Origin: Truepera sp.
GTDB lineage: Bacteria; Deinococcota; Deinococci; Deinococcales; Trueperaceae
Direction: 5' to 3'
Assembly (NCBI GenBank): GCA_965218435.1
Contig: CBDCKW010000009.1
Coordinates: 384,001 to 448,000 of the forward strand
DNA length: 64,000 bases
Part shown: positions 1 through 64,000 of the stretch, piece after piece
How positions within the stretch are numbered: position 1 is the stretch's first letter
Layout: each line of letters opens with the position of its first letter
Program-made: the position numbers and the translations under genes
Notes under the pieces: generated by a model
The model's database searches: none
Seen by the model: only the letters and a program-made list of their open reading frames with translations
What the model was told of the DNA's origin: nothing

Positions 1-39
1 TAGTCTCAGGGTTTAACGTAGTTTGCACAGAGTTCTCCA

Positions 40-2595
40 TTACTCGCCGCCCAAGGCGACGACCGGTGACAACCGGGCCGCACGCCGCGCCGGAACAAGC
101 GACGCCAACAGGCCGACCAGCGGCGACGAGATGAGGGCGACAACGATCAGTCGCCACGGATAGATAGGCGTAATGCGGTAACCCGTCAGGGCGCTCGCGC
201 CGGTGGTGATAACCTGCGACAACAGCAGCCCGGTCAAAACCCCAAGTACCGTGCCGAGCGCGACGACGACGATCCCTTCAGCGGTCACTAAGCGCCGAAC
301 GCCGCGCCGGGTCAGCCCGAGCGTGCGGAGGACGGCAACCTCGTGTTGCCGGCTCGAGAGGTTCATCCCCAGGGTATTGGCGACACCTAGTGCCGCGATA
401 AAAATAGCTAAGATAAGCAGACCGTTGGTCGTGGTAAACGTCTGCTGCGTCAGGTTCAAAATCCGGGCGCGGTAATTTTGATTGAGCGTGACGTCTAGGT
501 AGAGTTTGGGAAACGCTTTGATGAGGGCGTCTCTAGCCGTAGCCGCATTTGCGCCGGGTGGAACAGTCATGACAAATAGGTCAGGCGAGCCGCCGCCGAA
601 CAGCTCCGCGTCTCCCAAGCTGCCGACAAACGTTTCGCCGCCGCCGGTAAAGTCAACGACCACGCCGCCGACCTTAAAGTCTTTGTAGCCGTCCGAGGTG
701 CGAAGCGTCGCCACGTCGCCTTTTGAGACGTTGTAGCGGTCACGGATGGTATTGGCCGCTAAGACCTCGCCGCCCGCTTTAAGTGTGGTGTAGGCGTCGG
801 CAGCGTCACCTTGACCGGGGACAAACTGAAAACGGCCGAAGCCCGACGCAGGATTAAAGCGTTCCGGGTCTACCAGCACGAGTGCGACGCTCCGGCCCTG
901 TGGGGCGTTTTTCGGGGTGAAGCGGACGATCCGCAGACCGATCCCGCTGACCTCGGCGACTTGGGGCACCTTTTCTTTGATCTGCGCCGCAAAATCTCTA
1001 GGGAAACTGACGGGTGAGGTGACGAACAGGTCACCGACGACCGTTGTATCGACCCAGCTCTGAATCGAATGGTTGATCCCCGCGACCATCGCGCCGACAC
1101 CGATGGTGAGCCCCATCCCGACGACGACCGCGCCGACGGCGACCCCATTGCGGGTCGCGTTGCGCAGGGAAAAGCTCGAGCCCAACCTCCCAGCGAGGCC
1201 GAAAGCCCGTTCTAAAAGAGGACTTAACACCCTGAGGGTCGGTTTCAGCAAGACGGGCGTGGCGAGGCTAAAACCGGTAAAAAGTAGGCCCATCGCCAGC
1301 GCCGCACCGAAGAGCGCGGTAAACCCCCGCCACGGCGCGAGCGAAGCTGCGACCCCGGCGGCGAGGAGCACAAAACCCCACAACGGTGCGCCGCGCAGCT
1401 CTGGGCTGCTGACCGCGCGGGCTGCGGCTAAAGGCGGCGTCCTCGAGGCGCTTCGGGCGGGCAGATATCCGGCCAGGAGCGAAATCACCACCCCGACGAG
1501 GCTGGCGAGGAGCACGGCCGGAACCGGGACGACGAGCGTCCGAAACTCGAACCCGAGTGCGACCGCGTTCAGATAGGTGATCGCCGCAGACAAACCGACG
1601 CCTAAAAGCAGCCCGAAGATGATACCTAAAATGCTGACTAAAAGAGCCTCGAGCAGCGCCAAACGCTGCACCTGCCCGCGCGTCAGGCAAACTGTTCTGA
1701 GCAGGGCAAACTCCCGCTGCCGTTCTAACACACTCGCGGCAAAGGTGTTGTACGCCATAAAACCGCCCAAGGCGATGAGCGTCGCGGCTAAAATCTGGAG
1801 CCCTGACTGGAGCGTGTCCACCACGCCGGTCGCCAAGTTGCCGCTACCTGCAGGCAACGTCACGGTGTAATCTTCGCCTAGTTTGTTTTGCAGCGCCGTC
1901 TGCACCGCGCTGCTCTGACCCTGCGCAGTCAAGACCTCGAAAAACGACGCCCGTCCGCCCAGCCGGAGCGCGTCTTGTAGGTCTTGAAGCGCCATGATCC
2001 CGACGCGGCCACCGTTGGTGGTGGCGTAACCGAGGCTGTCGTCTAACAGGCCGGTGACCCTAAGCGGCAGGTCGCCGAACTGTGCAGCAAAGGTGACCAC
2101 CTCGCCGACCTTAAAACCGCGACCCTGCGCAAACCCCTCAGCGAGCGCGACGCCTTGCGACCCCGCCTCCGGCCACGTCCCTTTCGCCAAGGCGCTCGGT
2201 AGGTCGGCCGGGACGCTCGTCACACGGCCTGACAGCTGAAAGCCCGAATCCACGCCGGGAATCACCGAATCGCTTACATCGCCGATGTCACGAACCGGCT
2301 CGGCCCTGGTATTAAGGACCGGGTAGACCTTCCGCACGCCGGGTGTGTCTCGTACGGTCGCTAGAATGTCGTCAACCGAGAAGACGGAGCGGCCTTCTGC
2401 GCCAGGGGTGACGAGCAGGTCGGCTTTTCCGGCGGCGGCTTGGAGCGCACTCGAGACGTTCGCCTCGACGTTATCGCCGATGGACAGCGTGGCTAAGACT
2501 GCCGCAATCCCGAGCGCGACCCCAAGCACGGTGGCGAAGGTACGGCTTTTGTAACGGAACAGGTTTCGGCGGGCGAGGCGCAGCAGCACAGGCAT
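40..2595 (-). CDS. FtsX/MacB-like ABC transporter permease (duplicated permease domains)
   Basis: 851 aa; N-terminal 'LARRNLFRYKSRTFATVLGVALGIA'; two FtsX motifs ('ERQREFALLRTVCLTRGQV', 'RQHEVAVLRTLGLTRRGV'); C-terminal 'PARRAARLSPVVAL'. Confidence 0.9.
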   Translation of the reverse strand: MPVLLRLARRNLFRYKSRTFATVLGVALGIAAVLATLSIGDNVEANVSSALQAAAGKADLLVTPGAEGRSVFSVDDILATVRDTPGVRKVYPVLNTRAEPVRDIGDVSDSVIPGVDSGFQLSGRVTSVPADLPSALAKGTWPEAGSQGVALAEGFAQGRGFKVGEVVTFAAQFGDLPLRVTGLLDDSLGYATTNGGRVGIMALQDLQDALRLGGRASFFEVLTAQGQSSAVQTALQNKLGEDYTVTLPAGSGNLATGVVDTLQSGLQILAATLIALGGFMAYNTFAASVLERQREFALLRTVCLTRGQVQRLALLEALLVSILGIIFGLLLGVGLSAAITYLNAVALGFEFRTLVVPVPAVLLASLVGVVISLLAGYLPARSASRTPPLAAARAVSSPELRGAPLWGFVLLAAGVAASLAPWRGFTALFGAALAMGLLFTGFSLATPVLLKPTLRVLSPLLERAFGLAGRLGSSFSLRNATRNGVAVGAVVVGMGLTIGVGAMVAGINHSIQSWVDTTVVGDLFVTSPVSFPRDFAAQIKEKVPQVAEVSGIGLRIVRFTPKNAPQGRSVALVLVDPERFNPASGFGRFQFVPGQGDAADAYTTLKAGGEVLAANTIRDRYNVSKGDVATLRTSDGYKDFKVGGVVVDFTGGGETFVGSLGDAELFGGGSPDLFVMTVPPGANAATARDALIKAFPKLYLDVTLNQNYRARILNLTQQTFTTTNGLLILAIFIAALGVANTLGMNLSSRQHEVAVLRTLGLTRRGVRRLVTAEGIVVVALGTVLGVLTGLLLSQVITTGASALTGYRITPIYPWRLIVVALISSPLVGLLASLVPARRAARLSPVVALGGE

Positions 2596-2706
2596 ATCCG
2601 CATAAGTCTAACAGGATGGGTGATACTGGAATGGTTTCCGAGGTAAGTTGAGGCCGTTTGGCTGAAGTTTTTCTAAGCAGTCTCGTCTCACTATCCCTGC
2701 TCAGCG

Positions 2707-3522
2707 TTACAGATAAGCGCCGACTTCGACCAGCTCGTATTCAGGTGAAGCCCCCAAGCAATGCCGTAAAATCGCGGTGTGACCGAAGCCGTACACGACG
2801 AGTAGGCGTTCATTTGGCGCTCCGGTAATGCGCTGCAAGTTGGCAAAGATACGCAGGTTGCGGTTATACCAGGCCGCCACCGCGTCCACGCCGGGGTATT
2901 CGTGCCCGACCCTAACCTTAAAGTGGTCTACTAAATAGACGCCATGCCACTCGAGGATATTTTCCGGCCTGTTCATTTTGAGCAGCGTTTGCCGTAAGGG
3001 TTGCTGCATCTTTTTCTCGTCCTCCGCCGCGGCGCGTTCAAGATACGCTTCTGTCCACTGGTTTAATACCTCGGTTTGCGCGTACTCACGCGCGTAAGTC
3101 TCGAGCTTCTCGTGGAGGTCAAAAGCTTCGCCCGGTTTGCCCAAAGCGTCCTCGAGGTCAAAGTCACGAGGCGGATCGTAAGCGCGGCCCCAAGCATTGA
3201 CGGCGTAGACGCGTTTGTGTCCCAGGCGCTCCGCTATCCGAAACCCGGGCTGATACGCTTCACTACCCGGAAGCTCGAAGTCTCCCTGCAAAAACTTCTG
3301 GTGGTCACGGTCCAAGGCGGCTTGCTGAAGCGCGTCAACTTCAACGGCGACTTTGGTGGGTTGAAACTCGGCCAAGCGTTCGACCACCTCTAGGATTTCG
3401 GCTTGCCGCGACGGAAGCTCGAGCCTGTGCTGCGATTTGTAACGGTCGCGCCCCTTATCGTCGACGTGAAAGGTGCCGAGGAGTAAAACGGGCGTTGGGG
3501 ACGCTCGAGCTGTGTCAGCCAT
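2707..3522 (-). CDS. DUF5694-like protein (TraB/Tiki-like fold)
   Basis: 'VLLLGTFH', 'LAEFQPTKVAVE', 'WYNRNLRIFANL', 'LLVVYGFGH' motifs. Confidence 0.7.
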   Translation of the reverse strand: MADTARASPTPVLLLGTFHVDDKGRDRYKSQHRLELPSRQAEILEVVERLAEFQPTKVAVEVDALQQAALDRDHQKFLQGDFELPGSEAYQPGFRIAERLGHKRVYAVNAWGRAYDPPRDFDLEDALGKPGEAFDLHEKLETYAREYAQTEVLNQWTEAYLERAAAEDEKKMQQPLRQTLLKMNRPENILEWHGVYLVDHFKVRVGHEYPGVDAVAAWYNRNLRIFANLQRITGAPNERLLVVYGFGHTAILRHCLGASPEYELVEVGAYL

Positions 3523-3683
3523 AGCTTGCTCACTTTCTTACGTTTAGGACGAGCTTGGCTCGAGGTTGCCTGAGTAGTCTATAAAGCTCGCTGTCAAAAA
3601 GTCTGTTATATAGTATGGCGGCCCACAAAAATACAGTGTGGCGACCCATCACGGCGTCTTTAAGCGTATGTTACAACGTCTTT

Positions 3684-4646
3684 ATGACCCACCCGCTCGT
3701 CAGCGTCTGTATCTTGTCGTACAACCGTAAAACCGACCTCACCCACACCCTTCAACTACTTCAAAACGACCCTTATGGGCGGCTCGAGCTGCTCGTCGCC
3801 GATAACGCTTCGCAAGACGGCACGCCCGAACTGCTAGCGCAGGAGTTTCCCGAGGTGCGCCTCTTTACGCATCCCAAAAATATTGGGATAGACGCGCTCA
3901 ATACCGCGTTTGCGGCGGCCACAGGCGAGTACGTGCTCGTCTTAGACGATGACTCGTGGCCCGAACCGGGGACCATCGAGCGGGCCGTGGCGCGGTTTGA
4001 ACAAAACCCCGGCTTGGGGCTCATCACGTGCGATATCTTGGAGCCTAAAAGCTATAAGCGCTGGGACCTCGCGTATCTGCCGCTGCACCCCGGCTACGGG
4101 CCGCAACCGTGGTTTTGCTTTTTAGGGTGTGGGTTTTTAATCCGTACGGCGCTCTTACAAAAAATCGGTGGTTACCCCGAAGGCTTCTTTTTATACGCTA
4201 ACGAAGCGCCGGTGGCCGCTGAAGTCTTTTTGCACGGCTATGACATCGAGTTTTTACCCGACGCACGGGTGTTTCACAAGATGCCCAACCGTCAGTCGGG
4301 CTTTAGTCAGTCGCACGTCTTTTACGGCCTCCGCAACGACCTGCAAACCGCGTGGCGTTACTTTCACGGCTGGCGTTACTACGACATCTTGTTGGGCCGG
4401 ATGGTGACGGGCTTTATCTTGCTGGCGACGCTCGGCCGGGGGTCACTGAAGAGTTACTTCCGGGCGCTGCGCGAAGCGCACCGGTATCAGCGCACCACCA
4501 CGCGTCGCCCCCTCCCCAAACCGGCGATGCGGCGCGCCGTCGGCGCGTTTCACGGCACGACGCTCTCGAGCCTCCTGAGCTACCGGACGCTCCGGCGGGT
4601 TTTATGGTACGCCGGATTTTATAAAGACGGGCGGGTGGTGAGCTAA
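3684..4646 (+). CDS. Glycosyltransferase family 2
   Basis: 'VSVCILSYNR', 'VADNASQDGT', 'VLDDD' DxD motif; ORF open from 3615, ATG 3684 fits the domain start. Confidence 0.9.
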   Translation: MTHPLVSVCILSYNRKTDLTHTLQLLQNDPYGRLELLVADNASQDGTPELLAQEFPEVRLFTHPKNIGIDALNTAFAAATGEYVLVLDDDSWPEPGTIERAVARFEQNPGLGLITCDILEPKSYKRWDLAYLPLHPGYGPQPWFCFLGCGFLIRTALLQKIGGYPEGFFLYANEAPVAAEVFLHGYDIEFLPDARVFHKMPNRQSGFSQSHVFYGLRNDLQTAWRYFHGWRYYDILLGRMVTGFILLATLGRGSLKSYFRALREAHRYQRTTTRRPLPKPAMRRAVGAFHGTTLSSLLSYRTLRRVLWYAGFYKDGRVVS

Positions 4647-4647
4647 C

Positions 4648-5712
4648 CTACTTGCGCTCGCCGGACTGCACTGCTTTGGGTTTGGGCTCGCGTGGCGCGG
4701 TGCCCGGTGCTGCCGCCTCAGGCGCGGCGGTCTCCGCTTCCGGCCCCAACCGTCTAGCAAGGGCTACTCCTCCGAGCGTCGGCCCCAGCAAAAACGACGA
4801 ATAAAACGCGAGCAGACGCCAGACAATCACGGCCGGAACGACGGCCGCCGGATTTCCCGAACTGAGCAGGAGCGGGAGTGAAAGCTCGTAAACACCGCTG
4901 CCGCCGGGGGTTGGGACGACGTGCGACGCGGCAAAAACCAGAAACAAGATTGCCAGCGTCGGCAAGATAGGGAGCGAGAGCCCCAAATCGGCAGCGACGA
5001 CCAAAAAAATCCCAAATACGCTGATGTGAACCCCTACCGAAAGCAGTTGTAAGAGGATGTGCTGAAACCACGTGGTCGCCGAAAGCCGCGCGACGGTCGC
5101 TGTTAAACCCAACACGAACCGGTCGGCGCGGGCGCTAAAACGCCTCAGCGGACGCCACCGAAACACCCGGCTTACCAGCGTAGTGACGACTGAAAGATGA
5201 AAAACTAGCAGGTACCAGAGCCCGAAAAAAAGGGCGCTCGCCAAAACGCCGCCTAGCAGCAGCCAGCTGCCACCTGGCAGACGCTTACTCAGATAAAGCG
5301 TCAACAACGAAGCGGGCGCAAACCAAGCGTAAAAGAGCAGATCAATCACACTCGTGTAGAGCGCAACCGACCAGGCGTGTGCAGGAGCGAGCCCGTCACG
5401 CCGGAGCATCAGCGCGATAGCGGGCGCGTTGCCACTGCCGCTCGGGGTCACCGCCGCGCTAAACGCGCCCAAGATGTGACAGCGAACCGCGCTTAAGAGC
5501 CGCAAACGGTAGCGAAGCGTCCGGGCCAACAGCAAAATTCGCAACCCGCCGGAGAAAAACGACGTGCCGAGGAGCAGGGCGCTAAAAAGGAGTGCTTTAC
5601 CCGAAAGGGAAAAGATGTCGCGCAAATCGGTGGGTTTGCCGAATAACAGCGCCGCGCCGAGACCCAAAAGACCGAAAACGAGCGAGAGTAACAGGGGTCT
5701 AACGAGCCGCAT
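4648..5712 (-). CDS. Lysylphosphatidylglycerol synthase TM / flippase-like membrane protein (UPF0104)
   Basis: Multi-TM; 'AVTPSGSG', 'PTPGGSGVYE', 'WRLLAFY' motifs. Confidence 0.8.
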   Translation of the reverse strand: MRLVRPLLLSLVFGLLGLGAALLFGKPTDLRDIFSLSGKALLFSALLLGTSFFSGGLRILLLARTLRYRLRLLSAVRCHILGAFSAAVTPSGSGNAPAIALMLRRDGLAPAHAWSVALYTSVIDLLFYAWFAPASLLTLYLSKRLPGGSWLLLGGVLASALFFGLWYLLVFHLSVVTTLVSRVFRWRPLRRFSARADRFVLGLTATVARLSATTWFQHILLQLLSVGVHISVFGIFLVVAADLGLSLPILPTLAILFLVFAASHVVPTPGGSGVYELSLPLLLSSGNPAAVVPAVIVWRLLAFYSSFLLGPTLGGVALARRLGPEAETAAPEAAAPGTAPREPKPKAVQSGERK

Positions 5713-5744
5713 AGGGACTCCAGTAAGGCTGGTCAAATGGAAGG

Positions 5745-6845
5745 TTAAACATCCGGCAGTTTCTCATAGACCTGCAGCGCCTGCGCAACAACTTGATCCA
5801 TGTTGTAATACTGATAATTTCCCAAACGTCCGACAAAGGTCACGTCACGGCGCGCCTCTGCTAACTTTTTATATTCGGCGTAGCGGGCGCGGTTTTCGGG
5901 GCGCGGAATCGGATAGTAAGGGTCGCCCTCCGCCTGCGGCTCCTCAAAGGTCAAGACGCTCTGCGCGTGCCGCTGCCCGGTCAGGTATTTGACCTCAGTT
6001 ACGCGGGTATAGGGCGTGTCGTTGGGCAAATTGACCGTGCCGACGGGTTGCACTTTCTCCTGGTCAAACGTTTCGTGATGAAAAGTGAGCGAACGGTAGG
6101 GGAGCGCCCCGAGTTGATGGTCAAAAAAGAGGTCAATGGGGCCGGTAAAGATCAGATGTTTATGTGGAATCATCTCTACGACGCTGCGGTAGTCGGTTTG
6201 CAGCAGCACGCTGACGTTGGGGTGCGCCAAAAGTTTTTCAAACAATCTGGTGTAGCCGTCTCTGGGCATCAGCTGATAGGTATCGGTAAAATAGCGGTCG
6301 TCGCGGTTTGTGCGGGTTGGGACCCTGGCTGTGACCGACGCGTCGAGTTCGCTGGGGTCCAGGTCCCACTGTTTGCGGGTGTACCCGCGAAAAAACTTTT
6401 CGTACAGCTCACGGCCGACTTTGGACACGACGACATCTTCGGAAGTGCGGATTTGAGCGACGGGTTCGGCGCGTTCGGCAAAAAATCGCTCGAGCTCAAA
6501 ACTGTTTAGACTGAGCCCGTAAAGCTGATTGACCGTATCCAAATTGATGGGAATCGGTACGAGCTGTCCGTCTACACTGGCCCGGACGCGGTGCTCGTAG
6601 GGCCGCCACGCCGTAAAACGTGACAGGTACTCAAAGACCTTTCGCGAGTTCGTATGAAAGATATGCGGGCCGTAGCGGTGGACTAAAATCCCGTTGTCGT
6701 CATAGTGATCGTAGGCGTTGCCACCGACGTGCGGGCGTTTATCCACAACTAGCACGCGGGCATTCCGGCCGTTTGCCAAACGCTCGGCGAGGACGCTACC
6801 CGCGAACCCGGCCCCAACAATAAGATAATCGAAACCATGAGTCAC
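5745..6845 (-). CDS. glf: UDP-galactopyranose mutase
   Basis: 'IVGAGFAG' FAD motif, 'HRYGPHIFHT', 'PYYPIP', 'GRLGNYQYYNMDQ'. Confidence 0.97.
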   Translation of the reverse strand: MTHGFDYLIVGAGFAGSVLAERLANGRNARVLVVDKRPHVGGNAYDHYDDNGILVHRYGPHIFHTNSRKVFEYLSRFTAWRPYEHRVRASVDGQLVPIPINLDTVNQLYGLSLNSFELERFFAERAEPVAQIRTSEDVVVSKVGRELYEKFFRGYTRKQWDLDPSELDASVTARVPTRTNRDDRYFTDTYQLMPRDGYTRLFEKLLAHPNVSVLLQTDYRSVVEMIPHKHLIFTGPIDLFFDHQLGALPYRSLTFHHETFDQEKVQPVGTVNLPNDTPYTRVTEVKYLTGQRHAQSVLTFEEPQAEGDPYYPIPRPENRARYAEYKKLAEARRDVTFVGRLGNYQYYNMDQVVAQALQVYEKLPDV

Positions 6846-7036
6846 AGCGTCCGAGTATAACGTAGAGTGGGGTGGAAAAACGGTTCAAACACGCAGACAC
6901 TTCATAGTTTTTCAAATTCTGCGGAGGGCGTTCAGCTTGAGTAATGAGCGTAGTTCGCCGTAACGTGCAAGATGAAGTTACCGAATAGGAATTTTTCAGT
7001 AATTTTAAGTATTAAGTGCATTGGAGACCTATAGCT

Positions 7037-7867
7037 ATGTCAGAAGAACTTCACCCACAACATAAACGACTTGTAGAAACACTAAAAGCTGATAAATCTA
7101 TACAAAGCGAGGCTGTAGAACGGGCATTTCTAGCTGTCCCTCGTCATAAATTTTTGCCTCATCTCAGTCCAGAAGAAGCTTACGAGAATGAGAACATACC
7201 CACGAAACACAGTATCGAAGGTGAAGTTATCAGTTCAGCTTCCCATCCTGGTGTCGTAGCTGAAATTCTTGAGGAGCTCAAGTTGTCCTCAGGTCAAAAA
7301 GTCTTAGAAATCGGTGCAGGTACAGGCTTCAATGCTGCCCTCATTGCTCATCTTGTCGGGGATAAAGGAAGGGTCATTAGCCTGGACTTTGACGGTGATA
7401 TTGTCGAACAAGCTAAGGCAAACTTAGACAACGCTGGAGTAACTAACGTTGATGTTTACCGAGCGGACGGTCACTTCGGATTTGAAGCACTAGCACCTTA
7501 TGACTGTATCGTTATGTCAACGTCTTCCAATGATATCTATCCCAGCTGGTTTGGTCAGCTTAAGGAAGGCGGTTTACTTGGACTTGCTGTACGCTTTCGC
7601 GCTGAGACGGCTACTTTTGTTGTTTTTGTGAAAAAATCTGACCACTTTGCGAGCTACTCGGGCGCTCAAGCTAACTTTATGCCTATGCGTGGCGCTACAG
7701 CCGATTTCATTTCAGGTGAGGGTGAAGCTCTTCTGCGCGAACGAATTGAGTCTGGTAAGGCATTTAACAGAATTCTAGTGTATCCGAGCGGAACCCACTT
7801 ACCTCAGAATGATAGGCAAATTGCTCTGAGACGAAAATATGCTACTTTTTTATTTCAGTGGGACTAA
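7037..7867 (+). CDS. Protein-L-isoaspartate O-methyltransferase (PIMT) family protein
   Basis: 'AFLAVPRHKFL', 'SSASHP', 'VLEIGAGTGFNAA', 'DGHFGFEALAPYD'; visibly more AT-rich than neighbours. Confidence 0.85.
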   Translation: MSEELHPQHKRLVETLKADKSIQSEAVERAFLAVPRHKFLPHLSPEEAYENENIPTKHSIEGEVISSASHPGVVAEILEELKLSSGQKVLEIGAGTGFNAALIAHLVGDKGRVISLDFDGDIVEQAKANLDNAGVTNVDVYRADGHFGFEALAPYDCIVMSTSSNDIYPSWFGQLKEGGLLGLAVRFRAETATFVVFVKKSDHFASYSGAQANFMPMRGATADFISGEGEALLRERIESGKAFNRILVYPSGTHLPQNDRQIALRRKYATFLFQWD

Positions 7868-7988
7868 GTAGCTCTATACGAAAACGGTTAAAAAGCTTTG
7901 AGAAAGCTAGGTCGTGCAACTTCAGCAAGGTAGCGGCCAAAGTTCCGTGCCACCATCCCGAACCGGTAAGTAGCGAGTACAATCCGGT

Positions 7989-8243
7989 ATGACTGAACGA
8001 ATTGTACTCGAGCTACCCTCGGAAAGTCTGCTCAGCTTGAAGCTCAGGCCGAGTGAAATGGGGCAGGAACTGCGTTTAGCTGCAGCCATGAAACTCTATG
8101 AGTTGGGCAAACTCTCGTCAGGCGCGGCAGCTAACTTGGCCGGTATCCCTAAACCTCTATTTTTGACGAAGTTAGCGGACTACGGGATAGACAGCTTTGA
8201 CCTGACAGATGAAGCATTCGGTCTCGAAGCGCGTCTTGCCTAA
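7989..8243 (+). CDS. UPF0175 family putative antitoxin
   Basis: 'LRLAAAMKLYELGKLSSGAAANLAG' motif; TACAAT -10 box 5 nt before ATG. Confidence 0.88.
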   Translation: MTERIVLELPSESLLSLKLRPSEMGQELRLAAAMKLYELGKLSSGAAANLAGIPKPLFLTKLADYGIDSFDLTDEAFGLEARLA

Positions 8244-8727
8244 GCTGATTTGTAACACCTCGCTTTTGCAATATCTCCACCAGTTAGAGCTTTTGTCTAT
8301 CTTGCCCGCGCTAGCTGAGGACATCGTTGTCCCTGAAGCGGTCGTTGCAGAGTTGGAAGCCGGACGCAGCGCAGGGGTAAATGTCCCGAAAGTTGAGGAA
8401 CTCGGCTGGCTAACTGTTCAGTTGCCAAAAAGCTTGTCAGTTCTGCCCCTAGTCACAGATTTGGGGAGAGGTGAAACGGAGGTTTTGGCGTTGGCACTCG
8501 AGCGACCGGGGTACATAACTGTTTTAGATGACAAGCTGGCGCGAAGTTTCGCCCAGACGCTAGCGGTGCCTTTTACCGGAACACTCGGTCTGCTCCTCGA
8601 CGCCAAACGAAAGCACCTCCTTGAGGCTGTCTCGCCGGTGCTTGATACACTGAGGGCGTTGGGTTTTCGGCTCAGCCCGAGTACAGTGAAGCTGATCCTC
8701 CGGTTAGCTGATGAGTCCAGCGTTTGA
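8209..8727 (+). CDS. DUF3368 PIN-domain protein (putative toxin)
   Basis: 'ICNTSLL', 'VPEAVVAEL', 'LGRGETEVLALA', 'LDDKLAR', 'GTLGLL'; overlaps the UPF0175 gene (true start may be slightly downstream). Confidence 0.88.
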   Translation: MKHSVSKRVLPKLICNTSLLQYLHQLELLSILPALAEDIVVPEAVVAELEAGRSAGVNVPKVEELGWLTVQLPKSLSVLPLVTDLGRGETEVLALALERPGYITVLDDKLARSFAQTLAVPFTGTLGLLLDAKRKHLLEAVSPVLDTLRALGFRLSPSTVKLILRLADESSV

Positions 8728-8765
8728 AGGTTTAGAGGTCGGCTCGAGAGTTTTGCGTCTTGGCC

Positions 8766-9920
8766 CTACCCCAATCCTCGCAACCTTACAGGCGTTTCGG
8801 GAAATCCGTATGTAACAACTTCAGCGAGATAACGGCTGAAGTCTCGCATCATCGTACTGAGCTGAAGCTCTTGGCTAAGCTCAGCAACACGCTCTTGGGC
8901 TTCAGGCGCAGCAAGCTCAGTTAATGTTTTGGCCAACTGCGCCGGTTTGGGAACATACGCTCCCAACGATTTTTGCTCTAAAAACCGCACCAGCTTGGCT
9001 TCGTTGAGACCGGCGTAGCTCGAGACCAGCACCCCCCGACCGACCGCGAGCGCCTCTAAAACCGACGCCGGACCAGCTTTGCCGACCACCACGTCACACG
9101 CTGCCAGATAGTCGGCCATGTGCTCGGTAAACCCAACCACGTGGACGCGCTCGAGGGTTTCTAACCGCGCTTTTAACGCCTGATTACGCCCGGTCATCAC
9201 GATAATTTGAGGCTTTAGAGGATGGTTTAACAGGGTTTCAATCACCTTGTCGGTGCTCCGGCCTACCCCTTCACCGCCCAACGAGACGAGGCAGGTCAGG
9301 TGTTCGGCGAGGGCGAGCTTGGCCCTGGCCGCGCTCTTAGACGGCGCGTGTAAAAAGGCGTTTTGTATGGGATAGCCGATCAGGTCTATTTTGTCTGCCG
9401 GGACGCCGAAGTGCCCCAAGTCACGCAGCGCCCCTTTCGAGGGTACCGCAAACCGCTCCGCGTCCGGCTCGGCCCAGAGTGCGCTGGCGTCTAGAGGTTC
9501 GGTAGCAAAGGTCAAGATGGGGACGCGCAGTCCGTAGCGCCGCTGCGCCCTGGTCAGCGCGACGCTGACCCAGCCGTGATTGGCGACGACTAAAGCAGGG
9601 CTTAAGTCTTTTAGATGAGCCGCTGCACGCCTCGCAAACTCATCTAAAAAGAGCCGGTGATAGCGGTTGGTGAGCCTGGGAAAGGTGTCGAGGACCCGCT
9701 GCCCGTAGCGGGCACTCCACGGGTGCGCGAGCATCCACGCCCAGCTCTTTTTGTGCTGCGCATCTTGTTCGGTTAGTCCCAGTTCCAACATATAGTCTGA
9801 AATCGTCGTTTGGAACGTGCCGGGATAATAGGTTTCTAAACCCTCAGCCATCGCCCTAGCCGTCGCAACGTGACCGCCGCCGGCGGCAATCGTGGCAAAA
9901 AAGATATGCGGTTTAGTCAC
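8766..9920 (-). CDS. MGDG synthase/UgtP-like glycosyltransferase (GT28)
   Basis: 'AGGGHVATARA', 'SLGGEG', 'GFTEHMADYLAACDVVVGKAG'. Confidence 0.85.
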   Translation of the reverse strand: MTKPHIFFATIAAGGGHVATARAMAEGLETYYPGTFQTTISDYMLELGLTEQDAQHKKSWAWMLAHPWSARYGQRVLDTFPRLTNRYHRLFLDEFARRAAAHLKDLSPALVVANHGWVSVALTRAQRRYGLRVPILTFATEPLDASALWAEPDAERFAVPSKGALRDLGHFGVPADKIDLIGYPIQNAFLHAPSKSAARAKLALAEHLTCLVSLGGEGVGRSTDKVIETLLNHPLKPQIIVMTGRNQALKARLETLERVHVVGFTEHMADYLAACDVVVGKAGPASVLEALAVGRGVLVSSYAGLNEAKLVRFLEQKSLGAYVPKPAQLAKTLTELAAPEAQERVAELSQELQLSTMMRDFSRYLAEVVTYGFPETPVRLRGLG

Positions 9921-10896
9921 GCGTGTTTAGCGCAGTGACCGTCCGCGCCAAGCCTTCTTGCCAACTGACCTCAGGGCAATACCCGAGTTCGTGGGCTGCG
10001 GCGGCAGTTGAAAAATGCACGTCGCGGCGCATCAGTGCGCCCCGGTAACGGGTCAGCGGGGGTTCCCGCGAGCCTGCCAGTGCGTACGTCCGCTCGAGCG
10101 CCTCGCCCAAAGGTTCGGTCAGTGACCCCGGCAAGCTGAGACGCGGCGCAGGGGCGTGCAACAGGGCGGCAAGCTCAGAAAACACAGCTTTCCAAGTCGG
10201 CGCACCCGCATCTGCCAGGACATACGTTCGGCCTGCAGCCTGCGGCACCGTCCCGGCCAACCACAACCCGGCAACTAAGTTTTCACTGTACGCGGTGTTG
10301 AGAACGGCTTTGCCGCCGCCCACCAGCGGAAATGTCCCCTGTTTAAGTGCCTGGGCGACGCGCACGAAGTTGGGGTCGCGGGGGCCGAAGGGCCACAGTC
10401 CAGGGCGGACGATGACAGTCTCGAGCCCCGCCCTCTTTAAGACATCTTCAGCTGCAACTTTCGAGTGCGCATAGGCGTTGATCATCCCGTCCCTGGGTTG
10501 TACACGTGGGTCGGCGTCCCGAAAGCCGCTGTAGCGGTGAACGGCGACGCTCGAGACCAACACCAACCTTTTGACGCCGGCGCGTTCCGCCTCGCGTAAA
10601 AGGTTTTCGGTTCCCTTTACATTAGCCTGCCAGAACGCTTTTTCAGGGCCGTAATCGGCGACTCTGGCGGCTGCATGATAGACCAGCTCGACGCCGTCAC
10701 AAACGCCTACCAAACTCTCCGGTTGGGTGATGTCGGCGCGGACGAGCTCGAGCCTGGGCCTACCCAATACACCTGCTAGATTATCCAACTGCCCCCAAGG
10801 GCTGACCAGCGCCCGTACCGACGCGCCCTCAGCGAGCACCTTGTCAACCAAGTGACTGCCGATAAACCCGTGTGCGCCGGTGACGAGGACTTTCAC
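9913..10896 (-). CDS. NAD-dependent epimerase/dehydratase (extended SDR); candidate sphingolipid/ceramide reductase
   Basis: 'VTGAHGFIG' Rossmann motif, 'YAHSK' YxxxK; reductase role inferred from operon context. Confidence 0.85.
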   Translation of the reverse strand: MKVLVTGAHGFIGSHLVDKVLAEGASVRALVSPWGQLDNLAGVLGRPRLELVRADITQPESLVGVCDGVELVYHAAARVADYGPEKAFWQANVKGTENLLREAERAGVKRLVLVSSVAVHRYSGFRDADPRVQPRDGMINAYAHSKVAAEDVLKRAGLETVIVRPGLWPFGPRDPNFVRVAQALKQGTFPLVGGGKAVLNTAYSENLVAGLWLAGTVPQAAGRTYVLADAGAPTWKAVFSELAALLHAPAPRLSLPGSLTEPLGEALERTYALAGSREPPLTRYRGALMRRDVHFSTAAAAHELGYCPEVSWQEGLARTVTALNTRD

Positions 10897-10951
10897 ACGG
10901 TTCCCTTCATGCTGCTATCTTCACCCGGTTACCCAAATCACCACCAACCGA

Positions 10952-11629
10952 TTACCACAGCAGCCCTTGACGCCCCAAAACTGCTGCGTCCGTGACCAAG
11001 CCGATCGTGAGATGCAGCAACACGGGCCAAACTAGTGACCGTGTACGCAGCGCCAAAACTGCAAATAAAAATCCGGCGGGAAACGCCGCCAGCGTTTCGG
11101 TCAGGGGTTTGCCGACGTGAATCAGCGTTGACAGCAACACTTGTGTCCACACCGCCGCAGAAAGGCCCCACGAATCTTTAAGCGTAAAGAGTAAAAAACC
11201 TCGGTAAAAAAACTCGAACGAGATGTAGTAGAGCGCGTACAGTCCGGCCCACGCTGCAAAGTGCCAAGGCGAGAGTCCCGGCCACGACCCGGCCCACGGA
11301 TACGTCCCCTGTAACCCCGTATCACCGCTACCCAGATAGATAACGCCTGCCAGGATGAGACCGAGCCCGACGGTAAGTGGGAGGCCGAGCTGCCAGCGTC
11401 CCCAGCTTGTCGGGATACGCGCCAAGTCGCCACGCCAGAAGAGCAGAGCTGCCGGGATGATGAGTAGAAAGAGCAGCGCCCAACCGATATTGGTAACGGC
11501 TGCCGGTAACGTTCTAGGTGCGCCTCCCAGCGTCGGCCCCGGGCTGCCGAGATACCAGTAGCCGATCTGTACGAGCACGGCGGCGCTCAGATAGAGCTCG
11601 AGCCTTCTACGTTCGAGAAAAGCCGACAC
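10952..11629 (-). CDS. CPBP (CAAX/Abi) family intramembrane metalloprotease
   Basis: 'EFFYRGF', 'HVGKP..E', 'RTRSLVWPVLLH'; GTG 11629 lies just after the upstream stop. Confidence 0.85.
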   Translation of the reverse strand: MSAFLERRRLELYLSAAVLVQIGYWYLGSPGPTLGGAPRTLPAAVTNIGWALLFLLIIPAALLFWRGDLARIPTSWGRWQLGLPLTVGLGLILAGVIYLGSGDTGLQGTYPWAGSWPGLSPWHFAAWAGLYALYYISFEFFYRGFLLFTLKDSWGLSAAVWTQVLLSTLIHVGKPLTETLAAFPAGFLFAVLALRTRSLVWPVLLHLTIGLVTDAAVLGRQGLLW

Positions 11630-11633
11630 CGTA

Positions 11634-12770
11634 TTACAGCGACTTTTGAAACAAACGGTAGGTTTTGTAAAGCGTCGCGCCCGTCGCGGCAATCCCCTTA
11701 TTGATGCCGTCGTTGTCTTCTAAAATCCACGAGCACTCGCCGCGCAGATAGCCTTTGGCCTTGGTACGCTGGATCACCTCATCGATTAAGACGAGCTCGA
11801 GCCCCTTGTTGCGGTGCTCCGGGACCACGCCTAAGATCGGCAGCCGCGCCTGCTTGATCAGACGTTTGCGGTTTAGGTAGTGGATAAAGCCAAAGGGTAG
11901 CAGCCGCCCGTTCATCTTCTTAAAAACCTGATTGGCGTCGGGCAGCGTCAAGGCTAAACCGGCCACCTGACCGCCCAGCTCCAAAAAAAAGACGATTTCA
12001 GGGTCAATAATCAGCTTGAGCTCAGCGGCGAGGTGGTCAAATTCGGCTTCGGTATAGCGGACAAAACCCCAGTTGTGTTCCCAGACCTCATTATAAAAAT
12101 GTTTGAGCACGCCGAGTTCGGCCTCAAAGTTGTTTTTAAGGTCAGGTGTGCGAATACGCAGCGGGTAACGTTTTCTAGCCCGTTCCGCGAGGCGGTGCAG
12201 CCGCGAAAAGTCGCTCTCGTAGTGGTCAAACAACCACGCATAGAGGTCCTTGACTTTGATGTAGCCGGCAGCTTCGGCGTAGTGCGGGTAGGCGGGTAAG
12301 CTCGCAGGCATCATCACATACGGATCGGTGTCGAACGCGTTTAGCTGAAAGCCCGAGCCGTCGTTCATCGACGGGTTGACGGGGCCGCGAACGGCGCTTC
12401 GGCCCCTCGCTTTAGCCCAGGTTTCGACCGTCTCGAACAGTGCTTGGGCGGCCGCTTCGTCTTCGGCTTCAAAAAAACCAAAAAAGGCCAGATTGTCGTG
12501 ATGCGTGGCGTTGTGGTTGTGGTCGTCAACCGCGGCCACACGCCCGACCACCCGTCCCGAACGCTCCGCCAAAAAGAGCTCGACGACCGCGTGCTGATAA
12601 AAAGGATTTTTCTTCGGGTCAAACCGCTCGTGCTCTGACATACGCAGGGGCGGCACCCAGTGCGGGTCGTTCTTATAGAGCTCGTAGGGGTAGCCGATAA
12701 ATCTGTCCAGCTCACGTTTTCCCGACACCTGCCGAATCTGCACGGCGGGCGTTGTCAAGGTGCTCGTCAC
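11634..12770 (-). CDS. Tandem GNAT-fold N-acyltransferase, bacterial ceramide synthase (bCerS)-like
   Basis: 'FIGYPYELYKNDPHWVPPL', 'FGFFE', 'RGPVNPSMN', 'WEHNWGF', 'ECSWILEDN', 'YKTYR' resemble the bCerS/YghO family; directly downstream of an SPT-like gene. Confidence 0.75.
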   Translation of the reverse strand: MTSTLTTPAVQIRQVSGKRELDRFIGYPYELYKNDPHWVPPLRMSEHERFDPKKNPFYQHAVVELFLAERSGRVVGRVAAVDDHNHNATHHDNLAFFGFFEAEDEAAAQALFETVETWAKARGRSAVRGPVNPSMNDGSGFQLNAFDTDPYVMMPASLPAYPHYAEAAGYIKVKDLYAWLFDHYESDFSRLHRLAERARKRYPLRIRTPDLKNNFEAELGVLKHFYNEVWEHNWGFVRYTEAEFDHLAAELKLIIDPEIVFFLELGGQVAGLALTLPDANQVFKKMNGRLLPFGFIHYLNRKRLIKQARLPILGVVPEHRNKGLELVLIDEVIQRTKAKGYLRGECSWILEDNDGINKGIAATGATLYKTYRLFQKSL

Positions 12771-12773
12771 GTT

Positions 12774-14072
12774 TTAGATAACCCCGAGCGAACGCCCAAT
12801 ACGGCCGAACGAGCTGAGCAGCCGGTCTAACTGCTCCGGCGTATGGTTCGCGTTGACGCTGGTGCGAATGATGCTCTGACCGACCGGCACACCCGGGGGC
12901 AAGGCCGGGGTGGTGAACACGCCGTCGTCCCACAGCCCTTTCCAAAAGGCCATCGCCAGGTCGTCGTCCCCGACTAACACCGGAACAATCGGCGTTTGGG
13001 AACCCAACGTGTCGAAGCCGAGCGCGTCCATCCCGTTTCGTAAGTGGGCGACGTTACGCCACAGTTTTTCGCGGTGCCCTGGTTCGGCGTCCATAATTTC
13101 CAACGCTTCTAACGCGGCGGCCATCTGCATGGCCGGGAGCGCCGCCGTAAAGATAAAGGGGCGCGCTTTATGCTTGATGTAATTGACCACTTCGCGTGGC
13201 CCACTGACAAACCCGCCGACCGAGGCGAACGATTTAGAAAAGGTGCCTAAAATCAGGTCAACCTCGCCCTCTAACCCGTAGTGCTCGGCGGTGCCGCGCC
13301 CGCTTCTACCCAACACGCCGGTCGCGTGCGCGTCGTCTACGACGACCCGCGCCCCGTAACGCTTGGCCAAGGTGACGATTTCCGGCAGCTTGGCGATATG
13401 CCCGGTCATCGAAAAAACGCCGTCGGTCACAATCATGCGGCCACCGGGCTTATCGGCGTCGCGTTGCAGCAAGGTCTCGAGTTCAGCTAAATTATGGTGT
13501 TCATATTTGCGCAGCGTCCCGTAAGAGAGCCGCGCCCCGTCGTATAAACAGGCGTGGTTTTCACGGTCGAAGTAAAAAATATCGTGGCGTCCGGCAATCG
13601 CACTTAACACAGCCAGCGACCCTAAAAATCCGGCGCTAAAGGTCAGCGCGGACTCGGCGCGTAAAAATTCAGCTAAGCGGCGCTCGAGGGCCTCGTGCAG
13701 AGTCAGCGTCCCGGTCAAAAAGCGCGACCCGGTACACGACGTGCCGAAATTGTCTAACGCCCGCCGCGACGCCGTTTTAAGACGCGTATCTTGCGTTAAG
13801 CCCAAATAATCGTTTGAACCCGTGATAATCATCTCGCGCCCGTCTACGACCACCGTACCGCCGCGCTGCTCGGCAATCGGCTTGAAGTAGGGGTGCATCC
13901 CGGCGGCCACGGCTTCGTCGGCGCGGGTAAAGCTGTAGGCTTTGCTAAAAATATCACCCGGCCGCGTCGCAAGGTGAGCCGTATCAGGTTTGGGCGGCCC
14001 GGCCTGAGGGGGCGCTTCTGAAACTTCCGGGCTGATCGTCTTAGTAACGGTATCAACTGCTGTGTCTGACAA
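12774..14072 (-). CDS. spt: Alpha-oxoamine synthase, serine palmitoyltransferase-like
   Basis: 'HPYFKPI', 'GSNDYLGL', 'GTSCTGSRFLTGT', 'DDAH', PLP lysine in 'GTFSKSFASVGG'; TTG 14072 preceded by GGAGG. Confidence 0.75.
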   Translation of the reverse strand: MSDTAVDTVTKTISPEVSEAPPQAGPPKPDTAHLATRPGDIFSKAYSFTRADEAVAAGMHPYFKPIAEQRGGTVVVDGREMIITGSNDYLGLTQDTRLKTASRRALDNFGTSCTGSRFLTGTLTLHEALERRLAEFLRAESALTFSAGFLGSLAVLSAIAGRHDIFYFDRENHACLYDGARLSYGTLRKYEHHNLAELETLLQRDADKPGGRMIVTDGVFSMTGHIAKLPEIVTLAKRYGARVVVDDAHATGVLGRSGRGTAEHYGLEGEVDLILGTFSKSFASVGGFVSGPREVVNYIKHKARPFIFTAALPAMQMAAALEALEIMDAEPGHREKLWRNVAHLRNGMDALGFDTLGSQTPIVPVLVGDDDLAMAFWKGLWDDGVFTTPALPPGVPVGQSIIRTSVNANHTPEQLDRLLSSFGRIGRSLGVI

Positions 14073-14616
14073 AAGATTCCTCCAGAGCGTCGGTGCCAAG
14101 AAACTGCAAGAGAACCCGTGCTCGAGACTTTGCGCTCGGGGGTTTGCCCTCGAGACTTTGCGGTCAAGACTGCCAGCTGTCAAGACTCTTAAAGTCCGGT
14201 CGCGGCGCTCTCAGTAGCGTCTATCTCTGCACCTCAGCCGGTATGTACTTGCTACTTTTATGTTGCTACCGCAGGCGAGGCGTTAAAACTGGCGGTCGGG
14301 CGAGGAGCCTGTGCCAGCCGTGTAACTTGCACATCGTACCCTAAAGCCCTACCAAACGCCAAGGTAGCTGCTTACATGGTGACGAGCGGGCGCAGCGTCA
14401 CTAATTCCTGACGCTCAACTGACTGAAACCCGCACCGCGCCGGACCAGGCCGAACTGTGCGCTGGCGTACAAGCAAGCTGCAAAAAGTAGCGGGGTGCAG
14501 TGCTAAACTGAGCTCGTGAACGGTTTTTTGCGCTTTGAACAGCTATGCAATTTTGCAGATATTTCATGCAGGTTTATTTTGCCCAGGTTTTCAGCTAACC
14601 TCATTTTGCCTACGCT

Positions 14617-15354
14617 GTGAGTAGCGTGTCAAGGTCTGCTGCTGCGCTTCCGGGTGTCGGTGTACGCGCCACGGTGGTTCAGTTTCCCGGTTCAAATTGC
14701 GACGAAGACACCGTATTTGCGCTTCAGTCACTTGGGGCTGAGGTGACGCGGGTGTGGCACACTAGTGCGCTGGGCGACGCCGACCTGGTAGTGCTTCCCG
14801 GCGGTTTTTCGTATGGCGACTACCTCCGGAGCGGGGCGATGGCCGCTCTGAGCCCGGTCATAAACGACGTTAAACGTTTTGCCGCGCGGGGCGGCCTGGT
14901 ACTGGGTATCTGTAACGGCTTTCAGCTCTTGACCGAAGCGCGGCTCTTACCGGGGGCGCTCGTCCGCAACACCGGCCTGCACTTTGTCTGTGAACGGGTT
15001 TATGTTCGCGCCGACGGTGACTCGAGCTTTACCTCGGCGTGTCAACCCGGTGAGGTTTTAGCACTACCGGTAGCTCACGGCGAAGGGCGTTTTATTGCGG
15101 ATGAAGCGGTGTTAGAGCGGCTCGAGCATGAAAACCGCGTTGTCTTTCGCTACTGCACCCCTGACGGCGAAGTGACAAGTACAGCCAATCCGAACGGCAG
15201 TTTGAACCATATCGCCGGAATCGTGAATGAACGTGGCAACGTCTGCGGGTTGATGCCGCACCCCGAACGGGCAGTTGACCCGCTTTTAGGGGGCACCGAC
15301 GGGCGAAAGGTCTTTGAATCGGTGTTTAGGGCGCTGGTGGAGGCTGGGGGGTAA
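14617..15354 (+). CDS. purQ: Phosphoribosylformylglycinamidine synthase glutaminase subunit
   Basis: 'FPGSNCD', 'PGGFSYGDYLRSGA', 'GICNGFQ', 'NPNGS', 'MPHPER'. Confidence 0.97.
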   Translation: MSSVSRSAAALPGVGVRATVVQFPGSNCDEDTVFALQSLGAEVTRVWHTSALGDADLVVLPGGFSYGDYLRSGAMAALSPVINDVKRFAARGGLVLGICNGFQLLTEARLLPGALVRNTGLHFVCERVYVRADGDSSFTSACQPGEVLALPVAHGEGRFIADEAVLERLEHENRVVFRYCTPDGEVTSTANPNGSLNHIAGIVNERGNVCGLMPHPERAVDPLLGGTDGRKVFESVFRALVEAGG

Positions 15355-15623
15355 ACAGTGCGGAACTCGGTAGTTTAGCGCCACTCTGCTGCGCAAGAGA
15401 AACTGAGTTGATGCGAACCAGTCCCTGATATATCCAAATATCCCTAAACCACCGAGCACTTATTTCCGAGTAGGCAAAAGCTGCCTGCGTAACAAACTCG
15501 TTAGGAAGTTTCGCAAACCGGTCGCAACTTACCCGCAAGCGACTCTGCTTAAACTTTGCTGGGGGCGTCCGGGGTCAGTGGGGTGACTTGAACAGCTCGG
15601 AGCTGCGAGAAGAGGGGAGCACC

Positions 15624-16571
15624 GTGTTTTGGGAACGTTTGGTTGAGACCGCCGAACAACATTTTGCCTGGAAGGTCCGGCAGCGCAAGCGCCAAGACCG
15701 AAATCCTCTGTTGGTCACTTTTCAGGACAAATACGAAGCCAAACTTTATGCGCTCGAGCGGGGTATAAAGAGTGCTGAACTGCTCTGGGTAACAGACGAA
15801 GCGGCAACCCTACCTTTCAAGAAACTCCCGTCAGACTACTTTATCAAAGCGACGCACGGTCAAAACTGGAACATCCGCTGTGCTAAGTCGCAGCTTTACC
15901 TTTACCGTAACGGTGCGAACCTGGTCAAACCGCCCAGCGCCCACGAGACCCATGCGCCCCTGCTCCCTACTTCCAGGCCCCCTATACCCAAGCTGAGCAA
16001 GCAGGCATGTATAGCGTTGTGTCACGACTGGTTGAGTCGTTCTTACTCGGCGTCAGAGTGGGCTTATACCAAGATCAAACCGCGCCTCATCGTCGAAGCG
16101 CCACTGATTCAGCGCGAAGGCGAGCAACTTTTTGACTACCGGTTTTACACGTTTGGCGGCAAGGTTAGAGCTATCAGTCTAGGTTCGCCCCTTTACCGCA
16201 AGGGCAAGTTGAACGTCTTTTTTACGCCTGCGTGGAACGTGATCAAACTCAGCCGTTACGCAGAAGCGCTGCCCTCGCCTGTACCGGATAAACCGGATAC
16301 ACTTGGGGAGATGATCGTTACAGCTGAACTACTCGGAAAGAACATAGATTTTGTGCGTGTTGACCTTTATGACACGTCTCAGGGCGTCATGTTGGGAGAA
16401 CTTACCGTCTATCCCCACGCCGGACTTGTCGGTACACCTACAGGTTGCCGCACGTTTAATCGTTGGCTGGGACAGCAGTGGACACCTACGGTTGCAAGCC
16501 GCTGCTTAAGTTATGACCGTGTACCAGGATGTCTCCTAAGAAAAGCCGTCTCTATCCCTGATCTTCTTTGA
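15624..16571 (+). CDS. TupA-like ATP-grasp protein
   Basis: 'DKYEAK', 'IKATHG', 'IKPRLIVE', 'DYRFYTFGG', 'FVRVDLY', 'GELTVYP'; GTG 15624 follows a purine-rich SD (ORF open from 15588). Confidence 0.8.
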   Translation: MFWERLVETAEQHFAWKVRQRKRQDRNPLLVTFQDKYEAKLYALERGIKSAELLWVTDEAATLPFKKLPSDYFIKATHGQNWNIRCAKSQLYLYRNGANLVKPPSAHETHAPLLPTSRPPIPKLSKQACIALCHDWLSRSYSASEWAYTKIKPRLIVEAPLIQREGEQLFDYRFYTFGGKVRAISLGSPLYRKGKLNVFFTPAWNVIKLSRYAEALPSPVPDKPDTLGEMIVTAELLGKNIDFVRVDLYDTSQGVMLGELTVYPHAGLVGTPTGCRTFNRWLGQQWTPTVASRCLSYDRVPGCLLRKAVSIPDLL

Positions 16572-16764
16572 GTTTGTTTACAAAGCTGGAGCCAGCGGCA
16601 AAGCCCTTTGGCCTCGCCCGTCGAAGTCTTAGCTCCCTGAAACACAGCTAGAGCTGAAAAAATACCGCATAGCGGTGTCGGACTTTTACAGTTGCTACAT
16701 TCACAATGAACTTATGAAGAGACGCACGTCACACGGCCTTCACTTTTTCTCAGTACGATAAAGT

Positions 16765-18045
16765 GTGATAATTCGCCTGCTAACCTGCCTCCTGATAACG
16801 CTACTGACGAGCTGCACCCTACCCGGTGTAAGGTCGCAAGCCGTTTCCCGCGTAAGTCCGCCGCTTAAGCCAGTAGGGACGTACAGTTTAAGGGGTGATC
16901 CGAACTTCGACCCCAACCAGCTTCCCGGTGAGATGAAACTCTGGCATACGCGCCTGTGGGACGGGATCAGATACGTCAATGACAGCGACAGCAGTTTTAA
17001 TCCGGAAGAGCTCGCGGCCAGCGGCGACTTGCCCGCCATAGGTAGAAAGTTTAACAACTACATTACGACGCTGATCACAGCTCTGCGCGTAACGAAAGAC
17101 CTGGCGCTACTTGACGAAATTGATCGCCTCATGGAAATAGCCCGGACGCAACTCGCAGATTACGACGGCGACGGTTTTAGGAACTGGCGTTATCTAGATG
17201 AAGATGGGGACGCGGAATACTACGGTAATGATTACTACACGATGGAAGAAATATTAGCGCATTCTGTTGTAGCCGCCGCTGCTGCGGCCCTTTATGAAAA
17301 CGCAGCGTTTAACGAGCGTTACCGCGAACACGCCATTTTTTGGGAAGACTACCTAAAAAACGATTTCGAGGCCAAGTGGCGCAAACGTAACGGCGTACCC
17401 TTCGGCTTTCCGTTTCTTGTCCGTAACCTCATGCACCCCTACGTCGAGTTTATCCGCTATCACCTCTATATGTACGACTTAACCGGCGACGCGGCTTACT
17501 ACAGCGAAGCCGAGCGGATGGCGCGCGAGGTAACGCAGCAGGTCAGAAAGGTTTATACCGCAGGTGGACCGGCCTACGTGTGGGATCAGCGGTTCTTGCC
17601 CGAAGCTGAAAGGAGCGACGCGGTAGGTTGCCAACCGTTTGCCTATCTGCGGCTTACTTTCCAGACGTTTCAAGATTTAGCGTTAGAAGGCTTTAGCATC
17701 TTTGACGACACCTTTATGCAGTACATAGCGACGGCGATGACCTCTCTCGTGATGAAAGACAGCTACCGTTCATTCGCCGGCGATATCTGTGGTGGTAGGT
17801 TTCAGGCCGGACTCCGGCCTTCCGGTAGAGACGACGGCATTACGTTTCACTTCGTCAACTATCCCTACGCAGTTGTCGGCAAATGGGACGCGACCGGCAA
17901 GCTCGAGCGCGCCGTCAGACGGGCTTATAACGAGGTTGACCTAGACGACAACTATTACACGATGGGCCGCGCCAACCTCTCCGCTGAGATGCTGTTTTTG
18001 CTGGCGAATAACCCTGACGGTAGGCGTGAAAGTGCTAAACGCTAA
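16765..18045 (+). CDS. Hypothetical lipoprotein, helix-rich, with a DxDxDG Ca-binding-like motif
   Basis: Lipobox 'LLTSC'; 'DYDGDG'; 426-aa uninterrupted ORF. Confidence 0.65.
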   Translation: MIIRLLTCLLITLLTSCTLPGVRSQAVSRVSPPLKPVGTYSLRGDPNFDPNQLPGEMKLWHTRLWDGIRYVNDSDSSFNPEELAASGDLPAIGRKFNNYITTLITALRVTKDLALLDEIDRLMEIARTQLADYDGDGFRNWRYLDEDGDAEYYGNDYYTMEEILAHSVVAAAAAALYENAAFNERYREHAIFWEDYLKNDFEAKWRKRNGVPFGFPFLVRNLMHPYVEFIRYHLYMYDLTGDAAYYSEAERMAREVTQQVRKVYTAGGPAYVWDQRFLPEAERSDAVGCQPFAYLRLTFQTFQDLALEGFSIFDDTFMQYIATAMTSLVMKDSYRSFAGDICGGRFQAGLRPSGRDDGITFHFVNYPYAVVGKWDATGKLERAVRRAYNEVDLDDNYYTMGRANLSAEMLFLLANNPDGRRESAKR

Positions 18046-18280
18046 GCAGTACACGTTAGACGTAGCGCCTCCTTTGTAGGTATTGTGGGTAAGTCTACCT
18101 ACACTACACCATTACACTCTGGGACTGAGCAGCTAGAGAACACAATAACCTTGCTTGCAAGTGGCGTTGCCGCACAAATTGGAATTAGTAGGTCTTAAAA
18201 TGCTTCGACTTCAAACAAGGTTACCCAAACTAGTCTCGACCGTAATACGAAATCTATAGACGCATCAAGTGTTCTAAATC

Positions 18281-18314
18281 AGGATTGAGCTGAGGGAAAC
18301 CTCAGCTCAATCCT
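18281..18314. terminator. Perfect 15-bp stem-loop with GAAA tetraloop (terminator-like)
   Basis: AGGATTGAGCTGAGG-GAAA-CCTCAGCTCAATCCT followed by TT. Confidence 0.55.
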
Positions 18315-18397
18315 TTGATAACAAAGAGCGCGGTTGTCTTTACTAAGCGGAGTATGGAAGGACTACAAAAATGTTTCTAACATTAGCAAACAAGGTA

Positions 18398-18426
18398 TTG
18401 ACTTCCATATGAAAAGATGATAATTT
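18398..18426 (+). promoter_or_regulatory. Sigma70-like promoter for the 18487-20137 lipoprotein pair
   Basis: TTGACT-N17-TAATTT, followed by AGGAG SD before ATG 18487. Confidence 0.5.
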
Positions 18427-18486
18427 CATTTCACCAACCAACTTCTATGCCGGTTGAGACCTCATCTCTAAAGTCAGGAGCAAAGT

Positions 18487-18951
18487 ATGCGTCCACATCG
18501 GCGCACTATTTTAGTCTTAGTTCTAACTGCTGTACTGATACCAAGTCTATCGAGCTGTAGCAAGCAGCCGCTCACAACTATTATGATTGTCGGCAATCAA
18601 AGCGCGGTGGGTTCACCGACTTGCGCAGACGGTTTACAAGCCACACTGTTCGACGCGAAAACGAAGGCCATTTTGATTGAAAGCCCGAAGGTTGAAGCAG
18701 GTCAGCAGTCTAACCAAACCGCTAAGCAGCCGATTCTTCCGGGAACTGAAGCCATTATAGAGGTAAATTGCTTTAACGGAGAGCAAACCGGTATTTTTGA
18801 AGGAAAAAGGGAGCTTTATCCACCTGGATCATACGCGAGCGCAATCACTATTGTAGTTGGCCCACAGGACAGTTCAGACAGTAACTGTTGGTCTAAACTT
18901 CCAAACATGACCCTTAAAAGTGTTGAGCCAACACCTTGTGTTGTAAGTTAA
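18487..18951 (+). CDS. Hypothetical Cys-containing lipoprotein
   Basis: AGGAG SD; signal peptide ending 'SLSSC'; four further Cys. Confidence 0.7.
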   Translation: MRPHRRTILVLVLTAVLIPSLSSCSKQPLTTIMIVGNQSAVGSPTCADGLQATLFDAKTKAILIESPKVEAGQQSNQTAKQPILPGTEAIIEVNCFNGEQTGIFEGKRELYPPGSYASAITIVVGPQDSSDSNCWSKLPNMTLKSVEPTPCVVS

Positions 18952-18967
18952 TTTCCAGGAGAACAGC

Positions 18968-20137
18968 ATGAAAAACCTGCGCTTTTCACGTTTGTTAGGT
19001 GTAGCTTCAGTCCTTTCGTTGAGCGTTGCCCTTATCTCTTGTGGCACGAGCAACAACCTTCCCTCTGATGCCAATGGTTCGGATATACAGCTGTTTACTC
19101 AGAGTGCAAAACTCTATACTTCAGAAGAGGTCAGAGATTTAACGACTGACAAGCTCGAGGCACTTTCACTCGGAGGTTCGCCTGAGAACGCTATTGTACC
19201 TGTAGTTTTCGCGGCAGATGGACACTTGCTTACAACAACAGAGTTCAATGACATGCTCAGGAAAAATACTAAAACTAACGACAACTTCAAAGGTACTAAA
19301 ACGTACTTTACCAACCTTCAAACTTACAGAACAATGCTTGATGGAAATCAATCTCTGAAATCGGCGAACTTGGATAAGATAAAATATCTACAACCGAGGT
19401 ATGCATACGCGCTCTCCGCACCCGAACCTTTGGATTCTAGCCTTAGCACCTCTTCAACTGATACTCAAACAGAAGGCAAAATCTATCTTTTTGATGCTTA
19501 TGAGACTGAGTATCGTACTCCAGCAGAACAGACGAAGCTCGTAGAGACGAAACTTGAAGAGGCGCAGTCCCATCAACTTTCTACGCAAGCTGTTGCATTA
19601 CCGTCGCTTACTGCTGTTGGCGACTTTGCCTGGACTAATCAGCAGAAAAGCCAAACAGCTATATCAGGTCATAATGGCATTGTTGTAGCCTTAAATAACG
19701 GCGGCCTTACGGGAGGAAGCAGAACAGCAAAAGGAACGATGACATTTGAGGCTCGTGGCTCATCAGGTGGCTCTTCTGCAAACAGTGATGTCAAAACTCG
19801 GGCTCAAGAAGTTGCTAAATGGCCTATAGGGACATCTTTCGGAGGTGTTGGGAGACAAGCTCTAGTTGGTATTCCAGGGGGCATGACAAATAACCAAAGG
19901 ATTGCGGTAAGAAACTTTGCCCTTGCTCAAGACCCTGGTAAATACGACTGGACACGGAAAAAGTGGGATCATTGTTCAGGCAATGCGTCTTGCGGGTGGT
20001 ACTGTTCGTACCTCGTTTGGAAAGACTGGCTATGGGTTTTGGGAGTTGACCTTGATCCGGGCCTTGGATTTTGGGTATACCCATACGAACTCATGGCAAG
20101 CGACAAAATACACGTATATTTCAAACAGGGTTACTAA
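18968..20137 (+). CDS. Lipoprotein with C-terminal permuted papain-like (YiiX/YycO, NlpC/P60) domain
   Basis: Lipobox 'LISC'; His in 'GHNGIV' precedes Cys in 'YCSYLVW'; 'WVYPYEL'; AT-rich. Confidence 0.7.
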   Translation: MKNLRFSRLLGVASVLSLSVALISCGTSNNLPSDANGSDIQLFTQSAKLYTSEEVRDLTTDKLEALSLGGSPENAIVPVVFAADGHLLTTTEFNDMLRKNTKTNDNFKGTKTYFTNLQTYRTMLDGNQSLKSANLDKIKYLQPRYAYALSAPEPLDSSLSTSSTDTQTEGKIYLFDAYETEYRTPAEQTKLVETKLEEAQSHQLSTQAVALPSLTAVGDFAWTNQQKSQTAISGHNGIVVALNNGGLTGGSRTAKGTMTFEARGSSGGSSANSDVKTRAQEVAKWPIGTSFGGVGRQALVGIPGGMTNNQRIAVRNFALAQDPGKYDWTRKKWDHCSGNASCGWYCSYLVWKDWLWVLGVDLDPGLGFWVYPYELMASDKIHVYFKQGY

Positions 20138-20209
20138 GAGGGATTTAACTAAGGCTTTGCTTTCCGAGTATGCCAAGCGTTAGCCGCTAACAAGAAGCTG
20201 GGGGAGACC

Positions 20210-20602
20210 TCAGCTTTTTTGACGGAAGCTAAAAAATAAAATAGCCCAACCGGTGAGTTGCAGTACACCGCCGATAGGGGCGACTGCGCCCAAAATGCTC
20301 ACGCCGCTAAAGACGAGCGTGTAAAGACTCCCTGAAAAGACGATACTCCCGATGAAAAGCCACGGCGCAGCCCGCTGCGCTTTGAGCGGCAATGCACCTA
20401 GAGCGAGCAGCCCGAGGGCGTGAAACATCTGATAGCGGACGGCAGTTTGGTAGGTCTCGAGCCGATCCGGGGTCAGTACGCCGTTAAGCGCGTGTGCGCC
20501 AAAAGCCCCCAACGCAACGCCTAAAAAAGCGAGCAGTGCGCCGAGTTGAGCCGGGTTGACGCGGGCGCGTCTGGATGTGCGAGTTTGAACAGTGCCAGCC
20601 AT
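20210..20602 (-). CDS. DUF423 (YgdD/TMEM256) membrane protein
   Basis: 'ALGAFGAHAL', 'TAVRYQMFHAL', 'FSGSLY', 'APIGG'. Confidence 0.92.
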   Translation of the reverse strand: MAGTVQTRTSRRARVNPAQLGALLAFLGVALGAFGAHALNGVLTPDRLETYQTAVRYQMFHALGLLALGALPLKAQRAAPWLFIGSIVFSGSLYTLVFSGVSILGAVAPIGGVLQLTGWAILFFSFRQKS

Positions 20603-20609
20603 CTCTTAA

Positions 20610-21308
20610 TTATAGGGCGACCGTGGCCGGAAGGTGTTCAGCCTCCAACATGCCGTCGGAAAAGGTGAGCACCTGGTCTACTTCGTCTACGAGCCGCGCG
20701 TCGTGCGTGACCAAGATGACCGTTCGGCCTTCCTCGGCGGCCTGCCGAAGCGCCGCGACGACGACCTTGCCGCTCTTCGAGTCGAGGTTGCCGGTAGGTT
20801 CGTCGGCAAAGACGACGTTCGGGTCGTTGGCTAAAGCGCGTGCGATGCTGACGCGCTGCCGCTCGCCGCCGGAGAGCTTGTGCGGCAGATGATGGGCGCG
20901 TCCCTCCAACCCAAAACGTCCCAAAAGCTCGAGCGCCTTCGCTTTACATTGCGCTGTGTGAACCCCCGCTAACCCCATCGGAAAGGCGACATTTTGCCAC
21001 GCGTTTTGCACCGCGATGAGGTTGTACGACTGAAACACAAAGCCGAAGTACCGGAGCCGCAGCTCAGCCCGTGCGTCTTCTGGTAAGGCGCTGATAACCC
21101 TGTCGCCGAGCCTGACTTCACCCGCGGTCGGGGTATCGAGTCCGGCCAAGAGGTTGAGCAGGGTCGTTTTACCCGAACCCGACGGTCCCATAATGGCCGT
21201 AACCGAACCGGTTGGAAAGGTGTAAGAAAACCCCGCAAGCGCGACGACCTCGCCGCCAGGGTCTTGGTAAACTTTGCGTAACTGACGGGCACTAAGCTGC
21301 TGATTCAC
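20610..21308 (-). CDS. LolD/MacB-type ABC transporter ATP-binding protein
   Basis: 'GPSGSGKT', 'LSGGERQR', 'FADEPTGNLD', 'VTHD'. Confidence 0.95.
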   Translation of the reverse strand: MNQQLSARQLRKVYQDPGGEVVALAGFSYTFPTGSVTAIMGPSGSGKTTLLNLLAGLDTPTAGEVRLGDRVISALPEDARAELRLRYFGFVFQSYNLIAVQNAWQNVAFPMGLAGVHTAQCKAKALELLGRFGLEGRAHHLPHKLSGGERQRVSIARALANDPNVVFADEPTGNLDSKSGKVVVAALRQAAEEGRTVILVTHDARLVDEVDQVLTFSDGMLEAEHLPATVAL

Positions 21309-21356
21309 GCTCGAGTATAGCTTGACTCCTTACCAGCAAGTGTTGTCATAAGGGCT

Positions 21357-23084
21357 TTAGCGGCCACCGCCCCCACCCCCGCCACCCCCCCCGCCACCGC
21401 CTGCAACCGACCCGCCCGACGACGCGGACGCGCCTGCTGCACTCAGGGCGCTGCTAAGTGAACTCAGCGAACTCGTCACCTCACCCAAACTCTGAAGCTG
21501 CCCCGTTGACATATTTCCCAGCCAGAGCGGGGCGTAGGTTGCGGTACTCTGCCCGCGTTCGGGTGCGGCCCGCTGCATGTTTTTAAGAAACTTGTCGGCC
21601 ACCCCGAGCGCCGCTGCGTAGCAGTAGTACACTTCCCAGAGCTTGAAAAAATCGTCGGGGGCGCGTTTCATCTGCGTGTAGTCGGACAAGGTGCGCTTAA
21701 AGCCCTGCCAACCGAGAGCTTCGGGTGCGACCTCTTGACGCCACGCCGGGATGCTGAATAGTGCGACTGCCCCCAAGCTGCCGCAGAGCACAGCTCCGAC
21801 GACAAAGGCGACCTGGGCCACGCCGAGGGTTAAAACAATTCCTAAAACACACCCGGCCGTTGAAAGTAGCGCCAGCGCAAACCACACCCCGGCGGCGCGT
21901 TGGCTCGCAGGCTCGAGCCTCGTCCCGCCTAACTCTTGACTGAGCCATAAGCCGACCCCATTCCACCAGCCGCTCATAAACCCCCTCAGATTTTTTTCGG
22001 AATAGCGTTTGAGTTCACGGAACTCGAGGTAATCGGGGTCGCCTTGGCTACTTTTAGCAGCGCGTTTAAGGTAATTCAAAACGTCGCACTCGAAAGGCAA
22101 CAACTCAGTGTCGTCTTTGTCTGAGAGCTGCATATTGAACTTGCCCAATTTGGAATCGAACACGCCGTAGCCGCGCCGCGCCAAATCCATAATCGTGGCG
22201 TGAAACGCGGGGCTGGAATTATTAGCAAATCGTGACGCGAAATAAGGCACCGTCGCCGGGGGCCGGTCAGCTGGAGGTTCAAACGGATATTGCATCACTG
22301 GAGCGGTCGGGCGATAGCGCCGCGCTGCCCGTGTGATGCCGAATACTAGGCCGCTGAGCGGTAGCAGCACGAGCAGACCCCAAAACGGATTACGCCGCGC
22401 TTTGTCGAGTTCGGCGACTTGGGTTTCGTTGCGTAAAAGGCGTTCAAATCCAGGTTGCTTACCCTTGACGCTAAACAGTTGCGGCGGCATGAAATAGCGG
22501 ATTTCGACACCGGTATCTGCTGGAATATAGTTGTAGTGAACCTCGAGCGTCTGCCGGTCGTCTGACAGGTTGACGGTCGGTAGTTCGGTATTACCGAGCC
22601 GGTGAACATACGCGTTATAAGGGTCACGCATCGGCCCCGGTATCTGCACCGTCAGGTCGTAGCCTTGTACTTGTTGGTCTCTTTGTCCGAGGATGTGCCA
22701 ATACCACTGCACCACGTCGCTGTAGGGGTCCAGCGACCCCTCTAAGCGGTAACGGTAAAAGACGCGCCGCTCGCTGACGCGTGTTTCTTGCTGAACCACC
22801 AGCTCAGTTCCCCCCGAACCGTCTTCGCACGGTTGCTGAAACGCCCGTGCTGCCGGACCGGGGGAGACCGCACCGCCCTCTAGCAGCGTCACCGTCTGCT
22901 CTGCGGTGTGGTCGATACAGATATACGCTTCACCGAAATCCTCATCAGTCGTTAGCGTTCGTTCGTCTCTGACGATGACCGAGCCGTCGGCCTGAACGTT
23001 GACCTGTTGCACCACGCCCTGCCAGGTAAAGTCTTGAGCACTTGCTAAGCCGACAAAAAAAAGCCCTACAAAAAACCATTTCAT
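21357..23084 (-). CDS. DUF2207 membrane protein
   Basis: Secreted N-domain, 'ATIMDLARRGY', 'WQGFKRTL', 'YAAALGVA', Gly-rich C-terminal tail. Confidence 0.85.
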   Translation of the reverse strand: MKWFFVGLFFVGLASAQDFTWQGVVQQVNVQADGSVIVRDERTLTTDEDFGEAYICIDHTAEQTVTLLEGGAVSPGPAARAFQQPCEDGSGGTELVVQQETRVSERRVFYRYRLEGSLDPYSDVVQWYWHILGQRDQQVQGYDLTVQIPGPMRDPYNAYVHRLGNTELPTVNLSDDRQTLEVHYNYIPADTGVEIRYFMPPQLFSVKGKQPGFERLLRNETQVAELDKARRNPFWGLLVLLPLSGLVFGITRAARRYRPTAPVMQYPFEPPADRPPATVPYFASRFANNSSPAFHATIMDLARRGYGVFDSKLGKFNMQLSDKDDTELLPFECDVLNYLKRAAKSSQGDPDYLEFRELKRYSEKNLRGFMSGWWNGVGLWLSQELGGTRLEPASQRAAGVWFALALLSTAGCVLGIVLTLGVAQVAFVVGAVLCGSLGAVALFSIPAWRQEVAPEALGWQGFKRTLSDYTQMKRAPDDFFKLWEVYYCYAAALGVADKFLKNMQRAAPERGQSTATYAPLWLGNMSTGQLQSLGEVTSSLSSLSSALSAAGASASSGGSVAGGGGGGGGGGGGGR

Positions 23085-23128
23085 AGGGCTGAGCTTACGC
23101 GTTTTGAGGTGTCACTGGCTAGAACACA

Positions 23129-24283
23129 TTATTCTCTCGACATCGCTACCGCGATGGGGATACGGGCGGCGCGGGCGGCAGGTAACAGCCCGGACAACAC
23201 ACCCATCAAAAAGGCGATGGCTACCGCGAACACGCCGAGCCGCAGAGTGAGGGCGGCCACATCCAGCCCGATTAAACGTTCGGCAATCCGGTTGACCACC
23301 AAAATACCAAACCAGCCGAGCAAAACGCCGAACGCAGCCCCGACTAGACTGAGTAGTACAGACTCGCTCAAGACCAGGCCGAACAAAAAGCGCGGTTTTG
23401 CGCCGACGGCGCGGATGACGCCGAACTCGCGGGTGCGTTCAAAGACGCTCATCAACACGGTGTTGGCCACGGCGATGGCCCCGACGATCAGGGCGATGGC
23501 GCTGATCCCGAGCCTTACGACGTCGCTGATACGGATGCCGCGCTCGAGCACCTTCAAAACTTCACCCTGAGTTTGAAACCCGAGGTCCGGGTAGGCTTGA
23601 GTGAGCGCCGCAGCCACCTCACCGGCCCTGGCGGGTTCTGCTAAGTCGAGCGCGAAAAAGCTGACGCGGTTACGAATCCCGATGGCCGCTTGCAAACTCT
23701 TCAGTGGCACGAGCACCGCGTTGTCAACCAGCCCGCTCCCCGAACGCGCCACGCCGACAATCTTAAGGCTGCTCTGCGGATTAAGCCGAAGCGTGTCGCC
23801 GACACCGATGCTGTTTCTCTCAGCGACCTGCTCACCGACCACCGCGACGTTGGCAGTCTCGTCTTTTTGAGTCAGCCCGCGCCCTTTTACTACGGCGTAA
23901 TCAAAGTAGATACTGCCCACCTCTAAACCGGGGGGCAACCCCTGAAACAAAAACGAATTTCCCAGTGAAAAGCTGCCCCGTGCGTAGAGCAAGATCGGAG
24001 TGACGCGGGTGATGCCGTACTCCTCACTTTGGGTACGAAGCTCAGCGGCGAAGCGGAGCGGGAGTTCGGGCACAGCGGTCAGCGCAGTCGTATCGAAGGG
24101 GCCGTAACTCACCTGAACGGCGGGGCCGATGCCGCCGATTTCGCGGCTAAAAACCTGCCGCAACCCTTCCCCGAGCGACAAAAAGATCACCGTCGAGGCG
24201 ACTGCCACGGCGATACCTAGCGCGGTCAGAAAGGTCCTTAAGGGGCGGAGGCGAAGCGATTGTAACGCGAGAGACCAGATCAT
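23129..24283 (-). CDS. FtsX/MacB-like ABC transporter permease
   Basis: '[13 protein letters not shown]', '[22 protein letters not shown]', 'PAARAARIP'. Confidence 0.92.
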
Positions 24284-24453
24284 ACGTTCACCCCTCTAGT
24301 CTACCGGTGACCGAGCGCCGCCGCCCTCTTTAAGCTTACGTGGCAGGTATCATCTGGCTGGCAGCCCTCTCCGTTTAGATTTTGCTGATCAGCACGCATA
24401 TTCTGTGATGATAGCTGGTGCAAGCTTACTTGGAAATGCTGATGGTTATGGCT

Positions 24454-25545
24454 TTACGGTTGCCGGTACGCTTGGCCGATAACTGCTCCGGGCGCACCTA
24501 GAGGTTGTACCGGAGCGTCGCCCTGCGCAACTGAAACGCCGCCCGCGTTGCCGCTAAAGACGTAGACAGGCGTGGTAAAGCTGTAGGTCTCGCCGGGTTG
24601 CGCCGTTTCGTAAACGAGGCGCTCGCCAGCTCTGGCGCTGCCCCGGTAGACCTCGAGCCAAGCCTCTGCGGTGACACTGACAACGACCTGTTGCGCCGCG
24701 GGCGTCGGGGTCGTCCCAGTGCGTACAAGTGCGGCAGGTGTAGAAGACGTAACAACGGCTTTCTCTGCGCCTTGAGGGGACAACGTGACGTTTAAGTGGT
24801 GGCCCCGGCTCAAATCGAGGGTGCGTTCAAACGTCCCGTAACCGCTGCGTTCAACTTTGATGGTGCGGTTTCCGGCGCGTACCGGCGCGTCAACGATGGG
24901 GCTCTGCCCAAAGTGGTAGCCGTCGATACTGACCTCCGCACCCGGCGGCGTCGTCTGCAGTGAAAGCAAGATCATGGCGGGTGCCGGAGTGGTCGTGCGG
25001 TGCGGGGCCGCCCTTGCCCCTACACCGGTCGCTGTGTTGGGGTCTACATCTGCCTGCGCTGGCGCAAATCCCCCTGGCACGAGCGCACCGTCAAACGCCC
25101 GTAGTGCAAGCCAGCTGGCGGCGGCGACGAGTAATAGTGACGCGCAGAGTCGGACGAATCGGCCAAACTGTGGAGGTACCGTAAGTGCGCCCTCTGCGGC
25201 GGGCAGCTCGAGTCCCCTAAGCCTTTCTACCGGGTCCGCCGCCTCCAGGGTCCGCTCTTGCTTGTATAACACCAGCACCCGCGTCGGGTCGAGGCCGACG
25301 GCCTGGGCGTAGCGCCGGACGAAACTTTTGCCGTGAGCGTCGCCGGGTAGTTCGGCAAAGCGGCCGGCCTCGAGCGCCTCTAAGTAGCCGAGCCGGATGC
25401 CCGTTAGCTCTGTGAGGTCTTCGAGCCCCAAACGGCTGTCTTGCCGCGCCTCGCGGAGCGTCTGGCCGAGCCGACTCGGGCGTGGTGACGTGACCCGGAC
25501 GCGGCGCGCCGGGGCCCCGGTGAACTCAGAAAACGAATCGGTCAT
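24454..25545 (-). CDS. RodZ-like protein (HTH, TM, PEGA, DUF4115)
   Basis: 'LGQTLREAR..YLEALEAGRFAELPG..FVRRYAQAVGLD'; PEGA 'TTPPGAEVSIDG'; 'GNAGGV'. Confidence 0.82.
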   Translation of the reverse strand: MTDSFSEFTGAPARRVRVTSPRPSRLGQTLREARQDSRLGLEDLTELTGIRLGYLEALEAGRFAELPGDAHGKSFVRRYAQAVGLDPTRVLVLYKQERTLEAADPVERLRGLELPAAEGALTVPPQFGRFVRLCASLLLVAAASWLALRAFDGALVPGGFAPAQADVDPNTATGVGARAAPHRTTTPAPAMILLSLQTTPPGAEVSIDGYHFGQSPIVDAPVRAGNRTIKVERSGYGTFERTLDLSRGHHLNVTLSPQGAEKAVVTSSTPAALVRTGTTPTPAAQQVVVSVTAEAWLEVYRGSARAGERLVYETAQPGETYSFTTPVYVFSGNAGGVSVAQGDAPVQPLGAPGAVIGQAYRQP

Positions 25546-25567
25546 AACGCGCTCCTAATACCTGAAC

Positions 25568-26473
25568 TTAGGCGAGTTGGGGACTCTTAGGGCGGACCAG
25601 CTCGAGCGCTACTTGTGCGCCCAAACGGGCATTTTCTTGTAATAGTCTGAGGTTGACGTCCAGCGCCTGCCCGTCTGAAAGCGCGGCGAAGCGGGTGAGT
25701 AAAAACGGCGTCAGGTCTTTGCCGCTAAAGCCCTGCGTTTTAGCCTCGCGGAGGGCGGTCTCTAACCAGCCCGCCACCTCACCTGCGTCCAGCCCCTGAG
25801 AGACAGGTTTGGCGACTAAGAGCGCACCGGGTAGCCCTAGCTCAAGGGCCGCGCGGAAGGTCTGGGCCACCTCAGCGGGTGTGTCACAGCGGGCTGGGAC
25901 GCGCCACTCGGTTTCCGACACGTGAAATCCGGCCAAGCGGTCGGTGCCGTACCCGACGACGGGTACGCCGAGGGTCTCGAGGCGCTCTAAGGTCGCCCCT
26001 TGATTTAAGATAGATTTGGCCCCGGCAGAGACTACGACCAGCGGGTTTTTAGACAGCGCCAAGAGGTCGGCGGACTCGTCAAACGCGTCGAAATGCACGC
26101 CGCCGATCCCGCCTGTGGCAAAAACTTTGATCCCGACCTGTGCGGCGAGGTGGAGCGTCGCGGCAACTGTGGTGCCGCCGTCGCATTTTTGAGCCACGAG
26201 TGCGGGCAGATTCCACAAGGACGCCTTGCTTACGTCTTCGGTATCGGCGAGGTGACGGAGTTCAGCGTCGGAGAGTCCGATGACCACGTCGCCGCCGATC
26301 AGCCCGACCGTCGCCGGAACTGCGCCCGTCTCGCGGACGGTCTTTTCCAGGGCTTCAGCGAGCGCCAAATTTTGCGGGCGCGGCAGGCCGTGGGTGATGA
26401 CCGTAGACTCGAGCGCGACGACCGCGCGGCCCTCACGTAGCGCCGTTTGAACAGTTGGATGAATACGCCTCAC
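25568..26473 (-). CDS. psuG: Pseudouridine-5'-phosphate glycosidase
   Basis: 'VVALESTVITHGLP', 'GGTTVAAT', 'FATGGIGGVH', 'DESADL', 'GKDLTPFLL'. Confidence 0.95.
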   Translation of the reverse strand: MRRIHPTVQTALREGRAVVALESTVITHGLPRPQNLALAEALEKTVRETGAVPATVGLIGGDVVIGLSDAELRHLADTEDVSKASLWNLPALVAQKCDGGTTVAATLHLAAQVGIKVFATGGIGGVHFDAFDESADLLALSKNPLVVVSAGAKSILNQGATLERLETLGVPVVGYGTDRLAGFHVSETEWRVPARCDTPAEVAQTFRAALELGLPGALLVAKPVSQGLDAGEVAGWLETALREAKTQGFSGKDLTPFLLTRFAALSDGQALDVNLRLLQENARLGAQVALELVRPKSPQLA

Positions 26474-27066
26474 GCCCCGTATCGTACCGCAATGGTGTGC
26501 GAAATATCACGGGTCGTTATTTTGAAGGCCAGGGCTTACGCATGTACCAGTTTTCGTAAGTGACCTAAAAAGTTTAGGTTATAAAAACAGCTGTTTTTGG
26601 CCTGGCTGAGCTGACTCAAGAAAAGGCCACCTTCAAAAGTTGTGTTGAAAGCGCAGATAGCTTTTGAAAGAAATCTACATGTGTTGGCCCTGTTATTTTG
26701 AAGGTAGGGCAAAACTTACGCTTTAAGCGACCGGAATTTCTGCACTAAATTTGTACTAAATGCTCTGAGTACACGACAATTTTTTAGCAACCTTGTCCAG
26801 AACGTGATTGTTGTGTAAGCCCAAAAAGAAGATTTTTGTCTACATGAGCACGACCGGGTAAACTCCTTTGAACATTGTCCTAGACAGCAATCTAGGGGGA
26901 CATAAACGCTACTCTTCAGAGAGCTCAATGGCCCGTTCCAGATTCGTAAAATTGTTTTTTGTCGTGATACTAAGCTAAATGCTAAAACTATGTTTTCACG
27001 CGGTAACTATTAAAGATTGGCCTGTCAGGGTGAAGTGCATTTTAGGTCGCCTCACCCTGAGCTACG

Positions 27067-28776
27067 TTAATCGTGTGACGTGGCGACGCCGTAAGCCGCC
27101 GCAAAATCTTCGGGCAGCGGGGTGTGCTTTTCGCCCTCGAGCGTCTTTGCCAAAAGCGCCTTCAGCTCATCTAAGCCTGCACCCGTCACGGCTGACACGC
27201 TGCTCGCGTCGTAGCGTTCCCCGAGGTCACGCACTGTGTGTGCGTCGGCGAGGTCAGCTTTATTGAGCACGACGAGACGGGGAACCTCGAGCCCCAGCTC
27301 GTCTAAAATCCGGTTGACGGCGTCTACGCGGTCGGGTGCGCCGGGAGTCGCGGCGTCAACAACGTGTAAGAGCAGGTCAGCGTCGTGAAGCTCCTCTAGG
27401 GTCGCCCGGAACGCGTTTAAGAGTTCGTCCGGCAAATCGCGGATAAAGCCCACCGTGTCGGTATAAAGTGCCTTTGCACCCCAGTCACCCAGCGCGGGCA
27501 GCCAGCCCTCGCGGGTCGTCGGACGGAGCGTAGCGAAGAGTCTGTTCTGACTGAGCGCGTCGGCCTTGGCGAGCGCGTTAAAGAGCGTGGATTTTCCGGC
27601 GTTCGTGTAACCGACTAACGCAATCACCGGCACGTCCGAACGAGTACGCCCTTTGCGGCTCTCGCTGCGGCGCTGACTGATTTCGCCAACGCTGCCCTCG
27701 AGCGCGGTAATCCGGTCGCGGATACGGCGGCGGTCCACCTCGAGCTTCGTTTCCCCCGGCCCCCGTGAGCCGATGCCCCCACCCAGACGGCTCATCGCGC
27801 GGCCCCGACCGGCAAGTCGCGTCACTTGATACTGAAGCTGCGCCAATTCGACCTGGAGCTGCGCTTCGCGGCCCCGCGCGTTTTGCGCGAAGATGTCTAA
27901 AATCAGCTGCGTCCGGTCAACGACCTTGAGCTTCGTTTCGGTCTCGATATCTCTGGCCTGTGCGGGGTTGAGTTCGCGGTCAAAAATCAGTAGGTCGGCG
28001 TCTTCGTGATACGCCTTGGAAACGAGTTCTTGCAGTTTGCCACGTCCAATCAAAGTACGCGGGTCGGGTGCGGCGCGGTGCTGTTTGCTCATCACCGCGA
28101 CCGTCGCCCCGGCACTCCGGGTAAGTTCGGCGAGTTCAGCGAGCCGCGCGTCGCTTTCAAAGGTGCCCTCACCGGTGTTGAGGCCGATCAGCACGGCCCG
28201 TTCTTGTGAACTGCGCGTCGTCTCGCGGGCCGTCACGCTTCTCGTGAGTTCTTCTTCTAACGCCCGAATCCGCTCTAAGATGTTGATCTTTTCGGCGTCT
28301 CTGGCACTCAGCGGCGCTTCTAACAGCCAATCTTCTTCTTCAGACCCCGGCGGCGCAACCTGCGCCAAATGCACCTGCCCGACTTCAGTGTGACCCCGGC
28401 TATTTTCCTGAATATCTACGGCAATCACCGCGTCGAGGCGGTTCAAAAACAGCATGGACAGGTCGCTATTCGATAACCCGCCCGGTTTGAGGTGCGTGTG
28501 GATGAGACGCAGGCCGTAGAGCCTCGAGTCGGCCTCACCCATCAGGCTCGGTAAGGGCGTCTCGGCAGCGTCACCCAGAGCAACCGTCACGACGCGGCCC
28601 CGGCGGTCAACGAGGGTCGAGACGTTTTTGCGAAGTTCCAGGGCCAATTCGCCCAAATCTCTAGCAAACTCCAAAGAGACCGGAACCTCGGGGTCTAAGC
28701 GGCGGCGATACAAGTTCGATAAGCGTTTAATTTGGGCATTTTTAAGCGAAGAGAGTTTGCCGTGAACTTTATTTAT
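27067..28776 (-). CDS. hflX: GTPase HflX (long form); probable ATA start at 28776
   Basis: 'DRTQLILDIFA', 'GPGETKLEVDRR', 'VGYTNAGKST', 'DTVGFI', 'NKAD'; frame stays open 21 codons upstream of TTG 28713 to an ATA 6 nt after GGAGG. Confidence 0.93.
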   Translation of the reverse strand: MNKVHGKLSSLKNAQIKRLSNLYRRRLDPEVPVSLEFARDLGELALELRKNVSTLVDRRGRVVTVALGDAAETPLPSLMGEADSRLYGLRLIHTHLKPGGLSNSDLSMLFLNRLDAVIAVDIQENSRGHTEVGQVHLAQVAPPGSEEEDWLLEAPLSARDAEKINILERIRALEEELTRSVTARETTRSSQERAVLIGLNTGEGTFESDARLAELAELTRSAGATVAVMSKQHRAAPDPRTLIGRGKLQELVSKAYHEDADLLIFDRELNPAQARDIETETKLKVVDRTQLILDIFAQNARGREAQLQVELAQLQYQVTRLAGRGRAMSRLGGGIGSRGPGETKLEVDRRRIRDRITALEGSVGEISQRRSESRKGRTRSDVPVIALVGYTNAGKSTLFNALAKADALSQNRLFATLRPTTREGWLPALGDWGAKALYTDTVGFIRDLPDELLNAFRATLEELHDADLLLHVVDAATPGAPDRVDAVNRILDELGLEVPRLVVLNKADLADAHTVRDLGERYDASSVSAVTGAGLDELKALLAKTLEGEKHTPLPEDFAAAYGVATSHD

Positions 28777-29103
28777 TGGGACCCTCCAAAGGGACGAGCG
28801 GCGTAATACCGCCCCAAAAAGGCTTTTTATACGTGAATTGTGACAGGGATGTATTTAGCAGCACACATGCGCATACTGCACGAAAGGCGGCAGCGTTCAG
28901 TGCTGCACCTTTGCGGCGTGTTCCGTTTGGAACGTGTTAAACGTACGTCAACCTCAACATAACGATGGTTTAGTGTAACGCATTTTTGCCCTTTTGGGTA
29001 GCGCCGAAACGACAGCTGTGCGCAGTTTAATAAGTCGGCAAAGCGGGGACTGCTCACGATTAAGCTGCACCCGCTGAGCCGTAAATATGCCATGCTTAAA
29101 CGC

Positions 29104-30660
29104 ATGAACGCCCATGAACAACGCCTCGCCGAAGGCTTTTTATTTACCGACTTATACCAACTTACGATGGCGCAGCTTTACTTTCGTACCGGGATGGGGG
29201 AGACCTGCGCCCAGTTCGACCATTTTTTTCGTGAGTACCCCAACTACGGCGACCATCAGGCCGGGTACTGCGTCAACGCGGGGCTCGGATGGCTGCTCGA
29301 CTGGATGGAGGGCGCACGGGTCAACGATGAGGACTTAAAAGTCTTAAAAAGTCTGACGGGGCGTACCGGGGCGCGGCTTTTTGGCGACGACTTTTTAGAT
29401 TGGCTCAAAGTTTACGGCACCTTCGAATCTTTGACGCTCCGGGCTGTTCCTGAAGGGCGCGTGGTGCATCCGGGTGTGCCCCTCACAGTCGTTGAAGGCC
29501 CGCTGATTATGGCGCAGATTTTAGAAACGGCGCTCTTGGCGCAGCTCAACTATCAGACGCTGATCGCCACCAAAGCGGCCAGAGTCAAAGAGAGTGCGCG
29601 GGGCGGGATGGTCTTGGAGTTCGGCGTGCGCCGCGCTCACGACCGGGGAGCCAACGCCGGAACCCGGGCCGCTTTAATCGGTGGCGCAGACTTTACCTCG
29701 AATACCGGTATCTCGTACGTGTTGGGGTTTCCGCCCAAAGGTACGCACGCGCACTCGATGGTGCAGGCGTTTATCGCATTAGGCTTGGGAGAACTCGAGG
29801 CGTTCCGCGCCTACGCTGAGACCTATCCAGACGAGTGCTTGCTGCTCGTAGACACCGTAGACACGCTCCACAGCGGCGTGCCGCACGCGATTACGGTGTT
29901 TGAAGAGCTGCGGCGCAAAGGGCACGCGCCGGTCGGCATCCGCCTCGATTCAGGCGATTTAGCCTACTTGAGCATCCAAGCGGCGAAGATGCTTAACGAC
30001 GCGGGCTTTCCCGACACTTCGATTACGCTGAGCAGTAACTTAGACGAACTCGTGATCTGGCAAATCCTAACGCAGATTACCCAGGAAGCGCCCGCGTATG
30101 GTTTGGACCCCGACGCCCTGATTCACCGCCTGACCTTTGGTGTCGGTACCCGCCTCATCACCTCTGCTGGAGAAACGGCTCTGGGCGGCGTCTACAAACT
30201 CGTTTCTATCGCTAAAGACGGCGCGTGGCAACCGGCGATCAAACTTTCGGACTCACGTGACAAAGTGCCCAACCCCGGCGATAAACGGGCGTGGCGCGTG
30301 TACGACGCCCGGAACCACGCGACCGCCGACTTGCTGACGCTCCCGGACGAAGCGCCGAAAGCAGGCGAACCCTTGCGTCTGCATCATCCGTCTGACCCGG
30401 CCAGAACGCGTACCTTAAAAGCTCGAGACGTCACGCGGGTTGAACCCTTGCTCGCGACCATCTTAGACGAAGGCCGTTTGGTCTATGACCTCCCCGACAT
30501 CACCGAGATGCGTGAAAGGCGCGTTCACGACATTGACGCGCTAAATACCGGGGTGCGCCGTCTGGTCAATCCGCACATCTATCACGTCTCGCTTTCAGAC
30601 AAGCTCTGGCAGCTTAAGCAAGACCTGATTACGTCGGTACGTGAGGATAACCATGAGTAG
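29104..30660 (+). CDS. pncB: Nicotinate phosphoribosyltransferase
   Basis: '[10 protein letters not shown]', 'EFGVRRAH', 'GTHAHS', 'LVDT', 'IRLDSGDL', 'GVYKL'; alternative start 29092. Confidence 0.95.
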
Positions 30661-30717
30661 TGCTGTCACCTACCGTCTTACGCCAGCCCACTCTGTGCCC
30701 GCGTATGCTGAGAGGCC

Positions 30718-31923
30718 ATGAAAGATAACCAAAATGTACAGGGACGGCCTTCAAAGGCCGTGATTGTCGGTGCGGCAAGGACGCCGTTCGGAAGTTTTCA
30801 GGGAGCACTCTCACCGCTTAAGGCTTCGGAGTTGGGCGCGGTCGCGGTGCGTGAGGCGGTCTCACGCGCGGGCCTCACCGGAACCGACGTCGAGCAGGTC
30901 TATATGGGCAATGTGCTTCCGGCCGGGATGGGCCAAGCCCCGGCGCGGCAGGTCGTGCGTTACGCGGGCTTTCCGGACAGTGTTCCGGCGGTGACAGTCA
31001 GTAAGGTCTGCGGGAGCGGGCTCGAGGCTGTCATCCAAGCGGCTCGCACCGTCGCTTTAGGGGACGCTGACATCGTGGTCGCGGGCGGGATGGAATCTAT
31101 GAGTAACGCACCGTATTTACTCCCCGGGGCTAGGGGTGGGTTGCGCTTCGGCAACAAAGAACTCGTAGACCACATGGTTTACGACGGGCTTCAAGATGTG
31201 TATAGCGGTAGAGCGATGGGTAGTTGCGCTGAGTCGTGTGCGGCGCATTACAACTTTTCCCGCGAGACGCAAGATGCGTTTGCCGAACAGTCGTACCGCC
31301 GTGCTCAAGAAGCAACGGCGAACGGTTACTTTGCCGAAGAGATTGCGCCCGTCACCGTACCGAGTCGTAAGGGCGACGTTATCGTCACAGAAGATGAAGA
31401 ACCGGGGCGAGTCAATTTTGAGCGGTTGCCGGGACTACGGCCTGCGTTTGAGGCGGACGGGACGGTGACGGCGGCAAACGCCTCGAGCATCAACGACGGG
31501 GCGGCAGCGGTGGCGGTGTGCTCGGCAGAGACGGCAGCCACGCGTGGCTTGCCCGTTCTCGCCGAGATTGACGGCTACAGCGGTTTTGCCACCGAACCCG
31601 AGTGGTTTACGGTTGCACCGGTTGGGGCGATGCAAAAGCTCTTTGCCAAATTGGGTACGCGCCCGGAAGATTACGACCTTTTTGAAATCAACGAAGCGTT
31701 TGCCGTCGTCACGCTGGCCGCCATGACGGAGCTAAACTTAGACCCGGAAAAGGTCAATGTTCACGGCGGCGCGGTGGCTTTAGGTCACCCCATCGGCGCG
31801 TCGGGGGCACGGCTCGTGGTGACGCTGCTGCACGCCTTGCGGCAACGCGGCGGAAAACGCGGGCTGGCGTCAATCTGTATCGGGGGTGGCGAGGCATTAG
31901 CACTGGCACTTAGCGTTCCTTGA
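30718..31923 (+). CDS. Acetyl-CoA acetyltransferase (thiolase)
   Basis: 'ARTPFG', 'KVCGSG', 'EINEAF', 'GHPIGASG', 'CIGGG'. Confidence 0.96.
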   Translation: MKDNQNVQGRPSKAVIVGAARTPFGSFQGALSPLKASELGAVAVREAVSRAGLTGTDVEQVYMGNVLPAGMGQAPARQVVRYAGFPDSVPAVTVSKVCGSGLEAVIQAARTVALGDADIVVAGGMESMSNAPYLLPGARGGLRFGNKELVDHMVYDGLQDVYSGRAMGSCAESCAAHYNFSRETQDAFAEQSYRRAQEATANGYFAEEIAPVTVPSRKGDVIVTEDEEPGRVNFERLPGLRPAFEADGTVTAANASSINDGAAAVAVCSAETAATRGLPVLAEIDGYSGFATEPEWFTVAPVGAMQKLFAKLGTRPEDYDLFEINEAFAVVTLAAMTELNLDPEKVNVHGGAVALGHPIGASGARLVVTLLHALRQRGGKRGLASICIGGGEALALALSVP

Positions 31924-32090
31924 GCCATACTAATTTGCTAGACAAACAGAACTTGCTTGGTAGCGGTTAGTTCATTGGCAACGCGCTCCGTCTAGCTTTT
32001 GCTGACCGACGCGCATATTCTGTAATGAGAGTTGGCGCTGTGCGCTATCTCGAGCGTGAGCTAACTCGTTAACAAGGAATATGTGGATAC

Positions 32091-32810
32091 TTAAACTTTG
32101 CTCGAGTCGGGCATCCGGCCCCGCTGCACCGCCTCGGCGACCGTTTGCGGCAGCCCCCACGCGATGATGTCAAACGCGACGGCGGCAAAGTCGTACTCGA
32201 CCTTATCCATCGTGACCTTGAGCCCCGCTTCGGAAAACTTCAGGAGCGCATAATCTGCGCCCGGTTCACCGTTGAGCGACAAGCCGACCGACCCCGGATT
32301 GACGACCCAGCCGCTGCTGAGTTGCCGGTAAAACGGGACGTGCGAGTTGCCGACGGCCAAAACCTTACAGCGTTGCGACGCTAACAGCTTGCCGAGGGCG
32401 TCACTCGTCCCGCTCAAACCAACTCTAGCCGGAACGTCGAGCGTACCGTGAAGGGCGCGGAGGCGGCCCACCGGGGTGCTGAGGCGGAGTTGTGTGGGGA
32501 GTGAACGTAAAAAAGCGACGTGTTGCGGCTCGATGACCGAGCGTGTCCAGGTTAGGATTTCGTCGGCGACGCCCGCTCTGGGCCGGTCACTGCGTGCAAA
32601 GTCAAACGCGACCTGTTCGTCGGCTGCCCCAAGAGCACAGAGCACGCCTTCTTGCCTGATAAGCTCGAGCGTCTCGTTGGGTGACGGCCCGTAGCCAAGC
32701 AGGTCACCTAAACAGACGATACTCTCTGCGCCCTGACGTTTAAGCTCTGCGATGACGGCCTCGAGCGCCAGCACATTGGCGTGAACATCGCTGATCAGCC
32801 CTAGCACCAC
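32091..32810 (-). CDS. Calcineurin-like metallophosphoesterase (YfcE family)
   Basis: 'ISDVHAN', 'LGDLLGYGP', 'NPGSVG'; canonical GNH and GHTH motifs appear as 'GAA' and 'GNSH'. Confidence 0.85.
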   Translation of the reverse strand: MVLGLISDVHANVLALEAVIAELKRQGAESIVCLGDLLGYGPSPNETLELIRQEGVLCALGAADEQVAFDFARSDRPRAGVADEILTWTRSVIEPQHVAFLRSLPTQLRLSTPVGRLRALHGTLDVPARVGLSGTSDALGKLLASQRCKVLAVGNSHVPFYRQLSSGWVVNPGSVGLSLNGEPGADYALLKFSEAGLKVTMDKVEYDFAAVAFDIIAWGLPQTVAEAVQRGRMPDSSKV

Positions 32811-33141
32811 AGCTGTTCAAGCCTTCGCTGCCTGGTTCTTGTTACGGTTGTTCGCGGCTGCAGCACTCCAAAAGTGTAGCACCGCGCCCCGGTACCCGGA
32901 TAGCAAGAATCTCTCAACTTGTGGCAGAAGGTTACGGATACCTTTGCTGAACGATATGGTTTCTAACAATATGGTTTCTGACAATGCTCGGCCAGGTTGA
33001 CCTTTGCTTTTGTTGTCATGTTTATAGGTAGGTAAGAGACGTCTTCGCCCATAAGCCGCTGACTTCTGTAAGCTTAATCCCAACTTCTTTTCTGCGGCCC
33101 GCTGCGGACGCTGCCAGCTGAACTTAAAAGGCCGACAGCAG

Positions 33142-34398
33142 CTAGCCTTCGGCTTCTAACCCGGTTGTAACACCCTCTTCGAGTGTCCCCTCGTGCCTGA
33201 GGCCCGGTAAAAACGCGGCCAACACGCCCATTGCCAGCGTCAGCAGCGCCGCAAACGCAAGCAGCGCCCGAATCGAGAGTAGGTCGGCCAGCCCGCCGAC
33301 GCCCATCCCTAGCACAATCGAGCCTTCGATCCCGACAAAATACGCGCCGATCACCCGGCCCCGCAACTCTGCCGGGGTTTTACGCTGGAACAGCAGCCGA
33401 ATCGCAATAATCGCCGGAGCGTTAAAAAAGCCGATGATGGTGAAAAATAAGACGGCCAAGGTCACCGTATTCGTAAAGGTATAAAAAAGTGCCGCGAGTC
33501 CGAGGCTCCCGATACTTATCGCCATCCAGTTGCGTTCCGACAGCCGGTTGCCAAAGCTCGCCATCACAAAGCTGCCGACGACAAAGCCCACCGAGGTCAG
33601 CGCCTCTTGAATCCCGAAGGCGGTTTCGGTCGAGCCCAACACCGTAATAGTGAAGGGTAGCGTCAGGGTGTTTAAGATACCCGAGGTGAAGCCGATACCT
33701 AAGCCTATCGTCAGCACGGCCCGCAGTACCCGGTGTGTAAAGAGATAGTCGAGTCCTTTACGCATATTGCGCGAGACCATCGTAAAGGTCGTCTTTTCGG
33801 TGTTGCCCAGCTTGACGACTGTGATACCCATCAAGCAAACTCCGGCAAAAACAAAGGTCAAAGCGTCGAGCAAAAAGACCCAACCGAGTTCAAACTGCGC
33901 GGCTAACAGGCCCGCAGCAGCGTAACCGACGGCGGTCGAACCGACCGTGCTGATGGACATCAGCGAGTTGGCGGCGGCGAGTTCTTCGTCCGTGGCGAGT
34001 TCGGGTAAGACGCTTTCATACGCGGGCGAGTAAAATTGACGGGCACAGCTCGAGAACCCCACCAGCAGGTAGAGCCAGACCAGCCCGAAGGGGATGATCA
34101 GGGGAATCAGGGCGATAAACCCAGCCTGCACAAAACTGCTCAGCACCAAGATGCGTTTGCGGTCGTAACGGTCGGCGATGACCCCGCCGAAAAGTCCGAA
34201 AATGAGGCTCGGCAGCGAGGTCGCCATCAGCATCAGCCCGACGCTGAGCGCGGAACCCGTCAACCGGTAGACGAGAATTCCGGCGGTCAGGGCGGTCAGC
34301 GCGTCGCCGATGGTCGAGACGAGCTGACCGGTCCACATGAGGGTAAACGAACGGTTTCTAAAAACAGCGAACGGTGAAAGCTGCGTAGGTTGTGACAT
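33142..34398 (-). CDS. MFS transporter (DHA3/macrolide-efflux-like), paralogue A
   Basis: Multi-TM; 'FTLMWTGQLVSTIGD', motif A 'GVIADRYDRKRIL', 'TPAELRGRV'; GAGGA SD before ATG 34398. Confidence 0.9.
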   Translation of the reverse strand: MSQPTQLSPFAVFRNRSFTLMWTGQLVSTIGDALTALTAGILVYRLTGSALSVGLMLMATSLPSLIFGLFGGVIADRYDRKRILVLSSFVQAGFIALIPLIIPFGLVWLYLLVGFSSCARQFYSPAYESVLPELATDEELAAANSLMSISTVGSTAVGYAAAGLLAAQFELGWVFLLDALTFVFAGVCLMGITVVKLGNTEKTTFTMVSRNMRKGLDYLFTHRVLRAVLTIGLGIGFTSGILNTLTLPFTITVLGSTETAFGIQEALTSVGFVVGSFVMASFGNRLSERNWMAISIGSLGLAALFYTFTNTVTLAVLFFTIIGFFNAPAIIAIRLLFQRKTPAELRGRVIGAYFVGIEGSIVLGMGVGGLADLLSIRALLAFAALLTLAMGVLAAFLPGLRHEGTLEEGVTTGLEAEG

Positions 34399-34688
34399 GT
34401 GCGTCCTCGAGCGTCGTACTCGGGTTCGGCGTAGGGGCTTATGACCTACCGAAGCAGTACAACGGGATGGGATAAACACACGATACCATAGTTGCGAAAC
34501 AAAGTGAGGCGTAGATGTGTGAAGTTCACTGCTTTTTCAGACAATGTACTTATAGTTTCAAGCAACTCGAGCCAGGTGCCGAACACAACACCGAACAAGC
34601 CGAACGCGCTCGCAATAAGGAGAAGCGTGCGCCGCGTGACTAAAAGCAGCTTACGGTTGGGCGGTATGTCTACTTTGGCGCAATCTCC

Positions 34689-34883
34689 TCAAGTCCGCTG
34701 AAAGCTCGAGCAGCCCAGGGTAACCGGTGAGTGGCGTAACCTATACGGGAGGAGGGCGGGAGCGACGCCCCCCTGCTCACGAACGGCTTCGATCAGCGCC
34801 ACCTCCCGCAGCGCTATGGTGTCGGCTACCGGCTTAAAAAGCCAGGTGTGAGTCAGTGCTCTTTTTGCTTCCGCTCGAGTCAT
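34689..34883 (-). CDS. Putative 64-aa small protein between the two MFS genes
   Basis: AGAAGGG SD before ATG 34883 (MTRAEAKRALTHTWLFKP...). Confidence 0.4.
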   Translation of the reverse strand: MTRAEAKRALTHTWLFKPVADTIALREVALIEAVREQGGVAPALLPYRLRHSPVTLGCSSFQRT

Positions 34884-35061
34884 ATCCGTTTCCCTTCTGC
34901 TGAGAATCATCAGCCAAGCCACGCTATTTGGTGAACAGGAAGGTTGCTCGCTGCTCCTGAACGTCACGCGGTTTAAGACCTTCCGTTTAAGAACGCCCGT
35001 TGCAGCTCTAGGGTCTAGCGTGTCCACAGCACCTCTCCATTAAGTCGCCCGAACCTCAGCC

Positions 35062-36315
35062 TTACAAAGCGCCACTGGTCACAGGTTTGCTTTCTCCTGC
35101 CTCCGCCCTGAGTCCAGGTAGCACCGCCGCCACGAAACCGAGCAGCAGCGTCAAAAGCGCCGACACGATAATCAGCGTGCGAATACCGAGCAGGTCGCCG
35201 AGACCCCCGGCGAGCAAGCCGAGCACCATCACGGCGTCAACGCCCACGTAGTACGCGCCCAGCACCCGCCCGCGCAGCTTAGGCGGCGTTTTACGCTGAA
35301 ACACCGTCTTGATGGTGATAACAGCGGGTGCATTGAACAGACCGATAAGCCCTGCTAGTGCAACCGTCAGGATGACCGATTGACTCAGCGCATAAACCAG
35401 CGCCGCGCCGCCCATCCCCAACAGACAGAGCGAAATCCAGGCACGTTCTTTAAGCCGCGCTGCAAAGCTCGCCATCACCACACTGCCGAGTACGAAGCCC
35501 AACGACATCATGCCCTCTTGCACGCCGAAGACAAACTCCGAACCACCAGGAAGTTCGGACAGCACAAAAGGCAAAAAGAGCGCGTTGCCCATACCCAAAG
35601 CAAAGAAGATAGCCAAACTCAGGCCGAAGATAGCGCGGAGCAGCGGCGTCCCGAAGAGGTGTGCCAGACCGGAGCGAACATCGCCCAGCACCGTGCGAAC
35701 CCCCTCGTCGTGGTCGCTGGCGTGGTGCGGTACTGTGACGCCCAGAAGAAACGCCCCACCTATTACAAACGTCAGCGCGTCGAGCCAGAAGACTATGTTT
35801 AAGCTCAGCGACGAAGCGAGCAGGCCCGCCGCCGCGAAACCGAGTACCGATGAGGCGGTTGCACTAATGGACATAAACGAATTGGCGGCTTCCAACGCGT
35901 CGTCGTCGGCAATATCGGGCAGCACGCTGTCGTGGGCGGGCATAAAAAATTGCTGGACGGTGCTGGAAAGTGCCACCAAAATGTAAAGCCACACGATGCC
36001 GAACGGCAGCAACAAAGGAATCAGCGCGACAAGTCCCGCTTGCAAAAAGCTGGCGATAACCAGAATCTTCTTACGGTCCCAGCGGTCAACGTACACACCC
36101 GCCACCAGCCCGAACAGCAGACTCGGCAGCGACGTTGCCGCCAGCATCAACCCGACGCTTAAAACCGAACCGGTGAGGCGGTAGACCAGAATTCCGGCGG
36201 CGAGTTGGGTGAGCGAGTCGCCGAACGTCGAGACGAGCCGCCCGAACCACATGAGCGAGAACGAGCGGTTTTTGAAGACGGCGAAAGGTGAGGGCGGACG
36301 AGTGGGTTGGGTCAT
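35062..36315 (-). CDS. MFS transporter (DHA3/macrolide-efflux-like), paralogue B
   Basis: 'FSLMWFGRLVSTFGD', 'GVYVDRWDRKKIL', 'TPPKLRGRV'; clearly homologous to 33142-34398. Confidence 0.9.
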   Translation of the reverse strand: MTQPTRPPSPFAVFKNRSFSLMWFGRLVSTFGDSLTQLAAGILVYRLTGSVLSVGLMLAATSLPSLLFGLVAGVYVDRWDRKKILVIASFLQAGLVALIPLLLPFGIVWLYILVALSSTVQQFFMPAHDSVLPDIADDDALEAANSFMSISATASSVLGFAAAGLLASSLSLNIVFWLDALTFVIGGAFLLGVTVPHHASDHDEGVRTVLGDVRSGLAHLFGTPLLRAIFGLSLAIFFALGMGNALFLPFVLSELPGGSEFVFGVQEGMMSLGFVLGSVVMASFAARLKERAWISLCLLGMGGAALVYALSQSVILTVALAGLIGLFNAPAVITIKTVFQRKTPPKLRGRVLGAYYVGVDAVMVLGLLAGGLGDLLGIRTLIIVSALLTLLLGFVAAVLPGLRAEAGESKPVTSGAL

Positions 36316-37529
36316 GGGGCACTTCCTTCACCAGGATTAGTTTGCGATTCAGCCGTCCCTGAGCTAAAAGCACCCTCGGCACCTTCTAAGAAATTGGATA
36401 GCAACCTCTCGGAAAAACCGAGAAGGATAGCAAGGCCCAACGTCAGCAAAAGTCCATTTTCGGTACTGGTGCCATTTGAGGAGGTTGTACCAGATGATGC
36501 CAAAGCCGCGCCGTCCCTACCTTGGACATCAGGTGTGCTAGGAGTAACTGAAGTAGACGATTCAACCGTGTAAGCCTGAGCAATTACGTTCTCCCACCCA
36601 AATTTGTCAAAAGCATCGCCTAAAACATTGATCTGCGCTAAGAAGACAATCAGCAAAATACCTGTCCAAGCAGCTAACGCACCTGTTACTGGAGCAAGAT
36701 AAAAACTCGTCCAAAACGCTCCATAGTCAGTAGGGAACGCTTGTCGGTTTCTCACCGAACGCACAAGGCGACTCAGGAGGCCACCTACAGCACCGGCAAA
36801 GAGAATAATCGCCGTACCAGGCAGAATCGCCACAATAACGATGATGAACAGTAACGACACCGCCATTAGCCAAGCCGCTTTGTTGTGCCAAGTGACGAGC
36901 CTTGTATATCCGGTATCGAGATAGTCGTACCTGACCCGCAAAGCGTCCTGAAGGAGATTTTTATATCTAACAAACTCTCTAGCGGTTATATTCATATCTG
37001 GAAGATTTAGCGCATCGATTGCTGTTGCAATACCTCGAGCTTCGGCTGTAGAAATATTTTGGAGGCTGTTCTTAATAGTGACCAGTTGAGCAGCTACCTG
37101 CTCACTCTCGTAGAACTCGACTAACCGGCGTTCAACCTCGTGAACACGTCGCCAGCCAGCTATCTCGCCGCCTCTACTCCACAGAAAAAAGTTTAGACCG
37201 AAAGCCCAGGTTTCCACGCCCTTACGTGCTTCTCTAAGGGACTCTCTTAATCCATCAATCTGCGCTCTCTGAAAATCGTTAGGTGAGCTAACTGCACTGT
37301 CAAGGTGGTTTTCAACACCTGCAATTTGTGTCAGAAGCTTTCTATGTGTGGGTGACGCGACATTGTGCCAACGACTGATCAACCAAAAGAATGTATAGAT
37401 GAGTATGACAGCGAAAGCCACGGCGAATTCGGGCTGGTCAAAGGGATTAGAAATTCCAAGCGCACTCCAGATATTCATCCTCTGTAGCTCCTGTCCGACG
37501 CTTTCCCACACGTTGCGTAATACTTGCAT
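36312..37529 (-). CDS. Hypothetical multi-pass membrane protein (AT-rich), translationally coupled to MFS B
   Basis: N-terminal TM, helical region, then 'GAVGGLLSRL'...'LLGFSERL' TM module; ATGA overlap at 36312-36315. Confidence 0.75.
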   Translation of the reverse strand: MQVLRNVWESVGQELQRMNIWSALGISNPFDQPEFAVAFAVILIYTFFWLISRWHNVASPTHRKLLTQIAGVENHLDSAVSSPNDFQRAQIDGLRESLREARKGVETWAFGLNFFLWSRGGEIAGWRRVHEVERRLVEFYESEQVAAQLVTIKNSLQNISTAEARGIATAIDALNLPDMNITAREFVRYKNLLQDALRVRYDYLDTGYTRLVTWHNKAAWLMAVSLLFIIVIVAILPGTAIILFAGAVGGLLSRLVRSVRNRQAFPTDYGAFWTSFYLAPVTGALAAWTGILLIVFLAQINVLGDAFDKFGWENVIAQAYTVESSTSVTPSTPDVQGRDGAALASSGTTSSNGTSTENGLLLTLGLAILLGFSERLLSNFLEGAEGAFSSGTAESQTNPGEGSAP

Positions 37530-37660
37530 GATGGTTTCGGCATATCCCTTTCTCGTCCCTCTTTCTTGGACTGTCGGCGGTATAGCTATGAGTGCAACCG
37601 TATGTTTGATTTCCCGCCGCTACGAGTGAGCGAAGACCAAAACGTTTTTAGCGAGAAATC

Positions 37661-37687
37661 AAAACAAAAGCCGGGAATGACCCGGCT
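37661..37687 (-). terminator. Intrinsic terminator of peptide operon 1
   Basis: Minus strand AGCCGGG-TCATT-CCCGGCT-TTTGTTTT; equivalent hairpin kept in operon 2. Confidence 0.75.
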
Positions 37688-37713
37688 GAAAAATATAAAT
37701 TTGGGTCGTAAAT

Positions 37714-37773
37714 CTAGACTTTGCGGATGGCTTCTACAACTTGCTTCGAGCTAGGGGTTTCTTTGTTACGCAT
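37714..37773 (-). CDS. 19-aa ETPSS-family peptide MRNKETPSSKQVVEAIRKV
   Basis: Manual translation; SD AAGGAGGTGA before ATG; homologous to three other 19-codon ORFs. Confidence 0.75.
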   Translation of the reverse strand: MRNKETPSSKQVVEAIRKV

Positions 37774-37851
37774 AGTATCACCTCCTTTACATTTGGGAAT
37801 GGGCCTCGAGCCGAAAATTCAGCTCAAAAACAGCTGGTTCGGGTCGTAAAT

Positions 37852-37887
37852 TTAGTGGCCTCTATAGAATTCAGGTTGGGGTTTCAT
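37852..37887 (-). CDS. 11-aa peptide MKPQPEFYRGH (shortened or diverged array member)
   Basis: SD AAGGAGGTGA; 3' end TAGAGGCCACTAAATTTACGACCC matches the 3' end of 42711-42770. Confidence 0.55.
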   Translation of the reverse strand: MKPQPEFYRGH

Positions 37888-37963
37888 CGCGCTTCACCTC
37901 CTTCGCGTTTGGAAATGGGTTCGAGCCGGGGGACTCGAGCCTTTAGAGCGTTCGGGCTGCGTT

Positions 37964-38023
37964 CTATATTTTGCGGAAGACGCTCACAATCAGCTTCGAG
38001 CTAGGGGTTTCTTTAATTTTCAT
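37964..38023 (-). CDS. 19-aa ETPSS-family peptide MKIKETPSSKLIVSVFRKI
   Basis: Manual translation; SD AAGGGAGG; first ORF after the promoter. Confidence 0.75.
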   Translation of the reverse strand: MKIKETPSSKLIVSVFRKI

Positions 38024-38055
38024 TTTCTGCCCTCCCTTCTTGCTGAACTGACGGC

Positions 38056-38102
38056 AGTCTACAAAAGGGGGTGTGATGTTAGCGTGATGTTGCCGTGATG
38101 TT
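38056..38102 (-). promoter_or_regulatory. Promoter of peptide operon 1 with three 11-bp-periodic CATCAC boxes (SARP-type)
   Basis: Plus-strand GTGATGTT at 38073, 38084, 38095; -10 TAGACT (38061-38056) 11 nt from the last box. Confidence 0.75.
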
Positions 38103-38127
38103 GGGTTGCACACCCAAACTTAAGTCG

Positions 38128-38172
38128 CGTCACGCCTGCGTCACGCTCACATCACGGGCTGTTTTTTATGCT
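38128..38172 (+). promoter_or_regulatory. Divergent promoter for lipoprotein 38214 with three 11-bp-periodic C(G/A)TCACG boxes
   Basis: CGTCACG 38128, CGTCACG 38139, CATCACG 38150; -10 TATGCT at 38167, again 11 nt after the last CRTCAC. Confidence 0.7.
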
Positions 38173-38213
38173 CACCCTCGAAAAGATCACCTTTTCAACA
38201 CATCTGTAGGAGG

Positions 38214-38687
38214 ATGAGCATGAATACAAGAGCGGGTTGGGTTAGGCGGACGGGACAGGGTATGGCGGCGCTACTTTTGCTGCTGGTGCTGGGGGCGTGC
38301 GAACAGCTTGGGTCAGCGCCGGACGTTGAGCTTTCACCGGCTGCTGTGACGCTGAACAGGCCGATCTATGTAGCACCGGCGTTTAACGCTACCGCCGCCG
38401 TAACCTTCACGAGCTACCGGCGCGACCAGGCTGGCGTTACCTACGCACAGGGAACCTGGAAGATCAATAATACTTACAGCAATCTCTACACCTTTATGCG
38501 CTTTACCGGCGGTGACGGGAAATGGTATTACACCCCAAATGTAGCTCCGAGAACGAACCCCGGTGCGGGAACATGGACGGCTCGCGGGCCTGCCAGAACC
38601 TACTATTGGCAAGTTTGTGGTTGGATTTCAACGAGCAAAGGTTGGACTTCATCGTGTCCTGGAAATCCGACACGCATCTCGCTCTAG
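38214..38687 (+). CDS. Hypothetical lipoprotein (beta-rich, aromatic, C-terminal Cys pair)
   Basis: AGGAGG SD (ATG 38214 or 38220); lipobox 'LGAC'; 'YYWQVCGW...SSCP'. Confidence 0.75.
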   Translation: MSMNTRAGWVRRTGQGMAALLLLLVLGACEQLGSAPDVELSPAAVTLNRPIYVAPAFNATAAVTFTSYRRDQAGVTYAQGTWKINNTYSNLYTFMRFTGGDGKWYYTPNVAPRTNPGAGTWTARGPARTYYWQVCGWISTSKGWTSSCPGNPTRISL

Positions 38688-39042
38688 GCTGACAAGCGAA
38701 CTCACGCCAATCCTTTCAGATTCCTGCGGTTCGATCATCACCCTTCGCCCCGGCTGATTAAAGCGTCGGCCCAACCTAAGCGTGCGCTCTCCAGGGGCGC
38801 ACGCTCATTTGTTTCACTTTTCTGTGATACCCGGTTGCCGCACGCCTCCGGTAAGAGCGCCGAGGTGCAGTTTCCGGCAGCCGCCGAGCTGCTTTTTGGC
38901 GAAATGCATTTTTGCGACAGATACATACTTTTTCTGAAACGCTGCAAAGCGTAATACGCACCTATCAGAAAAATATGCACTATGGAGCCACCGGGTTAGA
39001 CTTCGCACGTTCACCCGACTCTAATTTTTGGTATGCTGGCGA

Positions 39043-42000
39043 ATGCTGCCTCAACTCACGCTGTTCGGCGAGGTTTTGCTCGAGACGCCCACCGGAAGCT
39101 ACACCCTCAGAAGTGGCAAGGGGGCGGCGCTGCTCGTCTATCTGGCGTACCGGGGCGGGTGGGTTCGGCGCGAATCGCTGCTGGCGCTGTTCTGGCCTGA
39201 AACACCGGAAAAGCAGGCGCGGGCGAACCTGCGGCAGCTGTTGGTCAAGCTGCGCCGGTTGCCCTATCTGACGGGGCTCGAGGTCACGGACTCGAGCGTC
39301 CGTTGGCCCGTCGCCACCGACGTTGCGGCGTTCGGAGCGGCGCTGGCGGCGGACGACTTCGCCGCCGCCGCCAAGCTTTACGCGGGGCCGCTGTCAGCCG
39401 ACTTCGACCCTGCCGGTTCCGGCAGCTTCGGCGACTGGCTTGTCGCGGAGCGCGATGGGCTTTTTTTTGCCTTTCGGAGTGCGGCGCTTTCAAGAGCGCG
39501 GGAGTTGCGGCGGCGCGGCGCGGTCGAGGAGCTTGCGGCGGTGCTGGGCGAGTTGTTACGCCACGATCCCTTCGATGAAGACGTGTTGTGCGAACGGCTG
39601 AGCGCCCTCATGGAGGCCGGTCGTTACCGTCAGGCGCTCGCCGCCTACGAAGCGTTTCGGGCGCGGCTCCGGCGTGAGCTGGACGCGGCCCCCGGCAAGG
39701 CGACGCGTGAGCTGGCCGCGCAGGTGCGCGCTGCCGAAGAGCAGAAAGCGTCTGGTCCGTCCGAGCCCTCACCGACGTTCGGCAAACGAGCCACCGACGT
39801 TCCGGCTACAGCGCCCCTGCTTCCGGATTTAGACGTCCCGGAACCGGTCGCCCCCGTTTTGTCTGCGCCGAGTTTGACGCTCCGGGCCTCGAGCGCGTTT
39901 GTGGGCCGCCGTCGAGAGCGGGATGTGGTGCAGAAGTGTCTTGCAGACCCGGCCTGCCGCCTGCTTACGTTAGTCGGGCCGGGGGGCGTCGGCAAGACGC
40001 GGCTGGCCGTTGAGCTGAGCGCCGTCACCGAAGGCTTTCCTGACGGCGTGGTGATGGTACCGCTCGAGGCCGTGTCCGACGTGCAGCTGCTCGCACCGAC
40101 CGTCGCGGCCTGTCTGGGGCTCTCTTTAGACGCGCCCGAAACCCCCGAACAACAAGTTATCGCCCACCTGAGCGGGCGGACATGCCTGCTCATCCTCGAC
40201 AACTTCGAGCAGTTACTGGAGGGTAAGGCGTTTTTGCTCACGTTACTGGCGCGCGCCCCCGGCGTCAAGCTGCTGCTGACCACGCGCGAGCGGCTGGGCG
40301 TTCCGGAGGAGGTGCCCCTCGAGCTGCGCGGTCTTTCGCTCGAAGGTGAAGGTAGCCGACCCGCCGACGCCGTGGCCCTCTTTTTGCACGGTGCCCGCCG
40401 GGTCGGGGTGACCTTGCGGCGTGAGTCCGACCTGCAACACGCCGCCGACATCTGTGCGCTCGTCGAAGGGGTACCGCTGGCGCTCGAGCTGACGAGCGCG
40501 TGGCTCCGGCTCCTCACCCCCGCGGAGGTGAAAACGGAGCTGAGCGCGGGCCTCGACCTGCTCGTCGCGCCGGACACCGAACTTCCCGAACGCCACCGGA
40601 ACATGCGGCGGGTGTTAGCCCGTTCGTGGGCACGTCTGGAGGTGGACGAACAGCGCACCCTGGCCCGCCTGTCGGTTTTTCGGGGCGGTTTTACGTATAC
40701 GGCGGCGAAGGCCGTCACCGGCATGTCGCTGGGCGTGCTGCTGGCGCTCGTTCACAAATCGCTGCTCTACCGGGCGGCGGACGGGCGTTTTACGCTGCAC
40801 GAGTTGGTCCGGCAATACGCCGACGAACAGCTCACGGCGGAGGGTGTACTCGAGCAAGTCAGCGCCGAGCACGCCCGTTACTATCTGGGGCTGCTGGGAA
40901 CGCTCGAGATGTGGAGCGACCACGAAGCGGCCTCGCTCGCCGTACTCGACGCCGAGCTGAACAACCTCCGCGCCGCGTGGCGGTGGGCCGTCCCGAGTGG
41001 GCGCTTACCGGAGTTCTGGGTGCCGAACGACGCGGTGATCTTTTTCGACCGGCGAATGCGGTTTTTGGAAGGGCTCGAGTTTTTCGAGGCAGTTTCGGGT
41101 TGTTTTGACCTGGCAGACCCGGAGTACCGGGAGACGCTCGCAAACCTGCGAATCGACCGGGCGTGGTTGCTGTTTCGTTTGGGACGCTACGCCGAGGCTG
41201 AAGCGCTCGCCGAAGATAGTCTCGACGCGGCGCTGAGTACAAAAACCCGGATGAAAGCCTACAACACGCTCGGCATCATCACCCGGCAACAGGGCCGTTA
41301 TCTGCTGGCTGTCCAGTATATCGAAGGGGCGCTGGCGCTGGCCCGTGAACTCGGCGAGGTGACGCGCATTGCAGCGTACCTTAACAACCTGGGGGCGACG
41401 TGTATCACGTTGGGTGAATATGACCGTGCGGAAGAGGCTTCACGAGCTGCTCTCAACCTGCACCGGGCTGCTGACGATACTTATGGCGTCGTGATGACCT
41501 TGCTCGATCTGGGCAGTATCCATATCTACGGTACTCAACCTGCTTACGCGCGCGCCCTAGAGGTTGTCGAAGAGGCGCTCAAGCTAGCCCACGAGCAGGA
41601 ATTTGCCGATCTCACCTCAGTGCTTCTAATTACGAAGGCGCGAGCGCTCTACCGGCTAGGTGATACGGTGCAGGCTGAACTTGTTTGCCACAAAATCATG
41701 AGCCTTACCACCAAACCGGGGCATACCTGGGACGAAGCGCAGGTTTTTAACCTACTGGGCTACATCGCTACACAAAGAGGCGAGCAGCTTAAGGCGAGGC
41801 AGTATCTGGTCAAAAGTTTTTTGCTGGCTTGGCAGCACCGAGAAATACCTACAATACTTGAAGATATGCTGGCCTTAGCCGAGCTTGAGTTCTCCGAAAA
41901 TGCCCACGAACGAGCCCTTCAACTGCTCGTCGGGGTGATGAGACACCCTGCCGCGTCAGCGGTAAACCGCTGTGATGCCGAGCGGTTTCTTCGGCAGTCG

Positions 42001-42105
42001 GGAATACATCAGCACCTGCTGCAAACCGATAGTGTGCCGCTCGAGCGCTGGGTTCCCACTTTTTTTGGCCTCGAGGGTGAAATAACTGAAAGAGAAATGA
42101 ACTAG
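39043..42105 (+). CDS. AfsR/SARP-family STAND regulator (wHTH-BTAD-NB-ARC-TPR)
   Basis: 'ALLVYLAY..RESLLALFWPE..ARANLRQLL'; BTAD 'DPFDE..ALAAYEAFRARLRRELDAAP'; P-loop 'GPGGVGKT'; 'LLILDNFEQ'; 'GVPLALEL'; 'LHELVRQYA'; TPRs 'AYNTLG', 'YLNNLG'. Confidence 0.92.
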   Translation: MLPQLTLFGEVLLETPTGSYTLRSGKGAALLVYLAYRGGWVRRESLLALFWPETPEKQARANLRQLLVKLRRLPYLTGLEVTDSSVRWPVATDVAAFGAALAADDFAAAAKLYAGPLSADFDPAGSGSFGDWLVAERDGLFFAFRSAALSRARELRRRGAVEELAAVLGELLRHDPFDEDVLCERLSALMEAGRYRQALAAYEAFRARLRRELDAAPGKATRELAAQVRAAEEQKASGPSEPSPTFGKRATDVPATAPLLPDLDVPEPVAPVLSAPSLTLRASSAFVGRRRERDVVQKCLADPACRLLTLVGPGGVGKTRLAVELSAVTEGFPDGVVMVPLEAVSDVQLLAPTVAACLGLSLDAPETPEQQVIAHLSGRTCLLILDNFEQLLEGKAFLLTLLARAPGVKLLLTTRERLGVPEEVPLELRGLSLEGEGSRPADAVALFLHGARRVGVTLRRESDLQHAADICALVEGVPLALELTSAWLRLLTPAEVKTELSAGLDLLVAPDTELPERHRNMRRVLARSWARLEVDEQRTLARLSVFRGGFTYTAAKAVTGMSLGVLLALVHKSLLYRAADGRFTLHELVRQYADEQLTAEGVLEQVSAEHARYYLGLLGTLEMWSDHEAASLAVLDAELNNLRAAWRWAVPSGRLPEFWVPNDAVIFFDRRMRFLEGLEFFEAVSGCFDLADPEYRETLANLRIDRAWLLFRLGRYAEAEALAEDSLDAALSTKTRMKAYNTLGIITRQQGRYLLAVQYIEGALALARELGEVTRIAAYLNNLGATCITLGEYDRAEEASRAALNLHRAADDTYGVVMTLLDLGSIHIYGTQPAYARALEVVEEALKLAHEQEFADLTSVLLITKARALYRLGDTVQAELVCHKIMSLTTKPGHTWDEAQVFNLLGYIATQRGEQLKARQYLVKSFLLAWQHREIPTILEDMLALAELEFSENAHERALQLLVGVMRHPAASAVNRCDAERFLRQSGIHQHLLQTDSVPLERWVPTFFGLEGEITEREMN

Positions 42106-42542
42106 GGGCCTCGAGCCGAAACCGGTAGGATGATTGTGCCGTCATCATCCTTGGGTAACGGGGACCTATCTGCTGGCTCTGACTGCAATCTATCTTTGTG
42201 AGCAGGTTCCCAAAAATTAGGGAGAGTGCTGTCATCTTTGTCGCTGCTATAGATGTAGAGCTGATAGCCTCTGTAAGTAGCCTGAAGACCCCATTCATCT
42301 TTGCGATTGACTGAACTGGGTTTATCAGGCAAGTTCGGATCAGGGTCAGTTACAGGGGGCAGAATCTTCCAACAACTCAATCTTTCTTGCAAGTCTTTAT
42401 CTGCCCACCTGTTTATCAGAGGAATGTAGCTCGTAATTTTATGTAATGAGCAGATATAGACGGGCTGAAAACTCACGCCGTCAAAAGAAGCTTCAAGACA
42501 CTTTTCCGTATCCGTATCGAAACGTAAATGCATGGTATCCAT
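42102..42542 (-). CDS. Hypothetical protein (AT-rich)
   Basis: About 146-aa ORF; GGAGAGG upstream of ATG 42542; convergent stop overlap with the regulator; no family recognised. Confidence 0.5.
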   Translation of the reverse strand: MDTMHLRFDTDTEKCLEASFDGVSFQPVYICSLHKITSYIPLINRWADKDLQERLSCWKILPPVTDPDPNLPDKPSSVNRKDEWGLQATYRGYQLYIYSSDKDDSTLPNFWEPAHKDRLQSEPADRSPLPKDDDGTIILPVSARGP

Positions 42543-42660
42543 CTTTAGCAACCCTCTCCAAGTCGTTAAACAGTTGAGCGGACTATAGCAGAGCCTGGGA
42601 CGAAAAGAAATTCTAAAAAAGTAACGAGTGGTTTAGCTTCTCGAGCACGCCTCTAAAGCT

Positions 42661-42684
42661 TAAAAAGCCGAAAATGACCCAGCT
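42661..42684 (-). terminator. Intrinsic terminator of peptide operon 2
   Basis: Minus strand AGCTGGG-TCATT-TTCGGCT-TTTTA; substitutions relative to copy 1 retain pairing through G-U. Confidence 0.6.
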
Positions 42685-42710
42685 GAAAAATATAAGTTTG
42701 GGTCGTAATT

Positions 42711-42770
42711 TCAGTGGACTCTAATACCGTTTACAACTTGCCCCGAGCTAGGGGTTTCTTGTTTACGCAT
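42711..42770 (-). CDS. 19-aa ETPSS-family peptide MRKQETPSSGQVVNGIRVH
   Basis: Manual translation; SD AAGGAGGTGA; TGA stop at the conserved codon 20. Confidence 0.75.
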   Translation of the reverse strand: MRKQETPSSGQVVNGIRVH

Positions 42771-42841
42771 ATCGTCACCTCCTTCATGCTTTTGAAGAGG
42801 GCTCGAGCCGGAGGACTCGAGCCTTTGGTTCAGGTTACGTT

Positions 42842-42901
42842 TTAGCCTCTGCGGAAGTTGCTCACAATCAGCTTCGAGCTGGGGGTTTCTTTGGTTTTCA
42901 T
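42842..42901 (-). CDS. 19-aa ETPSS-family peptide MKTKETPSSKLIVSNFRRG
   Basis: Equals the C-terminus of ORF-track 42842..43150; SD AAGGGAGG directly before the internal ATG 42901. Confidence 0.75.
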   Translation of the reverse strand: MKTKETPSSKLIVSNFRRG

Positions 42902-42933
42902 TCTGCGCCCTCCCTTCTTTCTGAACTGAGGGC

Positions 42934-42969
42934 AGTCTACAAAAGGGGGCGTGATGTTGGCGTGATGTT
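42934..42969 (-). promoter_or_regulatory. Promoter of peptide operon 2 with two 11-bp-periodic CATCAC boxes
   Basis: GTGATGTT at 42951 and 42962; -10 TAGACT (42939-42934) at the same 11-nt spacing. Confidence 0.7.
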
Positions 42970-43149
42970 GAGTTTTATCTGTCTGGGGACGTAAAAAGTT
43001 GCTTGAGAAGTTAGTCTCTGTAGCTAAAACTCGGCTCTCAGCTAAAGGTCGATAGATAGAACACCCCGGCGTACGGGCTTTTTGGGGGCTCGAGTTCGCC
43101 GCTCTCTCACTATCAGTTACAGGATTCGGGGGTGGGGCTCGAGGGTTCA

Positions 43150-43715
43150 AACTTAACCACCACGGACTCGAAGTCGGTGGGTTGAAGAGCTAGCTGGAAG
43201 CCGGAGGTCACTCTAAAGAGATGTTCTCCTCGCCGCTTTGCTTGTGAGCATCGTAGTGGTTGTTGATGTACTCGTCGATCATCTCATCGGTCACGTTCCC
43301 ACTCGTGGCGCTAAAGTAGCCTCTCGCCCAAAAGTGACGTCCCCAATACCTTTTCCTCAACTCTGGAAACTCCTGTTGCACTTTCCTTGAACTCCGCCCC
43401 TTCGCCCGTTTGATAAATTCGCTCACGGCTAGGTGTGGTGGAATCGACACAAACAGGTGGATGTGGTCACTCGACACCACCCCATTCAGAATCTTGACCC
43501 CTGGCTCTTCAGCTACCTGAGCAATAATTGTCCGTACTCGCCGCTGCAACTCACCCCTCAGCACTCTATAGCGGTACTTCGTGATCCAGACCAAGTGATA
43601 GCGGTGGTGGTACAGCGTATGACTTCCCTTGGTATAGCGTTCCATCACTGCAATTTACACGCTGAAGCGTCGCCCGTCTCGAAGACGGGGGTTTGAATCC
43701 ATTTAGAGGACTATC
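43150..43715 (-). mobile_element. IS200-like element (IS200/IS605 family, tnpA only); boundaries approximate
   Basis: Y1 transposase flanked by subterminal hairpins CCCGTCTCGAAGACGGG (~43673-43689) and CACCACGGACTCGAAGTCGGTGG (~43158-43180). Confidence 0.85.
43208..43648 (-). CDS. tnpA: IS200/IS605 family Y1 transposase
   Basis: 'YHLVWITKYR', HUH 'DHIH', 'KGRSSR', 'FWARGYF', catalytic Tyr in 'EYINNH'. Confidence 0.96.
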   Translation of the reverse strand: MMERYTKGSHTLYHHRYHLVWITKYRYRVLRGELQRRVRTIIAQVAEEPGVKILNGVVSSDHIHLFVSIPPHLAVSEFIKRAKGRSSRKVQQEFPELRKRYWGRHFWARGYFSATSGNVTDEMIDEYINNHYDAHKQSGEENISLE

Positions 43716-43828
43716 AATAAAGTTTATAGAGCTGGGCGCTGCAACTCACTATCGCAGCGCCTCGCTCTATCAAAACAGCTCGCCCTAGCAAGCCGATGGA
43801 CATGTCTTCTCTAAAAATCCGGTCTCGT

Positions 43829-44851
43829 CTAGCTCAAATAATGGGTCAGCAGCGCCAAAGACGCCTCGACATCATTTTTGGCGACCATCTCGGTCACGGT
43901 ATGCACGTAACGTGACGGAATAGAGAGCGTCAGGCTGGCAACGCCGCCCCGTGAACGCTGTATCGTACCCGCGTCGGTGCCGCCTAAGGGCAACAGTTCA
44001 AACTGATACGGCACGCCGTTTTCTTCAGCAAGGGCGATAAACTCGTCTAACAGCCAACGCGTACTGATCGAGGCCGAATCCATTACCTTGAGCGCGACGC
44101 CGCCGCCGAGCTGTGTGACCCGCTGCTCACTCGGCGTGCCCGGAATGTCAACCGCCAGCGTGGTGTCGAGCGCGACGCCGATGTCGGGCTCGACGGCGAA
44201 CGCAGCCGTCTGTGCGCCGCGTAAACCGACCTCTTCTTGAACGCTGAAGACGCCGTACACGTCGTGTGCCGGATTTTTGAGCGCCTTTAACAGCTCGACT
44301 AAAATAAAGCAGTTGACCCTATCGTCCATCGCTTTACCGCTGACGACCTCACCCAAATCTACAAACGGTTGCCGGAGTGTCACCGGGTCGCCGAGCCGCA
44401 CCTTTTCTTTTACGGTGTCGGACTCGAGACCGGTATCGACGATAAACTCGGGTAGTTTCGGTACCTTTTCGCGTTCGTCGGGGTTAGAGATGTGGATAGG
44501 TTTGACGCCGGGGTTCATCACCCCGATGAGGTCGCCGCTACTTGTATGAACCGTGACCTGCCGCGCGAACAAGTTACGCGTATCGAAACCGCCGAGGTTT
44601 TGCACGCGTAAAAAACCGTCGTCATCTATAAAGCGCACGTAAAAACCGATCTCGTCCATGTGCGCCGAGAGCATCACCCGCTTTGCCCCTTCTTTTGAAC
44701 CCTTTTTATGCGCGATCAGGTTGCCCAGCGTGTCGGTCTCCAAGCTGTCTACAACGCCCTCTAACTCGCCGCTGATCAGCTCACGAATCGCCTCTTCACG
44801 GCCCGGAACCCCGGCCCCTTCGGAAAGCCGCTGTAAAAGTTCGTAGTCCAC
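43829..44851 (-). CDS. M42 family aminopeptidase
   Basis: 'SAHMDEIG', 'KAMDDR', 'QEEVGLRGA', 'GGTDAG', 'RYVHT'. Confidence 0.95.
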   Translation of the reverse strand: MDYELLQRLSEGAGVPGREEAIRELISGELEGVVDSLETDTLGNLIAHKKGSKEGAKRVMLSAHMDEIGFYVRFIDDDGFLRVQNLGGFDTRNLFARQVTVHTSSGDLIGVMNPGVKPIHISNPDEREKVPKLPEFIVDTGLESDTVKEKVRLGDPVTLRQPFVDLGEVVSGKAMDDRVNCFILVELLKALKNPAHDVYGVFSVQEEVGLRGAQTAAFAVEPDIGVALDTTLAVDIPGTPSEQRVTQLGGGVALKVMDSASISTRWLLDEFIALAEENGVPYQFELLPLGGTDAGTIQRSRGGVASLTLSIPSRYVHTVTEMVAKNDVEASLALLTHYLS

Positions 44852-44854
44852 CGC

Positions 44855-45619
44855 TTACCTGCCTTTCAGAAATGTTGCTGAACTCTGAACGCTCTCAACC
44901 GGGTTTTTGGGATTGTCGTGCTCGACAATGAACCACTCCGCCCCGGCAGCTTCAGCAGCGGGGAGCAGGGTGTCCCACTCGAGAGTACCCGAGCCGACAT
45001 CGGCCCAACCGTCTTCATCTTCGTTTTCGCCGTCGGGTGCGATGTCTTTAACATGCACGCGTGTGACGCGGCCTGAAAAAGTCTGGAGCAGGTCAAGCGG
45101 GTCTTGGCCGCCTTTAACGACCCAGGCGAGGTCGAGCTCGAGCCCGAGTGCTTCGCCCGCGCCCTCGACGAGCCACTCGAGCGCCGGTCTCCCGTCAATC
45201 AGCCTCAGCTCGAAGTCGTGGTTGTGGTAGAGCAGCTTCATGTTGCTGTTCTGGGCTGCCTTGGCAAGTTCACCAAGACGCACGCCTAAATCTTGCCAAC
45301 CTTCGGCGGTGTCCGAACGGTCGCCGGGGTCGAGCCACGGCACGACGAGCGTATCGTTGCCGACAGCTTGGTTAAACGCGACGACGCCTTCCATATCGGA
45401 CTCGAGGTCGGTTAGGGCGGTGTGACTCGAGGCCACCACCAACCCGTGTTTATCCAGCATGGCCTGAAGTTCGTCGGCGCTGACGCCCTGCGTGCCGACG
45501 GTTTCGATGCCGTCGTAACCAGCTGCGGCAACCTCACCTAAAATCTCGTCTAACGGCGCGCTAAGTTTGCGTAAGCTGTACATCTGAACGGCTAATTTGG
45601 GTTGTGCGGTATCAGTCAT
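44855..45619 (-). CDS. Sugar phosphate isomerase/epimerase (xylose isomerase-like TIM barrel)
   Basis: 'YHNHDFE', 'ELDLAW', 'HVKD', 'VEHD'. Confidence 0.88.
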   Translation of the reverse strand: MTDTAQPKLAVQMYSLRKLSAPLDEILGEVAAAGYDGIETVGTQGVSADELQAMLDKHGLVVASSHTALTDLESDMEGVVAFNQAVGNDTLVVPWLDPGDRSDTAEGWQDLGVRLGELAKAAQNSNMKLLYHNHDFELRLIDGRPALEWLVEGAGEALGLELDLAWVVKGGQDPLDLLQTFSGRVTRVHVKDIAPDGENEDEDGWADVGSGTLEWDTLLPAAEAAGAEWFIVEHDNPKNPVESVQSSATFLKGR

Positions 45620-46715
45620 CTAAAATCCCTTCGATCAGGCCCAGCGGCAAGGGCGCGGGGCGTTCGGTGCGGCTGGCGAGTGTCAAGGTCTTTTCGGCTT
45701 CAGCGGCCTCTAAAATGCTCTGCATAATATCCAGGACATGATACGCCAAGCTCCCGCTCGCCCGGTGGGGTCGTCCGGTGGCGAGGGCCTGCGCTATATC
45801 GGCAACGCCCAAACCACGGCTGTTTTCGGTGTAGCCGTGCGTCAGGGGCAGCGTCGTCCAGGTGTCCGCGCCGCCGCGTTTAATCCTGACCGGCCCGCCG
45901 AAGGTGTTAGGGTCAGGAACGCTCAACGTGCCTTCGGTACCGTAAACCTCGAGCCTCGGCAACTCCGACGCCCACACATCAAACGAGGTCATCAGCGTTC
46001 CGACTGCGCCCGACTCGAAACTTAAGAGGGCGCTGATATGCGTCGGCGTTGTGACCGGAACCTTCGTCCCAAAGTTGGGTTGACTCGTGACCATGCGCTC
46101 GCTAAAGGTCGTTTTGGCGGTGCTCGAGACCTTCTGCACCGGCCCCAACAGGTTCACCAGCGCCGTCAGATAGTACGGCCCGATGTCGAAGAGCGGCCCC
46201 GCCCCCGGCATATAAAAAAAGGCCGGGTCGGGGTGCCACATCTCCATCCCGCGGCTCAGCATAAAGGCAGTTGCGCCCACCGGCTCGCCGATCCAGCCGT
46301 CATCAATGAGTTTGCGGCAGGTCTGTAAGCCCGCGCCTAAAAAGGTGTCGGGGGCACAACCGACGCGCAGGTTTTGCTGCTCAGCCAAGTCTAAAATCGG
46401 TTTAGCGTCTTCACGAACCGTCCCGAGCGGTTTTTCGCTGTAGACCGACTTACCCGCGGCCAAAATGTCTTGGCTGACGCCAGCGTGAGCGTTCGGAACA
46501 GTCAGGTTGATGATGAGTTCGACCTCGGGGTCGGCGAGTAACGCGTCAACACTGAGGGCTTTTTCGACGCCGAACTCGGCGGCCCTAGCCTCGGCGCGGC
46601 TGAGTTCTAAGTCGGCGATGGCCGCGACTCTAAAAGCGCGAAAGAATTTGGCGGCGCTTAGGTACTGAGAACTGACGTTACCTGCGCCGATAATACCGAT
46701 AGGGAGCGGTTGCAT
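45612..46715 (-). CDS. Gfo/Idh/MocA oxidoreductase
   Basis: 'IIGAGNVS', 'SEKPL', 'APDTFLG', 'WHPDPAFFY', 'DIGPYY'. Confidence 0.92.
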   Translation of the reverse strand: MQPLPIGIIGAGNVSSQYLSAAKFFRAFRVAAIADLELSRAEARAAEFGVEKALSVDALLADPEVELIINLTVPNAHAGVSQDILAAGKSVYSEKPLGTVREDAKPILDLAEQQNLRVGCAPDTFLGAGLQTCRKLIDDGWIGEPVGATAFMLSRGMEMWHPDPAFFYMPGAGPLFDIGPYYLTALVNLLGPVQKVSSTAKTTFSERMVTSQPNFGTKVPVTTPTHISALLSFESGAVGTLMTSFDVWASELPRLEVYGTEGTLSVPDPNTFGGPVRIKRGGADTWTTLPLTHGYTENSRGLGVADIAQALATGRPHRASGSLAYHVLDIMQSILEAAEAEKTLTLASRTERPAPLPLGLIEGILDD

Positions 46716-47094
46716 AGATAGGTGACCTCCTCCAGATGAGGTTTACGGGAGCCTAACAGATTGCCGTGAGTGAGACAAGCGTCCCGCGCCCTACGCTCAG
46801 CCGGGTCACGCCTCTAGGTAGGGTCGTGTAGAGACGCGCATGTAGGTTTGACCCCTATTTATCCCTTCCGGATTCGTGGTGCTATAAGGACGCTGCACCT
46901 AGACCGGAGGCTCGAGCAGCGGGGTTAGCGGGGTGAAGATGCCAGTAAAAATACGACACTAAGGATATACACACCGAGAGTATACACATTAAGAACACAG
47001 CACTGAGGAGCTAAGCTCCAGCGTTTGGTTTGACTTAACACCCCCAAACCTCAGTAGCCCGAAATTCAACCTTTAATCTACTTTAGGAGACGCG

Positions 47095-47991
47095 ATGCCA
47101 GACGACCAGTACAAATTCCAAGACCCCACCGATCAGTATCCACAACCGCCTTTTGCCGAACAAAAGCAACCGGAGCCGGGGCTAAGTAGCGAGATGGACC
47201 CTAAACCCGACCACGGCGAAACGAGCTACCGGGGTACCGGCCGCCTAGCCGGACGTAAAGCACTTGTAACCGGCGCGGATAGCGGGATTGGCCGTGCGGT
47301 TGCGATCGCCTTCGCCCGCGAAGGTGCCGACGTGGTGCTTTCGTATCTGCCGTCCGAAGAAAAAGACGCTCGAGAGGTCGCTGAACTCGTCGAAGATGCT
47401 GGACAAAAAGCCGTGCTTATGCCTGGTGACCTCAAAGAGCAAGCGTACTGTGTTGAGCTGGTCGAGCGCACGGTGGCTGAACTTGGCGGCCTAGATATTT
47501 TGGTTAATAACGCCGGAAAACAGCAGGCAGTAGAGAGCATCGCCGAGCTGAGTGACGAGCAGTTTGACGAGACCTTTAAGACGAACGTGTATTCACTCTT
47601 CTGGACGTGTAAGGCGGCCCTCCCACATATGCCTGCGGGCAGTTCAATTATCAACACCTCGTCTATTCAGGCGTATCAGCCGTCGCCTATCTTGCTCGAC
47701 TACGCCACCACCAAGGCGTCTATCAATACCTTTAGCAAGGCGCTCGCACAGCAGGTTGGGGAAAAGGGCATACGGGTCAACGTCGTCGCTCCCGGCCCGG
47801 TCTGGACGCCTTTACAAGCCAGTGGCGGTCAACCGACCGAGGCGCTTAAAGAGTTCGGCGGACAAACGCCGCTGGGCCGCCCCGCGCAACCCGCCGAACT
47901 TGCCCCGGCGTACGTGTACCTGGCTAGCGCCGAATCGGGTTACGTCACCGGCGAAACGCTCTCGGTCAACGGCGGGATGGTTGCGCCGTAG
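47095..47991 (+). CDS. SDR oxidoreductase (YghA-like)
   Basis: 'PDHGETSYRGTGRL', 'TGADSGIG', 'NNAG', 'YATTK'. Confidence 0.92.
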   Translation: MPDDQYKFQDPTDQYPQPPFAEQKQPEPGLSSEMDPKPDHGETSYRGTGRLAGRKALVTGADSGIGRAVAIAFAREGADVVLSYLPSEEKDAREVAELVEDAGQKAVLMPGDLKEQAYCVELVERTVAELGGLDILVNNAGKQQAVESIAELSDEQFDETFKTNVYSLFWTCKAALPHMPAGSSIINTSSIQAYQPSPILLDYATTKASINTFSKALAQQVGEKGIRVNVVAPGPVWTPLQASGGQPTEALKEFGGQTPLGRPAQPAELAPAYVYLASAESGYVTGETLSVNGGMVAP

Positions 47992-48020
47992 GTCGAAGAA
48001 CTAGCGTGCTTAACATAGCT

Positions 48021-48053
48021 GCCGAGCGCCCGGTTCTCGTGTGGGCGCTCGGC
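48021..48053 (+). terminator. Stem-loop downstream of the SDR gene
   Basis: GCCGAGCGCCC-N11-GGGCGCTCGGC; weak U-tract. Confidence 0.45.
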
Positions 48054-48249
48054 TCTGGTAGGTCGGCCCTCGCCTACAGGTTAGCGTTTTAGAAGCTCGA
48101 GTCCTAGACCCTTTACCACGTTTCGCTCAGCCGGCGTTTTCATGGTTACCAGAGGCAAGCTTTGTTTTAACGAGTGTGTCGGCAACTGACGGTGCCCGCC
48201 AAACGTCTTTCTAACCGCAATACCCGTCTTCTCCTTTACACTAGCTTTA

Positions 48250-49737
48250 GTGAAACGCGCTGCAAAACTTACCGGTTGTACGCTACTTACCGGTTGTACG
48301 CTGGTGTTCTGGTTTTCGTTCTGGTTTAGTGCGCTGGCACAGGGCTTTAACGAAGACGCGGTGGTCAACTTCGGGTTTGCCGGTGAACTGGTGGCGAACA
48401 CGTGGAACCCGCTCCACGTCACGCTCCGCGACGCGCCACCTGCTGAGCTGGTGCTCGAGTTAGACGTCGGCACCCTGCGGGGTGGGCCGGTGGCGTTTCG
48501 TTATACCGCTGAACTCGCCGGGGGCCGAGGCGTTTACACCTTTGAAGACGACGTGTACCTTCCGGCGTGGCGGGCGTTCAGCTGGCTGATCAGAACGCCG
48601 GACGAGGTGCTGGCGAGCGGTACGCTGCCGCGTTATCTAGCTGACACTACTCCGCTCAACCTCGTTCAGGGCCGCGAAGCAGGTGCAGGTACCCAGTTTT
48701 TTGAAGACGGTGCCAGGGTCGTTGACGTTACCGGTGCCGACCTGCCCGAACGTGCTGCAGCCTATAGCGGCGTCGAGAGCGTGCTGCTGCTCCCTCAAAC
48801 TGCGCCGCCGACACCCGCTGCGTTGGCCGCCGCTGCAACTGCAGGGAGCACCGTTATGTTGGGTGGTCGGCTGGGCGCAGCCTACAACGATATCTCGGCG
48901 CTGGTTCCGCTAGCGAACACGCCGCTGGGTATAGGAACGCTCAGCCGCTTGGTTGAGGTGAACCGAACCTCAGTGCAAAGGGCGCTGCAAACCCAAGTGC
49001 TTGCGCCTGACACGCTCGCTGCTACGCTGACAAGTGACGACTTGACCCGCGCCCCCACCGGTCAGAGTTCGGCGTGGCTGGCGCTACGCGTCGGCGCGTA
49101 CGCCCTGGTCTTGCTGCTTTTACTCCGCTTTGGCGGCGGGCCGGGTGTGGTGGCGGCGCTGCTCCTCGCCGGTCTCTTGTCGCTTGCGGCGTGGCGTACC
49201 CGTCCGGTTGAACCGCTTCTGTTGCGCGACCGGAGCCTGGTGCTGAGCCGCGGCGCATTAGGTCTCCGCACCAACCTTCACTATTTGTTCAGCTTTCCAG
49301 GGGGTGCCGCAGACGTGCCTTATGCGGCGCACCCGCTGCCGGTGACCGGCGTCTCGGGGTATGGGTCGGGGCCGGAGAGCACAGGGGTCACCCTGCCCAC
49401 CTACGGCAGTGTGCTGCTCGTCGGGAAGCCGCACTTAGAGCCCACCGTTCTACGGTGGGACGGTGAGGCTGTGGTGAACAGCGGCCCCGACCCTTTGACC
49501 GACGTCTTTGTAACGTGGGGCGGCAACGCTGCTAGCGGAACAGCGCCGCAGATCGGCACAGTCTCGAGGAGTGGTCAGCAGGGCGTCTTAGAGCCGGGTG
49601 AAACGCTCCCCATCAAACCCGGCAGCCTGACACTCCCGGAGGTTTATAAAGACTTGGGGCCAGAGCTACCCCCCGGCAGTGTGCTGGCGAGAGACGGCGG
49701 GACGGTCTATGTTTTGTTGCCCGAACCTATGAACTAG
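48250..49737 (+). CDS. Hypothetical secreted/membrane protein
   Basis: Signal-like N-terminus, 'WNPLHVTL', 'LPERAAAYSGV', central TM pair. Confidence 0.7.
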   Translation: MKRAAKLTGCTLLTGCTLVFWFSFWFSALAQGFNEDAVVNFGFAGELVANTWNPLHVTLRDAPPAELVLELDVGTLRGGPVAFRYTAELAGGRGVYTFEDDVYLPAWRAFSWLIRTPDEVLASGTLPRYLADTTPLNLVQGREAGAGTQFFEDGARVVDVTGADLPERAAAYSGVESVLLLPQTAPPTPAALAAAATAGSTVMLGGRLGAAYNDISALVPLANTPLGIGTLSRLVEVNRTSVQRALQTQVLAPDTLAATLTSDDLTRAPTGQSSAWLALRVGAYALVLLLLLRFGGGPGVVAALLLAGLLSLAAWRTRPVEPLLLRDRSLVLSRGALGLRTNLHYLFSFPGGAADVPYAAHPLPVTGVSGYGSGPESTGVTLPTYGSVLLVGKPHLEPTVLRWDGEAVVNSGPDPLTDVFVTWGGNAASGTAPQIGTVSRSGQQGVLEPGETLPIKPGSLTLPEVYKDLGPELPPGSVLARDGGTVYVLLPEPMN

Positions 49738-49748
49738 CTTGAGACAAA

Positions 49749-50168
49749 TCAGAGTACCTGCTGAAAGTGATGCGACGCGATCACAAAGCCCTCACGCAGA
49801 TAAAATTTATGAGCCCTAAACCGCTGTACGCCCGAGTCCAGATGCAGCTGCGCACACCCCGCCTCTCTCGCTAAGTCCTTGAGATAATCCAGCAGCGCCT
49901 TGCTGTAACCTTTAGACCGCGCCGTTTCGCTCGTTACTAAGTCATAAACGTGCATGTATTTGCCATATGCCAACGCTTCACTCAGCCAGAACCCAGCCAC
50001 GGCGACAACCTGGCCCTCATCCTCGACATAGGCGAGCTGATAGTCTTGCGTTTCTAAACGTTTGAGTTGGGGTAAAAAGTCGGCCTCTTCTAAATGCGTC
50101 CGCAACTCCCTCATGACCGGAAAACAGGCGAGTTTTTCGGCGTCGGTTTGGGCGAGTTTGATGTTCAT
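49749..50168 (-). CDS. GNAT acetyltransferase
   Basis: 'VYDLVT...RSKGYSKALL', 'LHLDSGVQRFRAHKFY'. Confidence 0.92.
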   Translation of the reverse strand: MNIKLAQTDAEKLACFPVMRELRTHLEEADFLPQLKRLETQDYQLAYVEDEGQVVAVAGFWLSEALAYGKYMHVYDLVTSETARSKGYSKALLDYLKDLAREAGCAQLHLDSGVQRFRAHKFYLREGFVIASHHFQQVL

Positions 50169-50241
50169 CCGACAACTCTAACGTGAGCTGTAGTTATCTG
50201 CCAGTTTTTTGCGCAGGGGTAGCTAAGTGCTAGGCTGACAC

Positions 50242-50874
50242 ATGATCTTACCGCCCGAAGAGCCGCATTTCGGACCCTGGCAGGCTGTACCGATAGAGGC
50301 GTTTGTTCGGTCGGTCCGAGCAAAGCTTCCCAACGATAGGCCGGGTATCGTAGCGGTTGACGGACGCAGCGCAGGTGGGAAAACTACGCTAGCGGAGCGT
50401 ATCAACAAGGCAGTTTCCGGTTCAGCCACTGTTCACACCGACGATATTGCGTGGCATCACTCGTTTTTCGGTTGGTCAGAGCTGCTCTTGCAAGAGGTGT
50501 TAGAGCCGGTACGAGCGGGTCGGGGTGTCTCATACAGACCCTCGGCTTGGATTGAAAGAGGCCGAGAGGGAGAGGTTGAGGTGCCACCGGATTGCTCTTT
50601 GCTGATTCTCGAGGGTGTCGGTGCGGGCCGCCGGGAACTAGCGTACGCCGTTGATGTGGCGGTGTGGGTTCAGTCGGATAGGGACAAAGCTCGAGTACGG
50701 GGAATTGCCCGTGATGGCGGCGACGCGGCGGCTACCGCGTTTTGGGACGAGTGGATGACGGCGGAACTGATTTTCCTAGCTGAGCAGAGACCTTGGGAAA
50801 GAGCTGACTTCATCATTTGCGGTACACCCGAACTGGGGCACAATCCTACCGCAGAAGTCGTTGTCGCGCTTTAG
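50242..50874 (+). CDS. Uridine kinase-like P-loop protein
   Basis: 'VAVDGRSAGGKTT', 'HTDD', 'ILEGVGA', 'PWERAD'. Confidence 0.8.
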   Translation: MILPPEEPHFGPWQAVPIEAFVRSVRAKLPNDRPGIVAVDGRSAGGKTTLAERINKAVSGSATVHTDDIAWHHSFFGWSELLLQEVLEPVRAGRGVSYRPSAWIERGREGEVEVPPDCSLLILEGVGAGRRELAYAVDVAVWVQSDRDKARVRGIARDGGDAAATAFWDEWMTAELIFLAEQRPWERADFIICGTPELGHNPTAEVVVAL

Positions 50875-51902
50875 AAACCCCCGTGTTCCTCAACAAACGC
50901 CATCACTTCGTCGTAAAAACCCATGAAGTTGGCGCAGCCGTGCTTGGTCACGACGATTGCGCCGCAAGCATTGCCCATCCGGGCGCTTTTGTAAGCGTTC
51001 CAGCCCATAAGTTGACCATAGATAAAGCCGCTGGCAAACGCGTCCCCGGCTCCTAAAACGTTGTAAACCTCAACCGGAAACCCCGGGACATCTTGCTTTG
51101 TGCCGTCTCTCCCATAGATACTGACGCCCGCCGAACCGCGTTTAACTAAAAGCGTTTCAGGGCCGTTCGGGACGGCCAAAATCGCCTTGATATTCGCTTC
51201 TATGTCGCCGCGAATCACCGGCGCAGAGATTTGCTGCTGGATGATCTCGAGGTCACTGGGGTCGGTCAACATCGCCGCGTTGATCTCTTCTTCAGTGCCG
51301 AACGCCACGTCAACGAGTGGCAACAGCGCACGGATGTTGACGCCAAAAGCTCTCGGGTCGTGCCACTGGTCGGCGCGAAAATCGAGGTCGAGAAAGACTT
51401 GTTTCCCTGCGGCCTGGGCGCGTTCGGCGGCAAAAAAGGTGGCGCTGCGCCCCGGTTCTTGGGCCAAGCCGGTGCCGGAAAGCTCGAGCGCCCGACTCGC
51501 TTCAATAGGAGCCGCTAACACATCGTCAATCGTGAGCTGAATGTCGGCGGCGTTGTCACGGTAGTAGACCAGCGGAAACGTGTTAGGGGGCTGAATCCCT
51601 AACACGACCGCGCTGCTCCGGTGACCTGGTTTACGCGGGATAAACTCGGTGGCGACGCCCTCCTGCTCTAAAAAATGCAGGATAAAGTCGCCCACTTTGT
51701 CTTCACCGACGCCGGTTAAAAGCGCGGTTTGGAGACCCAACCGTTTGACGCCAACTGCGATATTTAAGGGGCTACCGCCGACATACGCGGCGAAACTCCC
51801 GATCTCTTCAAAGGGTGCGCCTACGTCGTTCGCGTAAAGGTCAATCGAAGACCGGCCCATCGTGATGAGGTCAAACGTCGGCTCAGGCATAGGTTTAGAC
51901 AT
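50871..51902 (-). CDS. iolC: 5-dehydro-2-deoxygluconokinase
   Basis: 'GRSSIDLY', 'YVGGSPLNIA', 'LDFR', PfkB 'GAGDAF'; iol context. Confidence 0.93.
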   Translation of the reverse strand: MSKPMPEPTFDLITMGRSSIDLYANDVGAPFEEIGSFAAYVGGSPLNIAVGVKRLGLQTALLTGVGEDKVGDFILHFLEQEGVATEFIPRKPGHRSSAVVLGIQPPNTFPLVYYRDNAADIQLTIDDVLAAPIEASRALELSGTGLAQEPGRSATFFAAERAQAAGKQVFLDLDFRADQWHDPRAFGVNIRALLPLVDVAFGTEEEINAAMLTDPSDLEIIQQQISAPVIRGDIEANIKAILAVPNGPETLLVKRGSAGVSIYGRDGTKQDVPGFPVEVYNVLGAGDAFASGFIYGQLMGWNAYKSARMGNACGAIVVTKHGCANFMGFYDEVMAFVEEHGGF

Positions 51903-51934
51903 GGGCTTAGTTTAGCTGTCTCAGAACGTCCCAG

Positions 51935-52696
51935 TTAGAACTTTACGGTAAGTCCGTCGCTAGCGGTTTCAAACTCAGGGGTTAAGCCTTCTGCCAGTTT
52001 ATCCAAAAACGCCTGCCCCAAGTGCGTGAGGACGAGGCGTTTAGGGCCAGACTTATCAGCTTCAAGCTCGGTGAAGTGGTCTTTAAGGGTTTCGTAATCG
52101 AGGTGCTGCGGTGTCGCCTGGTCAAACGTATAAGCGTCGCAGATGAACAGATCAGCCTCCTGAGCGAGGCTCGGTAGCGCGTCCGTCCAAACCGTATCGC
52201 CTGAATACGCGAGAACTTTGCCGCCAAACTCCAAACGCAAACCGGTGCAGACCAGTGTGGGCGCGTGCTTGACGAGGCACGAGGTCACGCGGATACCCAA
52301 AACGTCGGTGGTTTTGTCGGGGGGCAGCTCGAGCACCGTCAGCTCAAACGGCAGTTCTAACGGCGTACCGGGGAAAAGGGCTTCGGTCAGCTTAGGGATG
52401 TGCGCTTTAAGGCCGGGGGGACCGGCAATGGTCAGGGGCGCGGTGCGTTTGGTGATCAGGGCGGCCTCGAGCAGCAAAAAGGGCAGTCCGCCCACGTGGT
52501 CACCATGCAGATGCGTGATAAAAATCAGCGGAATTTCGTTGACGTCAACGCCGAAGTGTTTGGTCGCCGTCATCGAGGTTGCACCAAAATCTATTAAAAA
52601 GCGTGTCTGGGCCGACACGACAGAAAAGCAGGTGTTAAACCGGCCGCCGCTGCCAAACGCGTCGCCGCACCCCAGAAAGGTCAACTCGGAGGTCAT
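51935..52696 (-). CDS. MBL-fold metallo-hydrolase (RNase Z/AtsA-like)
   Basis: 'LGCGDAFGSGGR', 'THLHGDH', 'YSGDT', 'LTH'; TACTCT -10 box 6 nt before ATG 52696. Confidence 0.88.
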   Translation of the reverse strand: MTSELTFLGCGDAFGSGGRFNTCFSVVSAQTRFLIDFGATSMTATKHFGVDVNEIPLIFITHLHGDHVGGLPFLLLEAALITKRTAPLTIAGPPGLKAHIPKLTEALFPGTPLELPFELTVLELPPDKTTDVLGIRVTSCLVKHAPTLVCTGLRLEFGGKVLAYSGDTVWTDALPSLAQEADLFICDAYTFDQATPQHLDYETLKDHFTELEADKSGPKRLVLTHLGQAFLDKLAEGLTPEFETASDGLTVKF

Positions 52697-52819
52697 AGGC
52701 TCAGAGTACCCCGGTACTTCTGGAATGTTTGGGTTAAAGGTCAGATAGTGGTTTAACTCATTCAGCCGATTTGTCTCTCGCTGGCTCAGGGAGACGGGTT
52801 CTCTAAAGTACATTAAGTC

Positions 52820-53134
52820 GTGTACAAACGTTGGCTTTTTCCACTGCTGGCGGTCACCTTAGGTACTTTTGCGCTGCTGCCCTTCTTGCACCGCTCCGAG
52901 GCGGGTCTCAGTACCGAAGAAATCGGAAAATGCCGTGTTCAAGCCAAGTTATTCTTCGACGGGCTCGAGCATTTATTTATCAGCCGGTTGGTAATGTCCA
53001 AGCTGAACGACTCGACCTACTATGTGAGAGCCTATTCGCGTTTGGGACTGCCCTATGACGGCGCTGTGATGCGGGTGCTCGAGCCCTACGACGAAGCTAA
53101 ATACGCCAACAAGAAGTACATCGAAAACCAGTAG
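52820..53134 (+). CDS. Small hypothetical protein with N-terminal TM/signal
   Basis: 104-aa ORF filling the gap; hydrophobic N-terminus. Confidence 0.45.
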   Translation: MYKRWLFPLLAVTLGTFALLPFLHRSEAGLSTEEIGKCRVQAKLFFDGLEHLFISRLVMSKLNDSTYYVRAYSRLGLPYDGAVMRVLEPYDEAKYANKKYIENQ

Positions 53135-53224
53135 AACTGCGAGGGCAGCGTGGCCCGGATAGGCTTTCGTCACGCTGCCCCTTAGAACGTCCGGCTCTAC
53201 TGTGAAAGCTTTGCCAAACTGTAA

Positions 53225-53719
53225 TTAAACGAGTTGGAGTACGGTTGCTATAACCTCCTCGAGCTCAGCACTCGTATCGATCTCGTAGTCTGCAGCTTTT
53301 CGCAAAAGCGGCTCGACAGTTTCTACCAAATCCAGGACTCGAGCCACTTCTTCGGGACGTTTACCGTAAGCGTTGGTTGTTCTCGTCGCCAACCTCTGCA
53401 CGATAACTTCAGCGGGCGCACTCAGCAGGACAACATGGTCGAACTGCGGCATAAACTTTCCCATGTTCGCCGCACACCCGCTTAAGAAGAGCACCTCGGT
53501 GTCTTCGGTCGCTAAAAGGTTTTGCACCTGGTCTTCTCGCCACATCCAATCTCTACCCGGTTCTACGGGTGTTCCTGGACTCGAGTCGCCGCCCACCTCG
53601 ACCCACTCGGAGAACTCGTCACTGTCGGCGTCTACGGCCTTGTAGCCGCGCACTGCCAGTTCGCTGGTGACTGTCGAGGTGCCGGTTCCGGACATGCCTG
53701 TTAGAAGTATCCGCTTCAT
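53225..53719 (-). CDS. AAA_18/shikimate-kinase-like P-loop protein
   Basis: 'ILLTGMSGTGTST' (P-loop Lys appears as Thr), 'RLATRTTNAYGK'; AAAGGAG SD. Confidence 0.8.
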   Translation of the reverse strand: MKRILLTGMSGTGTSTVTSELAVRGYKAVDADSDEFSEWVEVGGDSSPGTPVEPGRDWMWREDQVQNLLATEDTEVLFLSGCAANMGKFMPQFDHVVLLSAPAEVIVQRLATRTTNAYGKRPEEVARVLDLVETVEPLLRKAADYEIDTSAELEEVIATVLQLV

Positions 53720-53754
53720 ACCGTCAGCTCCTTTCCCCTGCACTCACTACCTTT

Positions 53755-55236
53755 TTAGAACGTCCGGCTCCACTCCTTCGGCCACCGCTCGACCACAACC
53801 TTGGTTTCGGTATAGAACTCGACGCCGTGCCGCCCCTGCGCGTGCAAATCACCAAAAAACGACTCGCCCCACCCCGAAAACGGAAAAAACGCCATCGGCG
53901 CAGCGACGCCTAAGTTGATACCGACGTTGCCCGCCCGCACGCTGTACCGAAACTGCCGCGCAGCCGCACCCGACGAGGTAAATAAACACGCCTGATTGCC
54001 GAACTTGCGGGCGTTCACGATTTCAATCGCCTCTTCAATATTAGCTGCGTGCATCATGGACAAGACTGGGCCGAAGATTTCAGTCTGCGCGAACTCACTC
54101 CCCGGTGCGACGTTGCCCATCACCGTGGGGTGTAAAAAGTAGCCGTCCTTAAAACCGTCTACGTCTTCGCGCCCGCCCGTAAGCATCTCCGCACCTTGCT
54201 TGACGCCTGCGTCCACGAGGCTTTGAATCCGCGCTTTGCTCTCGGCGCTGATCACCGGTCCCATCGCCACGCCGTCGTCTAGACCGTACCCGACCTTACG
54301 AGAGTCAGCGTCAGCGGTGATGCGCTCCGTAAACTCACCTTTGGCGTCACCCACGGTAATAGCCACCGACGTTGCCAAGCAGCGCTGACCCGCGCAGCCA
54401 AACGCCGAATCTGCCAGAATGCGCGTTGTCATCTCCATATCGGCGTCGGGTAAGACGACCGCCGGATTTTTCGCGCCGCCCTGACACTGGGCGCGTTTGC
54501 CGTTCGCGGTGGCGCGGCTGTAGATGTATTTGGCGACCGGGGTTGACCCGACGAACGAGACGGCCCGGATGTCGGGGTGGTCTAAGATAGCGTCTACAGT
54601 CTCTTTACCGCCGTTGACAAGCCCCAGCACGCCTTCGGGAAAACCAGCTTCTTCTGCGAGGTGAAACATCAGCTGCGTCGTCATCGGGACTTTTTCGCTG
54701 GGTTTTAAGAGAAAGCAGTTACCGGCGGCGACGGCGTAGGGCATAAACCATAGCGGAATCATGCCGGGAAAGTTAAACGGGGTGATGGCCGCGACGACGC
54801 CCAAAGGCTGCCGGAACATATGCTCGTCGATGCCCCGCGCGATGTCCTCGTTGTTATAGCCCTGAATCATCGTCGGCATGCCGCACGCGACTTCGATATT
54901 TTCGATGCCGCGCTGCATCTCGGCGTAAGACTCTTTGAAGGTTTTGCCGCACTCGTTGGTGATGGTCCGGGCGAGCGAATCGAGGTTGGCCTCGAGCAAA
55001 CTTTTAAGCTTAAACAGCGGTTGGATGCGCTCCGTAACCGGCGTCATCCGCCAAGTCTTAAAGGCTTCTAAACCCGCCCTAACCGCCTGGTCTACCTCAT
55101 CTTTGGTGCTCTGCGGCGCGGTGGCGATCACCTCAGCGGTAGCCGGGTTGCGCACGTCAAACGTCTCCGAGTTGCGCGGGCGCTCCCAGCTGCCGCCGAT
55201 ATAGTTGAGGAGTTCTTGCTTGTCAGCTACGGTCAT
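53755..55236 (-). CDS. iolA: CoA-acylating (methyl)malonate-semialdehyde dehydrogenase
   Basis: 'ITPFNFP', 'KPSE', 'FVGST', 'GGAKN', 'GQRC', 'EIFGP'. Confidence 0.93.
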   Translation of the reverse strand: MTVADKQELLNYIGGSWERPRNSETFDVRNPATAEVIATAPQSTKDEVDQAVRAGLEAFKTWRMTPVTERIQPLFKLKSLLEANLDSLARTITNECGKTFKESYAEMQRGIENIEVACGMPTMIQGYNNEDIARGIDEHMFRQPLGVVAAITPFNFPGMIPLWFMPYAVAAGNCFLLKPSEKVPMTTQLMFHLAEEAGFPEGVLGLVNGGKETVDAILDHPDIRAVSFVGSTPVAKYIYSRATANGKRAQCQGGAKNPAVVLPDADMEMTTRILADSAFGCAGQRCLATSVAITVGDAKGEFTERITADADSRKVGYGLDDGVAMGPVISAESKARIQSLVDAGVKQGAEMLTGGREDVDGFKDGYFLHPTVMGNVAPGSEFAQTEIFGPVLSMMHAANIEEAIEIVNARKFGNQACLFTSSGAAARQFRYSVRAGNVGINLGVAAPMAFFPFSGWGESFFGDLHAQGRHGVEFYTETKVVVERWPKEWSRTF

Positions 55237-56141
55237 AATCTTCTCCCTGTGCCTTGTAGCGGCAATGTCAGCCGGTCCTCAGAACCTTCCCAAGACCCGC
55301 GTACCCACGCGAGTTGCGGCTCGTCTTTGGCGATCCACGAGGGCGTTTCCCCGGCTAAAAAGTTGAGATAGTAGGCGTCGTAACCGGGCGCGGTCACCAC
55401 CGGATGATAGCCCCGGCGGACTAATACTGCGTCGCCCTGCCCGACCAAAAGCCGCTCGTCCAGGCTGCGGTCGTCCGTGTAGAGGCGCTGCATGGCCCAA
55501 CCGTCCTCGGGGTGCATACGGTAATAATAAACCTCTTCTAAGTCAACTTCATCGGGCGGGTTCTGCACGTCATGTTTGTGCGGCGGGTACGAACTCCAAT
55601 TGCCTGACGGCGTGTAGACTTCGACGCACAGGAGATGTTCGGCGTCGTCCGGGTCGAGGATATGTGAAATCTGCCGAGTGGCGTTGTGACCGCCGCGGAT
55701 TTCAACCTTGATGTCCTCCGGGGTGATGAGGCGGGCAGGGAGTTTGCCCTCGGCAGGCGCGGACCCGGTAGCCAGCTCGAGCCTCCCCTCGGCCTGCACG
55801 CTGTAACTCGTATCCGGTGGCAAGTAGACGCTGTACGGCAGCCCAGCAAACACCCCGCGCCGCCCCCGAATCTGCCACGTCTCACCGCCAGCTTTTACGG
55901 TGGCGTCGCCACCTAAAAAGACCAAACAGAGTTCGTTGCCCTCACTGTTCGCCTCATGTGCTTGGCCTGCTGCCAGCGCGTAAACCTGAAACCCTAATAG
56001 CTTCCAACCTGCCCTCTGAGGCGTGATGTCCGTTTGCAACGCGTTATTCGTATCGGCGTGAACGATGTGCTCGGTGTTATCCACAGGCTTGTCCACAGCT
56101 TTATCCGGGTTATCCACAGTGTTATCAACACCTTTATCCAC
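55233..56141 (-). CDS. iolB: 5-deoxy-glucuronate isomerase
   Basis: 'ITPQRAGW', 'GNWSSYPPHKHD', 'LEEVYYY', 'GYHPV'; unusual VDN/VDK repeat N-terminus. Confidence 0.93.
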   Translation of the reverse strand: MDKGVDNTVDNPDKAVDKPVDNTEHIVHADTNNALQTDITPQRAGWKLLGFQVYALAAGQAHEANSEGNELCLVFLGGDATVKAGGETWQIRGRRGVFAGLPYSVYLPPDTSYSVQAEGRLELATGSAPAEGKLPARLITPEDIKVEIRGGHNATRQISHILDPDDAEHLLCVEVYTPSGNWSSYPPHKHDVQNPPDEVDLEEVYYYRMHPEDGWAMQRLYTDDRSLDERLLVGQGDAVLVRRGYHPVVTAPGYDAYYLNFLAGETPSWIAKDEPQLAWVRGSWEGSEDRLTLPLQGTGRRL

Positions 56142-56142
56142 A
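56077..56142 (+). promoter_or_regulatory. Cluster of co-oriented DnaA boxes
   Basis: TTATCCACA at 56077, 56110, 56134; TTGTCCACA 56089; TTATCAACA 56122; partial TTATCCGGG 56101. Confidence 0.75.
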
Positions 56143-56143
56143 G

Positions 56144-57085
56144 CTATAGCCCCAATCCTTTTAGAAACGTTCGGTTGCGCGTGGCACTCTCTTCCGGCGT
56201 ACCGAGCCCCGGCAGCATATCTTGCTCGACGGTCAGCCAGCCTTCATAACCGAGTCCGTTGAGTTTCTCGAGCACGTCGCCAAAGTCAACGCAGCCCTTG
56301 CCCAATTCGCAAAAAATCCCCCGTTCTAAAGCCCTTTTATAGTCCCATCCTTCCCGACGTGCCTGGGCTGCTAAGGTCGGCTCGAGGTCTTTAAGGTGAA
56401 CGTACTTAATGCGGTTTCGGAAGCGTTCCAATCCCTCTAAAACCGTTTCCGGGTTGCTCGAGCCGCTCCCGTAAAGATAATGCCCGGTGTCGAACACCAA
56501 GCCTACCAACTCAGGGTCGGTGAGGGCTAAAAAGCGGGCAATCTCTTCAGGCGTTTCGACAAATCCGGCGCAGTGGTGGTGAAAAACGGTTTGGAGTCCG
56601 GTTTCTTCGAGCACAGCTCTTGCTACAGCGTTTGCCTTCTCCGCGAAGGTCTGCATCTCGGCGTCTGAAAGCTTCATCTCTGACGTGACGCGTCCAGCAT
56701 TCTGAAATCGCAGCGGGTCGCGGCTGTGAACGTCGGCTAGAACAAGGTACGGTTGCCAGTTCAGGTCACCTACGTCCGCCACGCTCTTTAAGAGGTGTGC
56801 GACAGTGAGGGCGCGGTGTTTGCCTTCGGCTAATGCAGCAGAGTCGGCAAGAGCAACGTCTACATATGCGCCCAACATGGTGAGGCCCCTGACCTCCAAC
56901 TCTCGCCGTAAAACGCCCGCGTCCGTCGGCATAAAGCCGTAATCCCCGAGTTCAGTACCCGTATACCTCGCCGCCACGAGTTCGTCTAACATCTGCGTGT
57001 AGGGGATACGTTCAGCCTCCGTGCCGGTGCCTTCGATGGTGCCCCACGAACAAGGGGCGTTACCGAGTTTGAACCGCGTCACCAT
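56144..57085 (-). CDS. iolE: Myo-inosose-2 dehydratase-like TIM-barrel protein
   Basis: 'NAPCSWG', 'GTELG', 'FHHHCAGFVET', 'DTGH', 'HLKD', 'VEQD'. Confidence 0.8.
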   Translation of the reverse strand: MVTRFKLGNAPCSWGTIEGTGTEAERIPYTQMLDELVAARYTGTELGDYGFMPTDAGVLRRELEVRGLTMLGAYVDVALADSAALAEGKHRALTVAHLLKSVADVGDLNWQPYLVLADVHSRDPLRFQNAGRVTSEMKLSDAEMQTFAEKANAVARAVLEETGLQTVFHHHCAGFVETPEEIARFLALTDPELVGLVFDTGHYLYGSGSSNPETVLEGLERFRNRIKYVHLKDLEPTLAAQARREGWDYKRALERGIFCELGKGCVDFGDVLEKLNGLGYEGWLTVEQDMLPGLGTPEESATRNRTFLKGLGL

Positions 57086-57882
57086 ACGTCCTCATTTGAG
57101 ACCGGAAACCCTTGTGAGCGCCGCTCAGCGTCTAAAACGAGACTGTAAGCCCGCCGTAAACTGCTCTCCGCGTCACCGGTAGGGACAAACTCGTGACTAA
57201 TAAAGCCGTTGTAGCCGCTTTCGGCAATAGCTTGAAACACCGCCGGATAATTGATTTCCTGTGCGCTATTTAGCTCATGGCGTCCGGGATTGCCCGCTGT
57301 GTGAATATGCCCGAACGCGCCGTGATGGTTTTGAATCGTCCGGATGAGGTCGCCCTCCATAATCTGCATGTGGTAGATGTCGTAAAGCAGTTTGACGTTT
57401 GCCGAGCCCGTGAGTTCTAAAACGTCAACGCCCCAAGCTGTGTGGTCGCCCGCATAGTCCGGATGGTCAACGCGGCTGTTGAGCAGCTCGAGCAAAAGCG
57501 TCATCCCCACACCTTCCGCGAGCGGTGCGAGGCGGCGCAGTCCTTCCGCCGTAATCTCGGCGCTCTCCTCGTCACTCTGCTCGTTCCGGTTGCCGCTAAA
57601 ACAGATGAGGTTGGGAATCTGCCAGCGTTCAGCAAGCCGTAAAGCTGCTTCGGTCTCCTGAACGATGCCGTCGTGATAGTCGCGGTGATTTAAGCCCCGT
57701 TCCAAACTCTCGTGTGCTCGGTGCGTCGTAATGTCTAAGCCCATCGCACGGGCTACCGGAAAGAGAGTTTCGTCAAGCAGTTCTACGCCGTCGTAGCCGA
57801 TTTCGGCGGCGCGGCGCAGGAGCGTTTCGGGGTCGGTTTTGGGGGTATAAAAACTCCACCAGGTGAATGATTGTTTGAGCAT
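57079..57882 (-). CDS. Hydroxypyruvate isomerase family protein
   Basis: 'ICFSGNR', 'ELLNSRVDHPDY', 'LYDIYHMQIMEGD', 'HTAGNPGRHE'. Confidence 0.88.
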   Translation of the reverse strand: MLKQSFTWWSFYTPKTDPETLLRRAAEIGYDGVELLDETLFPVARAMGLDITTHRAHESLERGLNHRDYHDGIVQETEAALRLAERWQIPNLICFSGNRNEQSDEESAEITAEGLRRLAPLAEGVGMTLLLELLNSRVDHPDYAGDHTAWGVDVLELTGSANVKLLYDIYHMQIMEGDLIRTIQNHHGAFGHIHTAGNPGRHELNSAQEINYPAVFQAIAESGYNGFISHEFVPTGDAESSLRRAYSLVLDAERRSQGFPVSNEDVW

Positions 57883-57910
57883 TAGAGGCTAACTACCTGA
57901 GATAAAGTTA

Positions 57911-58507
57911 TCACGTTTCACCATACGCCGACGATAGAAAGGTCCAGCTTGGGAACGTCTCTTCGAGGTAAGGAAGATGTTGATTCCAGCGTTCAGCTGA
58001 ACAAGTTTTTATGGGTAAAAGGGTCGGGCGCATCTGCTCGAGCCGATACCCCCAGCTAAACCTGGCGATAGTTTCAACCGTGCGCGTTCTGCCGACATCG
58101 GGACAAATCGCAAGAAACGTTTCAGCTAGCCAGGTTTCATCAGAACGGGGCGGATTGGGGCCGGGAGCGTCGAACATGGTGGGTTTCTCACCGAACGGCG
58201 TAAATGGCAGCTCGAGGCCGTGCTGATTCGGCGTCTGGTCTATCGCCGTCCGCGTTTCTCCAGAGAGCGTATCGTTGACCGTAATGAGCTGAATCCAACC
58301 CATCGTCGCGTAGTAACCGGGGCCTTCATACTCAATCTCAGCCTCGCAAACAGGAAAACCTTTGATGAGTTCCAAGTCAAAGGGTAAATTGAGCAGACCG
58401 AAACCCCAAGCTTGCGGGTTCGTATTCGCTTCGTAGTGGACAACCACGCGTCCTGAAAAACCGCGCAAGCTAAACGGCATCGTTAAAGCTGGGCCTTCTG
58501 AAAACAT
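57911..58507 (-). CDS. Hypothetical protein inserted in the iol cluster
   Basis: About 200-aa ORF ('GFPVCEA', 'GWIQ', 'FDAP', 'FSWGY'); start uncertain (58540/58507/58480). Confidence 0.65.
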   Translation of the reverse strand: MFSEGPALTMPFSLRGFSGRVVVHYEANTNPQAWGFGLLNLPFDLELIKGFPVCEAEIEYEGPGYYATMGWIQLITVNDTLSGETRTAIDQTPNQHGLELPFTPFGEKPTMFDAPGPNPPRSDETWLAETFLAICPDVGRTRTVETIARFSWGYRLEQMRPTLLPIKTCSAERWNQHLPYLEETFPSWTFLSSAYGET

Positions 58508-58549
58508 CTTAGTTCTCGAGCCCCCAACTTTGCACTGCACCGAACCCGT

Positions 58550-59557
58550 TCACAACGTAATCTCCGAAACCTCAACCGGACGGTTTTCTTTAAGGCTTTT
58601 CGTTGCTGCTAAGGCTAATCGGAGAGCTTCAAGCGCATCCTCAGCTCCCGGCGTCGGTGCTTGACCTGCTTTTACGGCGTCTACAAACGCTTGCACCTCG
58701 GCGCGGTAGGCGTCCCGGAAACGCTCGAGAAAATAGTACACGTAATCGCCCTGAATCCCGGCCTCACCGTATTTCCACACCGGCGTCGCCCGCTCCGCTT
58801 CGGTGACGAGTTTGCCGCGTTCACCGTGAACCTCGACGCGGAGGTCGTAGCCGTGGACGGTACGGCGGCTGTTTTGAATCACGCCGATTGCGCCTGAAGT
58901 GAACTCGAGGGTCAAAATACTCGTGTCAACGTCGCCGTGCGCCTCCATGTACGGAGCCACGAGCACCCGCCCGAGTGCCGTCACCCGCGTCACGTCGCCC
59001 AGCATAAAGCGGGCGATGTCAAGGTCGTGGATGACCGAATCAATAAACATCCCGCCTGAAGTCTCAACGTAGCTTTCCGGCGGCGGGGTCGGGTCGGACG
59101 ACTGCGAGCGGAACATCTCGGGGCGGCCCAGCTCACCGGCGTGAATGGCCCGCGCCACCTCCCGAAAACCCGCGTCGAAGCGGCGGTTGAAGCCGATTTG
59201 GAAGGGGACGCCCGCCGCGTTGACGGCGTTTAGCGCGTCCTGCGTCGTCTTAAGCTCGAGCGCGACGGGTTTCTCGCAAAAAATGGCTTTGCCCGCCTCA
59301 GCTGCCGCCGTAATCTGCTCCGCGTGAAGCGTCGTCGGTGAGGCGATAAGTACGGCGTCTACACCCGGATAGGCCAGCAGTTCGTCAGCGTTTTGTAAAG
59401 CGACGGCCCCGCCGTAAGCCGCCTTTTGCGCCGCGTCCGGATTCGCGTCCATCACCGCGACGAGGTGTGCCCCGTCAATACTGCCTGCCAAATTACGGGC
59501 GTGAAGTGCGCCGATACGCCCTGCGCCGATTACGCCAAAGCCTAAAGAATGTGTCAA
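58550..59557 (-). CDS. iolG: Inositol 2-dehydrogenase
   Basis: 'IGAGRIG', 'CEKP', 'GFNRRFD', 'IHDLD', 'GYDLRVE'. Confidence 0.88.
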   Translation of the reverse strand: MTHSLGFGVIGAGRIGALHARNLAGSIDGAHLVAVMDANPDAAQKAAYGGAVALQNADELLAYPGVDAVLIASPTTLHAEQITAAAEAGKAIFCEKPVALELKTTQDALNAVNAAGVPFQIGFNRRFDAGFREVARAIHAGELGRPEMFRSQSSDPTPPPESYVETSGGMFIDSVIHDLDIARFMLGDVTRVTALGRVLVAPYMEAHGDVDTSILTLEFTSGAIGVIQNSRRTVHGYDLRVEVHGERGKLVTEAERATPVWKYGEAGIQGDYVYYFLERFRDAYRAEVQAFVDAVKAGQAPTPGAEDALEALRLALAATKSLKENRPVEVSEITL

Positions 59558-59569
59558 CGTCTATATCCT

Positions 59570-61447
59570 TTACTTAAATACGGTCTGCTTTTTCTTGTCT
59601 TGTTCGTACTGACGGCGCTTTTCTCTTACACTCTCGGACTCTGACACCTCTGCCACCGGAACGTCCCACCAGCCGCCGAACGCGTAACCGCCGACGCGTT
59701 TTTCAGGATTGACCTCTACGACGACGACGTTCACGCCCTTACGCGACTTGGCCTCTTGTAACGCCTGCTGAAAGTCGGTTTCGGTGCGGGTATAGACGGC
59801 GTGTGCCCCCATCGCAGCGGCGTGAGCGCGGTAGTCCACTGGGATGTAAGGGCCGTCTAACAGGTTTTGAGCGTTGCGAGAACGCAGCTCGAGCCCGAAG
59901 TGCGGCGTCCCCGTCGAGCGTTGCAAGCCGTGAATACTCTGGTAGCCGTGGTTGTCCACTAGAACAATGGTAAGGTCTAGCGCCTCAGCAACTGCCGTGA
60001 CGATTTCGGAGTTCAGCATCAGGTACGAACCGTCACCGATCATCACTATGACGTCACGCTCCGGTTCAGCTAGTTTGACGCCGAGCCCTGCCGGAATCTC
60101 GTAGCCCATACACGAGTAGCCGTACTCGACGTGGTAACCGCGCGGGTCGCGGGTCCGCCAGAGTTTGTGCAAATCACCGGGCATACTGCCAGCGGCGCAG
60201 ATCATGGCGGCATCTTTGCCCATGACTTCATTGACCATGCCGATCACTGCACCTTGCGCCAAATCTTCAGGGTCGTCCACCGTAAAAATCTCGTTTACGG
60301 TACCGTCCCATGTTTGTTTGAGTTCGGTGATCTTTTTACGATAGCTTTCAGTGGTGCCTGTGTAGCTTTGCAGGCTTGAGGAGAGGGACTCGAGCCCCCG
60401 TTTTGCGTCTCCCACAAGTGGCAACGCAAAAAGCTTATGCGCGTCTAACGGTGACACATTGAGCCCGATAAAGGTTGCCTCCGGCCCAAAGGTCGTTTTC
60501 GAGCCGGTCGTAAAGTCGGCGAGCCGAGTACCGATAGCGAGCACTACGTCGGCCTCAACCGCTAATTGATTCGCGGCGCTTCCGCCCGTCGCCCCGACTG
60601 CGCCAACGTTCATGGGATGGTTCCAGGGGACGCCGCCCTTGCCCGCTTGCGTCTCTCCTATAGGAATGCCGTACCGCTCGGCAAAGTTGGCTAGGGCTTC
60701 GCTCGAGCCGCTATATTTGACGCCGCCGCCCATCACGATAAAAGGGCGTTCGGCATTTTTGAGAAGTTCTGCTGCTTGTTCAACCAGCTCAGGTTCGACC
60801 GGCGGACGGCGTACCCGCCACACTCGTTTGGCGAACATGCTCTCAGGCCACTCGAAAGCTTCAGCCTGCACGTCTTCAGGTAGAGAAATCGTCACCGCGC
60901 CGGTTTCGGCGGGGTCGGTCAAAACGCGCATGGCTTCGGGTAGTGCGCTGAGGAGCTGTTCAGGGCGTGAGATGCGGGTATAAAACCTCGAGACCGGCCG
61001 GAAGATGTCGTTGATGCTCAGGTCGTGTTCAGTAGGGTGCTCGAGCCCCTGTAACACCGGGTCGGGGATTCGGTTAGCAAAAAAGTCCGAGGGTAGTAAG
61101 AGCACCGGCAAACGGTTAATGGTGGCGAGCGCCGCGCCGGTGACCATGTTCGAGCTGCCGGGGCCGACGGACGCGGTACAGGCGAAGGTTGACAACCGGT
61201 TCTTGTGCCGAGCGTAGGCGGCGGCGAGATGGACTTGTCCCTGTTCATTTTGCGGGCGGTAAAAGGGCATCACGCTTGGGTCGGTGTCAGCCAGAGCTTG
61301 CCCCAGCCCCGCGACGTTGCCGTGACCGAAGATGCCCCAGGTTCCGGCGATGAGGCGCTGCTCTGCGCCGTCTCGCTCTGAATACTGCACGCTTAAAAAC
61401 CTGACGAGCGCCTGCGCAACCGTCAAACGGATAGATGGTTGGGTCAT
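59570..61447 (-). CDS. iolD: 3D-(3,5/4)-trihydroxycyclohexane-1,2-dione acylhydrolase
   Basis: 'RLTVAQALVRFL', 'IFGHGNVAG', 'YHVEYGYSCMGYEI', TPP motif 'GDGSYLM', 'WWDVPV'. Confidence 0.97.
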   Translation of the reverse strand: MTQPSIRLTVAQALVRFLSVQYSERDGAEQRLIAGTWGIFGHGNVAGLGQALADTDPSVMPFYRPQNEQGQVHLAAAYARHKNRLSTFACTASVGPGSSNMVTGAALATINRLPVLLLPSDFFANRIPDPVLQGLEHPTEHDLSINDIFRPVSRFYTRISRPEQLLSALPEAMRVLTDPAETGAVTISLPEDVQAEAFEWPESMFAKRVWRVRRPPVEPELVEQAAELLKNAERPFIVMGGGVKYSGSSEALANFAERYGIPIGETQAGKGGVPWNHPMNVGAVGATGGSAANQLAVEADVVLAIGTRLADFTTGSKTTFGPEATFIGLNVSPLDAHKLFALPLVGDAKRGLESLSSSLQSYTGTTESYRKKITELKQTWDGTVNEIFTVDDPEDLAQGAVIGMVNEVMGKDAAMICAAGSMPGDLHKLWRTRDPRGYHVEYGYSCMGYEIPAGLGVKLAEPERDVIVMIGDGSYLMLNSEIVTAVAEALDLTIVLVDNHGYQSIHGLQRSTGTPHFGLELRSRNAQNLLDGPYIPVDYRAHAAAMGAHAVYTRTETDFQQALQEAKSRKGVNVVVVEVNPEKRVGGYAFGGWWDVPVAEVSESESVREKRRQYEQDKKKQTVFK

Positions 61448-62457
61448 GCTGGAACCTTCTCTGAAAACGTTGTAACTTGAACGGTTTGGTTGTTCGTAAG
61501 CGCGTACTGCGCAGCCAACGCCAATTTAAGAGTCTTTGTAGCGTCTTCTGCGTTGGGAGAAACGGGGCGGTTTTCAAGTAGACATAAAGCGAACGCCCTG
61601 AGTTCAGCCGTATAAGCCGCCAAAAACCGCTCTTCAAAGTTCTGCGGGCCGCGCGTGATTGCGCCTTCGGCAGTGTAGCGGGTCAGATGTAGGGGCGAGG
61701 TCATCTCGAGCTGTAATCTACCCCTTTCACCGAGTATGTCCGCGCGAATCTCATAGCCGTAAACGGTGTAGAGGCCCAGCTCGAGCGTTCCCAACACGCC
61801 GTTTTCAAACCGGACGGTAGCGACGGCGCTGTCGAACAGGCCGTACTCCGCTAATTCCGGCATCCTCTGAACCGAACCCGTCGCGTGAACCTCAGCGACT
61901 TCACCGACCAAAAAACGCATCGTGTCGAGGTCGTGAATCCCTAAGTCGAGCATCAACCCACCGGACGTTTTAAGAAACTCGAGCGGCGGCGGCGCAGGGT
62001 CCCTGGACACGCCCCTGAATGTCAGCAGCTGACCGAGTTCACCTGCTGTAATGGCCCGCTTTGCCTCGATATACGCCGGGTCAAAACGGCGCTGAAAGCC
62101 TACCTGACACTGGACTTGTGCTTTTTGAACGGCCTGAAGCACATCTTGTGCTTCCGTCAGCGTTGCCGTGAGAGGCTTTTCAACAAAGATATGCTTGCCA
62201 GCTTCCGCCGCTTTTTGAATCAGCGCCGCGTGGGTCGGTGTCGGCGCGGTGATGAGTACAGCGTCTAGTTCAGGGTCGGCGAGGGTTTCCTCGAGCGTTT
62301 TTACGGCGACGCCTAAAGTTTCAGCGAGACGCGCCGCGTTTTCTGCTACGGGGTCGCAGACGGCGCGAAGCTCGAGCTCCGGCACCGCTCTCAGCGCCTT
62401 GGCGTGCGTCTGCGCCATCCGTCCGGCCCCGACAAGTGCAGCACTGACTTTACGCAT
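61444..62457 (-). CDS. Second inositol dehydrogenase-like Gfo/Idh/MocA oxidoreductase
   Basis: 'VGAGRMA', 'EKPL', 'GFQRRFD', 'IHDLD'. Confidence 0.88.
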
Positions 62458-63277
62458 GGGACTCGGTTACGTCTTGCTCATTATCCCGTTCAAACTCCCT
62501 GATTTCGGCCTCGAGGTCAGACAGTTCTTGCCCGCCCGCCATCATCTCCAACACCTCTTCACGGCTCACGTCGGACTTGCGGAAGGTGCCGTAGCTCTGC
62601 CCGCGCTTTAAGATGGTAAAGGCGTCGGCCACCGGATAGGCGTGATGGACGTTGTGCGTGATAAAAATGACGGCGAGTCCCTTCGCCTTAGCCTGCGCGA
62701 TGTAGCGCAGCACCACGCCCGCTTGTTTGACGCCTAACGCCGAGGTCGGTTCGTCTAAGATCAAAACTTTGGCCCCGAAGTAAACCGCTCGAGCAATCGC
62801 CACACACTGCCGCTCCCCACCCGACATTGTACCGACCGCCTGACCGGGGTCGCGTACGTCAATCTCCATCTTGCGCAGCTCTTCACGTACCGTTTCCTCA
62901 GCCTTGCTCAGGTCAAAACGCCTGAGCGGTCCCCAGCCTTTTGTGGGTTCACGGCCCATAAAAAAGTTGCGGGTGACGCTCATCAGCGGTTGAATCGCCA
63001 GATGTTGATGTACCGTCGCAATCCCTGCGTCGAGTGCATCTTTGGGTGAATGAAAATGGACGGTACGCCCCTCAACCGAAATCTGCCCGCTGCTGGGTTC
63101 ATGGACCCCAGAAAGTGTTTTGATGAGCGTAGATTTACCTGCGCCGTTATCGCCTAACAAGCACATGACTTCACCGGCGGCGACCTTCATCGAGATGTCT
63201 TGGAGCGCGATCACCGATCCGAAGAACTTCGACAGCTCGCTGACTTCGATAAGCGGGGCGTCAGGGGCGCGGGTCAT
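62450..63277 (-). CDS. Sugar (inositol) ABC transporter ATP-binding protein
   Basis: 'GDNGAGKST', 'MSGGERQ', '[10 protein letters not shown]'. Confidence 0.93.
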
Positions 63278-64000
63278 TTGGCCTCCGTCGCACGTCTGCG
63301 AATAAAGTTGTTAAAGACAACGGCAATCAGCAGCATCGCGCCCAAAAAGACCTGAAACCAGTCGGTATTGACGCCGGTAAAAAAGATGCCTTGCTGCACC
63401 ATGCCGAAGATCAGCGCCCCGAACACTGCGCCGATGGCTGAACCGTAACCACCTGTGAGCAAACACCCGCCGATGACGGCGGCGATAATGGCCTCGAACT
63501 CTTTACCGGTGCCCCTAGTTACGTCAGCGGAGCCGAAATCAAGAACTTGGAGCGCGGCAAAGATCGTTGCAGAAACCGCTGTTCCCATAAAGAGGGCGAT
63601 GCGGACGCGGCTCACCGGCACGCCTGAGTTACGCGCCGCCTCGGGGTCGCCGCCGACGCCGAAAATCCAGTTGCCGGGGCGCGTTTTAGTCAGTATCCAG
63701 GTCGCCACCGCAGCTAATACTAGCCACCAGTAGACCGATACGGGGATGCCAAAGACGTTGCCGATAAAAAGCTGGGCAAGCGGGTCGGACTCTGCTACTG
63801 TTTTGAGACCTGAAACCTGCGTGCGTCCGGTGATGAGGCGGGTTGCGCCGATGGTCAGGCCGCGCAAGATAAAGAGCGACGCCAGCGTCACGATAAACGA
63901 GGGCAACCGGGTCCGGTTGACGATGACGCCGTTCAGTAGCCCCACGAGCAGCGCAAAGGCAAAGGCAAGCAAGATCGCGGCCCACACGGGCCAATTGTAG
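63274..64000 (-). CDS. Sugar (inositol) ABC transporter permease, 5'-truncated by the window edge
   Basis: 'LPSFIVTL', '[18 protein letters not shown]', '[16 protein letters not shown]'. Confidence 0.92.

Follow-up and report, generated by a model that had tools for sequence, protein, structure and literature searches.

Tandem 19-codon ORFs flank a large regulator gene

We analyzed a 64,000-nt stretch of Truepera sp. DNA (the window), which contains four tiny, unannotated genes, each encoding a 19-residue peptide with an ETPSS motif. An earlier note on this DNA had described five hidden minus-strand ORFs preceded by Shine-Dalgarno (SD) sites; when the sequence was re-read, all five were found where the note had placed them, together with their SD sites and stop codons. 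Operon 1 is composed of pepA1 (37964..38023; 19 codons and TAG; MKIKETPSSKLIVSVFRKI; SD AAGGGAGGG), an 11-codon middle ORF, MKPQPEFYRGH (37852..37887; stop TAA; SD AAGGAGGTGA), and pepB1 (37714..37773; 19 codons and TAG; MRNKETPSSKQVVEAIRKV; SD AAAGGAGGTGAT). Operon 2 contains pepA2 (42842..42901; 19 codons and TAA; MKTKETPSSKLIVSNFRRG) and pepB2 (42711..42770; 19 codons and TGA; MRKQETPSSGQVVNGIRVH). The SD sites, AAGGGAGGG in the A type and AAGGAGGTGA in the B type and the middle ORF, are located at a constant distance of 7 nt upstream of the ATG and are complementary to the anti-SD over 9 to 12 nt. The units belong to direct repeats of 79 to 143 nt.

By sequence, the peptides fall into two paralogous types, A (M-K-x-K-ETPSSKLIVS-x-[FY]-R-x-x) and B (M-[KR]-x-[KQ]-ETPSS-[KG]-QVV-x-x-I-R-x-x), with several paralogues at the locus. 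Their N-terminal halves are conserved and their C-terminal halves vary: positions 14, 15, 18, and 19 are hypervariable in the alignment, while length, a hydrophobic residue 16, and Arg17 are retained. The alignment suggests that the 11-codon ORF, which is contained in repeat D11, looks like a degenerate B-type unit that lost its ETPSS core through a net deletion of 24 nt.

The two operons had been said to bracket the regulator gene. They do flank it, but the regulator is encoded on the opposite (plus) strand (39028..42105), and two orphan genes lie in between. The lipoprotein gene P0003 (38214..38687, plus strand; lipobox LGAC), located between operon 1 and the regulator, is followed by a terminator identified by the terminator scan (38779-38805). 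P0002 (42102..42551, minus strand; 149 codons) lies 3′ of operon 2, between it and the regulator; its Lipoprotein_15-like resemblance (Atlas) is a lead only. Directly 3′ of the operon 1 terminator is P0001 (36312..37529, minus strand; 405 codons), a multi-pass membrane protein gene without a Pfam assignment, whose stop is overlapped by the start of an MFS_3 transporter gene (35062..36315, minus strand). Thus, of the adjacent MFS pair proposed in the earlier note, one member is linked to the island; the other (33142-34479) is an older resident outside this linkage, and the gene that follows operon 1 is not an MFS gene. An IS200-type transposase gene (43208..43648, minus strand) is located at the island edge. 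Pfam and PADLOC assigned no family to the remaining island proteins.

A syntenic metagenome relative, L024, carries the peptides, lipoprotein (60% identity), regulator (70%), P0002 homologue (41%), and MFS_3 transporter (83%), along with the promoter boxes described below, at the same chromosomal site and between the same flanking genes. It lacks the transposase gene and a counterpart of the 11-codon ORF, which is also missing from operon 2. The MFS_3 gene is co-conserved in both genomes, whereas in L024 a different, 404-codon membrane protein fills the slot that separates the MFS gene from the peptides, so that the protein at this position is not conserved. A regulator orthologue of 85% identity and a lipoprotein homologue are each recorded on a 3,866,234-nt contig, probably the same one.

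The ETPSS ORFs have the hallmarks of coding sequences

The relative contains one A/B pair, again with an SD before each ORF, so that frame and SD persist in homologous units. All six ORFs (four in the window and two in L024) are exactly 19 codons long; their stops (TAG, TAA, TAG, TAG, TGA, and TAA) share one alignment column; and synonymous changes occur at the conserved Thr3, Pro7, Val13, Ser14, Ile16, and Arg17, the last encoded by CGC, CGT, or AGA. The CCT/CCC difference cited in the earlier note as a sign of selection on the peptide is real and affects Pro7. The source run also contains a co-occurring variant with another synonymous CCT>CCC change in pepB1, at position 37753. This conservation comes from one independent relative, the four copies in the window being paralogues and hence non-independent samples.

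For codons 2 to 13 of the A type, pN was 0 to 0.04 versus a pS of 0.12 to 0.35; for the B type, pN was equal to or greater than pS. Codons 5 to 9 (ETPSS) are near-invariant in nucleotides, with one synonymous change in 30 codons, so a constraint at the level of DNA or RNA is possible and an argument purely from dN/dS is weakened. Moreover, the promoter, 5′ untranslated region, and first 13 codons form a near-invariant nucleotide block of ~110 nt in all three operons. This block, the nearly unchanged ETPSS core, and the location of the units in direct repeats could mean that there are no peptide genes at all and that the frames are incidental to promoter-proximal DNA or RNA elements or to duplicated promoter cassettes. 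We consider this very unlikely: every ORF retains its frame, length, and stop position despite strong nucleotide divergence in the 3′ third, Arg17 survives a CGC-to-AGA change, and each ORF has a perfect SD at fixed spacing. Nothing in Rfam matched the region, and the folding energy of the transcripts was no stronger than that of shuffled sequence (z = −1.8, +1.3, and −0.1). Conservation between the window and L024 did not extend to the antisense ORFs. Overall, the sequence comparison strongly indicates that the ETPSS ORFs are coding.

The family is rare. The pattern AARGARACNCCNAGYTCN had three matches in its own genome, all within the island, and none in controls, and the four ETPSS ORFs do not occur elsewhere in the 4.8-Mb genome. 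That genome has only 84 ORFs of 10 to 35 codons that start at an ATG behind a 6-nt SD. Among these, the ETPSS ORFs are the sole diverged paralogue family (three of the four are linked by the criterion of at least two shared 5-mers); the other families are identical copies inside large duplications. A pattern search of ~185,000 species genomes returned four matches, none of them credible. The distribution of the family is very narrow. The peptides match no known family, in line with the earlier note, whose reader did not recognize them.

SARP-type boxes precede the peptide operons

The regulator combines wHTH and BTAD domains with NB-ARC/NOD and TPR regions (Pfam BTAD, 2.7e-17; NB-ARC; TPR_12), the architecture of a large SARP. 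Its family profile is collinear with AfsR (8k60; E = 9.7e-46) over profile positions 5 to 580, which cover SARP plus NOD.

The earlier note had assigned each operon its own promoter and terminator but missed the SARP boxes of these promoters. Each peptide operon begins 3′ of two or three direct repeats of 11 bp, AACATCACGNN, that end 8 bp before a −10 hexamer. In operon 1, the genome-wide scan found three repeats, AACATCACGGC, AACATCACGCT, and AACATCACACC (38070..38102, minus strand), with TTTTG preceding the −10 hexamer TAGACT (38056..38061, minus strand). Operon 2 has two copies of AACATCACGCC, the 8-nt spacer, and the same TAGACT (42934..42969, minus strand; box scan and promoter alignment). 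The divergent promoter of the lipoprotein gene (38126..38172, plus strand), identified in the same way, contains CGCGTCACGCC, TGCGTCACGCT, and CACATCACGGG, an 8-nt spacer, and the −10 hexamer TATGCT. No gaps are needed to align the seven box promoters of the two genomes: all have two repeats, the 8-nt spacer, and a −10 of the form TAnnCT, and four have a third repeat. No sigma-70 −35/−10 pair was scored at these promoters by the promoter scan. Tandem CATCACG boxes with an 11-bp period occur at four sites in 4.8 Mb (~1.6 are expected by chance by our own estimate), and three of the four are in the island, flanking the regulator gene. In L024, the SARP box precedes two further orphan genes, and one box lies directly upstream of the P0002 homologue with no peptide ORF between.

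In the published rule, a SARP target consists of 11-bp repeats, the 3′ one of which lies 8 bp from the −10 (PMC10936776). Within each repeat, AfsR touches the first 8 bp, the afsS repeat being CGTT(T/C)ATCGNN (PMC10936776 and PMC10972967). Since both peptide operons have SARP-type direct repeats correctly spaced from the −10, they are very probably driven by the neighboring regulator, and we are confident that the peptide ORFs are under SARP-box control. The geometry of the boxes suggests that the regulator binds them.

The earlier note had proposed an autoregulated circuit in which the regulator drives the peptides. Its second part is well supported by the boxes. Its first part is not: the scan found no box 5′ of the regulator gene, so no positive feedback of the receptor on itself is visible, and the lipoprotein gene upstream of it is followed by a terminator.

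The note had also suggested that the peptides may be ligands or inhibitors of the regulator. In an RRNPP-like loop, the peptides, perhaps exported by the MFS transporter and re-imported, would bind the TPR domain as an on/off switch in a self-signaling or pherotype circuit. The receptor gene is indeed flanked by peptide genes, the C-terminal sites of the peptides are hypervariable on a fixed framework, and in its TPR region the family profile matches the peptide-binding regulator NprR (4gpk; E = 3.4e-15) and MalT. Receptor-ligand co-diversification would also be expected to yield a mosaic TPR domain, as is seen in two orthologues: in P0005, identity is 97, 92, and 96% in wHTH, BTAD, and NOD but just 68% in TPR, while P0008 shows the reverse (TPR, 81%; BTAD, 52%). 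However, the TPR similarity is generic, with consensus TPR proteins outscoring NprR in the same comparison; the regulator gene has no upstream box; the peptides contain neither a signal sequence nor a hydrophobic export segment; and there is no oligopeptide permease among the scanned neighbors. Our literature search gave no peptide-binding SARP or AfsR-type protein, and we know of none. Such a loop thus appears unlikely.

Hairpins, terminators, and the question of action in cis

Between the peptide ORFs, a hairpin occupies the same place in operon 1 (GGCTCGAGTCCCCCGGCTCGAACC; 37918..37941, minus strand; supported by sequence, alignment, and folding), in operon 2 (10-bp stem; 42800..42823, minus strand; sequence and folding), and in L024, where its sequence is different. 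Operon 1 ends at an intrinsic terminator, AGCCGGGTCATTCCCGGCT followed by TTTGTTTTG (37669..37687, minus strand), which was detected by the terminator scan and is conserved in L024. In operon 2, the corresponding hairpin 3′ of pepB2, AGCTGGGTCATTTTCGGCT (42666..42684, minus strand), is degenerate and received no score, so the claim of a terminator for each operon holds for operon 1 only.

These elements could make the peptides leaders acting in cis, modelled on erm/cat/cml-type or amino-acid attenuators, in which translation or stalling at ETPSS would set termination or read-through into the membrane-protein and MFS genes in operon 1 and into P0002 in operon 2. Known leaders include ones of 19 codons whose stalling motif is N-proximal, ErmCL being an example. 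The strong operon 1 terminator lies ~140 nt 5′ of the membrane-protein and MFS genes with no box or scored promoter between it and the membrane-protein gene, and the nucleotide invariance of codons 4 to 13 fits a joint constraint on peptide and RNA. Just past the pepB stop, a short stretch (ACGACCC in the window; CCGGC in L024) is a candidate for pairing with the terminator's 5′ arm; this match, made by eye, spans only 5 to 7 bp and carries no statistics. On the other hand, leaders do not typically come as two or three ORFs in tandem that each have a maximal SD, and neither MFE nor centroid folds contained an alternative antiterminator or excess structure. The box without a leader ORF at the L024 P0002 homologue shows that the peptides are dispensable at that promoter. 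In addition, the A and B types are retained across genomes, and residue 16 and Arg17 are kept with changed codons, which argues for selection on the whole peptide. We find a leader function improbable; by analogy with AfsS, the peptides rather likely act in trans.

A trans-acting product could be a modified or antimicrobial precursor (RiPP, leaderless bacteriocin, or PSM-like), with the N-terminal half as recognition or leader segment, the C-terminal half as core, and the membrane protein and MFS transporter in export or immunity. Conserved N-terminal and variable C-terminal halves, multiple paralogues, a net charge of +2 to +4, and the co-conserved MFS_3 gene are in line with this idea, and bacteriocin loci usually have a structural gene, a terminator, and then transport genes. 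Yet the island encodes no modifying-enzyme Pfam family, protease, or ABC/C39 exporter, which leaves the RiPP-like precursors of the earlier note without enzyme support. The peptides have no Cys, 19 residues are very short for leader plus core, mean hydrophobicity is negative, and an amphipathic helix exceeds shuffles in two of six peptides and is not conserved. We rate this possibility as quite unlikely. With neither a signal sequence nor a conserved amphipathic helix, export or membrane activity gets no positive sign, and export through the MFS pair, as proposed earlier, could involve one MFS gene at most.

Comparison with known systems and proposed mechanism

By analogy, the nearest parallel is AfsR activating afsS in Streptomyces. 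The two systems share the SARP (wHTH and BTAD), NB-ARC/NOD, and TPR architecture of the regulator; two 11-bp repeats over the −35 position, with the first 8 to 9 bp conserved, the last 2 to 3 bp free, and an 8-bp gap from the end of the 3′ repeat to the −10; and a principal target that is a small ORF adjoining the regulator gene. They differ in repeat sequence (AACATCACGNN versus that of AfsR given above) and in product: afsS encodes one protein of ~63 residues, whereas here separate 19-residue peptides come from A/B minigenes arranged in tandem within one or two operons, and the regulon also holds envelope proteins and an MFS transporter. Judging by family tallies and the label in the earlier note, the host phylum here appears to be Deinococcota rather than Actinobacteria, while one review states that SARPs are exclusive to actinobacteria (PMC10972967).

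The RRNPP, Rgg-SHP, and ComR-ComS systems of Firmicutes likewise place a TPR transcription factor, of which the NprR-like TPR profile is reminiscent, beside very short unannotated peptide genes. The peptides of these systems have 17 to 25 residues, an MK-K start, and a variable C-terminal part. There, DNA is bound by an XRE-type HTH, in contrast to the SARP domain with an added NB-ARC ATPase found here; the present peptides are hydrophilic, and no Opp importer, PptAB/Eep-type exporter, or protease was seen. The psm-alpha operon of Staphylococcus consists of tandem minigenes of ~20 codons with their own ribosome-binding sites, long missed by annotation, which the master regulator AgrA activates directly via direct repeats and whose products are secreted without a signal peptide. 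This layout resembles that of the ETPSS operons, which differ in the helix, regulator class, and neighboring transporter (MFS rather than an ABC exporter). ErmCL-type attenuators have a short ORF with an N-proximal motif and hairpins 5′ of a resistance or transport gene, as here; unlike them, the ETPSS operons have several ORFs in a row that belong to two conserved paralogue types, an activator-dependent promoter, and no predicted alternative structure, and the peptides are missing at an orthologous promoter.

On balance, we lean toward a model in which the four 19-codon ORFs are genuine, efficiently translated minigenes and, in transcription, the main output of the AfsR-like SARP encoded next to them. 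A cue sensed by the NB-ARC/TPR half would, by analogy, turn the regulator on. By extension from the AfsR structures in the literature, the repeats would be bound side by side by two or three SARP domains; because the repeats take the place of a −35 element and stop 8 bp short of the −10, the bound regulator would recruit RNA polymerase. The promoters would yield short, leader-poor mRNAs with near-perfect ribosome-binding sites, and the intercistronic hairpin and terminator would end operon 1, with some transcripts possibly reading through into the membrane-protein and MFS_3 genes. The same type of box appears to drive the lipoprotein gene and two more orphan genes in L024, which points to a small island-borne regulon. 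At the weakest step, the unmodified cationic peptides may serve as small trans effectors or signals, in the role that AfsS has for AfsR, and the co-conserved MFS transporter may export them.

Overall, the observation in the earlier note is confirmed, and its interpretation is supported with respect to coding and SARP control but not autoregulation or RiPP-like processing. The locus would represent a small regulon on an accessory island, controlled by a large SARP (SARP-NB-ARC-TPR) that has tandem peptide minigenes as its chief output, with trans-acting effector, exported signal, TPR ligand, and leader peptide as possible roles of the peptides.

Short ORFs and coding-type conservation

Reading of the minus strand between 37500 and 43200 located every element that the earlier note had claimed for five short ORFs. 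Operon 1 comprises pepA1 (38023–37964), an 11-codon ORF (37887–37852), and pepB1 (37773–37714); operon 2 comprises pepA2 (42901–42842) and pepB2 (42770–42711). The four named ORFs, referred to as ETPSS ORFs, are each exactly 19 codons long, share M-[KR]-x-x-ETPSS, and end with TAG, TAG, TAA, and TGA. An extended Shine-Dalgarno (SD) sequence, AAGGGAGGG or AAGGAGGTGA, lies 7 nt 5′ of each ATG. The peptide units are parts of direct repeats of 143, 79, and 46 nt that are 80–91% identical between the two operons. When the whole 4.8-Mb genome was searched with a degenerate K-ETPSS pattern, all three matches fell in the island around these operons, and the reversed control gave none. Only 84 ATG-ORFs of 10–35 codons follow a 6-nt SD in this genome; the ETPSS ORFs are the sole diverged paralogue family among them, the other families being identical copies within large duplications.

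A syntenic contig from a metagenome relative, L024, carries one peptide operon, placed upstream of its regulator gene and on the minus strand, with two ORFs, MKTKETPSSKLIVSMYRGR and MKTKETPSSKQVVSGIRIH, that are both 19 codons long and have the same SD types as in the window. We regard this contig, the one independent relative in the coding comparison, as the decisive sequence evidence on whether the ETPSS ORFs are coding. In the codon table, frame and length are kept in six of six ORFs (four from the window and two from L024), with stop codons TAG/TAA/TAG/TAG/TGA/TAA. Synonymous differences occur at Thr3, Pro7, Val13, Ser14, and Ile16, and Arg17 is encoded by CGC, CGT, or AGA. The source sequencing run also contains a co-occurring variant with a further synonymous change, CCT>CCC at Pro7 of pepB1 (position 37753). 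Over codons 2–13, pN in type A was 0–0.04 against a pS of 0.12–0.35; in type B, pN was not below pS in the first half of the ORF. Free variation is seen at positions 14, 15, 18, and 19, for the most part through multi-nucleotide non-synonymous differences; position 16 is always hydrophobic (F/Y/I) and position 17 is always Arg. Both genomes keep the two paralogue types, type A carrying KLIVS and type B (K/G)QVV. Judged from these comparisons, the ETPSS ORFs show coding-type conservation.

The blocks could alternatively be non-coding elements. Within 30000–50000 on both strands, the sole Rfam match at E ≤ 1 was an unrelated lncRNA model at 49704; the folding energies of three operon transcripts did not differ from those of shuffled sequences (z = −1.8, +1.3, and −0.1); and antisense ORFs differ between the window and L024. 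Together, these results argue against a structured RNA. On the other side, codons 5–9 are near-invariant in nucleotides (one synonymous change in 30 codons across the six ORFs), and conservation extends as a single block from the promoter through the 5′ untranslated region to codon 13. Some extra constraint at the nucleotide level therefore appears to act on this block. The operon alignment, folds, and codon table revealed neither an RNA structure nor a known motif that accounts for codons 5–9. The codons in question, GAA ACC CCT AGC TCG, are nearly identical in all six ORFs, those at 37964–38023, 37714–37773, and L024:4980–5179 included, although the two genomes differ by ~25% in flanking genes. 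We also considered cis-acting leader peptides. The terminator that an attenuator needs is present; an antiterminator is absent from the minimum free energy and centroid folds (z from −1.8 to +1.3), and complementarities of 5–7 bp were seen by eye only.

The hairpins between the cistrons of the peptide operons are made up of the word CTCGAG. This is the most overrepresented hexamer of the window's own genome (9,883 copies, 6.7 times expectation), with 19 copies in 37600–43100; in the genome as a whole, GCTCGAGC reaches 21 times its expected frequency. Strong avoidance is seen for other 6-bp palindromes (GGATCC, 0.05 times; CCCGGG, 0.18 times; GTCGAC, 0.21 times).

Predicted SARP-box promoters

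Each peptide operon is preceded by a promoter with direct repeats at an exact 11-bp period, which had been missed in the earlier note. On the minus strand, the operon 1 promoter reads AACATCACGGC, AACATCACGCT, and AACATCACACC, followed by CCCTTTTG and TAGACT; that of operon 2, also on the minus strand, has AACATCACGCC twice with the same spacer and TAGACT. The candidate box repeat in the island is AACATCACGNN. The genome was scanned for two CATCACG heptamers 11 bp apart, allowing up to one mismatch in the second. The 4.8 Mb contain four such sites, compared to ~1.6 expected by chance according to our own estimate. Three are in the island, upstream of operon 1, upstream of operon 2, and at a divergent plus-strand site before a lipoprotein gene (38214–38687, plus strand); the fourth, located elsewhere, looks like a chance occurrence.

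In L024 the box is found at four promoters, those of the peptide operon, the lipoprotein gene, the homologue of the orphan gene P0002, and a 135-codon orphan ORF. The seven box promoters of the two genomes align without gaps. Two repeats are present in all seven and a third, upstream repeat in four of seven, and in every case the repeats are followed by an 8-nt spacer and a −10 element of the form TAnnCT. A sigma-70 scan scored no −35/−10 pair at the box promoters, as expected for activator-dependent promoters. SARP targets are described in one paper as direct repeats spaced 11 or 22 bp apart whose 3′ repeat stands 8 bp away from the −10 element, and the AfsR box as 22 bp long, made of two 11-bp repeats, and overlapping the −35 element, with contacts between each protomer and the first 8 bp (PMC10936776); a review gives the afsS repeat as CGTT(T/C)ATCGNN (PMC10972967). 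The predicted box promoters match this published geometry. Of the claim that each operon has its own promoter and terminator, the promoter part is borne out by the repeats upstream of both, but the terminator of operon 2 is degenerate.

A large SARP regulator with a divergent sensor domain

The regulator gene (39028–42105, plus strand) encodes a protein with Pfam matches to BTAD (E = 2.7e-17, residues 105–234), NB-ARC (1.7e-5), AAA_22 (5.7e-6), and TPR_12 (8.4e-16) and a GPGGVGKT Walker-A motif; Trans_reg_C was not reported by Pfam at E ≤ 0.001. A search of the PDB with the single sequence returned TPR proteins only, and AfsR emerged with a family profile alone: The profile of 20 family members matched, from position 5, residues 27–614 of AfsR (8k60; E = 9.7e-46), covering the SARP domain and the NOD. 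These matches identify the protein as a large SARP, with an N-terminal OmpR-type winged helix followed by BTAD, a central NB-ARC/NOD ATPase, and a C-terminal TPR region. At the level of sequence, then, an AfsR-like architecture goes together with SARP-box geometry at seven promoters. Autoregulation, as proposed earlier, is unsupported, because the regulator gene lacks a preceding box and the lipoprotein gene upstream of it ends in a strong terminator (38779–38805).

The closest orthologue, P0005, is 97, 92, and 96% identical to the regulator in the winged helix, BTAD, and NOD, respectively, but only 68% in the TPR part. The orthologue P0008 has the opposite pattern (81% in TPR and 52% in BTAD). 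The TPR sensor domain may therefore evolve or recombine independently of the rest of the protein. Across orthologues P0005–P0012, the mosaic divergence suggests recombination or diversifying selection on this domain.

Both this mosaic pattern and the variable C-termini of the peptides are compatible with a loop in which the peptides are ligands of the TPR domain. In its strongest form, this reading posits a new receptor class for peptide signaling: An NLR-like STAND factor (SARP–NB-ARC–TPR) whose fast-evolving, recombining TPR domain recognizes its own leaderless A and B peptides of 19 residues by their hypervariable C-terminal part, the peptides being exported by the MFS protein of the island, would create strain-specific “pherotypes” outside the Firmicutes RRNPP systems. 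We consider this unlikely. RRNPP receptors combine an XRE-type helix-turn-helix regulator or a phosphatase with TPR, whereas the protein described here has SARP/BTAD and NB-ARC. The likeness to NprR (E = 3.4e-15) is confined to the TPR part of the family profile, which resembles many TPR proteins, MalT included. On inspection, the peptides have neither a signal nor a hydrophobic segment (mean hydrophobicity −0.03 to −0.37), and no Opp genes were found among the 15 neighbors scanned; MFS_3 is a candidate exporter.

Composition and origin of the island

The two operons do flank the regulator, as the notion of bracketing requires, but the regulator lies on the opposite, plus strand with genes in between: the lipoprotein gene on the operon 1 side, and on the operon 2 side P0002, a 149-codon orphan gene (42551–42102, minus strand). 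Likewise, the gene following operon 1 is not a member of an adjacent MFS pair but P0001, which encodes a 405-codon membrane protein without a Pfam family (36312–37529, minus strand); an MFS_3 gene comes next and a second one lies further on. The two have different histories. The one at 33142–34479 is matched by orthologues of 90% identity in two genomes of the same genus that lack the island, while that at 35062–36315, 55% identical to it, travels with the island.

The flanking genes of L024 (thiolase, metallophosphoesterase, M42 peptidase, TIM-barrel, and GFO/IDH/MocA) are 65–83% identical at the protein level to those of the window. In three same-genus genomes the site is arranged differently. 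In G002, the metallophosphoesterase gene is the direct neighbor of the M42 gene, at a distance of 110 bp; in G005 the two are separated only by the 90%-identical orthologue of the MFS gene at 33142–34479; and in G004 the same MFS orthologue lies beside the metallophosphoesterase gene, with the M42 gene on another contig. This gene order defines ~34.5–43.8 kb as an accessory island. It contains a small ORF, MFS_3, P0001, operon 1, the lipoprotein gene, the regulator gene, P0002, operon 2, and, at the operon 2 edge, an IS200/Y1 transposase gene (43208–43648, minus strand; Pfam E = 9e-44) that is absent from L024.

The L024 island occupies the same site but has a single peptide operon and, in place of P0001, a non-homologous 404-codon membrane protein. 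Since the L024 box stands before the P0002 homologue with no peptides in between, operon 2 in the window has the look of a duplicated A+B cassette placed within the P0002 5′ leader. The degenerate terminator of this operon would permit read-through.

Among island proteins other than the regulator and the transposase, Pfam and PADLOC gave a family for MFS_3 only. PADLOC recognized no defense-system family, its matches being limited to mad8 (weak) and a generic TPR model. For the lipoprotein, the protein database contains three relatives only, one of which is probably on the same contig as the 85% regulator orthologue. An Atlas look-up linked P0002 to Lipoprotein_15 (score of 0.88, to be taken as a lead only), and the other look-ups gave weak leads. 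The same Pfam and PADLOC results bear on the suggestion that the peptides are RiPP or bacteriocin precursors: MFS_3 is present, but no modifying enzyme, leader protease, or dedicated exporter was recognized, and the RiPP-like reading is not upheld. An amphipathic helix of the PSM or antimicrobial peptide type was rejected as a conserved property, as the hydrophobic moment of residues 10–19 exceeded that of shuffles (fraction <0.05) in two of six peptides.

Distribution

Among 5.8 billion proteins, the regulator has eight orthologue clusters at 54–85% identity, followed by a sharp drop to ≤38%. A GTDB search of 363 other phylum genomes (E ≤ 1e-180) yielded no orthologue, and 127 family-level GTDB genomes gave one match at 35% identity. 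The link of the peptides to a BTAD regulator recurs in L024, whose regulator is 70% identical. At the DNA level, both genomes examined (the window genome and L024) show linkage of the regulator, boxes, peptides, lipoprotein, P0002, and MFS.

A strict degenerate peptide pattern, which demands W-T-Y at codon 16 and would thus leave type A variants with Tyr16 undetected, gave four matches in representative genomes of ~185,000 species. All were rejected as homologues because they lie inside long frames or have no SD. The same pattern had no match in viral contigs. Operon 1 DNA gave three chance-level matches of 21–34 nt against 40 relatives. Homologues of P0001 are present in 6 of 300 genomes of the phylum, with peptide ORFs near none of them. 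Contigs from sequencing runs that cover the island represent co-occurring variants and no independent organism; run X3 yielded scattered short pieces only. The source run, X1, contains at least two near-equal-depth variants of the island (37600–43100) and a contig set at a depth of ~12 with ~83% identity. One low-depth X1 contig joins 42592 to 37928 and weakly hints, its shorter flank being 54 nt, at a relative with only an A-type unit before the P0002 gene.

We also searched the loci of related STAND regulators, 76 in number and from metagenomes, for small ORFs that are paralogous and follow an SD, and a signal was obtained in L024 and in loci L059–L061 only. The latter were rejected as further cases of the ETPSS system, their regulator being of the LuxR type (LAL), not a SARP. 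These three related metagenome contigs carry tandem 26-codon minigenes with an AAGGA SD and a period of ~101 nt (L059:8618–8900, L060:7677–7960, and L061:3418–3700 and 6377–6560), for example, MFRMTVRYMRYALSALSGVGFGASLN, in three to five copies. These minigenes are unrelated to the ETPSS peptides, lie directly downstream of the LAL-type STAND regulator (AAA and GerE) near P450 and AMP-binding genes, and may belong to a RiPP-like cluster. A series of ten SD-preceded 13- to 14-codon ORFs with a 117-nt period (L015:2385–3612) was discarded as the antisense of a gene for a propeller-like protein with 39-residue repeats. As this locus illustrates, SD-like GGAGG words recur antisense to Pro/Ser-rich repeats.

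Role of the peptides and significance

We propose that the regulator binds the boxes and activates the promoters once its NB-ARC/TPR half is switched on. The short peptide mRNAs would then be heavily translated, and part of the transcription would pass the terminator into the membrane-protein and MFS genes. We favor a role for the peptides as trans-acting small effectors or signals, possibly exported, in a relay of the AfsR-to-AfsS type, because both paralogue types have been kept along with the full 19-residue frame, the rest of the regulon encodes envelope proteins, and the transporter is co-conserved. Like afsS, the peptide ORFs are small, adjoin the regulator gene, and stand behind box promoters at which activation is presumed. 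AfsS has ~63 residues, compared to 19 here.

Among the papers listed in literature searches, none describes such 19-residue ETPSS peptides. SARPs are stated in one review to be exclusive to actinobacteria (PMC10972967); many non-actinobacterial proteins are already labeled SARP-type in database annotations. What appears new here is the peptide family and the fully specified box, a large SARP with an adjacent small-ORF target being already known in kind.

The very narrow distribution (about eight orthologue clusters in 5.8 billion proteins and none in 363 genomes of the phylum) limits the general importance of the system. To our knowledge, the ligands and outputs of large SARPs are largely unknown, even in Streptomyces. 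If our model is true, a large SARP outside actinobacteria would have a cleanly defined regulon, specified by box sequence, spacing, and seven promoters in two genomes. The peptides would constitute a new family of 19-residue proteins invisible to gene callers, and minigenes could be the main output of a STAND/NLR-like switch. The small system of regulator, box, and peptide would then be a tractable model in which to study sensing by the NB-ARC/TPR half of AfsR-type proteins and to ask whether small peptides feed back on that half.
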